From assembly GCA_963741095.1 (NCBI GenBank), contig CAVUGN010000001.1:88996-120995 (forward strand): a DNA stretch of 32,000 bases. The letters are read 5' to 3'. Below, piece by piece: positions 1 through 32,000 of the stretch. Position 1 is the first letter of the stretch; every line of letters starts with the position of its first letter. The translations under genes and the position numbers were made by a program. The notes under the pieces are model-generated. The model was given only the letters and a program-made list of their open reading frames with translations. It was not told the DNA's origin and made no database searches. Source of the stretch: an uncultured Candidatus Micrarchaeota archaeon (lineage in GTDB: Archaea > Micrarchaeota > Micrarchaeia > Micrarchaeales > Micrarchaeaceae).

Positions 1-240
1 GCGAAGGGCAAGGAGTTCGGCATCGGGATAAGCGCCAACAACGTCTACATAACCGCGCTTAACTTGAATGACAAGATCAGGGCCGCGAAGCTCAACCTCA
101 AGCAACAGATGGAGGCGAAACCGATAAAGGGAGTCCCGATCGAGGCTGCGGAGTTCCATCCGGCAGCGACCGAAGCGGCAAAGGCGCCGCACGTTCATGC
201 AGAGAAGAAAGTAGAAAGCAGTGTTGTTCAAAAGAGTTGA
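1..240 (+). CDS. rpl24: 50S ribosomal protein L24 (uL24), 3' part; 5' end lies outside the window
   Basis: Frame 1 is open from the window edge to TGA 238-240. My translation ...GIGISANNVYITALNLNDKIRAAKLNL... resembles the conserved C-terminal strand of archaeal uL24. It sits directly upstream of S4e, as in the canonical operon. A roughly 45-aa K/E/A-rich tail follows. Confidence 0.7.
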   Translation, partial: AKGKEFGIGISANNVYITALNLNDKIRAAKLNLKQQMEAKPIKGVPIEAAEFHPAATEAAKAPHVHAEKKVESSVVQKS

Positions 241-246
241 TGATTT

Positions 247-936
247 ATGGGAAAGAAAGGAAACGTTAGACACTTCAAAAGCCTCAGTGCGCCGATGTTC
301 CTGGGCATACGCAGGAAGGGCAGCGTTTACGTGACGAAGCCGAACGGGGGGAGGCACACGCTCGACAAATCGATATCGCTCGTGATGCTGGTCAAGAGGC
401 TGGACATCGCGCCCGCAAACAACACCGAGACTGAGCGCATCATACGAAGAGGACTTATACTCGTCAACAACAAGGTGATAAGGGAGCCGAGCTACCCGGT
501 CGGACTGAACGACATAATCGAGGTCGCCAACGAGAAGAAGTACTACAGGATAGCGGTGAACGACCGGGCAAGGATAGAGATAGTCGGGATACAGAAGCCG
601 GACTACGACTCGATGCTCTACAAGGTCACGGGCAAGTACAAGGCGAAGAAGGAATCCATAATGCTTAGGCTGCATGACGGCAGCATCGTAAAGGGCATCA
701 AGGGAGTCGATGTGAACGACTCCGTGATAGTCAACTCGAAGGGAGAGGTGGCGAAGGTGCTCAAGCTCGAGAAGGGCGCGAAGTGCATAGTCATCGACGG
801 GGTCCACGCGGGGACTTCGGGCAAGATAACAAACATAACCGAGGGGAGCCTGCACATAAGGCACTCTGCGACGATACAGCAGAAGGACGGAAAAGAGATA
901 ATCACGATAGTAAAGAACATGATGGTAATGGAGTGA
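247..936 (+). CDS. rps4e: 30S ribosomal protein S4e (eS4)
   Basis: The 229-aa ORF starts MGKKGNVRHFKSLSAPMF...GGRHTLDKSISL, typical of eS4. It occupies the canonical position between L24 and L5. Confidence 0.92.
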   Translation: MGKKGNVRHFKSLSAPMFLGIRRKGSVYVTKPNGGRHTLDKSISLVMLVKRLDIAPANNTETERIIRRGLILVNNKVIREPSYPVGLNDIIEVANEKKYYRIAVNDRARIEIVGIQKPDYDSMLYKVTGKYKAKKESIMLRLHDGSIVKGIKGVDVNDSVIVNSKGEVAKVLKLEKGAKCIVIDGVHAGTSGKITNITEGSLHIRHSATIQQKDGKEIITIVKNMMVME

Positions 937-947
937 CCGAGAACAAG

Positions 948-1451
948 ATGCGCGAAGTGAAGATAAACAAGCTCGTAGTCAACATAGGCACGGGCAGCGA
1001 GGAGCCGAAGCTCGTCAACGCGAGGAGGCTCATCGAGACGCTCACGAAGAGGAAGCCGATGGATCAGCTGGCGAAGCACAGGCTGCCGGCCTTCAAGATA
1101 GCGCAGGGGCAGAAGATAGGCGCCTACGTCACGGTCAGGGGCAGCGACGCGATGGAGTTGGCGAAGAGGCTCTTCGACGCGGTCGGCAACAAGATTGACA
1201 GCAGGAAGGTCACGGACAACAGCGTGAGCTTCGGCATAAAGGAGTACATAGACATAAGCGGGGTCAAGTACGACCCTAAGATTGGAATGCTTGGAATGAA
1301 TGTCAACCTCTCGTTCATGAGGAGCGGATTGAGGGTTGCGCAGAGGAAGAGAAGGGTTGCGGAGGTGCCGGAATCCCACAGGAAGATATCGCCGGAGGAG
1401 ATAGCCGCATTCCTGAAGAAGAATTTGGATGTAGAGGTTGTGAGCTCATGA
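948..1451 (+). CDS. rpl5: 50S ribosomal protein L5 (uL5)
   Basis: From ATG 948 the translation reads [19 protein letters not shown]...AYVTVRG..., typical of uL5. An in-frame GTG at 933 overlapping the S4e stop is an alternative start. The track ORF start at 783 lies inside S4e and is not credible. Confidence 0.9.
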
Positions 1452-1606
1452 TGGTTAGACTAGAAGAGAGGAGGAAAGGCAAGGGCACAAGGAAGTGCAG
1501 GATATGCGGAGGCTCTAGGGCACTCATAAGGGCGCACGGGCTTCGCGTCTGCAGGAGGTGCTTCCGAGAGGTGGCCCCGGAGCTGGGCTTCAAGCAATAC
1601 GGTTGA
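1448..1606 (+). CDS. rps14: 30S ribosomal protein S14 (uS14, zinc-binding type)
   Basis: This 52-aa ORF is below the track cutoff. My translation is [52 protein letters not shown], with CxxC...CxxC. Its ATG overlaps the L5 stop (ATGA). It holds the canonical position between L5 and S8. Confidence 0.88.
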
Positions 1607-1610
1607 TTGT

Positions 1611-1991
1611 ATGGATAGATTCGCTGACGCTATAAACCAGATAAAGACGAACGAGCGCATTGGAAGGGAGGGCTGCGTTCTCCACTCCACGAAGCTGATA
1701 AAGTCCGTGCTCGAGGTCATGAAGAAGGAATCCTACATAACCGACTACGAGGAGTTCACGGAAGGCAAATTCAAGATGATAAAGCTGAAGCTGTCGAACA
1801 AGATAAACGGCATCGGCGTTGTCAAGCCGAGGTTCGCAGTCTCATACAAGACCATACAGAAATACGAAATGCGATACGTCCCGAGCAGGGACTTCGGAGT
1901 GCTCATCATATCCACCTCGAAGGGAGTGATGACGAACAAGGACATCAAGACGGAAAAAATCGGCGGAAGGCTGCTGGCCTACGTCTACTGA
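1611..1991 (+). CDS. rps8: 30S ribosomal protein S8 (uS8)
   Basis: 126 aa, MDRFADAINQIKTNERIGR...GGRLLAYVY, with typical uS8 termini. Operon position fits. Confidence 0.92.
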   Translation: MDRFADAINQIKTNERIGREGCVLHSTKLIKSVLEVMKKESYITDYEEFTEGKFKMIKLKLSNKINGIGVVKPRFAVSYKTIQKYEMRYVPSRDFGVLIISTSKGVMTNKDIKTEKIGGRLLAYVY

Positions 1992-2000
1992 AATGATTCT

Positions 2001-2525
2001 ATGATACAGATAGCCATACCAGAGGGGGTCAAAGTCGACATCCAGGGCAGCACGATCAACGTGACCGGGCCCTTGGGAGCGAACAAGCGGACCATAAACG
2101 AGAAGATGCTCACGGTCACGACCGCAGGCAAGGAGGTAAAGATCGACAGCGTCAAGACGTTCAAGAACTTGCTCAAGAAGACCTCTAACTGCGAGAATTC
2201 CTTTGCAAAGGAACTCAAGAATGACATGGCGGGAGTCACAAAGCACTATGAGATACAGATGAAGATCGTCTTCGCGCACTTCCCGATAAGCATAGAGATC
2301 AAGAACGGCGAGGTCAGGATAAACAACATGATCGGAGAGAGGGCGCCGAGAATATCCAAGATTGTGGGCAGCACCAAGGTCGAGGTGAAGGGCCAGGACA
2401 TGAGACTGTACGGCACGAGCAAGGACGATGTGACGCAGACCGCCGCGAACCTCAGAAAGACGGTCAAGATAAGGAAGAAGGACGAGCGAACGTTCCAGGA
2501 CGGAATTTACTACAGCATAGATTGA
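2001..2525 (+). CDS. rpl6: 50S ribosomal protein L6 (uL6)
   Basis: 174 aa, IPEGVKVDIQGSTINVTGPLG...; uL6-like sequence in the operon position after S8. Confidence 0.9.
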   Translation: MIQIAIPEGVKVDIQGSTINVTGPLGANKRTINEKMLTVTTAGKEVKIDSVKTFKNLLKKTSNCENSFAKELKNDMAGVTKHYEIQMKIVFAHFPISIEIKNGEVRINNMIGERAPRISKIVGSTKVEVKGQDMRLYGTSKDDVTQTAANLRKTVKIRKKDERTFQDGIYYSID

Positions 2526-2529
2526 TTGC

Positions 2530-2898
2530 ATGATTGTCAAGAAAAAGAGCCACCCGAACTTCAAAGTGCCGAACTACGGCGCCAAGAACAGGAGTCGAGT
2601 CAAGGCCAGATGGAGGAAGCAGAGGGGCATAGACAACAAGAAGAGGATAAAGAAGGATTTCGCCGGAGCTGAGCCGACCATAGGCTACAAGAACATGGAT
2701 TCACAGATGGGACTCAGGGCTGACGGCAACCGGATGATACTTGTGCACAACGTCGCAGAGCTGCAGGGCTTCATAGACAGGAAGGAGCTGCAGAATTGTG
2801 TGGTCACGGTCTCGAGGAGCGTCTCCAAGAGGAAGAACGCCGAGATAACCGGGCTGGCGACGAAGAACAAAGTGAAGGTCACGAACGGTGTGTATTGA
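2530..2898 (+). CDS. rpl32e: 50S ribosomal protein L32e (eL32)
   Basis: 122 aa, ...PNFKVPNYGAKNRSRVKARWRKQRGIDNKKR...; eL32 signature in the expected operon position. Confidence 0.88.
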   Translation: MIVKKKSHPNFKVPNYGAKNRSRVKARWRKQRGIDNKKRIKKDFAGAEPTIGYKNMDSQMGLRADGNRMILVHNVAELQGFIDRKELQNCVVTVSRSVSKRKNAEITGLATKNKVKVTNGVY

Positions 2899-3371
2899 TG
2901 AGTGTAAAGCTTACCAGAAGGATAGCAAGCGAGCTGCTCGGAAGAGGGGCGACCAAGATAAGGTTCAAGCCTGAAGCCGTGCCGGACGCGGAGAAGGCAC
3001 TGACAAGGGACGACGTTAGGGCGATGATAAAGAGCGGAAGCGTGTTCGCGCTCCCGATGAAGCACAACATCAGCGCCTACGGTGCGGAGCTCGCGAAGAA
3101 GCGAACCCAGGGAAGGAAGAGGGGCCAGGGCAAGAGGAGAGGAACGCTCAAGGCGAGAGGACAGCTGGACTACAAGAAGAAGATAAGGGCCCAGCGCAGG
3201 GTCATCGCCTCGCTCAAGGCCGACAAGACCATCGACAACCTGATGTTCAAGAAGCTGTATCTGCTGGTGAAGGGAGGAACCTTCCCGAACAAGGTCACGC
3301 TGCTCAACAGGATAAGGAGCGAGGGCGTGGCTCTTGACGAGGAGAAGTTCGCCAAGCTCAGGCACATGTGA
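2898..3371 (+). CDS. rpl19e: 50S ribosomal protein L19e (eL19)
   Basis: ATG 2898 overlaps the L32e stop (TGATG). The translation MSVKLTRRIASELLGRGATKIRF... is a typical eL19 N-terminus. The track start at 2796 lies inside L32e. Confidence 0.9.
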   Translation: MSVKLTRRIASELLGRGATKIRFKPEAVPDAEKALTRDDVRAMIKSGSVFALPMKHNISAYGAELAKKRTQGRKRGQGKRRGTLKARGQLDYKKKIRAQRRVIASLKADKTIDNLMFKKLYLLVKGGTFPNKVTLLNRIRSEGVALDEEKFAKLRHM

Positions 3372-3376
3372 TATTC

Positions 3377-3934
3377 ATGCAAAAACTCAGACGAGTGAGG
3401 AGGACAAAGGCTTTGACGAACTACAAGAAGCGCATAGCGATGCTGAAGGGCGGGCTGGCGAGAGTTGTAGTCAGGAAGAGCAACCGCGCGATAAACGTCC
3501 AGATCGCGGAGTACGACAGCACTGGAGACAAGGTGGTCACGAGCGCGAACTCGAAGGAGTTGAAGGCGTTCGGCTGGGAGCCAAGGAGCAACATACCCAC
3601 TGCTTATCTGACCGGGCTGCTGCTCGCGAAGAAGGCGAAGGGCATGAAGGGCAAGGAATTGATACTCGACATAGGCCTCTACAGGCCGATGAAGGGTTCT
3701 GTCATCTTCGCCGCCGCGAAGGGCACGGTTGACGGTGGGATTAATATAATATCAAACATAGAGATTGATGCTAAGAGACTGTCGGGGTCGCACATAGCCG
3801 ACTTCTCGATAAAGGGTGACGCGCTCGCGAAGGCGTCCAAGTCGCAGTTCACTGCCTACGCGAAGGCGAATTTCGACGTCAGCAAGATGACCGAGAAGTT
3901 CGAGGAGGTGAAGAAGAAGATATTGAGTGGTTAA
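3377..3934 (+). CDS. rpl18: 50S ribosomal protein L18 (uL18)
   Basis: MQKLRRVRRTKALTNYKKRIAMLKGGLARVVVRKSNRAINVQI... is uL18-like. ATG 3377 is preferred; GTG 3368 is the alternative. Confidence 0.9.
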   Translation: MQKLRRVRRTKALTNYKKRIAMLKGGLARVVVRKSNRAINVQIAEYDSTGDKVVTSANSKELKAFGWEPRSNIPTAYLTGLLLAKKAKGMKGKELILDIGLYRPMKGSVIFAAAKGTVDGGINIISNIEIDAKRLSGSHIADFSIKGDALAKASKSQFTAYAKANFDVSKMTEKFEEVKKKILSG

Positions 3935-4606
3935 TTGGCATATCGTTACGTACAAAGGCGTGAAGAGGAGGTCAGGTTCAACATCGGGGACTGGGAGCCG
4001 CGCACAGAGCTTGGCAGGAACGTCAAGGCAGGCACCGTCACCTCAATTGAGCAGATATTCCACGAGGGCAGGAGGATAGAAGAGCCTGAGATCATAGACG
4101 CTCTTCTGCCGAACCTGAAGAACGAGGTCATAGAGATAGCCAGCGTCCAGAGAATGACGAAGAACAACAGGAAGATGAAGTACCGCGTCACCGCGGTCGT
4201 CGGGGACATGAACGGCCACATAGGCGTCGGCGCGGGCAAGGACATCGAAGTAAAGGCGGCGATAGACAGCGCGATAAAGAACGCGAAGAGCAACGTAATA
4301 CCGATAATACTGGGCTGCGGATCGTGGCAGTGCGAGTGCGGATCCAAGCACAGCATACCCTTCACTGTTGAGGGAAGGTGCGGCAGCGTGCAGATAATAT
4401 TGAAGCCGGCGCCGAGAGGCCTTGGCATAGTCGCAAGCGGCCCGGTGAAGAAGGCCCTTGTGCTTGCGGGGCTGAAGGACGCGTGGACATTCTCGAGGGG
4501 AAGGACAAGGTCCAAGTACAACACCCTGCTAGCTCTTTACAGGGCCCTTGAAGTGATAAACCACATGAAGAACATCCAGGAAAAGATGATGGCGGCACCG
4601 GAGTGA
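3935..4606 (+). CDS. rps5: 30S ribosomal protein S5 (uS5), TTG start
   Basis: 223 aa, with ...GHIGVGAGK...GCGSWQCECGSKHSIPF...LKPAPRGLGIVA... typical of archaeal uS5. The only available start is TTG 3935, directly after the L18 TAA stop. Confidence 0.9.
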   Translation: MAYRYVQRREEEVRFNIGDWEPRTELGRNVKAGTVTSIEQIFHEGRRIEEPEIIDALLPNLKNEVIEIASVQRMTKNNRKMKYRVTAVVGDMNGHIGVGAGKDIEVKAAIDSAIKNAKSNVIPIILGCGSWQCECGSKHSIPFTVEGRCGSVQIILKPAPRGLGIVASGPVKKALVLAGLKDAWTFSRGRTRSKYNTLLALYRALEVINHMKNIQEKMMAAPE

Positions 4607-4610
4607 TTTG

Positions 4611-5252
4611 ATGAGCGAGGGAATAATAGTGCCGGGTGAAAAGCTTGGCACAGAGGAGGAATTCGCAGCCGGGGAGAACACCTACGTCAACGGAGGCGTC
4701 ATGTATTCGACGGTAACCGGCGTGAAGACGGTCAAGGAGGGAGTCCTGAGCGTGAGGTCGGTTGGCCGAGAGGTGAGGACGGTCGGGAAGGGCATGCGCG
4801 TCCTGGGCAGCGTCGTCGGGGACATGAAGAGTGTCATATTCGTAAAGATAGACAACATCAACACGGACAACAGGGAGTACATCGCGATAAAGGACGGGAA
4901 GATAGTGATGCCGAAGGTGCACGACGGCGGACGCTTCCAGAGGCGCGGCGGCCCTTATGAGGGCAGGCACGAGCACATGAGGGAGGCGCCGAAGCCGATG
5001 AGGCCATGCGGAATTGGCGACATAATAATCGCTAGCGTCCAATACAACGACAAGGATTCGTACGCCCTGAGCCTTGAGGGCATGGAAGAGGGAGTCGTCT
5101 ATGCGAAATGCGAGCAGTGCAACGGCGAGATGGATCTTGAGGCGGGAAGGGGAACGCTCAGGTGCAAGATCTGCGGACACACCGAAGCAAGGAAGATAAG
5201 CTCGCTCTACAATAAGCCTGATGCTATAAAGAAGCTTTTCGAGGGGGTTTAA
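4611..5252 (+). CDS. csl4: Exosome RNA-binding subunit Csl4 (N-terminal domain, S1 domain, C-terminal zinc ribbon)
   Basis: IVPGEKLGTEEEFAAGENTYVNGG... at the N-terminus and ...GVVYAKCEQCNGEMDLEAGRGTLRCKICGHTEARKISSLYNK at the C-terminus closely match the archaeal Csl4 layout. The S1 region carries an R/G/H-rich insertion (PKVHDGGRFQRRGGPYEGRHEH). ATG 4611 is preferred; TTG 4608 is the alternative. Confidence 0.85.
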   Translation: MSEGIIVPGEKLGTEEEFAAGENTYVNGGVMYSTVTGVKTVKEGVLSVRSVGREVRTVGKGMRVLGSVVGDMKSVIFVKIDNINTDNREYIAIKDGKIVMPKVHDGGRFQRRGGPYEGRHEHMREAPKPMRPCGIGDIIIASVQYNDKDSYALSLEGMEEGVVYAKCEQCNGEMDLEAGRGTLRCKICGHTEARKISSLYNKPDAIKKLFEGV

Positions 5253-5530
5253 TGAAGATAAACGTTAAAAAGGACGAGGGAAAGGAGCTTCAGATAGAGT
5301 TCGAGGCTCCGGACCTTACCGTGCCGGACATGATAGCAAAGGAATTGCTCACCAGCGACAGCGTCGAGTTCGCCGGAGTGCTGAAGGACCACCCGGAAGT
5401 GGGCAAGCCGCTGCTGGTGGTGAAGAGCAAGAAGAGCGCCAAGAGCGACCTGGTCAAGGCATTGGGAAACATAGATGAGGCTTTTACTGACTTGAAGTCC
5501 CAGATCTCCAAGACAAAGAAAAGCAAGTAG
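5252..5530 (+). CDS. rpoL: DNA-directed RNA polymerase subunit L (Rpo11)
   Basis: 92 aa, ...ELQIEFEAPDLTVPDMIAKELLTSDSVEFAGVLKDHPEVGKPLLVVKS..., an RpoL/Rpo11 pattern. The ATG overlaps the Csl4 stop (TAATG). Confidence 0.85.
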   Translation: MKINVKKDEGKELQIEFEAPDLTVPDMIAKELLTSDSVEFAGVLKDHPEVGKPLLVVKSKKSAKSDLVKALGNIDEAFTDLKSQISKTKKSK

Positions 5531-5535
5531 ATTAG

Positions 5536-6090
5536 TTGAAAGCCGGAACAAGGCTTGTCGCAATCGCAAGCGGGCCTATACAGGGTAGGAAGCGTGCGCT
5601 TCTTGTAGGGATAGTAGCACAAAAAAATACGGTAGAGGGCGTGATATCCGGCAGCGTCGCGGTGAATGGCGACGACGCCACCAGAAGGATAATCTCGATG
5701 GTGGGCAAGACAAGGTTCAAGGAGCAGATAGGACTTGTCGTCCTGAACGGCGTGGCGATTGCGGGCCTGAACGTCGTGGATGTCGAGAAACTCGAAAAGG
5801 CCATGGGAGTCGAGACGATAATACTCACCAGGACAAGGCCCGATCCTAGGAAGCTGATCCATGCGCTCAATTCCTTTGCGAAGAAGGACAATGTTGACGT
5901 CAAGGGCAGGGTTGCGCTCGTGAGGGCGCAGGCGAAGAGAAAGACCGAAAAAGCCAGCGGCTTCCGTCTGCAGAGCCTGATGAGCAAACACGACCTCGCC
6001 GTCTTCGCCACACAGAGCTACGAGATGATTCGTGTGGCGCACCTTGTGGCAAACGGCGTTTCCACGGGCGAGTCCAGGGGCAGGATATAG
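5536..6090 (+). CDS. DUF99/UPF0215 family protein, TTG start
   Basis: 184 aa. The C-terminal ...IRVAHLVANGVSTGESRGRI and the central ...LVVLNGVAIAGLNVVDVEKL... match the conserved DUF99 pattern (PLRVAHLIASG..GESRG). Confidence 0.75.
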   Translation: MKAGTRLVAIASGPIQGRKRALLVGIVAQKNTVEGVISGSVAVNGDDATRRIISMVGKTRFKEQIGLVVLNGVAIAGLNVVDVEKLEKAMGVETIILTRTRPDPRKLIHALNSFAKKDNVDVKGRVALVRAQAKRKTEKASGFRLQSLMSKHDLAVFATQSYEMIRVAHLVANGVSTGESRGRI

Positions 6091-6128
6091 ATACCTTCAT
6101 GCCATTAATTTGGAGGCATCGCAAGCCG

Positions 6129-6136
6129 TATATATT
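6129..6136 (+). promoter_or_regulatory. Candidate TATA box for the ankyrin gene
   Basis: TATATATT lies about 80 nt upstream of ATG 6213. A 9-bp hairpin (6169-6177 / 6184-6192) lies between this box and the AAGGAG-like motif at 6204-6209. Confidence 0.3.
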
Positions 6137-6212
6137 TGACCAATTTGATACTTATTGGGATGAGAGAGTTATTGCATGATGGAATGCAATAAACGTCACA
6201 GTAAAGGAGTGG

Positions 6213-6866
6213 ATGAACAGAAGCGCAAACAAGGACGGAAGGATGACGCCGCAGCGGGTGGAGGAACTGAGGGCGTTCGTTCGCGGAATAGATGTAACTC
6301 CAGAGGGTATAGTAAACAAGCCAGCCGCTGGGCCGAATGATATCGTAAAGAGATCCGATGTGGACAAGGATGTGGCAAGCGGATTGGGAAAGAAGCTGAT
6401 GGAAGAATTAAAAAAGCAGAATGTCGACGCTGACAAAGTCAGTAAACTGATTTATGACGGGGCCGATCTGGATTTTGTCGACGAACACGGCAACACGGCG
6501 ATGATATGGGCGGTGCGGAACGACAAGGCAGGATTCGTCGAGGCATTGATACGCGCCGGAGCCAACATGAACATCAAGGACGCCCAGGGCAACACCGCAT
6601 TGATGCACGCCACAATCTATGGCAACGGGAACATCTTCAGCCTGCTGCTGAACAATGGCGCAGACATGGATCTGCAGAACAAGACAGGCATGACTGCGCT
6701 GATGCTGGCCGCGAAATATAGTGATGACAAGATCCTGCAGAAATTGCTGTCTGCAGGAGCAAACGTACGCCTTAGGGACAATCTCAACAGGACGGTTTTC
6801 GAGCAAAGGCGCATGTCCGAGAGCGTGAGAAGGATACTCGAAGGGATAGAGAACAGGAGGGTGTAG
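6213..6866 (+). CDS. Ankyrin-repeat protein (about 4 ANK repeats), no signal peptide
   Basis: Repeated G-x-TALM-x-A...LL..GA(D/N)-x-N units, e.g. GNTAMIWAVRNDKAGFVEALIRAGANMNIKDAQ, GNTALMHATIYGNGNIFSLLLNNGADMDLQNKT and GMTALMLAAKYSDDKILQKLLSAGANVRLRD. Confidence 0.88.
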   Translation: MNRSANKDGRMTPQRVEELRAFVRGIDVTPEGIVNKPAAGPNDIVKRSDVDKDVASGLGKKLMEELKKQNVDADKVSKLIYDGADLDFVDEHGNTAMIWAVRNDKAGFVEALIRAGANMNIKDAQGNTALMHATIYGNGNIFSLLLNNGADMDLQNKTGMTALMLAAKYSDDKILQKLLSAGANVRLRDNLNRTVFEQRRMSESVRRILEGIENRRV

Positions 6867-6870
6867 CATT

Positions 6871-9285
6871 CTAGCGGCTCTCCTGGTCGATGTAATTGTT
6901 GATGGCGTCTTCTGTGGTTTTTGGCGGGTTGCTCTGCGGAACGCTGTACTCCGGAGGATTGGATTCTCTTCTGAAGAGGGTAAGGTAGACGATGACCAGC
7001 GCTACCACAAACAGAAGGATGGCCACCAGCGTGAGTGGATCGATTATCGACTTCTGTGAAGGTATCTTTGGCAACAGGCTCGTCGTGTTGGTCTCGGTTA
7101 TGTTTGTCTCGAGGTACCCGAATCCTATCGCATATATCGACAATCCTGGCGAGGTCGCCGAATAGAAGTACTGCGTTGCATTCGATCCGGTAAGATTGGT
7201 CGGAAGGGCGATCCATCTCGCGGCAGTGATGTTTTGCCTGTAAAGACGCACGGATTGCGGACTAACGCCCCCCATGGTAAGCAGACGCTTGCTCACGTTG
7301 AACCGGTACTGGACGGCTTTTATCAGAGAGTCGTTGACGCTGCTGTTTATCACGATGACTCCTATCACGTTGCCCAGGTTGGTGTTGGAGGCTATGGCGC
7401 TGGTTATCGTGTTGGACGCGCTTACGCTGTTGTACACCGTTATGCCAGCCGCAAGCGCGGTTATGTTCCGGCTTGGCACCAGGACCATCGAGTTCAGGGA
7501 TATCCTCTTTGCGCTCGTGGTGTTGACGTAATTGCTCGAGTTCCTTACCAGGTTGGTGACGCTTATCACGGCAGAGTTCCTCTTTGAGCTGTACACCGTG
7601 ACCGTGGATGGAACGTAATGCGTCGTTCCCGTGTTGCCGTGTATCACCGCTGATGCATGAATGTCGGTGTGTGTGGTCACGCTGATGCTCGAGACGTTGG
7701 GCATGTAGTTAAGAACGTATTGTGCACCGAGCTGAGCGGGCGTTATTGATGACTGGTTTGCGGTTATCTTTCTTATTGTAGCCACGCTGATGTTCTGCGA
7801 GCCTACCGCGCTTGAGGAATTCCAGGATATGACCACGCCATTGGCGGTGCCGTTGGTCTGATTTGAGCTCATTATCGTCGAATTTATTATCGAGAAACCC
7901 TTCGGGGTGGAATTGGTCACGAACTGGTTCAGCAGCGTGGTGTTGGTTGAGAGGGTGTTTGCCCGGCTCGGGATGTTGCCTGCCGCGCTTATCGTTGTTA
8001 TTCCCTGGGTGTTGTTGACCGCACCGTTGCAGCCGTTGCAGTTGACCACGACCGAGTTGGGTGTGGTCGACAGCGCGATTAGCGCGTTCGCAGATATGCC
8101 TATCGAGCTTGAGATGTTCTGGATGGCTGCCTGCGACGAATTGCTTACGGATACGGCGACTCTGGGCGACCAGCAGCCCATTGTGGTCGCATTGTACACT
8201 GACGGGGGAGCGCATATGTACGGCACGTTGATGTACTGCGTTAGCGAGTAGCTCAGCGAGCCTGCGGCGTCCATCAGCTTGTAGCAATAATAAGCCGAAG
8301 CATTCGGGTAAACTGGGAAGTATGCGGGCGAGGCGTTGAAACTTAGGTACGTCACTGGCCTAGTGTCGGATCCGCATGCCGTGGATGAACCAGAGAACAC
8401 GTACATCCTGAAGGGCCTTGCGTTGCCAAACCATGACGCCCTTATCGTCGCGCTGCCGCCGGTTGAAGTGGCAGTCACGCCGGAGACCATGGATATCGTG
8501 AGGTTGGAAAGAGGTATTGCCTGTATTGTTGTCGTGATTGAAGTTGAGCTCGTGTGGTTCGCGATGGTGTTTGAAGGTATTGTGGTGGTGTATTGAATCG
8601 TGGTGGAGGTCGTGGGCTTGGTGGTGGTCGAGGAGGACGTTATCGAGCTCGTCACAGTGTTTGTCGGTATTGTGGTTGTTGTCGTGGTGGTCGTGGGGTT
8701 GATCACGTAGACGTACATTGCCTGTGAGTATGCGTAGTTGCTGGCCGAATCCACCGCTTTGTAGCAGTAGTAGCCCGATGCGGTTGGGTAGACTGTGATG
8801 TAATAATAGGATGCTGAAGGATAGTGGTACGTTGCCACGTTGTTGGTATCGGATCCGCAGGAGGAAGATGTGCCGGAGTATACATAGAGCGAGTATTGGC
8901 TTGGACCTCCGAGCCATGCGGCGCGCATCACCACGTTGCCACCGATGAGCACGTTTGCCGCAGACATGCTGATTGTCAAGCCGTATGGCGCAATTATGCT
9001 GTTGGATATTATTGTCGTGGAACTCGAGGAGGAGGATGTGCTGGAGACTGTCGATGTGATGGTTGATGTGATGGTGGATGTGGAGACGCTTGAAGATGAC
9101 ACTGTCGAGACGACCGATGTGGAGGACGACGAGCTGGAGGTCGGCTGGGATGTCGTTGATAAGGTGGTTGTCGGGGAGTTTACGGGTATGGTCGTAGAGG
9201 ATGTCGTGTTTATTGTGTTCGAATCGGCGTGGACGTAAGGCATGGCCATTACGGCCATGACAAGCACGGCCGAGAGCAGAACCAT
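6871..9285 (-). CDS. Large secreted, C-terminally membrane-anchored Ser/Thr-rich surface glycoprotein candidate (S-layer or adhesin-like)
   Basis: 804 aa. Signal peptide MVLLSAVLVMAVMAMPYVHA|DS. Long S/T linkers. Two homologous roughly 95-aa Cys-containing domains. About 29 N-x-S/T sequons by my manual count. The C-terminus has a TM helix (LTLVAILLFVVALVIVYLTLF) followed by RRE and an acidic tail. Confidence 0.8.
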   Translation of the reverse strand: MVLLSAVLVMAVMAMPYVHADSNTINTTSSTTIPVNSPTTTLSTTSQPTSSSSSSTSVVSTVSSSSVSTSTITSTITSTVSSTSSSSSSTTIISNSIIAPYGLTISMSAANVLIGGNVVMRAAWLGGPSQYSLYVYSGTSSSCGSDTNNVATYHYPSASYYYITVYPTASGYYCYKAVDSASNYAYSQAMYVYVINPTTTTTTTTIPTNTVTSSITSSSTTTKPTTSTTIQYTTTIPSNTIANHTSSTSITTTIQAIPLSNLTISMVSGVTATSTGGSATIRASWFGNARPFRMYVFSGSSTACGSDTRPVTYLSFNASPAYFPVYPNASAYYCYKLMDAAGSLSYSLTQYINVPYICAPPSVYNATTMGCWSPRVAVSVSNSSQAAIQNISSSIGISANALIALSTTPNSVVVNCNGCNGAVNNTQGITTISAAGNIPSRANTLSTNTTLLNQFVTNSTPKGFSIINSTIMSSNQTNGTANGVVISWNSSSAVGSQNISVATIRKITANQSSITPAQLGAQYVLNYMPNVSSISVTTHTDIHASAVIHGNTGTTHYVPSTVTVYSSKRNSAVISVTNLVRNSSNYVNTTSAKRISLNSMVLVPSRNITALAAGITVYNSVSASNTITSAIASNTNLGNVIGVIVINSSVNDSLIKAVQYRFNVSKRLLTMGGVSPQSVRLYRQNITAARWIALPTNLTGSNATQYFYSATSPGLSIYAIGFGYLETNITETNTTSLLPKIPSQKSIIDPLTLVAILLFVVALVIVYLTLFRRESNPPEYSVPQSNPPKTTEDAINNYIDQESR
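8224..8517 (-). repeat. Copy 2 of an internal roughly 95-aa domain duplication in the surface protein
   Basis: LTISMVSGVTATSTGGSATIRASWFGNARPFRMYVFSGSSTACGSDTRPVTY...YPNASAYYCYKLMDAAGSLSYS aligns with copy 1. Shared positions are LTISM, R-A-(A/S)-W, Y-V-(Y/F)-SG, CGSDT and YYCYK. Confidence 0.75.
8698..8991 (-). repeat. Copy 1 of the internal roughly 95-aa domain duplication in the surface protein
   Basis: LTISMSAANVLIGGNVVMRAAWLGGPSQYSLYVYSGTSSSCGSDTNNVATY...YPTASGYYCYKAVDSASNYAYS. Confidence 0.75.
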
Positions 9286-9320
9286 CGCAAGCAGAACGTA
9301 CGAATTCGAAGGGCTAGAAA

Positions 9321-9328
9321 TCTTTATA
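9321..9328 (-). promoter_or_regulatory. Candidate TATA box for the surface-protein gene
   Basis: The minus strand reads GGTATAAAGATTT. The TATAAAGA box ends about 36 nt upstream of ATG 9285, consistent with archaeal TATA-to-start spacing and a short leader. Confidence 0.4.
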
Positions 9329-9465
9329 CCAACACCGGTTATTGCAGACTCAGTGCAGATTTATATCCCTTTCCGAATATTTTGGAGGATGTTGTTCGGG
9401 GACAAAGAGGGGATGGCGCAACCAATGCGCAGATGCAGATTACCTAATGCAACCGATAAGATAGG

Positions 9466-9473
9466 TATAAATA
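9466..9473 (+). promoter_or_regulatory. Candidate TATA box for the 16S rRNA transcription unit
   Basis: AGGTATAAATACG lies about 80 nt upstream of the processing stem and about 140 nt upstream of the mature 16S 5' end. Confidence 0.4.
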
Positions 9474-9551
9474 CGTTTACGCCGTATACATTATGCTTCT
9501 TTCTGTTGTTTTTTGTTTGGTTAGAGTGAAAATTCCTGTTTGGAATTGGAT

Positions 9552-9588
9552 GTAGTCTTGAGGACGTGTATAGCGAAGAACTGCAACC
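9552..9588 (+). other. 5' strand of the pre-16S processing stem
   Basis: GTAGTCTTGAGGA (9552-9564) is perfectly complementary to TCCTCAAGACTAC (11656-11668). Further pairings are TGTA 9567-70 with TACA 11647-50, CGAAGA 9574-79 with TCTTCG 11641-46, and GCAACC 9583-88 with GGTTGC 11634-39. A 3-nt bulge (TAG 9571-73) lies next to the 4-bp helix. Confidence 0.8.
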
Positions 9589-10661
9589 AACAGTTGGTTA
9601 AGTTTAAAGACTCCAGTCGATGCTGCTGGAGGGCACCGCTATCAGATTTCGACAGCCATGCAAGTCGGCTCAACCACCTGGTTGGGCGGCGTACGGCTCA
9701 GTAACACGTAGTCAATCTACCGCAAAGAGGCGAATAACGTTGGGAAACTGACGCTAATGCACCATAGGCTATGACACCTGGAAGGAGTCATAGTTTAAAG
9801 GGACATGAATTGTAGTGTTTCCACTTTGCGATGAGGCTGCGGCGGATCAGGCAGATGGCGGGGTAACGGCCCACCATACCAATAACCCGTAGGGGATGTG
9901 AAAGCATAAGCCCCGAGAAGGGCACTGAGACAAGGGCCCTAGCGCTACGGCGTGCAGCAGGCGCGAAAACTCCACAATGTGCGAAAGCATGATGGGGGGA
10001 ATCTGAGTGATTCACTTCGGTGAATCTTTTGCTAAGTACAGCAAGCTTGGCGAATAAGTGCTGGGCAAGACCGGTGGCAGCCGCCACGGTAATACCGGCA
10101 GCACAAGTGGTGTCCACGATTATTGGGCTTAAAGCGCTCGTAGCTGGCCGAAGCCGTCTCATGTAAAATATTGGTGCTTAACATCAATGCGTGCATGAGA
10201 TACCCTTCGGCTTGGGAGCGGGTGAGGTCAGGAGTACTTATGGGGGAGGGGTAAAATCCTGTAATCCTATAAGGACTAACGGTGGCGAAGGCGCCTGACC
10301 AGAACGCATTCGACAGTGAGGAGCGAAGGCTAGGAGAACGAATCGGATCAGATACCCGAGTAGCCCTAGCAGTAAATTATGCAGACTCTGGTGTTACAAA
10401 CATCTCGAATGTTTGTAGTACCGTAGCGTAAGTGTTAAGTCTGCCGCCTGGGGAGTACGGCCGCAAGGTTGAAACTTAAAACAATTGGCGGGGGAGCACC
10501 ACAAGACGTGGATGCTGCGGTTTAATTGAATACATCGTCGGAAATATTACCAGAAGCGACGGCAGTGTGAAGGTCAGACTAAAGATCTTACCAGACGAGC
10601 CGAGAGGTAGTGCATGGCGATCGTCAGCTCGTGGTGTGAACTGTCCGGTTAAGTCCGGTAA

Positions 10662-11168
10662 GCTGGCGAGTGGTACAAATGACAAAGAAACTTGAATTGA
10701 ATCCAGACTTGAGTTACATGCTTGGTCTGCATCAGTGCAACAAGCAGGATTCTTATGTAGGCGTAGCTTCAGCAAGCAACGAGCTCATAGAGAGATTCGT
10801 GAAGCTTGCGTTGTACGACCTGAAGATCGAGCCGAACAAGATTCTTGTCGAGGAGGGAAAAGCGATTTTCTACAACTCGAAGATAAGGAAATTGTTCGAC
10901 AGTGCTCTTGGAAGAAGGATAAAGATATTCAAGTACCGAAACGAATACGCATCAAACTATCTTGCAGCCTTATACGACTGCAACGGTGGCGTAGACAGGA
11001 AAGGCCTCTTTCTGAGGAACCTGGAAGGTGCGGATGAAATGATCATGGAGAACATCGGATTCCACTCCGCGAAAGCGGGGTCAAAGAATTACGTGTTCAA
11101 CCAGGGATGAGTTTCTCACGTTTATCAGGCCCTACAGTATTAGGGCAAACCATTCGCCCGCCCGGTAA
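10662..11168 (+). mobile_element. Archaeal bulge-helix-bulge (splicing-endonuclease type) rRNA intron carrying a homing-endonuclease-like ORF
   Basis: The conserved 16S sequence is interrupted between GGTTAAGTCCGGTAA and CGAGCGAGACCC. The boundary is ambiguous by 7 nt because CCGGTAA occurs at both junctions (10655-61 and 11162-68). The intron ends pair (10662-73 with 11150-61), and a 4-bp CCGG/CCGG helix is flanked by UAA bulges on opposite strands. Confidence 0.85.
10670..11110 (+). CDS. Intron-encoded LAGLIDADG-like protein (compact, two degenerate motifs)
   Basis: 143-146 aa (GTG 10670 or ATG 10679). Motif 1 is LSYMLGLHQCNK and motif 2 is NYLAALYDCNGGVD, about 80 aa apart. This fits a single-chain double-motif LAGLIDADG fold. 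Both motifs carry N where the catalytic D/E is expected. Confidence 0.65.
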   Translation: MVQMTKKLELNPDLSYMLGLHQCNKQDSYVGVASASNELIERFVKLALYDLKIEPNKILVEEGKAIFYNSKIRKLFDSALGRRIKIFKYRNEYASNYLAALYDCNGGVDRKGLFLRNLEGADEMIMENIGFHSAKAGSKNYVFNQG

Positions 11169-11633
11169 CGAGCGAGACCCTCGCTGACAGTTGCAACGGG
11201 TTTAGAGATAAATCCGGCACTCTGTCGGGACCGCCTCTGTTTAAAGAGGAGGAAGGAGAGGGCCACGGTACGTCAGTATGCTCTGAATCTTCTGGGCCAC
11301 ACGCGGCATACAAAGGTTGGCACAATGAGATGCAATGCCGAAAGGCAAAGCCAATCCCCAAAAACCAACCTAAGTTCGGATTGAGGGTTGAAACCCACCC
11401 TCATGAAGCTGAAATGTCTAGTAATCGCTTGTCACCATCGAGCGGTGAATCTGTCCCTGCTCCTTGCACACACCGCCTGCCAAGTCACCTAAGTGGGGTC
11501 CTAGTGAGGCAGCACCTTAGGGTGCTTTCGAGTTAGGGTTCTATGAGGAGGGCTAAGGCATAACAAGGTATCCGTAGGGGAACCTGCGGATAGATCACCT
11601 TAAAACTTCGAGAGAAGTTACATAGTGTGCACA

Positions 11634-11668
11634 GGTTGCGTCTTCGTACATTAAATCCTCAAGACTAC
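11634..11668 (+). other. 3' strand of the pre-16S processing stem
   Basis: Complement of 9552-9588; see the 5' strand entry. Confidence 0.8.
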
Positions 11669-11675
11669 AAAATTC

Positions 11676-11682
11676 TTTTTTT
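11676..11682 (+). terminator. Oligo-T tract, candidate archaeal terminator after the 16S unit
   Basis: A run of seven T residues sits 8 nt after the processing stem. A second T6 run lies at about 11715-11720. Confidence 0.45.
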
Positions 11683-11797
11683 AATCGAATCGGAAAGGCG
11701 GGCGAGAGTAACTCTTTTTTGTTATGCCCACTACTTATGAAAAAGCGTATTGGAAAGGTATAAGTATGTATACAGTCTGTATATAGTTAGTGTCCGA

Positions 11798-12016
11798 ATG
11801 AAAACGATAATGTTGAGCGACGAAGCTTACAATAAGCTATTGTCGATAAAGGGCACAAAAAGTTTCACAGAGCTGCTCTCTGAGATTGTTGACAAACTTA
11901 GGAGTGATAAGATGAGTGATATAGACAGATTCTTTGGGATGATGAAAGATAGTGAAGCCGAAGAACTGCGTGGATTCGTTAAGATGTCTCGGGAATCTGC
12001 AAAGGCGAGATTATGA
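11798..12016 (+). CDS. vapB: VapB-type antitoxin (small, helical)
   Basis: MKTIMLSDEAYNKLLSIKGTKSFTELLSEIV... is typical of the small archaeal antitoxins found upstream of PIN genes. Its stop overlaps the PIN gene start (ATGA). ATG 11798 is preferred over the track start at 11750. Confidence 0.7.
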   Translation: MKTIMLSDEAYNKLLSIKGTKSFTELLSEIVDKLRSDKMSDIDRFFGMMKDSEAEELRGFVKMSRESAKARL

Positions 12017-12411
12017 AACTTTTCTTGGACTCTTCGGCACTCATAGATTTTTTTAATGGAGATACTTTGATACAAAATAGAATACACGCTGCAGACAAGA
12101 TCTGCACCAGCGTCGTATGTGCATACGAAGTTTTGATAGGCGAAAGATACAAGGAGTTGAAAGGCTTGAAGTCGTCTTATGATAAAGTTTCCCAGTTCTT
12201 TGATGAGATAGAGACTTTGCCTTTCACCTACTTAAATTCGATAAAGGCAGCTGAGCTGTCTGCTAAACTCGTATTGAAAGGGAAGAAAATGAATGGACTC
12301 GATGTAATTATAGCCGCTCAGGCAATAACAGAAAATGCTTGTTTGCTGACAAAGGATAGCGATTTTAAAGTTATACAGAAAACTGCCCCCGAGCTGGTTT
12401 TGGATAGATAG
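12013..12411 (+). CDS. vapC: PIN-domain ribonuclease toxin VapC
   Basis: 132 aa. MKLFLDSSALIDFF (first acidic D), ...YEVLIGE..., ...GLDVIIAAQA..., ...LLTKDSDF; this is the canonical PIN acidic-residue layout. Confidence 0.85.
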   Translation: MKLFLDSSALIDFFNGDTLIQNRIHAADKICTSVVCAYEVLIGERYKELKGLKSSYDKVSQFFDEIETLPFTYLNSIKAAELSAKLVLKGKKMNGLDVIIAAQAITENACLLTKDSDFKVIQKTAPELVLDR

Positions 12412-12495
12412 TAGTATACGGCAAAGATAAACTATTAATTTCGTTTCGAACAGTGGTTGCTTTCGCCTGAGATAAAAATCTTGAAGTAAGAGAGA

Positions 12496-13008
12496 TTACA
12501 CTCTCCTTCCCCTTCTGCCTCCAGGCCTCCTTGTGGTGTCGGTCGGTATCGGAGTCACGTCCTCTATCCTGTTGACCCTCAATCCGCTTCTTGCCAAGAC
12601 CCTGACGACTGCCTGTGCTCCTGGACCTGGCGTCTTCGCGCTGTGTCCGCCTGGAGCCCTTATCTCTATGTTCACGTTCGTTACCCCCTTCTCCTTCGCT
12701 GCTGCTGCCACTTTGTATGCGGCCTGCATTGCGGCGTATGGGGATCCTTCCTGAGAATCAGCGTTGACCATCATGCCTCCGGATCCGACCGCTATGGTCT
12801 CGGAGCCGCTGAGGTCTGTAAGCGTAATTATTGTGTCGTTCTTCGATGAGTAGACATGCGCGACCGCCCATCTTTCAGCCTTGGGCTTTATTATCGCCTG
12901 TTCCATGGCCTTTGCTTCGTATGACACTCGTTCCTTCTCCTTCTCCTGCTTGCCCTGTTGCACTTCAGGTTCCTTCTGTCCCTTCTTTGTTTTCTTTTGA
13001 TCTGCCAT
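12496..13008 (-). CDS. rps11: 30S ribosomal protein S11 (uS11) with K/E/Q-rich N-terminal extension
   Basis: ...[33 protein letters not shown]...[18 protein letters not shown]...[20 protein letters not shown] 13008 is preferred; GTG 13014 is the alternative. Confidence 0.92.
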
Positions 13009-13016
13009 TAACACAC

Positions 13017-13598
13017 CTACTTCTTTTCAACCGGCGCGGCCTTCTCGACCTTCGGCGCCTTCTCCGGCTCAGGAGCAGCCGTGACCTCGACGGTCTCGGT
13101 CGTCTCATTCTTTATCGGGGTTATGCTTATCGGCTTGTAATAACCGACGAACTTCTCTAATTGCGAATCGACTATGAATCCGGGCTTGTTGACCCTCTTC
13201 CCGTTTATGGATATGAAGCCGTGAACCGTGAGCTGCCTTGCCTGCTTTATGCTCCTTGCAAGGCCCTTCCTGAAGACAACGGTCTGCAGCCTCCTTTCTA
13301 GAAGCGAGCTCGGCTTGAGATCCAGGAGGTCGTCGACCGCCGCGTTGGAGTTTATGACTCCAAGCCTTGAGAGCCTTCCGACGATCTGGCTTTTGCCGTC
13401 CTCGTTCTGTGATGATCCTGAAAGAAGCTCTCTTGCGTTACCCCTTATCCGGCTTATCTCCGATTGGGTCTTCCACAGCTCCTTCATGTTCTTGAGGCCG
13501 TACTGCTCTATCAGTTCGGTATCGTTCTTTATCCTCTCTAAGTTCCACCGCTCCTTCGGCTTTTCGAACTTTGATCTGTTTCTTCTTGGTGCGCCCAT
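13017..13598 (-). CDS. rps4: 30S ribosomal protein S4 (uS4) with acidic/Pro/Lys C-terminal tail
   Basis: [19 protein letters not shown]...[44 protein letters not shown]... Confidence 0.92.
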
Positions 13599-13602
13599 TC
13601 AA

Positions 13603-14226
13603 TCACTTCGCTGGTGCTGCGGCCGGAGCAGCTGCTGCCCCGCCTGCCGCCGGCTTCTCCTTTGCCGGTGAGGCCCTCGACGCCTTCTGCGCGTCCTTGA
13701 CTGCCTTCTTCGTGACTCCGACGGTCACTCCGGTTCTGCCGGTTGAACGTGTGTGCTGGCCCCTGACCCTTTGGCCGTACTGATGTCTCAGGCCTCTCCA
13801 CACCTTGTTTGAAATATCACGGTTGACGTCCTGCCTTGTCACGAACAGGAGATCGTTTCCTGTGCTGTGCGTCGACAATCCCGTTTCCATGTTCTTGTTC
13901 CTGTTAAGCATGAAATTTGGCACTCCGTATTTTTCAGGCGACTTTATGACCTCTTCAAGCCTTGCCACCTGTTCCTCGCTAAGCGAGCCCACGTTCGTGC
14001 TCCTCTTTATCCCCAGCTTGGATTCTATGATTATTGAGAGGACCTGGGACATGTTGGACCCTAGGCCCTTGACCTCGTGCAGCGAGCGCTCTATCGAGAG
14101 GGCGCCGTTGACGTCCCTTCCGGACAGTCGGACTATCGAGGACACGTTCTGCGTGCTTACTTTCTTCTCCTGCTGAGGCTTGCTTTCCTTGTTCTCCTTG
14201 TTTTCTTTTTCTTTTACTTCCGCCAT
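13603..14226 (-). CDS. rps13: 30S ribosomal protein S13 (uS13) with low-complexity N- and C-terminal extensions
   Basis: ...IVRLSGRDVNGALSIERSLHEVKGLG...WRGLRHQYGQRVRGQHTRSTGR.... ATG 14226 (MAEVKEKENKENK...) is preferred over the hydrophobic track start at 14313. The C-terminus ends ...AAGGAAAAPAAAPAK. Confidence 0.9.
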   Translation of the reverse strand: MAEVKEKENKENKESKPQQEKKVSTQNVSSIVRLSGRDVNGALSIERSLHEVKGLGSNMSQVLSIIIESKLGIKRSTNVGSLSEEQVARLEEVIKSPEKYGVPNFMLNRNKNMETGLSTHSTGNDLLFVTRQDVNRDISNKVWRGLRHQYGQRVRGQHTRSTGRTGVTVGVTKKAVKDAQKASRASPAKEKPAAGGAAAAPAAAPAK

Positions 14227-14537
14227 GTTAGCACCACACGCCAGGGCTGGGATATTCAGCATTTGCCTTTGAACCCAGAAGGCTCCGAAGAGCCATACGC
14301 TTGCGGGAATCATTTCCAGGCGTACGCGTTACCTGATTCCGCCACCCTGGCACATTTAGGATTTAACGCACTCCTATTTAGGCTTTGCTAAACGTGTTCA
14401 TATATGGGGTACAGCATCTATTTAATGCTAACCCCCGATTTGAATTCCCTTAGGAAACGGGCGCATGAATGAGGCAATCCGTCAATTGTCGTACAGCCAG
14501 TAAGCAATAAATATCTGGAAAGGGGGAGTATATCTTT

Positions 14538-15635
14538 ATGGTACAGGCATTCAAAGAAAGCGTGAACCCTTCGCAGGATAAGTCTAACCCGCAGGGATTT
14601 ATCAGGTCAGATAATCAGGGCAAGAATGATAGCACTGTTAAAGCAGAGCGGAAGCAATCCTCTGATGATGGAAGAAAAGCGTTCATAAACTGGGGTTATG
14701 CGGGCATCGTTAACAGCTGTACCGAAGTAAGCGGAGTTGACAGGCTGATCGGGAACCTTTGGAGGATGCACGAGCTTACGGGGGCCGCGATACCGGTGGA
14801 TCTGCACGAGAAGGTGCTTGACTGGATTGCAGGGTGCCCGGCGGATTGCACATTGAAGATGTTGGAGGCATACCTGCAAGTGGGAAAACCAAATTTCACG
14901 CAGGCGGATGCCGATAAGTTTTACGCAAGGATAATGTATCATGAAAACAACGGTGTCATTATGAGTTCCCCTGGGAATTTTAAGAAGTTATACCGGCTTT
15001 ACGAGATGACTGGGATCAAGAGCAGTAACGATTCTGACATGAGAAGGGCTTACGCCAGGCAGAAGAGTTTAGACTGCTATCCTGACCTGATCGACTACTT
15101 CCTGAACAAGAAAGACAAGAACGAGGTAGTTTCTTTCCTCGAAAAGGTGAGGCTGCCGGTGCACGGTGTCGTTGCGATAAAAATTGAGTTTGGGATGCCG
15201 GTTTCTAAGGACGAGGTGAAGCAGGCATACGAGTACGTTATGAACCTCCGCAAAGCCAACGGCAAGGTTGACAGGCTGGGTGGCATCATCCTCGGATTGA
15301 AGAGCAATCCAGTGCTGGAATCTCTCAAGCAGGATCTTGAGAGGGTTGTCGATCGGGTGAACGACATGAACAAAAGAACACTCTTCAAAGAGGATGCGAA
15401 TGAGGCAAAAGAGGTATTCGAAGCGATAAACAAAGTGATGGATGGCGTCTCAAAGCTGGGTTTGGTGGATTTGAAGGGTTTACGCGAGATGCGTAAGAAG
15501 ATCTATGACATGCAGGAGACTTTCCTTGGATCTTTCTATCATTCTTCCACCCCGATCGAAGGACAAAGACAGTGTTTGATGCTGCAGAAATTGCTGAAGG
15601 ACGAAATAGCCCCGACGATGCAGAATGCGACTTAA
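14538..15635 (+). CDS. Hypothetical protein (365 aa, predicted mostly helical, no recognisable family)
   Basis: A long ORF with coding-like composition and a polar low-complexity N-terminus. It has no TM segment or signal peptide, and I recognise no motifs. An AATAAATA box lies about 25-30 nt upstream of the ATG, so the transcript may be leaderless or short-leadered. Confidence 0.55.
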   Translation: MVQAFKESVNPSQDKSNPQGFIRSDNQGKNDSTVKAERKQSSDDGRKAFINWGYAGIVNSCTEVSGVDRLIGNLWRMHELTGAAIPVDLHEKVLDWIAGCPADCTLKMLEAYLQVGKPNFTQADADKFYARIMYHENNGVIMSSPGNFKKLYRLYEMTGIKSSNDSDMRRAYARQKSLDCYPDLIDYFLNKKDKNEVVSFLEKVRLPVHGVVAIKIEFGMPVSKDEVKQAYEYVMNLRKANGKVDRLGGIILGLKSNPVLESLKQDLERVVDRVNDMNKRTLFKEDANEAKEVFEAINKVMDGVSKLGLVDLKGLREMRKKIYDMQETFLGSFYHSSTPIEGQRQCLMLQKLLKDEIAPTMQNAT

Positions 15636-15716
15636 TCCAGTTAGCTTGGGTAGGGTAAAAGTAATGGACGCACGATTACTGGGACAGGAGGTGGAAATGA
15701 TCGTGCACACCGACAT

Positions 15717-16361
15717 CTACAGGGAGATCAAAAGTTGGGCAAGAAGGGCAGCGCACAACGGGATAGTTAAATTGTCATAATAGTATTTCGCAGGTAGAGA
15801 TTCTATAAGCGCGGATACTGAGGCGATTACGAGGGAGATCCCGAGCAACGTGGGAATTGATGTTATACTGAATGCGAGTACAAAGGCCGTCACGACAAAA
15901 CTCACTATCACAAAAGCGGCGGTGCCCTCCCAGTGCTTTCTTTTATTATAGAATATGGCATGATTCGGGAATGTTTTGCCGAAGATAGAAGCTGCCGAGT
16001 CGCCATAGGAAAGAACCATTATCCCCACAAGGGCACAAGGTAGTTTAAGAAATGAGACTACGATCAAACCTGAAAGACAGATAAACACACCGCCCATCAT
16101 AGTTTTGTTCTTCAACTCATACTCATTTGCCATTATTTTATACGCTCTTGAAGAGAAAGGAATGTTCCAGTTTCTTCCGGTCCTGAGGGAAAATTCAAGC
16201 AGAACAAAGAGGATTAAGAAAATAGAATAAAGTCCGATACCTATGGCTCGGGCCAACAACGCATTGGGGATACCTAGGATAACTAGAGGGGCAATCGTTC
16301 CCGTTATGAGTGCGTGAATGCACTTTCGTTTTATTTCCAATATCACTTCGGAACTAGGCAT
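15717..16361 (-). CDS. Polyprenol/dolichol kinase-like CTP-dependent membrane protein (phosphatidate cytidylyltransferase superfamily)
   Basis: A 214-aa polytopic membrane protein. The motif ...SYGDSAASIFGKTFPNH....RKHWEGTAAF... matches the GD..A...G...G(n)K(S/H)WEG signature of the dolichol kinase / CdsA superfamily. Confidence 0.6.
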   Translation of the reverse strand: MPSSEVILEIKRKCIHALITGTIAPLVILGIPNALLARAIGIGLYSIFLILFVLLEFSLRTGRNWNIPFSSRAYKIMANEYELKNKTMMGGVFICLSGLIVVSFLKLPCALVGIMVLSYGDSAASIFGKTFPNHAIFYNKRKHWEGTAAFVIVSFVVTAFVLAFSITSIPTLLGISLVIASVSALIESLPAKYYYDNLTIPLCAALLAQLLISL

Positions 16362-16864
16362 CAGTAAGGAACCTCTTTCAGACCGATTTTATGGTCTATA
16401 ATGTTGGAAAGACGGTGGAGCGGCGGCGTCAAGACCAAGATTATGATAAGCCCGACGAGCGTAGGCGTTTCAACTGCCGCGGAGAAAACAAGTGCCCCCA
16501 CCACAAAGTCCAACTGGTCAAACGGAAACCAAGATTTTCCCGGGGGTATTCCGCGCTGCCTCTTGAAAAAAGACTTCACGGCGTCTCCCGTCATGGCACC
16601 AAATCCCAGAAGCACGCCCAACAGTAACCCCTCGGGCTTGCCAAAAACAAACTGCTGCAGACCACCAAGAAGGGATCCGCACAACGCACCACCTACAAAA
16701 CCCCTGACTGTTTTAGAGGGACCGAAGATTGGCTTGCCCCCGAAAGTCCGCCCGAAGTCCAAAGGCGTTTTTCCCCTCAATCTGAACCATACGGGGCTTA
16801 TGGTGGCGAAATATGCCGGAACAATGAACCACATGGCACCTAGAAACTCCGTTAGAAGGTTCAT
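16361..16864 (-). CDS. carS: CDP-archaeol synthase (CarS, DUF46)
   Basis: 167 aa. TPLDFGRTFGGKPIFGPSKTVRGFVGG, FGAMTGDAVKSFFKRQRGI, FDQLDFV and C-terminal GLKEVPY closely follow the CarS pattern as I remember it from the Archaeoglobus enzyme. Confidence 0.88.
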   Translation of the reverse strand: MNLLTEFLGAMWFIVPAYFATISPVWFRLRGKTPLDFGRTFGGKPIFGPSKTVRGFVGGALCGSLLGGLQQFVFGKPEGLLLGVLLGFGAMTGDAVKSFFKRQRGIPPGKSWFPFDQLDFVVGALVFSAAVETPTLVGLIIILVLTPPLHRLSNIIDHKIGLKEVPY

Positions 16865-16868
16865 AGAG

Positions 16869-17474
16869 TCACGTCTCTTTCACGGTTTTGAAGAACAGGC
16901 TTAGGGATTTGGCAAGAGAAAGCGGCATCAATACGAAGGCGGCAATTAGGAATGCAACATTTATCGGATAAAGTCCAAGAATATAGGAGACCTCCATCGC
17001 GAAGAATACAACGAACGTGGCTTTCCCAAACACTGTGGGGGGCACAAATCTCAAACCCCTCGCCTTGAGGTATACGTTGTACGTGGTCATGACCACCTCC
17101 CGGCTCACAATAAGAACTAGCCCCCACCAAGGAAAGACCCCTATTACAAACAAGCTCCCCAACAAGGCAATAAGATTAAGTCTGTCTGCCGCAAAATCGA
17201 TCATTCGACCAAACTCGCTTGCCTGTTTGAGAAACCGCGCTATTCTGCCATCCGCTACATCCGTGCAGAAAGAAACCGTAACTAAAATTGCCGCGGCCAC
17301 CATATTTCGGGTCAAAATCGTGTACACTATTGGTGCCACAAGCACCATTCTTGAGAAACTGAGCAAGTTTGGCAGAGTGAGATACTTGGTTTTTCCCTTA
17401 GGGGAATCATGGTTGCCTCTTATCCTAGCAATTTTTCTAGTCAATGCCCCCCCTACGCTTGATCTAAAACACAC
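16869..17474 (-). CDS. CDP-alcohol phosphatidyltransferase (archaetidyl head-group synthase; specificity unknown)
   Basis: TDVADGRIARFLKQASEFGRMIDFAADRL matches D-x2-D-G-x2-A-R-x8-G-x3-D-x3-D. It is a polytopic membrane protein. The start is uncertain (GTG 17474). Confidence 0.85.
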   Translation of the reverse strand: MCFRSSVGGALTRKIARIRGNHDSPKGKTKYLTLPNLLSFSRMVLVAPIVYTILTRNMVAAAILVTVSFCTDVADGRIARFLKQASEFGRMIDFAADRLNLIALLGSLFVIGVFPWWGLVLIVSREVVMTTYNVYLKARGLRFVPPTVFGKATFVVFFAMEVSYILGLYPINVAFLIAAFVLMPLSLAKSLSLFFKTVKET

Positions 17475-17527
17475 CTGTTTTTCTCCTTTTCGAAATATTA
17501 AACAATTTACTTATGCGAAACACACTG

Positions 17528-17618
17528 CGGGCCCGGTGGGATTTGAACCCACGACCTTCACCTCTCTTCCAAGCAAATTCTCTCGTCTTTTTGAGCTTTC
17601 CATAGCAACCCCGAACCC
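17528..17618 (-). ncRNA. tRNA-like element (perfect T-arm and acceptor helix; D and anticodon regions non-canonical). Possible intron-containing or atypical tRNA, or a pseudogene.
   Basis: The minus strand ends ...AGGTC GTGGG TTCAAAT CCCAC CGGGCCC G. The 5' partner GGGTTCG (17612-17618) pairs with CGGGCCC through two G:U pairs, and the helix reaches 9 bp with flanking GC/GC. The internal 59 nt contain a purine tract AAAAAGACGAGAGAA and a 7-bp hairpin (17557-17577). I could not derive a cloverleaf with U33. Confidence 0.4.
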
Positions 17619-17687
17619 GCCTTTTGGCACGATCTTCTTCTGCTTGATCCTTAGAATCGAACCCGGCTTTGTCGTCGTAAAATACGC

Positions 17688-17762
17688 CGGGCCCGGTGGG
17701 ATTCGGACCCACGACATACGGATTAAAAGTCCGCCACTCTAGCCTGACTGAGTTACGGGCCC
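17688..17762 (-). tRNA. tRNA-Lys (anticodon UUU), 75 nt, CCA not encoded
   Basis: The minus strand folds as GGGCCCG TA ACTC AGTCAGGCTA GAGT G GCGGA CTTTTAA TCCGT ATGTC GTGGG TCCGAAT CCCAC CGGGCCC G. All four stems pair, with one G:U in the anticodon stem. Confidence 0.9.
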
Positions 17763-17784
17763 CGTTAATTAATGTGCTCATCAA

Positions 17785-17793
17785 TTTATATAA
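17785..17793 (-). promoter_or_regulatory. Candidate TATA box for tRNA-Lys (possibly bidirectional with lipA)
   Basis: The minus strand reads TTATATAAA and ends 23 nt upstream of the tRNA 5' end at 17762. The same AT-rich box on the plus strand lies about 60 nt upstream of lipA ATG 17855. Confidence 0.55.
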
Positions 17794-17854
17794 TAATTGC
17801 CCTGCTACGGACCGCTATTAAAAAAAGCCTTCTCTACGTTATTGTTGGGATAGT

Positions 17855-18718
17855 ATGCTGCCAGAATGGCTTGCGATAAAGCCCGCAACAACCAAAAGGT
17901 ATGACGAGATAAGGCGGTCGATGCTCTCCTCTGGAACTTGCACGGTCTGCGTCGAGGCGCACTGCCCGAACATGTCCGAGTGCTGGAGCGCCGGAACTGC
18001 TACGTTCATGATCCTGGGCGATACCTGCACGAGAGGCTGCAGGTTCTGCAACGTTAAAAGGGGCGCTTCGGGCGCACAGGTGGACGAATCAGAGCCGGAG
18101 AAGCTCGCGGGCATGATAAAGAGGTGGAAGCTTAGTTACATTGTACTGACATCGGTCTGCAGGGACGACCTTGCGGATCAGGGAGCTTCGCATTTTGCCG
18201 CCTGCATCGAAAAAATCCGATTGGAGAATCCGAAAACGGTTATCGAGGTACTCATACCCGATTTTAGGGGCGACGTTTCGTGTTTGCAGAGGGTAGTCGA
18301 TGCACGCCCTGACGTGATAGGGCATAACATCGAAACAGTTGAACGGCTTACTCCAACGGTGAGGGACAGACGAGCAAGCTATTCGCAGTCGATTGAGGTT
18401 CTGCGCAAATCGAAGCTGCTTGACAAGAGAATCTACACGAAATCTGCGATGATGCTGGGATTGGGCGAGACGGATGATGAGATCATATCCGCGTTCGGGG
18501 ATCTCAGAGAAGCCGGAGTCGATTTCTTTGCGGTTGGTCAGTATCTCAGGCCGTCCGTTCGCAACATTGAGGTAAAGGAGTACATCAGGCCCGAAAAGTT
18601 TGAGGAATTGAGGGAGAAGGCGCTGCAATCTGGATTCGTTTACGTCGCATCAGGGCCGTTCGTCAGAAGTTCTTACAGGGCAGGGGAATATTTCGTAAAA
18701 TCCCTTGTTAAGAGGTAA
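17855..18718 (+). CDS. lipA: Lipoyl synthase LipA (radical SAM)
   Basis: 287 aa. CVEAHCPNMSECW (auxiliary cluster CX4CX5C) and CTRGCRFCNV (radical-SAM CX3CX2C), with the LipA-typical RSSY near the C-terminus. Confidence 0.92.
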   Translation: MLPEWLAIKPATTKRYDEIRRSMLSSGTCTVCVEAHCPNMSECWSAGTATFMILGDTCTRGCRFCNVKRGASGAQVDESEPEKLAGMIKRWKLSYIVLTSVCRDDLADQGASHFAACIEKIRLENPKTVIEVLIPDFRGDVSCLQRVVDARPDVIGHNIETVERLTPTVRDRRASYSQSIEVLRKSKLLDKRIYTKSAMMLGLGETDDEIISAFGDLREAGVDFFAVGQYLRPSVRNIEVKEYIRPEKFEELREKALQSGFVYVASGPFVRSSYRAGEYFVKSLVKR

Positions 18719-19423
18719 TCATCTGCTGAAATTCCACGCTTCTGTGCCGTAGACCGTCTTTGCCAGTTCCTCTGCCCTCCTTGATTCTTCGCTGCTCAAT
18801 GTTCCGAATCCGAAATCCTTGCCAGAAGTGAATCCCTTTACAAGCGCGTTGTAGAGCTCGTTTATCGAGACGTCTGAATTCTTTTTTACCGATGTGACGC
18901 GCTCCTCTGCGCTCTTTATCATCCTGTCTGACAGCTTTTCTGCGCTGACGTTGAGGACGGAGAACATCTTTTTCAGGTCGGTGTCGTAGAGCACCGTGCC
19001 GTGCTGCAGCAGCACGCCCTGTTTCCTTGTCTGCGCGTTGCCGGATATTTTTTTCCCGTTGACGGTTATGTCGTTTATCGGCTCGAAGCTTGCATCCAAT
19101 CCGATCTCCTTCAGGCCGGATATTATCCAGCCGCATACGAACCTGTAGCTTTCTCTTATTCCTTGCGGGAAGAGCTGCAGCGGCGCAATCACGCTGTAGG
19201 TTATTTCTCCGTTGAAGTCGTGGAAGACCGCTCCGCCGCCAGTTATCCTTCTTATGCAATCGATTCCGAGAGCTTTGCACCTCTGCACGTTAACCTCTTT
19301 GGCCATGCTCTGGAAGGTGCCGATCGATACCGCGCTGGGATCCCATCTGTAAAAACGTATCGTTGGCGCCGCTTTTTTGTCGCGCACCGCCTCCATTATC
19401 GACTCGTCGATGCCCATGTTCAT
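18719..19423 (-). CDS. lplA: Lipoate-protein ligase A, catalytic domain (LplA); true 5' end probably upstream of the first canonical start
   Basis: ...RFYRWDPSAVSIGTFQS...RRITGGGAVFHDFNGEITYSVI...GKKISGNAQTRKQGVLLQHGTVLY... is the LplA/BPL_LplA_LipB fold. The frame stays open upstream through 19456 and encodes RIIGLEAHDAR, which resembles the conserved first beta-strand. Confidence 0.85.
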   Translation of the reverse strand: MNMGIDESIMEAVRDKKAAPTIRFYRWDPSAVSIGTFQSMAKEVNVQRCKALGIDCIRRITGGGAVFHDFNGEITYSVIAPLQLFPQGIRESYRFVCGWIISGLKEIGLDASFEPINDITVNGKKISGNAQTRKQGVLLQHGTVLYDTDLKKMFSVLNVSAEKLSDRMIKSAEERVTSVKKNSDVSINELYNALVKGFTSGKDFGFGTLSSEESRRAEELAKTVYGTEAWNFSR

Positions 19424-19449
19424 GCGGGCGTCATGAGCTTCAAGCCCGA

Positions 19450-19749
19450 TTATTCTCCACTGCGTTTTCTCACCGCGATGCCTATCGTTTCTGCTATCGC
19501 CTCTGGCGTTACGCCTATCAGTTCGGCCTTTTCTGCCGCGATAACTCCGTTCAGCACTGCCACCATCTCTTTGCCGCTCGAATCCGCATTCATGCCGATC
19601 AGCGCCTTCTCCATCTTGTACAAGGATTCCTCTGGATGGATGAAAAAGTCGCCCAGTATCCTGATGCTCCTTATGCGGTCGTCGTATTCTATGCTTACTC
19701 CGACAAGCTTGCCGCCTTTTATCTTCTGTTCAGCAAATGCCTTCATCAA
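19450..19749 (-). CDS. lplB: Lipoate-protein ligase accessory (C-terminal) domain protein LplB
   Basis: 99 aa. ...KGGKLVGVSIEYDDRIRSIRILGDFFIHPEE... matches the LplA C-terminal domain, which Thermoplasma-type systems encode as a separate gene. It lies immediately upstream of lplA. Confidence 0.8.
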   Translation of the reverse strand: MMKAFAEQKIKGGKLVGVSIEYDDRIRSIRILGDFFIHPEESLYKMEKALIGMNADSSGKEMVAVLNGVIAAEKAELIGVTPEAIAETIGIAVRKRSGE

Positions 19750-19764
19750 GAACGCCTTCCAAGT

Positions 19765-20469
19765 TTAGAGTTTGAACGACGGAAACGGCTCTGCCAGATT
19801 TATCACGCGGACGTACATGTGGGATTTGCCGCTGAATGAGTTAGACGTCTCGACCTGGCCGGTGAGGTAGTTGTAGCTGATGGAGTTAAACACTCTCTTC
19901 TGGTCGACCTTTGCAAAGGCAAGGAATCTTGCCTCGCCGTCATGGAAGATCTCGTACGAACCTATGAAATGCTCTCCCTTGTAGAAGAAGCCGTAGACCT
20001 TCGGCGCACCACTGTCATCACCCATCCCGCTTAGCAGCACCTTTATCAGCGATGCGAAATCCTTTACCGGCAGCAGTTTTATCTCCGGCTTTGCGCTGTT
20101 CTTCGCGCCGTAGGGGCTCTTCATGAACTCTATTATCGGTATCTTGTAAAGCCTCAGGTCCGGGGCCTCGGCGTTTATGTCGTCCTTCATCTCCGCGCCC
20201 TCCTCCCTTACGGATTCTTCTCCAGGGCTGTAGACGCAGAACTTGCCGATGCTGTTTGAGTCGCAGTAGTAGAGCAGGCGCACCTCGCCGACCTTCTCAC
20301 CCATGGTGAACAGATGGTATAACTTGTTCTCCTTCACTGCGTTTATGGGGCTCACGGAGCCAGTGAAGTCGCAGACGTTCCTTGCAAGATCAAGGATGGA
20401 GTTGAGCTTTATGTAGCATGCTGCCGTCTCGCCTCCGGCCTTGCCTTTTTTCTTTGGCATTGCACTCAT
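19765..20469 (-). CDS. Hypothetical cytoplasmic protein (234 aa), last gene of the pilin-associated cluster
   Basis: Its start overlaps the stop of the upstream secreted-protein gene by 4 nt (20466-20469), implying co-translation. It has no TM segment and no motif I recognise. Confidence 0.55.
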   Translation of the reverse strand: MSAMPKKKGKAGGETAACYIKLNSILDLARNVCDFTGSVSPINAVKENKLYHLFTMGEKVGEVRLLYYCDSNSIGKFCVYSPGEESVREEGAEMKDDINAEAPDLRLYKIPIIEFMKSPYGAKNSAKPEIKLLPVKDFASLIKVLLSGMGDDSGAPKVYGFFYKGEHFIGSYEIFHDGEARFLAFAKVDQKRVFNSISYNYLTGQVETSNSFSGKSHMYVRVINLAEPFPSFKL

Positions 20470-21290
20470 CTATTGAACAGGAGGTTTATCAGGTACATGA
20501 CCGCATACGCTGGCTCGTAGATTATCGGAAATGCCGGGGTGCCCTCGCCTATCGCGGCATAGTCGTTGGGTATGCTCGCCTTCACCGTGAGGGTTATGTT
20601 GCTCTGCTGCGATATGCGGGAGCTTGCCACGGAGCTGACGCGCAGCACCGTGTGATAGACGTTTGGCTCCTGGGCGTATATCGAGTAGATGTAGGTCTGC
20701 GCGGTGTGGTGCAGCGCTATGACCGTTGAGTTGGAGTCCCAGGCCGGCAGGCCCTGCATGCCGATCACGAACGGGCTGTCGGAAACTCCGGTGTTGTTTA
20801 TGTGCACGTACACCTTCGCAGGCTGGCCTATGCCAGAGCTTATGTCCGTGGGCGTTACGCTGAGCTTGAAGACGTCGGGAGTTACGTTCACGTAGATGTG
20901 GAAGGTTAGGTTCCCGACTTTTGAGTAGTTGCCGACATTGACCGCGGTGAGGTTGATCCGGTACATCCCGTCGATTGCGCCGGGTGCCACAGTCAGCTTG
21001 ACTGTCGGGTATTGGTTGTAGAGCGAGGAGTTCTGCGCTATCCAGCCCCCGGGCACGTAGGAGGCGACAAGCTTGTTCCATCCCTGGTTGAGCAGGTAGC
21101 CTGTTGAATTCGTGGTCGCGGAGGAGATCGTGATGTAGAAGGTCTGGCCCGGACCGGCCTTGCCTATGAACACGCTGCTGTTGTTCTGCACAGTCACGTT
21201 GTAGGGCTCCACTATGTTGACATAGGCTGCGCTAGACAGCGTCATCAGTACCAGCAGGATCAAAGGCGCAAAGTAAACGGTTCTTACCAC
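20466..21290 (-). CDS. Secreted/membrane-anchored glycoprotein candidate (274 aa)
   Basis: GTG start. Signal peptide MVRTVYFAPLILLVLMTLSSAAY. Many N-x-S/T sequons (NVT, NNS, NST, NSS, NLT, NYS, NVT, NNT, NST, NIT). Beta-rich repetitive body and a hydrophobic C-terminus (AYAVMYLINLLF). Confidence 0.7.
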   Translation of the reverse strand: MVRTVYFAPLILLVLMTLSSAAYVNIVEPYNVTVQNNSSVFIGKAGPGQTFYITISSATTNSTGYLLNQGWNKLVASYVPGGWIAQNSSLYNQYPTVKLTVAPGAIDGMYRINLTAVNVGNYSKVGNLTFHIYVNVTPDVFKLSVTPTDISSGIGQPAKVYVHINNTGVSDSPFVIGMQGLPAWDSNSTVIALHHTAQTYIYSIYAQEPNVYHTVLRVSSVASSRISQQSNITLTVKASIPNDYAAIGEGTPAFPIIYEPAYAVMYLINLLFNR

Positions 21291-21376
21291 ACAATCACTT
21301 CACTATAGTTTCAAAGCATACATTAATTTAGTTTTTGTTGGGCGGCCTTGGGGCCCTTCTGCCCGCACTTGTGCGT

Positions 21377-21934
21377 TCAGCTGAACTTGGCGGAGAATTG
21401 TATGATCCGCTGTATCGTGTTCGTGGTGCTTGGCAGGTTGGAGTAGGTGTAATTCAGCCAGAGGTAGCCGGTCATCGTGGTGCCCGGAGAGCCCTTGGCA
21501 TAGCCGTTGGCGCCGAAGCAGTTTGCCGAGAATGCGACCTGGCTGCTGGAGTACAGCGTGAGGGGCGTCTGCAGGTTGCTGTTGACAGGATAGAACTGCG
21601 GAGCCGCGGTGTATTTGACGAGATTGATGTTGCCGTACTGCGGCCAGTCGCCTATGGCGTTGACCGAAGCCGAACAGGCTGCGGCGTTTATTATTATGGT
21701 GCCGCCGGTCGCCTGCGAGAGCAGCACGGTGAACGAGCCGGTCCTGTTGAGCGCGAAGGCGACGCACGAGAACGACGGAGCGGCGTTGCAGTAGGTTGGC
21801 GCGAGGGCCTGGTTCGCGAACATGAAGTGGAATATCACGTAGGAGATTATCGCGAGCACTATGAACACAAGCCCGTACGCGGACATGAAATCCAGGGCCG
21901 CCTGGGCTTTCATGGGTTTTGTCTTCGCACTCAT
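21377..21934 (-). CDS. Archaeal type IV pilin-like protein (class III signal peptide)
   Basis: The N-terminus MSAKTKPMKA|QAALDFMSAYGLVFIVLAIISYVIF has a basic leader, a (K)(A/G)-Q processing motif with acidic +5, and a roughly 20-aa hydrophobic helix, followed by a Cys-containing beta-rich body. It starts 12 nt after the response-regulator stop. Confidence 0.75.
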   Translation of the reverse strand: MSAKTKPMKAQAALDFMSAYGLVFIVLAIISYVIFHFMFANQALAPTYCNAAPSFSCVAFALNRTGSFTVLLSQATGGTIIINAAACSASVNAIGDWPQYGNINLVKYTAAPQFYPVNSNLQTPLTLYSSSQVAFSANCFGANGYAKGSPGTTMTGYLWLNYTYSNLPSTTNTIQRIIQFSAKFS

Positions 21935-21946
21935 GGAATTCCTCGA

Positions 21947-23149
21947 TCACTCTTCTTCCGCTCCGGACTTGCCGATCTGGAGCTTGACTCCGCTGGGATC
22001 CCGCGTTATCTTCACGTCGAGCTCGTCGCTGCCGAAGAGCTTGCGCAGCTCGTCGTAGGTGTATGAGCCCAGGTCCCTTGCCACGTCGCCCTTGCTCTTG
22101 AGTATCTCCTTCCTGCGCTCGGCTATCTTCTCCTTGTCGACGCGCTCGAACGACAGTGACAGCCGCGGCACCTCGTTCGATTCGAAGAGGTTGTCTATGT
22201 TGAGGTCTATGAACTTGTAGCCCTCGTCCTGCAGTATGAACGGGAGCACCGCGTTGAATTCCTGCTTCACCTCCTCGACCGCCGCCTCGACGCGCTCCTT
22301 GGAGCCGGCGAGCACGAAGACGTCGCTGTTCAGGAAGCCCGCGAAGGCGCGCTCCTCCTTGTCCTTCGACAGTATGTCCTGCAGCAGCTGCGAGACTAGC
22401 CTGAGTATGACGACTCCGGATTTCCCGCCGAAGCGCTTCACGTAGTCGCCCAGGTGCTCTATCTTCAGCGTGCCTATGAAATATTCGGATCCCGCCTTTA
22501 TGGAGTGCTCCACCTCCTTGGATATGCGCTCCTCGTCAGGCAGGTCTATGAGCGGGTCGAACTTCTTGCCCTTCTTCTTCAGGAATATTGTGACAAGGCT
22601 CCTCAGCTCCTTGGGATCGAACGGCTTCTTTATGTAATAGTCTGCGCCGTACTTCAGGCCCTTGAACCTGTTGCTCGTCGGGTCCATTGCGCTTATAAGT
22701 ATGACCGTGGTGTTGCTCGTGTCAGGATCGCCCTTTATGGTCTGGCAGATGTCCAGGCCATCCTTGTTGGGCAGCATCAGGTCGAGTATGACCAGATTCG
22801 GCCTGTTGCTCCTTATGAATTTTATCGCCTCGCCGCCGTCGTACAGCTGGTTTATCTCGAACTCCTTCCCTATCGAGAGCGCCATGAGCTTGTTTATGTT
22901 CTTGTCGTCCTCTACGATCAGCACCTTCCTCAACGGGTTCTGCTGCAGCAGGTAGTACATCATCACGCCCCCGGCGCTCCTTGATGCGATCAGCTGCTTC
23001 TCTTCCAGCACCAGGAGGCTGTCCCTGAGCTTGCGCTCGGATATGCCCCGGTTGAACGCGACGTCGCCCAGCTCGTTGTAGGAGATCTGCTGCCGCTCGT
23101 TTATTATGCTCAGAATGTCGTCAATTTCGCTGCCGTTCTGTGAAGCCAT
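21947..23149 (-). CDS. Response regulator: N-terminal winged-HTH, receiver (REC) domain, C-terminal degenerate GGDEF-like (nucleotidyl-cyclase fold) domain
   Basis: The REC domain has LIVEDD, ILDLMLP (phospho-Asp), VILISA and KKPF. The C-terminal half is DPLIDLPDEERI...FIGTLKIEHLGDYVKRFGGKSGVVILRLVSQLL...AFAGFLNSDVFVLAGSKERVEAAVEEVKQEF. By eye it aligns position-for-position with the GGDEF layout D-x-LTGLxNR...LDIDxFKxxND..GHxxGDxxL...aRyGGDEFxxll...A..xAExir. The signature GG(D/E)EF is replaced by LNSDVF. Confidence 0.6.
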   Translation of the reverse strand: MASQNGSEIDDILSIINERQQISYNELGDVAFNRGISERKLRDSLLVLEEKQLIASRSAGGVMMYYLLQQNPLRKVLIVEDDKNINKLMALSIGKEFEINQLYDGGEAIKFIRSNRPNLVILDLMLPNKDGLDICQTIKGDPDTSNTTVILISAMDPTSNRFKGLKYGADYYIKKPFDPKELRSLVTIFLKKKGKKFDPLIDLPDEERISKEVEHSIKAGSEYFIGTLKIEHLGDYVKRFGGKSGVVILRLVSQLLQDILSKDKEERAFAGFLNSDVFVLAGSKERVEAAVEEVKQEFNAVLPFILQDEGYKFIDLNIDNLFESNEVPRLSLSFERVDKEKIAERRKEILKSKGDVARDLGSYTYDELRKLFGSDELDVKITRDPSGVKLQIGKSGAEEE

Positions 23150-23296
23150 CCAATCGCCTATAGGGTATCAACAAAAAGTAATATTAGGCTTTTGATGTTT
23201 CGGTTGTAGTCGGAAGGTCCTGCGCTCCGATTGAAGGCGCTCGCACGCATTAGCCAACGTATTTAAAGTCTTTTTGACCAATAACTACGTTTTTAC

Positions 23297-24295
23297 ATGG
23301 CGGAACCCAGCAGAGACCCGGCAAGATCCAGCAGGCGTGGACATGGCATGAACAAGACGGCCATCGGGGCGCTTGTGGTGGTCGTGATAGCGATCGTTTG
23401 GGCATATTTTGCATTGTCGAATGGCGCCGTGGGCATCAGCGCTGCCAGCGTGGAAACCCTTACCCCCGCACCGAGCTATTTCAGCATGGGTTCGGGCACA
23501 TACTCCTTTTCGGTCGCACAGACGGGAAACAGCATGGCCTACGTTTATGTCGACAAGCTTCCGGTGTTCATGAACCAGCCGATGGAGGTCATGGTCGAGG
23601 AGAACAACATGACAAGGATAAACGCCGACTCTGGCAGCTTTGCAAACATGGGGATAACGCTTCAATCCGTGAACGGCAACAGCGTGAAGGTGGAGATAAC
23701 ACCGTTGGAGGCGAGCCTTGGGCTTGCGCCGGACACGGCCAGGATAAGCACTGTGAACAACATGCTGCTCGCCAACGGCAGGAAGAACGTTACGACGAGC
23801 ATCACCACAACGGCCACCACGACCGTTGCGTCAACCACCACGGTCTCGCAGATCAACACCACGAGCGCGAACATAATGGCTGCGCTCAAGAAGAACAAGT
23901 CCTACGCAGTGATGCAGAACTACACCGTCCTGTACGCAAATTCGGCAAACTGCACGCAGAGCAAATACAACAGCGCGTACCTGAAATACTACGGTGTCAT
24001 GCCAACCGGGCCGGAGGACTACCTGAACGTCAGCACGTTCCCGCTGCCTTATGGCTTCTACACGAAAACGACGAACATTGGCAGGGGCAACTATTCGTTC
24101 GTTTACAAGTCCGAATCGACGGATTCCGATTACAACAACAGTCCTGCAGTGACCATACTGATAAACGTATCGGGCTCCAGCGCGTACAACGTGACTTTCG
24201 GGGGCATATTCGAAGGCCAGACTTATCTTGGAATACTCGATGGTTACAATAAAGCTGCGGGCATAGGCGGCCCATGCGCGGCAGTCGTGCCGTAA
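23297..24295 (+). CDS. N-terminally anchored extracellular glycoprotein candidate (332 aa)
   Basis: A basic N-tail precedes the TM helix AIGALVVVVIAIVWAYFAL. The body has a Thr-rich linker (TTSITTTATTTVASTTTV) and many sequons. A TATTTAAA box at 23260-67 favours ATG 23297; ATG 23348 is the alternative. Confidence 0.7.
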   Translation: MAEPSRDPARSSRRGHGMNKTAIGALVVVVIAIVWAYFALSNGAVGISAASVETLTPAPSYFSMGSGTYSFSVAQTGNSMAYVYVDKLPVFMNQPMEVMVEENNMTRINADSGSFANMGITLQSVNGNSVKVEITPLEASLGLAPDTARISTVNNMLLANGRKNVTTSITTTATTTVASTTTVSQINTTSANIMAALKKNKSYAVMQNYTVLYANSANCTQSKYNSAYLKYYGVMPTGPEDYLNVSTFPLPYGFYTKTTNIGRGNYSFVYKSESTDSDYNNSPAVTILINVSGSSAYNVTFGGIFEGQTYLGILDGYNKAAGIGGPCAAVVP

Positions 24296-24299
24296 CTGG

Positions 24300-26582
24300 T
24301 TATTGCGCGTCCTTGTGCACTGCCGGCTGCGCCGATGCCGGCTTCTTCTTCGGCTTCGGGTTTATCGGCAGCGTGAACCAGAACTTGCTGCCCTTTCCTG
24401 GCTCCGACACAAAGTCGATCTTGCCGCCGTGCAGCGTTATTATGTCCTTGGTTATTGACAGCCCCAGGCCGGTGCCCGCCTGCTCCTGCTTGACCAGCTC
24501 CTTCTTCGGGGCCTGGTAGAACTTCTTGAAGAGTTGCCTCTGGTCCTCGGGGTTTATGCCTATTCCAGTGTCGATGATGCTGCACTTCACGGACTTCTTG
24601 CTCTTTCTTTCTATCTCAACGGTTATGCCGCCGGTCTCGGTGAACTTCACCGCGTTTCCTATCAGGTTCACGAAGACCTGTATGAGCCGGTTTATGTCCG
24701 CGGTTATCTCGGGCACGTCGAACTTCGCGTTCCATGCGAAGGTCAGCCCCTTTGCCTCGGCGGATTCCTTGAGCGCCTTTATGCTCGGGTTGCCGCCCAG
24801 CTCCTTGAGGTCGACGCCCTCCTTCAGCTCGAGCTTCACCTTGTCGGAGTCGAGCTTCGCCGCCTCGAGCACCTGCTGTATTATCTGCGTGAGCCGCTTC
24901 ACTTCTTCTATTATTGTGAAGACGTAGTCCTTCTGCTCGGCGTTAAGCACACCGGGGCCGCCGTCGTACAGCAGTATGGAATAGCCGTTTATGTTAGTGA
25001 GCGGCGTCTTCAGCTCGTGGGTTATGTTGTAGATGAACTGGGACTTGAGGTCGCTTGTGGACTTGAGCCTGCTCACTTTGTTGAGCAGTTCCTTTATATC
25101 AGATTCCTGCTCGTTGATCCTCCTTCTCGTGGCCAATTCCTTCGTAACTATTATGTAGCTGGAATTCCCGTCTATGTCCTTGAAGGCGCGCATCGAGTGC
25201 GTCGCAGGCACCTTCGAGCCGTCCTTTGCGAACAGGTCTATGTAGGAGTTGTCCACCTTATTGCCCTTTCTCACGTAGGACATGTCGCGGTCGAGTATGG
25301 ACGGGTCGGCATAGAGGTTTCTTATGTCCTTGCCGGCGAGCTGGTCCCGCGCATAGCCCAGCACGGGCTCCACAGGCATGTTCGAACTTTTTATAAGTCC
25401 TGTTGCGTCAACCACCATGACTATGTCCGAGGTGTTGTCTATGAAATCGGTAAGAGTGGACTGCATGTTGGCCACGTACTGCTCGGCTCGCGCGTTCGCG
25501 AACAGCAGCACGTACCCGTTCGTCAGCTTCGACGCGACATAGCGTATCAGCACCGGGGCGGAATCGGCGCTCATCAGGTTCATCGAACCTGAGAGGCTTC
25601 GCGTTCCCTTGGACAGCTTCTCCTTTAGCTCGACCCTTTCGTTCAGGGGCACCATGTCGGTTATGAGCTTCCCGACGACCAGGTCGCTCTGGTATCCCAT
25701 GACCTTCTCTATGCTGTTGGTGACGTCGGTGACCGTCAGGTTGTCGTCGAGGTACATTATCCCGGCGTATGCAGACTCGCCCATCAGCGAGAGGATCTTC
25801 TTGAACTTCTCGAGCTCGGTCACGTTCTGCACCGAGACGTGCATCAGCCGCTCGTTGACCGGCCTTGAGGCCAGCGCGTAAACGCGCATGGCGTTGTTCA
25901 GGTTGAGCTCCACCCTCGCGCTGCCCGAAGCGAGCTGCTTGACGTCGAGGTTGAGTATCTTGCCGATCTCGCTGTTCTGCACATCGTAGCCGAACTCGTT
26001 GATGGCGCTCTTGTTCGCCTTGACTATTGAGCCTGTGTTCGACACAAGCAATTGCGGTGTAACGCTGCTGAAGGCGCCGTCGAAATAGCTCGCCAGCCTC
26101 GCGCTCTTGCTGCTCTCGTACTTGTACATCAGCGCGAAGCCCATGAACGAGGCTCCGAACGAGATGCTGCTCATCAGGTCCTCGGTGAACTTGTTCTCCG
26201 CGTTGGAGAGCAGCTCCATCACCGACACGACCCTGCCGCCAGTCATGACCGGCATGATGGCGCAGCTCTTGTAGCCCCTGTTCTTGTAGCCTATGAATTC
26301 GGGAAACGAAGAGAAATCGCTCAGCTGGTTGTCGATGTAACTTTTTCGGGTGTTGAGCACGTAGTCGAGCAGCGCGCTGCTCTTGTAGTCGCCGCTGTAG
26401 ATGTTGGTCATGCTGACCTTGTCCAGGCCGAAGTACTCCGAGATTATCTTGGTGAACTGCCTCGTCAGCTCTTCCTCGCTCACCGCGCTGTTGGTGATGG
26501 GTATGAGGTCGAGGAGCAGTTTGCTGACAACCATTTCGTGTACCATATCAACATACCCTTCCAGACGAGTGCAGCCATTCAA
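24300..26582 (-). CDS. Cytoplasmic sensor histidine kinase (GAF-like domain, about 3 PAS-like domains, HisKA, HATPase_c)
   Basis: The H-box is SQFIYNITHELKTPLTNINGYS (His codon at 25017-25019). The N box is NLIGNAVKFT, G1 is DTGIGI and G2 is GTGLGLSI. No TM segments. The roughly 500-aa N-terminal sensory region has PAS-like repeats. Confidence 0.88.
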   Translation of the reverse strand: MNGCTRLEGYVDMVHEMVVSKLLLDLIPITNSAVSEEELTRQFTKIISEYFGLDKVSMTNIYSGDYKSSALLDYVLNTRKSYIDNQLSDFSSFPEFIGYKNRGYKSCAIMPVMTGGRVVSVMELLSNAENKFTEDLMSSISFGASFMGFALMYKYESSKSARLASYFDGAFSSVTPQLLVSNTGSIVKANKSAINEFGYDVQNSEIGKILNLDVKQLASGSARVELNLNNAMRVYALASRPVNERLMHVSVQNVTELEKFKKILSLMGESAYAGIMYLDDNLTVTDVTNSIEKVMGYQSDLVVGKLITDMVPLNERVELKEKLSKGTRSLSGSMNLMSADSAPVLIRYVASKLTNGYVLLFANARAEQYVANMQSTLTDFIDNTSDIVMVVDATGLIKSSNMPVEPVLGYARDQLAGKDIRNLYADPSILDRDMSYVRKGNKVDNSYIDLFAKDGSKVPATHSMRAFKDIDGNSSYIIVTKELATRRRINEQESDIKELLNKVSRLKSTSDLKSQFIYNITHELKTPLTNINGYSILLYDGGPGVLNAEQKDYVFTIIEEVKRLTQIIQQVLEAAKLDSDKVKLELKEGVDLKELGGNPSIKALKESAEAKGLTFAWNAKFDVPEITADINRLIQVFVNLIGNAVKFTETGGITVEIERKSKKSVKCSIIDTGIGINPEDQRQLFKKFYQAPKKELVKQEQAGTGLGLSITKDIITLHGGKIDFVSEPGKGSKFWFTLPINPKPKKKPASAQPAVHKDAQ

Positions 26583-26667
26583 TCAGCTACACGAATGTAG
26601 AATTTTAGTAGTCATTTAGCAGAGAACTTATTTAAGACTATTTTGTGAGTTCCTATCGGGTGGCAGT

Positions 26668-27066
26668 ATGCGCGACATAAGAGGCTTGGTCGCGAGAGCC
26701 CTGAGGGACATGGAGCTCGCGAAGAGGTACAGACAGAGGAAGGAATACGCGGCGACCACATTGCTCTACAACAAGGCGATAGAGAGAGTGCTCAAGGCCC
26801 TGTTCATAAGCAAGAAGAGGAAGAACCCGCCACTGGGAGCGTCTGCGGTGTTCCTGGCGTCCAACATCAAGATGCCCGAAGAGATAATGAGCGGGCTGGC
26901 GGCGCTGCAGGAGGCCGACGACGAGGTCTTGTGGAGCGGAAATGAGGCGGCCATAATGACCTACGAGCGGATAGGCAAGAGCATGAAGGCGGAGCACAAG
27001 CTCATCCAGATGGACGAGCTCGCCACGAGGCTCATCGACTCCGCGATGGGGCGCGCCAAGGCATGA
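26668..27066 (+). CDS. HEPN-domain-like protein (132 aa)
   Basis: ARALRDMELAKRYRQRKEYAATTLLYNKAIERVLKALFI fits the HEPN helix pattern A..dL..A......Y..a....qA.Ek.lKAL. I did not see a clear R-x4-6-H motif or a partner nucleotidyltransferase. Confidence 0.45.
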   Translation: MRDIRGLVARALRDMELAKRYRQRKEYAATTLLYNKAIERVLKALFISKKRKNPPLGASAVFLASNIKMPEEIMSGLAALQEADDEVLWSGNEAAIMTYERIGKSMKAEHKLIQMDELATRLIDSAMGRAKA

Positions 27067-27131
27067 ATGCGGGATGGGAGGCCGCACGGATAGGATTTAT
27101 AGTCTTCACAGCCCCAATAGTGGTGGATCCA

Positions 27132-27791
27132 ATGGCATTGAGGCAGCTTTTTCCGGGCGTTTATCTCATAGACGGCAAGATCGCAACTCTTAACCTCGCA
27201 AGAGGCTACAAGGTCTACGGCGAGGATCTCGTCGTGGTCGACAGGGAGGAGTACAGGCTGTGGAACCCGTACAGGAGCAAGCTCGCCGCGGCGATGAAGG
27301 TCGGGATGAGGAACTTCAACATAAGATGGGGCGACCGCGTCCTGTATCTCGGCGCCGCCACGGGGACGACGGCCAGCCACGTGAGCGACATAGTCGGAAA
27401 GGACGGCAGGGTCTACGGCCTGGAGCTTTCGGAGCGGAACATGCGCGAATTCATAGGCGTCTGCGAGCACAGGAGCAACATGCTGCCGATACTCGCAGAT
27501 GCAAGGTACACGGACAGCTACAGCGGAACTGTCGATCTTTGCGATGTGATATACCAGGACGTTTCCGCAAGGGACCAGGCGCACATACTGTTGGAGAACA
27601 GCAGGTTCCTTAAGAAGGGCGGGCTTGCTTATTTCGTCATAAAGTCGCAGAGCGTCGACGTGTCGAAGAGGCCCGAAGAGGTTTATCGCAACGTGCTGGA
27701 CAGGCTGAAGGGCAGTTTCTCGATTCTTGAGCGCATGAGCCTTGAGCCCTACGACAGCCTGCACCTGTTCACGGTGCTCAGGAAGATTTAG
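27132..27791 (+). CDS. flpA: Fibrillarin (rRNA/tRNA 2'-O-methyltransferase FlpA)
   Basis: ...LFPGVYLIDGKIATLNL..G.KVYGE......YR.WNPYRSKLAAA...VLYLGAATGTTASHVSDIV...YGLE.S.R......R.N..PIL.DAR.... ATG 27132 gives a typical roughly 219-aa archaeal fibrillarin. The track start at 27063 adds a non-homologous leader. Confidence 0.92.
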   Translation: MALRQLFPGVYLIDGKIATLNLARGYKVYGEDLVVVDREEYRLWNPYRSKLAAAMKVGMRNFNIRWGDRVLYLGAATGTTASHVSDIVGKDGRVYGLELSERNMREFIGVCEHRSNMLPILADARYTDSYSGTVDLCDVIYQDVSARDQAHILLENSRFLKKGGLAYFVIKSQSVDVSKRPEEVYRNVLDRLKGSFSILERMSLEPYDSLHLFTVLRKI

Positions 27792-27807
27792 CTTTGGTGG
27801 TGGATCC

Positions 27808-28632
27808 ATGGATGCCGGAAAATGCATGAAGCTGCTAAGAGACATAGAGAAATCCGGAACGAAACTCATCTGCACCTACTGCGGAGTCGAGACGCTGTCG
27901 GTGGGCAGCACGGGCATATGCTCCAACTGCGAGAATTTCATAGACACGGACAGGAAGTCGCTCATGGGCACCGACCCGGAGCGGGTGGACGACCTCGATG
28001 CCATAAGGAAAGGAATCGCGAACAGGGATTTCGAATCCGTGATATCGGTCTATGAAAAGATGAGGAGCGTCGACGAAGAGCCGTCGCTGATGTACGCCGA
28101 GGCACTGGCGTGCATAGGCTACTCGAACTATGAGATATCACTCATAAGATACGACAGGAAGGGTTTCATGGAGGAGAACACGGCGCTCCGGAACAAGGGC
28201 TCCGAGATCGCTTCGAAAGCTAAACTGCTGATCACTAAGGCCATGCACCTCGCGACCGATGACATAGACAAGGGAAATGCATCCACGGGCACCATGTACA
28301 CCCTCTTCCTGTTGCAGATAAAGCTTGGAGCGATGAAGGGGGCGGAGTACATGCTGCACGAGCTGAACAGGGTCGGAGGCTACATCCCGGAGTACACCAA
28401 CATCGTCTTCAATGCGAACATGAGGAGGTATGAAGACATGATGAAGCACGTCGACATGATGGAGAGGGGCAACCAGCTCCCGCTGAATACGGTCTATTAT
28501 GTCGCATTGGCGCTGTTCAAAAGCGGGAATATTGCAGATTCTGGGGGGCTGCTGGTGGCGCTGCAGAAATTTATGTCCAGTCCCAATGTTGAATCGCTAC
28601 TTGCAGAGATCGTGGGCACGCAGCAGGTATGA
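27808..28632 (+). CDS. Hypothetical protein with N-terminal zinc ribbon (CxxC-x15-CxxC) and helical-repeat (TPR-like) body
   Basis: ATG 27808 is preceded by GGTGGTGGA. The Zn ribbon is CTYCGVETLSVGSTGICSNCENF, and the remainder is helical. The track start at 27742 overlaps fibrillarin. Confidence 0.6.
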   Translation: MDAGKCMKLLRDIEKSGTKLICTYCGVETLSVGSTGICSNCENFIDTDRKSLMGTDPERVDDLDAIRKGIANRDFESVISVYEKMRSVDEEPSLMYAEALACIGYSNYEISLIRYDRKGFMEENTALRNKGSEIASKAKLLITKAMHLATDDIDKGNASTGTMYTLFLLQIKLGAMKGAEYMLHELNRVGGYIPEYTNIVFNANMRRYEDMMKHVDMMERGNQLPLNTVYYVALALFKSGNIADSGGLLVALQKFMSSPNVESLLAEIVGTQQV

Positions 28633-28638
28633 AAGGGC

Positions 28639-29394
28639 TCATCGCATTGATCTGTAGGCTTTTAGCAGGGATCCGTTGTCTTCGTTCGCCCGCATCTTCG
28701 ACGCGACCTGCTCGTTGATCTGCTTTTTGCCGAACTTCTTCGAGCACAGAAGTATGTAATTCGCGAAGTGGATGTGGCTGATCCTGTAGACGTACTTGAA
28801 CGACTTGCGCAGCTTGCGCATATACAGTGGAAGATAGAACACGTCCGGAGCAAAATTTATGGCGAGTATGCCGTCATCCTTGAGTGCGCCGTGGGCTGCA
28901 CTGATGAAGGTCTTGTCGAGGAACTGCTCGGGTATGTGCACGCCGCGGTCGTAGGCGTCCTGTATTATTATGTCGTACTTGCCTTTGCTCTTCTTGACAA
29001 AATCCGCGCCATCCTGGATTATTATGTTGAAATCGATTTTGCCTGGCGGCAGGAATTTCCTTGTTAGATCGACGTAGTCGCAGTTCACCTCGACCACGTC
29101 TATGGACAGCTTGCCGGGGTATAGCTTCGACAGCTGGAATGGTATAGTTCCGGCACCGAGGCCGAGCATCAGTATCCTGGGCTTGGAGTACAGCGCCGGC
29201 AGCGGCAGGAAGTAATCGTGGTAGGAACCAAGGTAGAGGGACTTGCTGTCGAGCTCGGAGTATATGACGCCGTTGACCTTTAGGAAGCTTCGCTCTCCTT
29301 TCTTCGATATCGTGTATCTTGTCTTGCCCCGGTCAAGCCGGTAGATCTCCACCTCCGGGACAAAGAGGCCCTTGAGCGCGCTTATGATTCCCAC
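28639..29394 (-). CDS. Spermidine-synthase-like class I SAM-dependent (aminopropyl/methyl) transferase
   Basis: ILMLGLGAGTIP (glycine-rich SAM loop), IDVVEV and IIIQDAYD form the layout typical of the spermidine synthase / PABS family. The substrate is not inferable. Confidence 0.55.
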   Translation of the reverse strand: MGIISALKGLFVPEVEIYRLDRGKTRYTISKKGERSFLKVNGVIYSELDSKSLYLGSYHDYFLPLPALYSKPRILMLGLGAGTIPFQLSKLYPGKLSIDVVEVNCDYVDLTRKFLPPGKIDFNIIIQDGADFVKKSKGKYDIIIQDAYDRGVHIPEQFLDKTFISAAHGALKDDGILAINFAPDVFYLPLYMRKLRKSFKYVYRISHIHFANYILLCSKKFGKKQINEQVASKMRANEDNGSLLKAYRSMR

Positions 29395-29415
29395 AGGATC
29401 AAGGAGTTATCTGTT

Positions 29416-32000
29416 TTAGCTATTAAATAGTGGTTTCCGATAGGTCGGCCAGGTGCTGTGCCGCCTTCTCCTCTTTACGGCCAGGTATATGGCCGACATG
29501 ATTATGATGATGGAGACTGCCGCTATGCCGTATTCGGCGCCGTTGTTGGATGTTGGCTTTTGCGCTATCGTGGTGGGCGTTGTCGTAGCAGGCTGTGTCG
29601 GTTCGAACAGTGCCACGGTGCGATCCACGCCGATGTTGAATGACACCAAGCAGGCGGTAGCGTTGATCGTGCCATTCGTTATCGGCTGCCATGTGCCGTT
29701 TACCAACAGGTATGGGGATACCTCGCTTGAAGGTATGCTGCAATTGTAGCTGAGCCGCATCATCAGGTTCAGTTCGGACTGCAATTTCGCGACGCCGGTC
29801 ACGTTTATCCTCAATGCGAGGAGCTTTGTATAACCAGGAAGGAGCACAGTATCGTTGCGGGTCACATTGGTTATTGTTATGTTGAAGTGCCCTGAGGATG
29901 TGGACTGTACGATTACATACGCCTGGCCATTGTTGAGGTCGAGCGTGCTGGATCCCGAGCTCGGCACCGATATTGTTGTCGAGACGTTGTTTCCAGACAC
30001 GTTCAGCTGGGGCGTAGTCTGCGGCTGCACGGTGGTCGTGGCTGTTGTCGCAACGGTGGTGATCGTAGAGGTGGCAGAGGTGGTTGAAGAGATCGCATTT
30101 GTGGAAGGGGAGCCCGACCCAGCCCCGCCCTGTGATTGCTGTGTGCCAACCTGGATGGTGTTCTGGACCGAACTGAAGATGTATGGAACGTTGGTGCCGG
30201 TGTCCGTGATAACCGCGTTGTACGAATCCGTGCCTGCAGGAGGGACGAATGCCCCGAAAGTGATGGTGCCGGCGAACTGGCCGGTGAGCGTATTGACCAC
30301 CGCGCCACTAGATGCGACTAGGTTGGCGACGAACGGTCCAATGCCGCCATTGAGAAGCACGTTGTAGGTGATAGATTGGCCAACAGTCAATTGAGATGCG
30401 GACGGCGTCAGGGAAGTGGCGGTGGGCGTAACCGCGACAGTTATGGTGTTTGATGATGCCGAGAATGAGGATTCCGGAGTGTTAGAAGAATCAGTCACTT
30501 CGAGCGCGAAGTTGTAGGTGTTGCCGCCTGCCAGCGTGCCTGCAGGTATGGTACAAGTCGCGGTGTTGCCCGCGATCTGGCCGCTGCCGGTGTTCGCAGT
30601 GCACTGGGTTGCGCCGGAATATGCACCGCCATTCACGGAAATGTGCCAGGTGTATGAATAGGGCGATGTGCCAGTGGACGGCAAGACGGCGGTTATTGTT
30701 TCAGTCTGGCTGGAGTCGATTGTTGAATACGCTATTCCTGGCTGGGCTGATTGAGTGAGTTGCGGTGACACGGTTATGGTCGACGAAGCAGTGGATGTGG
30801 AAATCTCATTAGCCTGCGAGCTGTCGGATACTCGGAGTTCGAAACTGTAGGTTTTGATTGTGGATAATGTGTTGCCGGGTATGCTGCAGGTGACGATGTT
30901 GCTGGAAGTCTGCCCGGTGCCGCTGTTGGTTGCGCATTGGGTTGTGGCGGAATATGAGACGCCCCCGTTGGTCGAGACGAGCCAATTATAGGTGTATGGC
31001 GATACTCCGGTTGATGGGATCACGGCAGTGATTGTCTCGGCCTGATCGACGTCGAGCTTCGATGTTGACACCGTGGGCGCGGATGGCGCTGTGAGCGGCG
31101 GATACACAGTAACAGTGCCGGATGAAGCGGAGAAGACGCTCTCCTGGGCGGTCGCGGAATCTGTTGTCTCCAGCGCGAAGGTGTAGAAGTCGCCTCCGGA
31201 CAATGTGTTGCCTGGTATGGTGCATGTGACCGTGTTGCCGGGGATCTGGCCGCTGTTGCTGTTGACTGTGCATTGCGTTGCGCCGGCGTATACGCCGTTG
31301 TTTGTGGAGACGTGCCACGTGTACGCGTAAGGCGAGGTGCCCGTTGACTGGATGTTGGCGGTCACAGTCTCAATCTGGTCGGAGTCGAGGTTCGCGGCCG
31401 AGATTGATGGAGTGTTGGAATTTGTGAGCGGCGACGCCACGACGACGTTCTGAGTCGTGAATGAGTTCGTCGTGTCGGGAATCGTGTCGCTGTCGGTGAC
31501 CTGCAGCTTGAATGAATAGGTGTGCGTGGCGATAAGATTTCCTCCGAAGATGTTGCAAAGCACCGTAACGCCGTTGGCTTCGCCCGTTCCGCTGTTGACG
31601 TCGCATTGGGCCGTCGGTGCATAAGAGCCGCCGTTGTCCGAGATCAGCCAATTGTAGGTGTACGGTGCGGTGCCCGTTGATGGCATGACGCCGGTTAGGA
31701 TCTCTGTTTGGTCCGCGTCGAGGCTTGATGCGGAAACTGCAGGCGAGTTTGCCACAGCCGGGGATACCACGTTTATCGTGTTGTTTGAAGCGGAAAATGC
31801 GCTCTCCTGCGCGGTCGCGGAATCCGTTATCTCAAACGCGAAGTTGTAGAAGTTGCCACCGGCGAGAGTATTGCGCGGAATGGTGCAGGTGACTGTGTTG
31901 CCCGCAATCTGGCCGGTGCCGCTGTTGACCGTGCACTGCGTTGCGCCGGCGTATACACCGTTGTTTGTGGAGACGTGCCACGTGTATGAATAGGGCGCTG
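29416..32000 (-). CDS. Very large repeat-containing surface protein, 3' part (5' end outside window); C-terminal TM anchor
   Basis: The track ORF begins at GTG 31770. My translation of 31771-31998 in the same frame has no stop and continues the repeat (...APYSYTWHVSTNNGVYAGATQCTVNSGTGQIAGNTVTCTIP...). From N to C the window shows at least 5 tandem 111-aa Ig-like units, one degenerate unit, a T/S linker and a sequon-rich domain. The C-terminus is the TM helix AAVSIIIIMSAIYLAV followed by KRRRRH. Confidence 0.85.
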   Translation of the reverse strand, partial: APYSYTWHVSTNNGVYAGATQCTVNSGTGQIAGNTVTCTIPRNTLAGGNFYNFAFEITDSATAQESAFSASNNTINVVSPAVANSPAVSASSLDADQTEILTGVMPSTGTAPYTYNWLISDNGGSYAPTAQCDVNSGTGEANGVTVLCNIFGGNLIATHTYSFKLQVTDSDTIPDTTNSFTTQNVVVASPLTNSNTPSISAANLDSDQIETVTANIQSTGTSPYAYTWHVSTNNGVYAGATQCTVNSNSGQIPGNTVTCTIPGNTLSGGDFYTFALETTDSATAQESVFSASSGTVTVYPPLTAPSAPTVSTSKLDVDQAETITAVIPSTGVSPYTYNWLVSTNGGVSYSATTQCATNSGTGQTSSNIVTCSIPGNTLSTIKTYSFELRVSDSSQANEISTSTASSTITVSPQLTQSAQPGIAYSTIDSSQTETITAVLPSTGTSPYSYTWHISVNGGAYSGATQCTANTGSGQIAGNTATCTIPAGTLAGGNTYNFALEVTDSSNTPESSFSASSNTITVAVTPTATSLTPSASQLTVGQSITYNVLLNGGIGPFVANLVASSGAVVNTLTGQFAGTITFGAFVPPAGTDSYNAVITDTGTNVPYIFSSVQNTIQVGTQQSQGGAGSGSPSTNAISSTTSATSTITTVATTATTTVQPQTTPQLNVSGNNVSTTISVPSSGSSTLDLNNGQAYVIVQSTSSGHFNITITNVTRNDTVLLPGYTKLLALRINVTGVAKLQSELNLMMRLSYNCSIPSSEVSPYLLVNGTWQPITNGTINATACLVSFNIGVDRTVALFEPTQPATTTPTTIAQKPTSNNGAEYGIAAVSIIIIMSAIYLAVKRRRRHSTWPTYRKPLFNS
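30148..32000 (-). repeat. Tandem array of 333-bp (111-aa) coding repeats with alternating A/B subtypes
   Basis: The P-Y-x-Y-x-W motif recurs at residues 36, 147, 258 and 369 of the track ORF and again at the window edge. A-type units (YTWH(V/I)S..NG.Y.GATQCT.N...GQI.GNT.TCTIP) alternate with B-type units (YTYNWL(I/V)S.NGG). A-type copies 663 nt apart (about 31258-31330 and 31921-31993) are nearly identical in DNA. Confidence 0.85.

Follow-up and report, generated by a model that had tools for sequence, protein, structure and literature searches.

The 16S rRNA genes of ARMAN-2, Mia14 and ARM-1 have been reported to contain insertions at 'E. coli 1093' that measure about 520 bp, and both the splicing of these insertions and the function of their ORF were described as 'uncertain'; the ARM-1 insertion is 522 bp long and carries one ORF, annotated as a hypothetical protein with no homology reported (PMC8784108, PMC5498576). 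Bulge-helix-bulge (BHB) rRNA introns with LAGLIDADG homing endonucleases, such as I-DmoI, I-Tsp061I and I-ApeI, occur in Thermoproteales, Desulfurococcales and Aigarchaeota, and '1093' is one of the 13 known 16S intron loci (PMC4496867). Relaxed BHB motifs with a 4-bp helix, 3-nt bulges and one flanking helix are found in lineages having a broad-specificity tRNA-splicing endonuclease (EndA), including ARMAN-2 (PMC3239211, PMC6379350). The epsilon-2 EndA of ARMAN-2, a member of the Micrarchaeota, cleaves strict as well as relaxed motifs (PMC3239211, PMC12397907); of the relaxed forms, it was hBH and not HBh' that was assayed in vitro with this enzyme (PMC3239211). Finally, inactive LAGLIDADG derivatives such as the N-terminal domain of WhiA and the intron maturases have kept the two-domain fold, lost the catalytic acids and remained conserved by selection.

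The locus described here lies in a window of 32,000 nucleotides, i.e. the whole stretch of DNA that was analyzed. Compared by published description, the ARMAN-2, Mia14 and ARM-1 insertions share with it the Candidatus Micrarchaeota host, a similar size, a single ORF and the gene region; the Micrarchaeota 16S insertion itself is already known, as is this kind of intron. With respect to those reports, the BHB is here defined and supported by covariation, the junction is placed at 1101/1102 and the ORF fold is recognized as LAGLIDADG. The rRNA BHB introns of TACK archaea likewise occupy a conserved rRNA site, form a BHB at the junction, carry a LAGLIDADG-fold ORF and are patchily distributed among relatives (PMC4496867), but their hosts are hyperthermophilic, whereas the window belongs to a mesophilic DPANN lineage and its motif is of the relaxed HBh' type. 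The ORF family is also shorter than I-DmoI (about 160 aa versus 188 aa for chain 1b24) and lacks both catalytic acids. Compared with other relaxed BHB motifs, the substrate here is a 2-kb pre-rRNA, and the exon strand of the central helix H is required in a native rRNA hairpin as well, which makes the two structures compete. The ORF product resembles the inactive LAGLIDADG derivatives, but it is devoid of the extra HTH domain of WhiA and, unlike the intron maturases, is tied to a putatively protein-cut and not to a self-splicing intron.

The Rfam covariance model of the archaeal SSU rRNA matched the gene end to end, with a single insertion of 508 nt. The conserved block GGTTAAGTCCGGTAA runs up to 10661 and CGAGCGAGACCC begins at 11169, exactly where a previous reading of the sequence alone (the sequence-only reading) had placed them, and the direct repeat CCGGTAA that it had noticed at both junctions does flank the insert (10655-61 and 11162-68). 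Because of this repeat the covariance model alone sets the insertion after 10653, corresponding to E. coli 1094, with boundaries at 10654-11161. These boundaries were rejected, as the nucleotides ahead of the last A differ among relatives on the intron side only: related introns show TA, TT or AA before the final A and the 5' copy of the repeat is invariant, which therefore locates the 3' boundary at 11167/11168. The covariance-model check thus returned the single insert that had been anticipated, while its own placement of that insert was set aside on the basis of the related junctions. If the BHB rule of cleavage after the second of the three bulge nucleotides is applied, the intron falls between E. 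coli 1101 and 1102 (rrsH numbering), close to the position of about 1100 previously proposed. The predicted length of 507 nt and the predicted product were borne out, although the implied limits (10662-11168) shift by one base to the left; the boundary is ambiguous by one A, and both versions yield an identical product. The mature 16S rRNA amounts to 1994 - 507 = 1487 nt instead of the approximately 1483 nt previously estimated, and that of an intron-less relative measures 1488 nt. The published position '1093' is probably accounted for by alignment-only placement, which lands at 1094, and the gap between 1094 and 1101/1102 in Micrarchaeota by the 7-nt repeat. The features of the locus are collected in Table 1.

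Table 1. Features of the interrupted 16S rRNA gene, its intron and the flanking processing stem (window positions).
Feature	Positions	Strand	Evidence
Pre-16S processing stem, 5' strand	9551-9579	+	Outer helix 9551-64, H 9566-69, bulge 9570-72, inner helix 9573-79; RNAcofold of gene flanks
Archaeal 16S (SSU) rRNA gene, interrupted	9610-11603	+	Full-length match to Rfam RF01959 (model positions 1-1478 of 1478), 1314 bits
Exon 1, ends at E. coli A1101	9610-10660	+	Covariance-model alignment; boundary from BHB rule and related junctions
Central BHB helix H, 5' strand, exon CCGG	10655-10658	+	Pairs with 11162-11165 in MFE fold; invariant in 12 lineages
5' bulge UAA, predicted cut 10660/10661	10659-10661	+	Unpaired in MFE fold; invariant in all lineages; cut predicted from established BHB geometry
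Intron, 507 nt	10661-11167	+	Insertion relative to SSU model; present in relatives, precisely absent from L022/L023
Inner helix h', 5' strand	10662-10674	+	Pairs with 11149-11161; 11 of 14 pairs with compensatory changes
Intron ORF, 143 aa + stop, LAGLIDADG-fold without catalytic acids, frameshift-shortened	10679-11110	+	ORF list, homologues, AlphaFold, fold search
GGG run, one G more than close relatives (frameshift site)	11104-11106	+	Alignment with L014 and L009
Orphaned C-terminal coding segment, +1 frame, DEFLTFIRPYSIRANHSPAR*; stop UAA is the 3' bulge	11106-11168	+	Three-frame translation versus intact L014/L009 ORFs
Inner helix h', 3' strand	11149-11161	+	MFE fold and covariation
Central BHB helix H, 3' strand, intron CCGG	11162-11165	+	MFE fold; conserved in related junctions
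3' bulge UAA, predicted cut 11167/11168	11166-11168	+	First two nucleotides UA, UU or AA among relatives; third always A
Exon 2, starts at E. coli A1102	11168-11603	+	Covariance-model alignment; E. coli numbering
Pre-16S processing stem, 3' strand	11641-11669	+	Inner helix 11641-47, H 11648-51, bulge 11652-55, outer helix 11656-69; RNAcofold of gene flanks

At the junctions, a 4-bp CCGG:CCGG helix separates two 3-nt bulges, one on each strand and in each case on the 3' side of the CCGG; both bulges coincide with the exon-intron boundaries. This pairing, recognized earlier by eye together with the two UAA bulges, was recovered in the minimum free energy (MFE) fold of 10640-11185, and the same arrangement was retained in 12 lineages. 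The inner helix h', for which 11 of 12 pairs including one wobble had been described between 10662-10673 and 11150-11161, was found as proposed and extends to the pair U10674-A11149, resulting in 13 bp with a mismatch at U10664/C11159 and a wobble at G10670/U11153. An outer exon-exon helix h was found neither by eye nor by folding, since U10654/C11169 and G10653/G11170 are unable to pair; the motif is therefore a relaxed HBh' and not a strict hBHBh', in agreement with the previous assignment. The absence of the outer helix leaves the 3' bulge unclosed. A candidate outer helix between GUUA 10648-51 and UAAC 11166-69 was discarded, as it consumes the 3' bulge and disappears from lineages whose bulge reads AAA or UUA.

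The folding check returned helix H, the 5' bulge and the inner helix as expected, but the MFE fold of the mini-substrate joined the 3' bulge to GUUA 10648-51, a pairing that is not conserved. The exon CCGG also forms the 3' strand of the 1086-1099 hairpin in the mature rRNA, and in the mini-substrate fold the pairing probability was 0.42 for the central BHB helix versus 0.57 for this native hairpin. Other conformers were slightly favoured over the BHB by the energy model. A loose motif scan returned about 170 matches per strand among 4.7e7 position pairs, i.e. about 3.6e-6 per pair, and the chance of such a motif meeting one of the approximately 8 boundary registers allowed by the rRNA was estimated at about 3e-5, with covariation not counted in.

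The distribution of the insertion was then examined among relatives. Insertions at the same site were detected in at least 14 independent Candidatus Micrarchaeota assemblies, the carriers (L001-L010, L013-L017, L019, L024, L032, L035 and L058) all having it within archaeal SSU genes; the GTDB matches bear Candidatus Micrarchaeota or Micrarchaeia in their titles, and the related inserts measure 504-532 nt. The metagenome scan was run with a 17-sequence subset of the 59-sequence family alignment as query. Five of the 11 matches in the genome scan (L011, L012, L018, L020 and L021) had bacterial titles and no SSU gene, and were taken as chance 19-mers, about 4 of which are expected by our estimate in 596 Gb.

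Twelve distinct junction sequences, all from Candidatus Micrarchaeota (DPANN), were used for the covariation analysis, and the structure was kept in every one of them. Overall, 90.3% of the cells to be paired were paired, versus 25-44% in slid registers, and none of 500 shuffles performed as well as the observed junctions. Within h', where 87.5% of the cells were paired, 11 of the 14 pairs tested had changed on both sides. The intron-side CCGG is invariant, while the first two nucleotides of the 3' bulge vary freely (UA, UU, AA); the central helix H is invariant as well, and hence covariation neither supports nor tests it. In the intron-less relatives L022 and L023, whose 16S genes are 92% and 90% identical respectively, the junction reads GTTAAGTCCGG(T/G)AACGAGCGAGACC, corresponding to the predicted ligation product, L022 carrying exactly the predicted ligated sequence GTTAAGTCCGGTAACGAGCGAGACC.

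Taken together, the common site, the covariation, the free bulge positions, the occurrence of the predicted spliced product in a relative and the absence of any ribozyme upheld the endonuclease-dependent intron previously postulated, and we conclude that the insert is very probably an archaeal BHB intron of the ordinary kind, dependent on EndA and of the relaxed HBh' type, in a Micrarchaeota 16S gene. In the precursor the exon CCGG would pair with the CCGG at the 3' end of the intron, each H strand being followed by a 3-nt bulge, with the intron-intron helix closing the inner side. EndA would cut both bulges after nucleotide 2; the enzyme expected in Micrarchaeota is the broad-specificity epsilon-2 type, and the need for such an endonuclease put forward by the sequence-only reading fits the literature (PMC3239211, PMC12397907). 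RtcB would then join the exons, ...GUUAAGUCCGGUA to ACGAGCGAGACCC..., and would probably also circularize the excised intron, with a predicted junction of ...CCCGGUA to AGCUGGCG.... Neither an EndA nor an RtcB gene occurs within the 32-kb window.

The intron carries an ORF whose homologues are 158-175 aa long and which at full length covers about 95% of the intron, leaving about 20 nt outside; in the window copy the C-terminus (the last ~20 residues) was lost through a 1-nt frameshift. The AlphaFold model (pLDDT 95.4, pTM 0.90) shows two alpha-beta-beta-alpha-beta-beta-alpha domains packed via two LAGLIDADG helices; DSSP assigned one strand fewer to the first domain. The best PDB match in Foldseek was I-DmoI (probability 1.0, TM 0.62-0.68), followed by I-Tsp061I and PI-SceI, also with probability 1.0, and by WhiA. 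At the sequence level, the window ORF scored 15.3 bits against Pfam LAGLIDADG_3, below the cut-off of 22.5, and reached no curated threshold for LAGLIDADG_1/2/3; 13 of the 59 family members gave weak matches to LAGLIDADG_3 (best E = 4.7e-4). A profile search of PDB sequences with the family returned nothing relevant, and hhalign gave a low probability of 5% against I-DmoI, the placement of motif 2 agreeing with the fold search. In the catalytic columns N102 aligns to E117 of I-DmoI and N21 to D21; positions 21 and 102 are occupied by N, S, G, K, C, A or similar residues, with D or E in none of the 59 aligned members. Among 263 aligned sequences, acids in these columns were confined to fringe matches, mostly the weak P0210-P0220, while the stronger P0103, P0128 and P0191 have an acid at one position each. 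The dN/dS ratio of the family was 0.13-0.27, about 0.15, indicating purifying selection. The sequence-only reading had overlooked both this ORF and the prior reports for the phylum Micrarchaeota.

Other explanations of the insert were weighed against these data. The structural evidence would equally fit an insert cut at both bulges with the exons left unligated, so that the mature 16S rRNA would be split into fragments of about 1051 and 436 nt that the ribosome keeps together, as with bacterial intervening sequences, and the window shows no sign of ligation and no RtcB gene. However, the junction sits in a universally conserved single-stranded linker, the archaeal rRNA BHB introns characterized to our knowledge are all ligated, and RtcB, which nearly all archaea possess, has the products of EndA as its natural substrates (cited in PMC4496867); fragmentation is in our opinion quite unlikely. 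We judged it very unlikely that the 507 nt are never removed and form an expansion segment of the mature 16S rRNA, with the basal stem holding the insert aside. Splicing of the ARM-1 insertion was indeed called uncertain (PMC8784108), and a long conserved basal helix would also suit such a segment; nevertheless, such a segment would require a closing helix and have no need of the exact 3-4-3 geometry, and in 12 lineages the intron-side CCGG is invariant and the bulge nucleotides are free to vary. Moreover, the site would fall in a universally conserved linker of the 30S head, the insert is nearly all protein-coding ORF under purifying selection, and it is precisely absent in close relatives.

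One might also think of a self-splicing intron, group I or group II, that houses a homing-endonuclease gene, since group I introns occur in LSU genes of Micrarchaeota as well as at SSU/1498 (PMC6125680) and LAGLIDADG ORFs are typical of them. The probability of such an intron is practically negligible: Rfam intron families gave no match at gathering thresholds on the whole window, no Rfam family of any kind matched the insert (10655-11175) at E <= 5, the few nucleotides outside the full-length ORF leave no room for a ribozyme core and the intron ends form a BHB. The CCGGTAA repeat flanking the insert could also recall an assembly chimera, in which foreign DNA was joined to the 16S contig at a short repeat. 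This explanation is hardly credible, as the insertion occurs with diverged sequences in many independent ENA, NCBI and JGI assemblies, the carriers including a 1.2-Mb chromosome and a 929-kb contig.

With the EndA-dependent BHB intron retained as the preferred reading, the role of its ORF can be considered. As the core of the family has lost both catalytic acids while purifying selection persists, the protein is probably not a working homing endonuclease, and it more likely retains a binding function. Free-standing homologues were found about 140 nt downstream of intron-less 16S genes, where they share the genome with the intact target sequence, which argues against cleavage by the protein; co-folding at one such locus revealed no obvious BHB around the free-standing ORF. 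Members of the family accompany the 16S gene both inside the intron and as a free-standing downstream gene, and on this basis we tentatively propose, as a possible reading, a compact family specific to DPANN archaea, with about 130 clusters at 50% identity, in which both acids were lost early and the protein was kept by selection as a 16S-linked domesticated factor and not as a selfish nuclease. If domesticated, it might bind the 16S rDNA site or act as a maturase-like chaperone of the pre-16S rRNA, the latter possibly influencing whether the precursor adopts the native 1086-1099 hairpin or the splice-competent BHB; we know of no maturase described for protein-cut (BHB) introns.

As for the significance of these results, the literature had left open whether the Micrarchaeota 16S insertion is an intron, and the covarying BHB together with the precise intron-less alleles makes a strong case for it. 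Exact predicted cut sites are now given for the ARMAN-2 endonuclease, which has reportedly already been crystallized. The LAGLIDADG fold without catalytic acids, the purifying selection, the free-standing homologues and the frameshift of the window copy are new here, and the family is a candidate for homing-endonuclease domestication in archaea with very small genomes. From a practical standpoint, the intron interrupts the 16S gene around position 1100; carriers among the Micrarchaeota yield 2-kb amplicons or escape primers spanning 1094-1114, and alignment-only tools misplace the junction by 7-8 nt. As supporting context for the BHB intron, RNAcofold of the gene flanks showed that the 16S processing stem has its own 3(4)-4-3 BHB.

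The interruption of the 16S rRNA gene proposed in the sequence-only reading was confirmed by the junction sequence and the SSU model. The conserved block GGTTAAGTCCGGTAA ends at 10661 and its continuation CGAGCGAGACCC picks up at 11169, copies of CCGGTAA lie at 10655-61 and 11162-68, GCTGGCGAGTGG (10662-73) and CCATTCGCCCGC (11150-61) can pair at 11 of their 12 positions and the two CCGG blocks are complementary to each other, all as that reading had described. Positions 9610-11603 (+) gave a full-length match to the archaeal SSU model (Rfam, 1314 bits), and the covariance-model check it had suggested returned one 508-nt insertion in an otherwise full-length match. Removal of 507 nt leaves 1487 nt, against 1488 nt in the 16S gene of an intron-less relative.

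Owing to the CCGGTAA repeat, the covariance-model alignment placed the insert after 10653 (E. coli 1094). This placement was overruled by the related introns, whose 5' junction reads CCGGTAA without exception while the 3' junction reads CCGG, then TA, TT or AA, then an invariant A; the two varying nucleotides must be intronic, thus setting the 3' boundary at 11167/11168. The archaeal tRNA-splicing endonuclease EndA cuts between bulge nucleotides 2 and 3, a rule taken from the canonical 37/38 tRNA geometry. A scissile bond at dU14/A15 agrees with this rule (PMC12397907). The related junctions and the cutting rule together return an intron of 10661-11167, whose predicted position is between E. 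coli A1101 and A1102 (rrsH numbering). The previously implied 10662-11168 yields an identical product, but is shifted by one nucleotide with respect to the EndA rule and the 3' junctions.

Unconstrained folding of 10640-11185, also suggested in the earlier reading, yielded the CCGG:CCGG helix, the 5' UAA bulge and a long inner helix. Since a loose scan for the bulge-helix-bulge (BHB) motif gave about 170 instances per strand in 4.7e7 position pairs and shuffled sequence gave an equal number, the motif alone is cheap; the chance of its falling on the rRNA-defined boundary was estimated at about 3e-5, with about 8 registers allowed by the rRNA alignment. The pairs of the proposed structure were counted in 12 distinct junction pairs aligned without gaps, where 90.3% of the cells were paired against 25-44% with the 3' partners slid by 1-3 columns, and none of 500 shuffles matched any of the five observed measures. 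Both-sided changes occurred in 11 of the 14 inner-helix pairs across these junction pairs, as in GCUGG/CCAGC, which becomes ACCUG/CAGGU in the related locus L024 and AUCGC/GCGGU in L058. The central helix was invariant throughout, its exon strand being constrained by the rRNA and its intron strand tracking the exon strand. The first two 3'-bulge nucleotides varied freely, as expected if unpaired, which ruled out the MFE alternative pairing the 3' bulge with GUUA 10648-51. An outer helix is impossible at the window junctions, which bears out the assignment to the relaxed HBh' class.

We consider it highly probable that the insertion is an HBh' intron spliced by EndA and the ligase RtcB, most of the remaining probability going to cleavage without ligation or to retention as an expansion segment. 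The intron-less relatives L022 and L023, whose 16S genes are 92% and 90% identical over exon 1, read GTTAAGTCCGG(T/G)AACGAGCGAGACC, which is the predicted ligated product. In a mini-substrate ensemble the central helix had a probability of 0.42 versus 0.57 for the native hairpin CCGG-UUAAGU-CCGG, which takes up the same exon nucleotides; hence the splice-competent fold must depend on capture by the enzyme or on assistance in forming. A ribozyme was excluded, as no Rfam family matches the insert at E <= 5 and the intact ORF fills the intron except for about 20 nt. With regard to the splicing enzyme, the 16S flanks fold into a processing stem whose 14-bp outer and 7-bp inner helices enclose a 4-bp helix, with a bulge of 4 nt towards the outer helix and one of 3 nt towards the inner helix; archaeal pre-rRNA usually has its EndA site in a BHB of this kind. 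The 3' bulge starts with UAA in both this motif and the intron motif. ARMAN-2, the type organism of the phylum, has an EndA of the epsilon-2 type, which cleaves relaxed as well as strict motifs (PMC3239211, PMC12397907), as the earlier remark on a broad-specificity enzyme requires.

Positions of the features (feature, location, description; window positions unless a related locus is named)
Intron ORF, truncated	10679-11110	143 aa
Pre-16S processing stem, BHB-like 3(4)-4-3 motif	9551-9579 + 11641-11669	co-fold of gene flanks
Free-standing homologue, L022	2501-3013	
Free-standing homologue, L023	2501-3025	
Free-standing homologue, L025	2501-2992	
Free-standing homologue, L026	1090-1581	
Free-standing homologue, L031	1194-1685	
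Free-standing homologue, L036	758-1228	
Insertion at other 16S site, L025	562-1007	445 nt, 132-aa one-motif LAGLIDADG ORF
Insertion at other 16S site, L058	221-845	about 620 nt, 211-aa two-motif LAGLIDADG ORF
Insertion at other 16S site, L029	1180-2021	840 nt, 261-aa ORF, PD-(D/E)xK-like VDVFF...VIECKD motif
Insertion at other 16S site, L028	about 105-182	short, about 76 nt

Close homologues of the intron ORF are few, and each sits at this same site within an archaeal SSU gene. A scan of the GTDB species genomes found the 5' junction in six genomes titled Candidatus Micrarchaeota or Micrarchaeia; five more matches with bacterial titles were discarded, as they have no SSU gene and their number is that expected of chance 19-mers. 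The window intron differs from that of L014 at 16 of 507 positions, indicating that the window comes from a close relative of the L014 MAG. In L014 and L009, both close relatives, the ORF encodes 162 aa and ends with the UAA of the 3' bulge, while the window run 11104-06 carries one extra G and the last ~20 residues are lost, although they are readable in the +1 frame as far as 11168. The extra G in this GGG run may reflect recent decay, or else an assembly error in a homopolymer; the L010 copy contains several frameshifts. The full-length ORF has the 3' bulge itself (11166-11168) as its stop codon, with UA coming from the intron and A from exon 2. A linear excised intron would carry no stop codon for this ORF and a circularised one would restore UAA with its first nucleotide A, the equivalent circular junction in L006, L017 and L019 (UU + AG) giving UAG. 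In the inner helix, the 5' strand holds a GAGUG(A/G)U element (10668-10674) that is kept in nearly all lineages, lies 5-12 nt upstream of the ORF start and is Shine-Dalgarno-like for this 16S 3' end (...GAUCACCUUAA); the inner helix would mask it.

A profile search returned 94 proteins, about 160-175 aa long and either unnamed or annotated as "hypothetical, Micrarchaeota", and an exhaustive HMM search found only 133 cluster representatives among 1.84 billion. The AlphaFold model from a 59-sequence alignment (pLDDT 95.4) had its best PDB matches in the archaeal 23S-intron LAGLIDADG endonuclease I-DmoI, in I-Tsp061I and PI-SceI, and in the N-terminal domain of WhiA; its two LAGLIDADG-like helices read SYMLGxYxCN and YFAGxFDCxG. 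The catalytic D21 and E117 of I-DmoI correspond to N21 and N102, and these columns hold N, S, G, K, C, A, R and similar residues, never D or E, in the 59 sequences. Among 263 aligned sequences, acids occur mostly in the weak fringe matches P0210-P0220, which resemble ordinary endonucleases and thus validate the column assignment; the stronger matches P0103, P0128 and P0191 have an acid in one of the two columns. The dN/dS between intron copies was 0.13-0.27.

In six loci (L022, L023, L025, L026, L031, L036) a homologue stands outside the intron and follows an intron-less 16S gene at a distance of about 100-145 nt, and these copies are likewise under purifying selection (dN/dS 0.14-0.19 in five of six pairs, 0.36 in the sixth). 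The homologue lies further downstream of the 16S gene in L027-L030 and upstream, in divergent orientation, in L038, L040 and L041, and in more distant members (25-35% identity) rRNA genes are absent up to a distance of 2.5 kb, some of these members lying beside tRNA genes (L034, L044). A genome could not carry both an intron-less 1101/1102 site and a nuclease specific for it; together with the missing catalytic residues, this points to a retained, non-cleaving function. The LAGLIDADG-fold family is possibly domesticated.

That archaeal rRNA genes can contain BHB introns encoding LAGLIDADG proteins has been known since the early 1990s. Thirteen 16S intron loci, including "1093", are catalogued in Thermoproteales, Desulfurococcales and Aigarchaeota (PMC4496867), and 16S introns or insertions are described in the Micrarchaeota ARMAN-2 and Mia14 (PMC5498576), which the window intron resembles as a 16S insertion in the same phylum. 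The literature searched returned no BHB analysis with covariation for this intron, corrected 1101/1102 junction, LAGLIDADG fold of its ORF, family-wide catalytic-residue loss under purifying selection or free-standing copies beside intron-less 16S genes. In other 16S introns of the Micrarchaeota the LAGLIDADG genes are of the ordinary type and their motifs are intact (YLAGFFDGEG in L025, GFWDAEGG in L058).

The rest of the window fits an archaeon, encoding ribosomal proteins S4e, S8, L6, L18, S5, S11, S4 and S13 and CDP-archaeol synthase. The 16S gene is solitary and flanked by ribosomal-protein genes; the 32 kb contain neither a 23S nor a 5S gene, indicating unlinked rRNA genes. Among the ORFs at 6871-9285 (-), 29416-31770 (-), 14538-15635 (+) and 6213-6866 (+) are large ones of 804, 784 and 365 aa without a Pfam match and one encoding an ankyrin-repeat protein. 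The 16S gene is followed immediately downstream by a pair encoding a VapB antitoxin and a PIN (VapC) toxin (11750-12411), at the place where relatives have the free-standing LAGLIDADG-like gene, and a PIN-domain gene is found there in L010 too.

Follow-up and report, generated by a model that had tools for sequence, protein, structure and literature searches.

A conserved two-component and surface-protein gene cluster of Micrarchaeota pairs a response regulator carrying a degenerate GGDEF domain with a pilin-like protein

Results

A six-gene cluster from a genome of the Micrarchaeota (DPANN) was found to be a real, conserved regulatory and surface-protein module of these archaea. It encodes a soluble histidine kinase (HK), a response regulator (RR), a pilin-like protein and three proteins of 332, 274 and 234 aa (gp332, g274 and g234) that form lineage-specific families without annotation. 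The make-up of the cluster suggests signal-controlled surface structures, and a lineage-specific HK-RR signalling module controlling the pilin-like and surface proteins is the best explanation as a whole, although we regard it as evenly poised between right and wrong. The features of the locus, numbered from the first letter of the window (the whole 32,000-nt stretch of DNA analyzed), are as follows.

24300-26582, minus strand: HK gene, soluble sensor histidine kinase (Pfam and NCBIfam HK families), with HisKA at aa 513-579 and HATPase_c at aa 629-740, both above the Pfam threshold
23297-24295, plus strand: gp332 gene
23150-23296, no strand assigned: putative divergent promoter region, assigned by consensus
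21947-23149, minus strand: RR gene, 400 aa
22946-23140, minus strand: RR winged helix-turn-helix, aa 4-68 (AF2 topology H-E-H-H-E-E, weak profile matches)
22577-22927, minus strand: RR receiver (REC), aa 75-191 (Pfam PF00072, E 4e-23)
21974-22564, minus strand: RR GGDEF-fold domain, aa 196-392 (Foldseek, profile search against the PDB)
21377-21934, minus strand: pilin-like gene, 185 aa, class III signal peptide (N-terminal motif in 79 loci)
21291-21376, minus strand: pilin/g274 intergenic region, TATA-like ctAAATTAAtg plus a GTGA Shine-Dalgarno-like motif
20466-21290, minus strand: g274 gene, 274 aa
19765-20469, minus strand: g234 gene, 234 aa

All six open reading frames were found where a preliminary description of this DNA had placed them, with the spacing that it had given. 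After the stop codon of the RR gene (TGA, 21947-21949) come 12 nt, tcGAGGaattcc, containing a GAGG Shine-Dalgarno-like motif, and then the ATG of the pilin-like gene at 21934. The g274 and g234 genes overlap by 4 nt (20466-20469), an overlap from which translational coupling of g234 to g274 is predicted. The gp332 gene points away from the RR gene and towards the HK gene. Public gene calls made independently on this DNA contain the same genes with slightly shifted starts, giving an HK of 748 aa, a g274 protein of 274 or 265 aa and a pilin-like protein of 178 aa that begins at the alternative start Met8 (nt 21913), in which case the gap to the RR gene is 33 nt. The HK itself probably starts at Met13 (nt 26546), which likewise gives 748 aa. 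Large surface glycoproteins are frequent in the window, and finding one of their genes beside a regulator is by itself weak evidence.

Conservation of the cluster across Micrarchaeota

A search with the RR yielded 237 candidate stretches, and gene linkage was counted over 79 distinct loci. In the 80 best GTDB species loci of the 237 candidates the RR is 57-70% identical over its full length, similar to the conservation of fibrillarin (54-66%), and at least 120 RR clusters scored above 540 bits. Full-length homologues of all six proteins occur in the same arrangement in many Micrarchaeota genomes, among them A_DKE (Ca. Micrarchaeum harzensis), which has the full cluster. In the 31 distinct loci with complete 8-kb flanks, the pilin-like gene was present in 29, g274 and gp332 in 28 each, HK and g234 in 25 each, and all six genes in 20; the neighbourhood on whose conservation in relatives the preliminary description had staked its reading is thus maintained. 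The pilin-like ortholog lies immediately 3' of the RR gene in 73 of the 79 distinct loci, with a median gap of 4 nt and a range of -23 to +77 nt over 77 loci, overlaps being frequent. The g274-g234 genes make a second tight pair (median gap 13.5 nt across loci), and both pairs are conserved phylum-wide with the cluster. A gp332 homologue (27-40% identity) adjoins the RR gene in 63 of 79 loci, and the HK gene lies within 8 kb of it in 58 of 79.

Part of this conservation is gene-order inertia in small genomes, as the 5' housekeeping genes HEPN, fibrillarin and x296 are also syntenic in 40-45 of the 79 loci. Taken further, the HK and RR could control something unrelated, the order being merely ancestral in small genomes that are rarely rearranged, and both the separate promoters described below and a gene for a P-loop kinase of some 190 aa, inserted between the pilin-like gene and g274 in 23 of 65 loci, agree with such a reading. 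We consider it quite unlikely, because at least three independent types of rearrangement hold the six genes together as the flanks change. In L072, L073 and L075, the g274-g234 pair is inverted and placed on the other side of the RR gene, with HK and gp332 relocated 3' of the pilin gene; other arrangements again occur in L020, L080 and L081. The genes of the rearranged loci are still clustered, with HK and gp332 nearby, and in L072, L073, L075, L080 and L081 the HK remains adjacent. The 3' flank itself is variable, being LplB/LplA/LipA here and in L004 and ribosomal S13/S4/S11 in L001. Moreover, the RR-pilin gaps are operon-like in 77 loci, and in L036 and L058, which lack the pilin-like ortholog, the RR gene still adjoins genes with a class III signal, here of the QSAMEYLMTYGWAILII type, so that a different gene of this kind replaces the lost ortholog beside the RR and the remaining partners vanish together.

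Promoters and transcription units

Within 23150-23296, a BRE/TATA element, aaagCCTAATATTac, was located about 40 nt upstream of the RR ATG together with a GGCGA Shine-Dalgarno-like motif, and a TATA element, TATTTAAA, about 27 nt upstream of the gp332 ATG at 23297, the latter at a distance that would fit an mRNA with a short leader or none. The element on the RR side (aaAGcATAATATTc...GGTGAcc) is position-conserved in about 80 loci and the TATA on the gp332 side is also conserved across loci, and we infer putative divergent promoters in this region. TATA-like and GGTGA elements are likewise present upstream of g274 in most loci, and 21291-21376 probably holds a separate promoter for g274-g234. 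A polycistron extending from the RR through the pilin gene to the genes downstream had been proposed initially. The close RR-pilin arrangement was borne out, but the genes are not one unit, as each of the RR, g274 and gp332 genes is preceded by BRE/TATA and GGTGA Shine-Dalgarno elements of its own and the kinase gene is inserted as mentioned above. The tight units are RR-pilin and g274-g234.

A response regulator with a degenerate GGDEF-fold domain

The RR comprises a winged helix-turn-helix (wHTH), a receiver, a degenerate GGDEF-fold domain and a C-terminal extension (AF2 model, pLDDT 81). The GGDEF-like assignment made initially holds for the fold, but the catalytic and guanine-binding residues are lost, and the N-terminal wHTH, which has weak matches to CggR_N (E 0.004) and HTH_12 (E 0.019), had been overlooked. 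In the receiver, E80, D81, D82, D123, S153 and K175-P176 are invariant in the alignment, and from the acidic pocket, D123, S153 and K175 the RR is predicted to be phosphorylation-competent. The 15 top Foldseek matches of the RR are all REC-GGDEF proteins, the best being WspR, PleD and DgcR (E 2e-12 to 6e-10), aligned over about 270-345 columns that take in REC and GGDEF together. A profile search against the PDB gave as sole match the GGDEF protein 6eib (E 0.085), with NSDEF aligned to GGEEF, and no Pfam GGDEF match was obtained at E<=0.1. The GG[DE]EF motif is replaced by N-S-D-V-F here and by the pattern [ND][SGT][DET]xF in the family. On mapping from PleD residues, what we take to be the first metal-binding Asp is Lys or Arg, and the presumed guanine-binding Asn and Asp are Ala or Val and Leu or Val, respectively. 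With these losses, synthesis of c-di-GMP by the RR is very unlikely. The domain is nevertheless under strong constraint, with a mean column identity of 70% and a nearly invariant entry motif, DPLIDLPDE (cf. DPLTGLPNR).

A WspR-like RR, with REC and an inactivated GGDEF domain, was noted in Ca. Micrarchaeum acidiphilum by Galperin et al. (2018; PMC5847659), in a single sentence that suspected such bacterial-type regulators of being contamination, with no mention of the neighbours; the same work knew of no c-di-GMP system in archaea. The statement that no archaeal system of this composition had been described was therefore partly wrong, as this type of RR was on record. That protein almost certainly belongs to the family analyzed here, and the family is genuinely archaeal and not a contaminant. 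Full-length conservation in the 80 best of 237 candidates, and the tie to five further genes, one of them pilin-like, are new with respect to that report.

Conservation within the RR bears on how it might act. The wing of the wHTH (IASRSxGG..YY) is conserved at 0.84 and REC at 0.87, and no structured part of the protein is less conserved than the recognition helix, at 0.57, contrary to what would be expected of a protein that binds a conserved site. The RR may act post-translationally and not on DNA: its inactive GGDEF domain, possibly nucleotide-bound, would dock, in the manner of FimX or CheY, on the assembly ATPase or platform of the pilus or else on the prepilin where it faces the cytoplasm, and so switch the assembly of surface structures on or off. 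Such docking would fit the finding that the REC-GGDEF linker (0.97) and the GGDEF-like domain (0.71) are the most constrained parts outside REC, the RR-pilin translational coupling, which suggests matched production, and the fact that no operator motif shared among the RR, g274 and gp332 promoters was seen. Archaeal regulators, moreover, act mostly by protein-protein contacts (Galperin et al., PMC5847659). Still, we hold this alternative to be unlikely, as the RR does have a winged helix at its N-terminus, the wing of which is conserved, a pilus motor gene was linked in none of the loci, and the nucleotide-binding residues of active GGDEF domains are replaced.

Pilin-like protein and pilus machinery

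The pilin-like protein begins with MSAKTKPMKA / QAALDFMSAYG, followed by a hydrophobic helix, and conforms to the class III signal consensus [KR][GAS]/Q-x-x-[LI]-D-F, which is conserved in 79 loci and in which Q+1 and D+5 are invariant. This conserved prepilin-type signal upholds its description as type IV pilin-like. The mature form has 174 residues, with a constant length of 172-180 aa across loci, with a globular domain of about 140 aa that carries four invariant Cys and a conserved W-x-N-Y-T sequon. Weak DUF7287 matches are confined to the N-terminal 35 residues, and no match to a pilin or archaellin family was obtained in Pfam or NCBIfam.

As noted at the outset, pilus machinery is absent from the window: its scanned ORFs gave no domain match for a pilus ATPase, a platform protein or a prepilin peptidase, an ORF with a VirB11/PilB-type Walker A motif is absent from both the window and 83 related loci, and none of these 83 loci encodes an ATPase, platform protein or peptidase of this kind within 8 kb. 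Mia14 and 'many Ca. Micrarchaea' are reported to have type IV pilus systems, together with one FlaK-like peptidase (PMC5498576), and the supplement of PMC8975820 includes an annotated prepilin peptidase, Micr_00634, for A_DKE. Co-translation with the RR argues against the pilin-like protein being an abundant major pilin.

Three lineage-specific proteins and the sensor kinase

The predicted topologies of gp332 and g274 agree with the N-anchored glycoprotein and the secreted, sequon-rich protein proposed initially. The former has a basic cytoplasmic tail, one N-terminal TM helix, a Thr-rich linker, 12 sequons and a conserved C-terminal motif, G-x-A-C-G-I, and it matched no Pfam or NCBIfam family. 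For g274, a Sec-type signal peptide, 12 N-x-S/T sequons, an invariant INNTGVSDSPF motif, two regions predicted to form Ig-like beta-sandwiches and, at the C terminus, a conserved hydrophobic tail, FPIIYEPAYAVMYLI, were found; its 308 homologues are all 'hypothetical' and all from Micrarchaeota, its profile matches (Fn3, CARDB, BatD, NEW3) are weak, and no sequence relative was found in the PDB. The g234 protein has neither a signal peptide nor a TM anchor and is predicted to be cytoplasmic, with a fold of two beta-alpha-beta4-like halves (AF2 pLDDT 84), for which Foldseek gave no significant match in the PDB (best E 0.025, TM 0.19). Among 1.84 billion representatives it accounts for 173 clusters at 50% identity; complete homologues all measure 205-242 aa, without fusions, and Pfam, NCBIfam and PADLOC gave no match.

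The HK has an N-terminal GAF-like region followed by up to three PAS domains. Of the GAF/PAS/PAS/PAS order proposed for it, PAS_9 scored above the Pfam threshold, but GAF and the two other PAS matches fell below it. HisKA and HATPase_c are intact, and the absence of any TM-like segment (maximum 19-residue hydropathy 1.42) makes it a soluble kinase, as had been claimed. The complete Micrarchaeota genome Mia14 has one HK and one HTH-containing RR (PMC5847659).

Since this kinase has no membrane or extracellular part, an outside signal would require a transducer, and the surface proteins might be that input: with gp332 and g274, the pilin-like protein would make up an extracellular complex, anchored in the membrane, which would report contact or envelope state to the HK, perhaps via g234. 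PilS of Pseudomonas, which senses the level of pilin, would be comparable. It would also suit this view that three exported proteins and a cytoplasmic one are kept by what is possibly the only two-component system of the genome, and that co-expression at regulator level is more in keeping with a sensor component of low abundance than with a major pilin. Nevertheless, we judge it improbable, given that no finding connects the HK with g234 or with the N-terminus of the pilin-like protein, that the HK is the least tightly linked member (missing within 8 kb in 6 of the 31 full-flank loci), and that cytoplasmic PAS/GAF kinases, usually with internal ligands, are the archaeal norm (PMC5847659).

Discussion

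In the preferred reading, signalling through the HK and RR controls the pilin-like and surface proteins. The soluble PAS/GAF kinase would sense an intracellular cue and phosphorylate the RR on its receiver, which stands between the wHTH and the degenerate GGDEF domain. The RR and the class III signal protein would be translated from one mRNA, probably in step, and the RR would control production of the pilin-like protein and of itself, and probably also of gp332 and g274, with g234 as the cytoplasmic partner of the latter. Control could be exerted transcriptionally, by binding of the winged helix to a regulon of such promoters, or by protein contacts of the inactive GGDEF domain. A FlaK/EppA-type prepilin peptidase of the genome would cleave the pilin-like protein, which might then be inserted into, or prime, a type IV pilus system encoded elsewhere. 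Filament formation, adhesion and attachment to a host would be possible outcomes, and a role in host contact may be envisaged.

We compared the cluster with known systems. WspR, PleD and DgcR share with the micrarchaeal RR the order REC then GGDEF and the DPL..LP entry motif, whereas the latter has N-S-[DE]-x-F in place of GG[DE]EF, Lys/Arg in place of the metal Asp, and is longer by a winged helix at the N-terminus and by about 60 aa at the C terminus. FimX of Pseudomonas and Xanthomonas (REC-PAS-degenerate GGDEF-degenerate EAL) acts on type IV pilus assembly via PilB/PilZ and, compared by fold only, is similar in tying a receiver and a catalytically dead GGDEF domain to type IV pili; the micrarchaeal RR differs in having an N-terminal winged helix and neither EAL nor PAS. 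Archaeal type IV pilins, substrates of PibD/FlaK/EppA (DUF361 'QxSxE'), have in common with the pilin-like protein a basic [KR][GAS] leader, a Gln in position +1 and an acidic side chain in position +5, a hydrophobic helix some 20 residues long and a small glycosylated, disulfide-bearing globular domain. However, every member of the pilin-like family has Asp and not Glu at +5, and its gene accompanies a regulator instead of an assembly ATPase and platform protein.

In PilS-PilR-PilA of Pseudomonas, Myxococcus and Geobacter, a two-component system lies beside, and controls, a type IV pilin gene. The micrarchaeal cluster similarly groups an HK, an RR and a prepilin-type gene, the pilin gene coming right after the RR. 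The sequence relationship is limited to the generic REC and HisKA/HATPase domains: PilS is membrane-bound and the micrarchaeal HK soluble, and PilR is of the NtrC type (REC, AAA+ sigma-54 activator, Fis HTH), whereas the micrarchaeal RR is wHTH-REC-degenerate GGDEF without AAA+; to our knowledge, Archaea have no sigma-54. As a functional analogy, PilS-PilR-PilA is nonetheless the best, and the cluster may be viewed as its archaeal analogue, in which phosphorylation would be coupled to the production of a pilin-like protein.

Organization of the gene cluster

The preliminary description had proposed a signal-controlled surface-filament/adhesion module made up of six ORFs, all of which lie in the window exactly where it had placed them:

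24300-26582, minus strand: histidine kinase, 760 aa
23297-24295, plus strand: glycoprotein gp332, 332 aa, divergent from the regulator gene and convergent with the kinase gene
21947-23149, minus strand: response regulator, stop codon TGA
21377-21934, minus strand: pilin-like protein, 185 aa
20466-21290, minus strand: secreted protein g274, 274 aa
19765-20469, minus strand: protein g234, 234 aa

The public gene annotation of the identical sequence gives this layout too, except for alternative starts of the kinase (748 aa), the pilin-like protein (178 aa) and g274 (265 or 274 aa). The tight spacing claimed for the minus-strand genes is borne out by the sequence, with 12 nt containing a GAGG ribosome-binding-like motif between the regulator TGA and the ATG of the pilin-like ORF, and a 4-nt overlap between the stop of g274 and the start of g234. 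The spacer between the pilin-like and g274 ORFs is 86 nt. Conserved BRE/TATA-like and GGTGA elements precede the regulator, g274 and gp332 genes separately, which argues for at least four predicted transcription units: kinase, gp332, regulator-pilin and g274-g234. When aligned upstream regions (about 70 each for the regulator, g274 and gp332) were inspected, no shared regulator-binding motif was seen, the only visible elements being basal BRE/TATA, proximal AT-rich and Shine-Dalgarno sequences.

A sensor kinase and a regulator with a degenerate GGDEF domain

The kinase contains the phospho-acceptor and catalytic domains that define HisKA-type sensor histidine kinases (HisKA, PF00512, 60.9 bits against a cut-off of 26.9; HATPase_c, PF02518, 103.7 bits against 26.4), with the conserved His present in an H-box reading ...ITHELKTPL.... 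One PAS domain passes the Pfam threshold, while a GAF-like region and two further PAS regions stay below it. No membrane segment was found in the protein, which is thus soluble. The kinase gene is near the regulator gene in 58 of 79 loci, a proximity kept after rearrangements, and Mia14, a complete Micrarchaeota genome, is listed with one histidine kinase and one HTH-containing response regulator (Galperin et al. 2018, PMC5847659). Adjacency and this single pair support phosphotransfer from the kinase to the neighboring regulator as the predicted route.

In the regulator, Pfam recognizes the receiver alone (aa 76-186, PF00072, E 4e-23). All phosphorylation residues are kept, E80, D81, D82, D123, S153 and K175 being invariant in a 34-sequence alignment, and the domain superposes on known receiver structures with an rmsd of 1.2-2 Å (Foldseek). 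Fold, acidic pocket, phospho-acceptor Asp, Thr/Ser and Lys are thus those of a REC-superfamily response regulator. An AlphaFold2 model built with 34 homologues as input (pLDDT 81) divides the protein into a winged helix (aa 4-68), the receiver and, as third domain, an alpha/beta fold (aa 206-392). Weak winged-helix matches were also obtained for the first 70 residues (CggR_N, E 0.004; HTH_12, E 0.019). The name OmpR/PhoB-family transcription factor, which homologues carry at JGI, was ruled out, as the regulator is without a Trans_reg_C domain; NCBIfam OmpR-type models match its REC part alone (aa 73-205), far under their cut-offs.

The preliminary description had called this protein a REC-GGDEF-like regulator. 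No Pfam GGDEF match was obtained at E<=0.1. The fifteen best Foldseek matches of the model in the PDB are all REC-GGDEF proteins (WspR, PleD, DgcR), aligned over about 270-345 columns, and a profile of the C-terminal half gave a single PDB match, the GGDEF protein 6eib (E 0.085), in a colinear alignment (regulator ...TLKIDNLGEYAKRFGE...FVGFLNSDEFVIAG... against ...SIDIDNFKLINDQFGH...FCGRVGGEEFIIVL...). Together, these matches identify the predicted fold of the C-terminal domain as GGDEF. The fold behind the receiver therefore stands, but the active-site motifs are missing. At the GG[DE]EF position the window protein has N-S-D-V-F and the family [ND][SGT][DET]xF (also given as N-S-[DE]-x-F), the first metal-binding Asp is replaced by Lys/Arg, and the guanine/base-binding Asn and Asp are replaced by Ala/Val and Leu/Val, residue roles being those that we take to apply from PleD. 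As the catalytic motifs are absent, an active diguanylate cyclase was rejected as very unlikely.

Column conservation bears on how the signal would leave the regulator. The recognition helix of the winged helix scores 0.57, the lowest among the structured parts, whereas the linker between receiver and GGDEF-like domain reaches 0.97 and the GGDEF-like domain about 0.71. Because the helix is weakly conserved and the other two parts are tightly constrained, output via protein contact, in the manner of FimX, is a serious rival to transcriptional control.

A prepilin-type protein without pilus machinery nearby

The N-terminus of the pilin-like protein is built like an archaeal class III (prepilin) signal peptide, as judged from the alignments, in line with the earlier label of a type IV pilin-like gene. 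In the 79 loci in which the class-III-like motif was found, the leader is basic and ends in [KR][GAS], after which come Q-[AS]-[AS]-[LI]-D-[FYL]-[LMI]-x-[SA]-Y-G and about 20 hydrophobic residues. Gln at +1 and the acidic Asp at +5 are invariant in a 25-sequence alignment, and hydropathy peaks at 2.61 at aa 22. The mature protein has a constant length of 172-180 residues, with four invariant cysteines and a conserved W-x-N-Y-T sequon. Curated pilin and archaellin models (PF04021, TIGR02537 and similar; Pfam/NCBIfam, E<=0.1) did not match the window protein; 6 of 25 members weakly match DUF7287, over residues 5-46. No sequence relatives of its globular domain or of g274 were found in the PDB, a match to the HIV gp120 'GPGQ' being dismissed as a chance motif match.

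A scan of the other window genes agreed with the earlier statement that a pilus ATPase, a platform protein and a prepilin peptidase are absent from the window. Nor did a complete pilus operon turn up in relatives: no ORF with a PilB/FlaI-type Walker A was found in 83 loci, where the sole P-loop matches belong to a kinase, about 190 aa long, whose gene is inserted between those of the pilin and g274. For Mia14, Golyshina et al. (2017, PMC5498576) report a pair of type IV pilus systems together with a single FlaK-like prepilin peptidase, common to many Micrarchaea, and, according to the supplement of PMC8975820, the annotation of the cultivated Ca. Micrarchaeum harzensis A_DKE includes a prepilin peptidase, Micr_00634. 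A survey of archaeal type IV pili makes no mention of Micrarchaeota or receiver proteins.

Another family of class III signal proteins, larger in size (275-850 aa), shares almost the same N-terminus, QSAMEYLMTYGWAILII; a Laminin_G_3 domain is present in at least one member. Its members are dispersed around the module in 16 of 83 loci, among them:

L001, 14289-15218, minus strand: QSAMEYLMTYGWAILII-type gene
L036, 7038-7889 and 9202-10119: two such genes
L048, around 4258 and 5523: two such genes
L071, around 5081 and 7827: two such genes

The accompanying proteins g274, gp332 and g234

The claim of a secreted, sequon-rich g274 and an N-anchored gp332 held for both proteins. The former has a Sec signal peptide, 12 sequons, an invariant INNTGVSDSPF motif and a conserved hydrophobic C-terminal tail, and its weak matches to Fn3, CARDB, BatD and NEW3 point to Ig-like sandwiches. 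The latter is anchored at its N-terminus and carries 12 sequons as well as a Thr-rich linker. An S-layer locus was ruled out: the two proteins are 29-35 kDa in size and match no S-layer domain. The S-layer protein of A_DKE, SLP_Mh, is a different and much larger one, the 101-kDa, PF05123-like Micr_00292 (bioRxiv 10.1101/2021.04.28.441871).

Structure prediction, suggested earlier for the cytoplasmic g234 (19765-20469), produced a confident AlphaFold model (pLDDT 84), but fold assignment failed, with no significant PDB match (best Foldseek E 0.025, TM 0.19). Scattered VOC-type and actin-like Foldseek matches were treated as noise. An exhaustive profile search of 1.84 billion representatives returned 173 clusters of uniform length, none with a fused domain. 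An anti-phage defence system was also ruled out for the cluster, for which PADLOC gave weak matches to the REC and HATPase regions and nothing beyond generic domains.

Conservation and rearrangement of the cluster

With one genome per GTDB species, 237 stretches were found to encode a regulator relative. The best 80 of these are all full length, with 57-92% identity, and come from Micrarchaeota throughout, bar a few contigs that are evidently misbinned; all the close homologues of the six proteins are from Micrarchaeota assemblies. The best match, at 92%, is in an uncultured Ca. Micrarchaeota bin (L004). Three contigs with this Micrarchaeota-specific cluster are filed in public MAGs named Candidatus Acidoferrum sp., Candidatus Acidiferrales bacterium and Methanothrix sp. 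(L011, L051, L053) and several more are labelled Marsarchaeota, probably through binning or labelling errors.

The six window proteins and their neighbors were then placed on 83 loci by tblastn, giving 79 distinct loci, 31 of them with full 8-kb flanks. The neighborhood proved to be conserved in relatives, with all six genes together in 20 of these 31.

Cluster genes found near regulator homologues (distinct loci; loci with full 8-kb flanks)
Pilin-like: 73/79; 29/31
g274: 68/79; 28/31
gp332: 63/79; 28/31
Kinase: 58/79; 25/31
g234: 56/79; 25/31
All six together: 20/31 full-flank loci

The gap between regulator and pilin genes has a median of 4 nt (range -23 to +77, 77 loci) and that between g274 and g234 a median of 13.5 nt (60 loci). 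The pilin-g274 gap is bimodal, 14-161 nt in 42 loci and 570-2512 nt in 23, the longer class (23/65 loci) containing the inserted P-loop kinase gene. This kinase (Pfam AAA_18/AAA_33; L001, 9764-10303; also L016, L040, L044, L046, L048, L050-L052, L063, L069 and L070) has the Walker A GMPGSGK[ST]T in 11 of the 12 loci where it was detected and GPPGSGKST in L063. It is tandem-duplicated in L044, L050 and L052, and absent at this site in the window.

Could this conservation be plain gene-order inertia? The upstream HEPN, fibrillarin and zinc-ribbon genes are likewise syntenic, in 40-45 of 79 loci. However, the downstream boundary of the cluster is a breakpoint, followed by lipoylation genes in the window and L004 and by ribosomal S13/S4/S11 genes in L001, and several independent rearrangements leave the six genes together. 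The g274-g234 pair is inverted upstream in L072 and L075, with gp332 and the kinase downstream of the pilin gene; the kinase immediately follows the pilin gene in L073, L080 and L081; and g274-g234 has shifted 4 kb away as a pair in L020. The 8-kb flanks of L036 and L058 lack the orthologous pilin gene as well as g274, g234, gp332 and the kinase, and QSAMEYLMTYGWAILII-type genes stand in for the pilin gene beside the regulator. As the regulator is still flanked there by class III signal genes, the invariant core is the regulator plus a prepilin-type gene.

Other features of the window

Besides the cluster, the window encodes ribosomal proteins, fibrillarin, lipoylation and lipid-synthesis enzymes, a 16S rRNA gene and a tRNA-Lys gene. 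The following features deserve mention:

6213-6866, plus strand: ankyrin-repeat protein, 217 aa (Ank_2, E 6e-31)
6871-9285, minus strand: ORF of 804 aa; signal peptide, long Ser/Thr-rich stretch, 29 sequons, C-terminal TM anchor; no Pfam match
9610-11603, plus strand: archaeal 16S rRNA gene, 1994 nt against a 1478-position model
12013-12411, plus strand: PIN-domain gene, between the 16S rRNA and S11/S4/S13 genes
17855-18718, plus strand: radical-SAM gene, probably LipA
18719-19423, minus strand: LplA catalytic-domain gene
19450-19749, minus strand: 99-aa ORF directly downstream of g234
26668-27066, plus strand: HEPN gene
27063-27791, plus strand: fibrillarin
27742-28632, plus strand: 296-aa Cys-rich protein
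29416-31770, minus strand: ORF of 784 aa; C-terminal TM anchor, basic tail; no Pfam match

Its length implies that about 500 nt are inserted in the 16S rRNA gene, where an ORF (10670-11110) weakly matches LAGLIDADG_3 (E 0.026); this suggests an rRNA intron whose homing endonuclease has possibly decayed. No 23S or 5S gene adjoins the 16S rRNA gene, so the rRNA genes appear unlinked. In the public contig a VapB-antitoxin-like gene comes after the PIN gene (L084, 21188-21203, truncated at the locus end). The 804-aa and 784-aa ORFs are probably large surface glycoproteins; ankyrin repeats are often tied to host interaction in symbionts. The module reaches its downstream boundary at the 99-aa ORF, which it shares with L004, the closest relative, alone; together with the LplA gene this ORF may form a split lipoate-protein ligase with a separate C-terminal subunit. 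The HEPN gene overlaps the fibrillarin start by 4 nt, and fibrillarin and the 296-aa protein overlap by 50 nt as called. This last protein (CxxC...CxxC, no Pfam match) is syntenic with fibrillarin in 40 of 79 loci, at a place where a Nop5-like partner is normally expected.

Proposed role and relation to known systems

The module is real, conserved and largely undescribed, combining known kinds of parts with three orphan families. In the best supported reading, to which we give about an even chance as a whole, the soluble PAS/GAF kinase would phosphorylate the regulator. The regulator would in turn govern how the prepilin-type protein encoded on its own transcript is produced or assembled, and probably also control the adjacent envelope glycoproteins. 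The prepilin-type protein would be processed by the prepilin peptidase of the genome and used by a pilus system encoded elsewhere. Co-translation with a regulator would be odd for a major pilin, and the protein may instead be a minor pilin or belong to a sensing complex. Roles in filament formation, adhesion and host attachment are putative.

A bolder version, which we regard as quite improbable, would make this apparently sole two-component system of Micrarchaeota the dedicated controller of a host-contact type IV pilus-like structure, with the catalytically dead yet strongly conserved GGDEF domain as a nucleotide second-messenger receptor and g234 as a new fold coupling g274 export or assembly to the pathway. 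If true, Micrarchaeota would be the first archaeal phylum with a GGDEF-based signalling node of its own, passed on by vertical inheritance.

Attachment to host cells is the way of life of DPANN archaea such as Micrarchaeota, and the cluster offers a concrete, phylum-wide target for asking how they sense and regulate this contact. The cultivated A_DKE (L057) carries the whole cluster, so transcriptomics, proteomics, cryo-ET and biochemistry are feasible. To our knowledge, GGDEF domains are otherwise almost absent from archaea; given this rarity, a functional explanation is needed for a GGDEF-derived domain on which selection acts as strongly as on fibrillarin.

The preliminary description knew of no described archaeal system of this composition. 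We found no paper on the cluster itself, but the regulator had already been mentioned, in one sentence on a REC plus inactivated-GGDEF protein of Micrarchaeum acidiphilum, with the caution that such bacterial-type regulators were possibly contamination (Galperin et al. 2018, PMC5847659). Full-length conservation in the best 80 species loci and the archaeal gene context show that the family consists of genuine archaeal proteins, phylum-wide.

Compared with archaeal type IV pilins, the pilin-like protein has the defining signal peptide but is matched by no curated pilin model. The gene logic resembles that of the bacterial PilS-PilR-PilA system, although the module lies outside that family: PilS is membrane-bound, whereas the kinase here is soluble, without a TM segment, and PilR is an NtrC-type protein with an AAA+ sigma-54 activation domain, whereas the regulator has no AAA+ domain. 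Archaea, as far as we know, have no sigma-54. Although it fails their catalytic tests and has extra domains, the regulator is predicted to be structurally of the same REC-GGDEF type as WspR and PleD.
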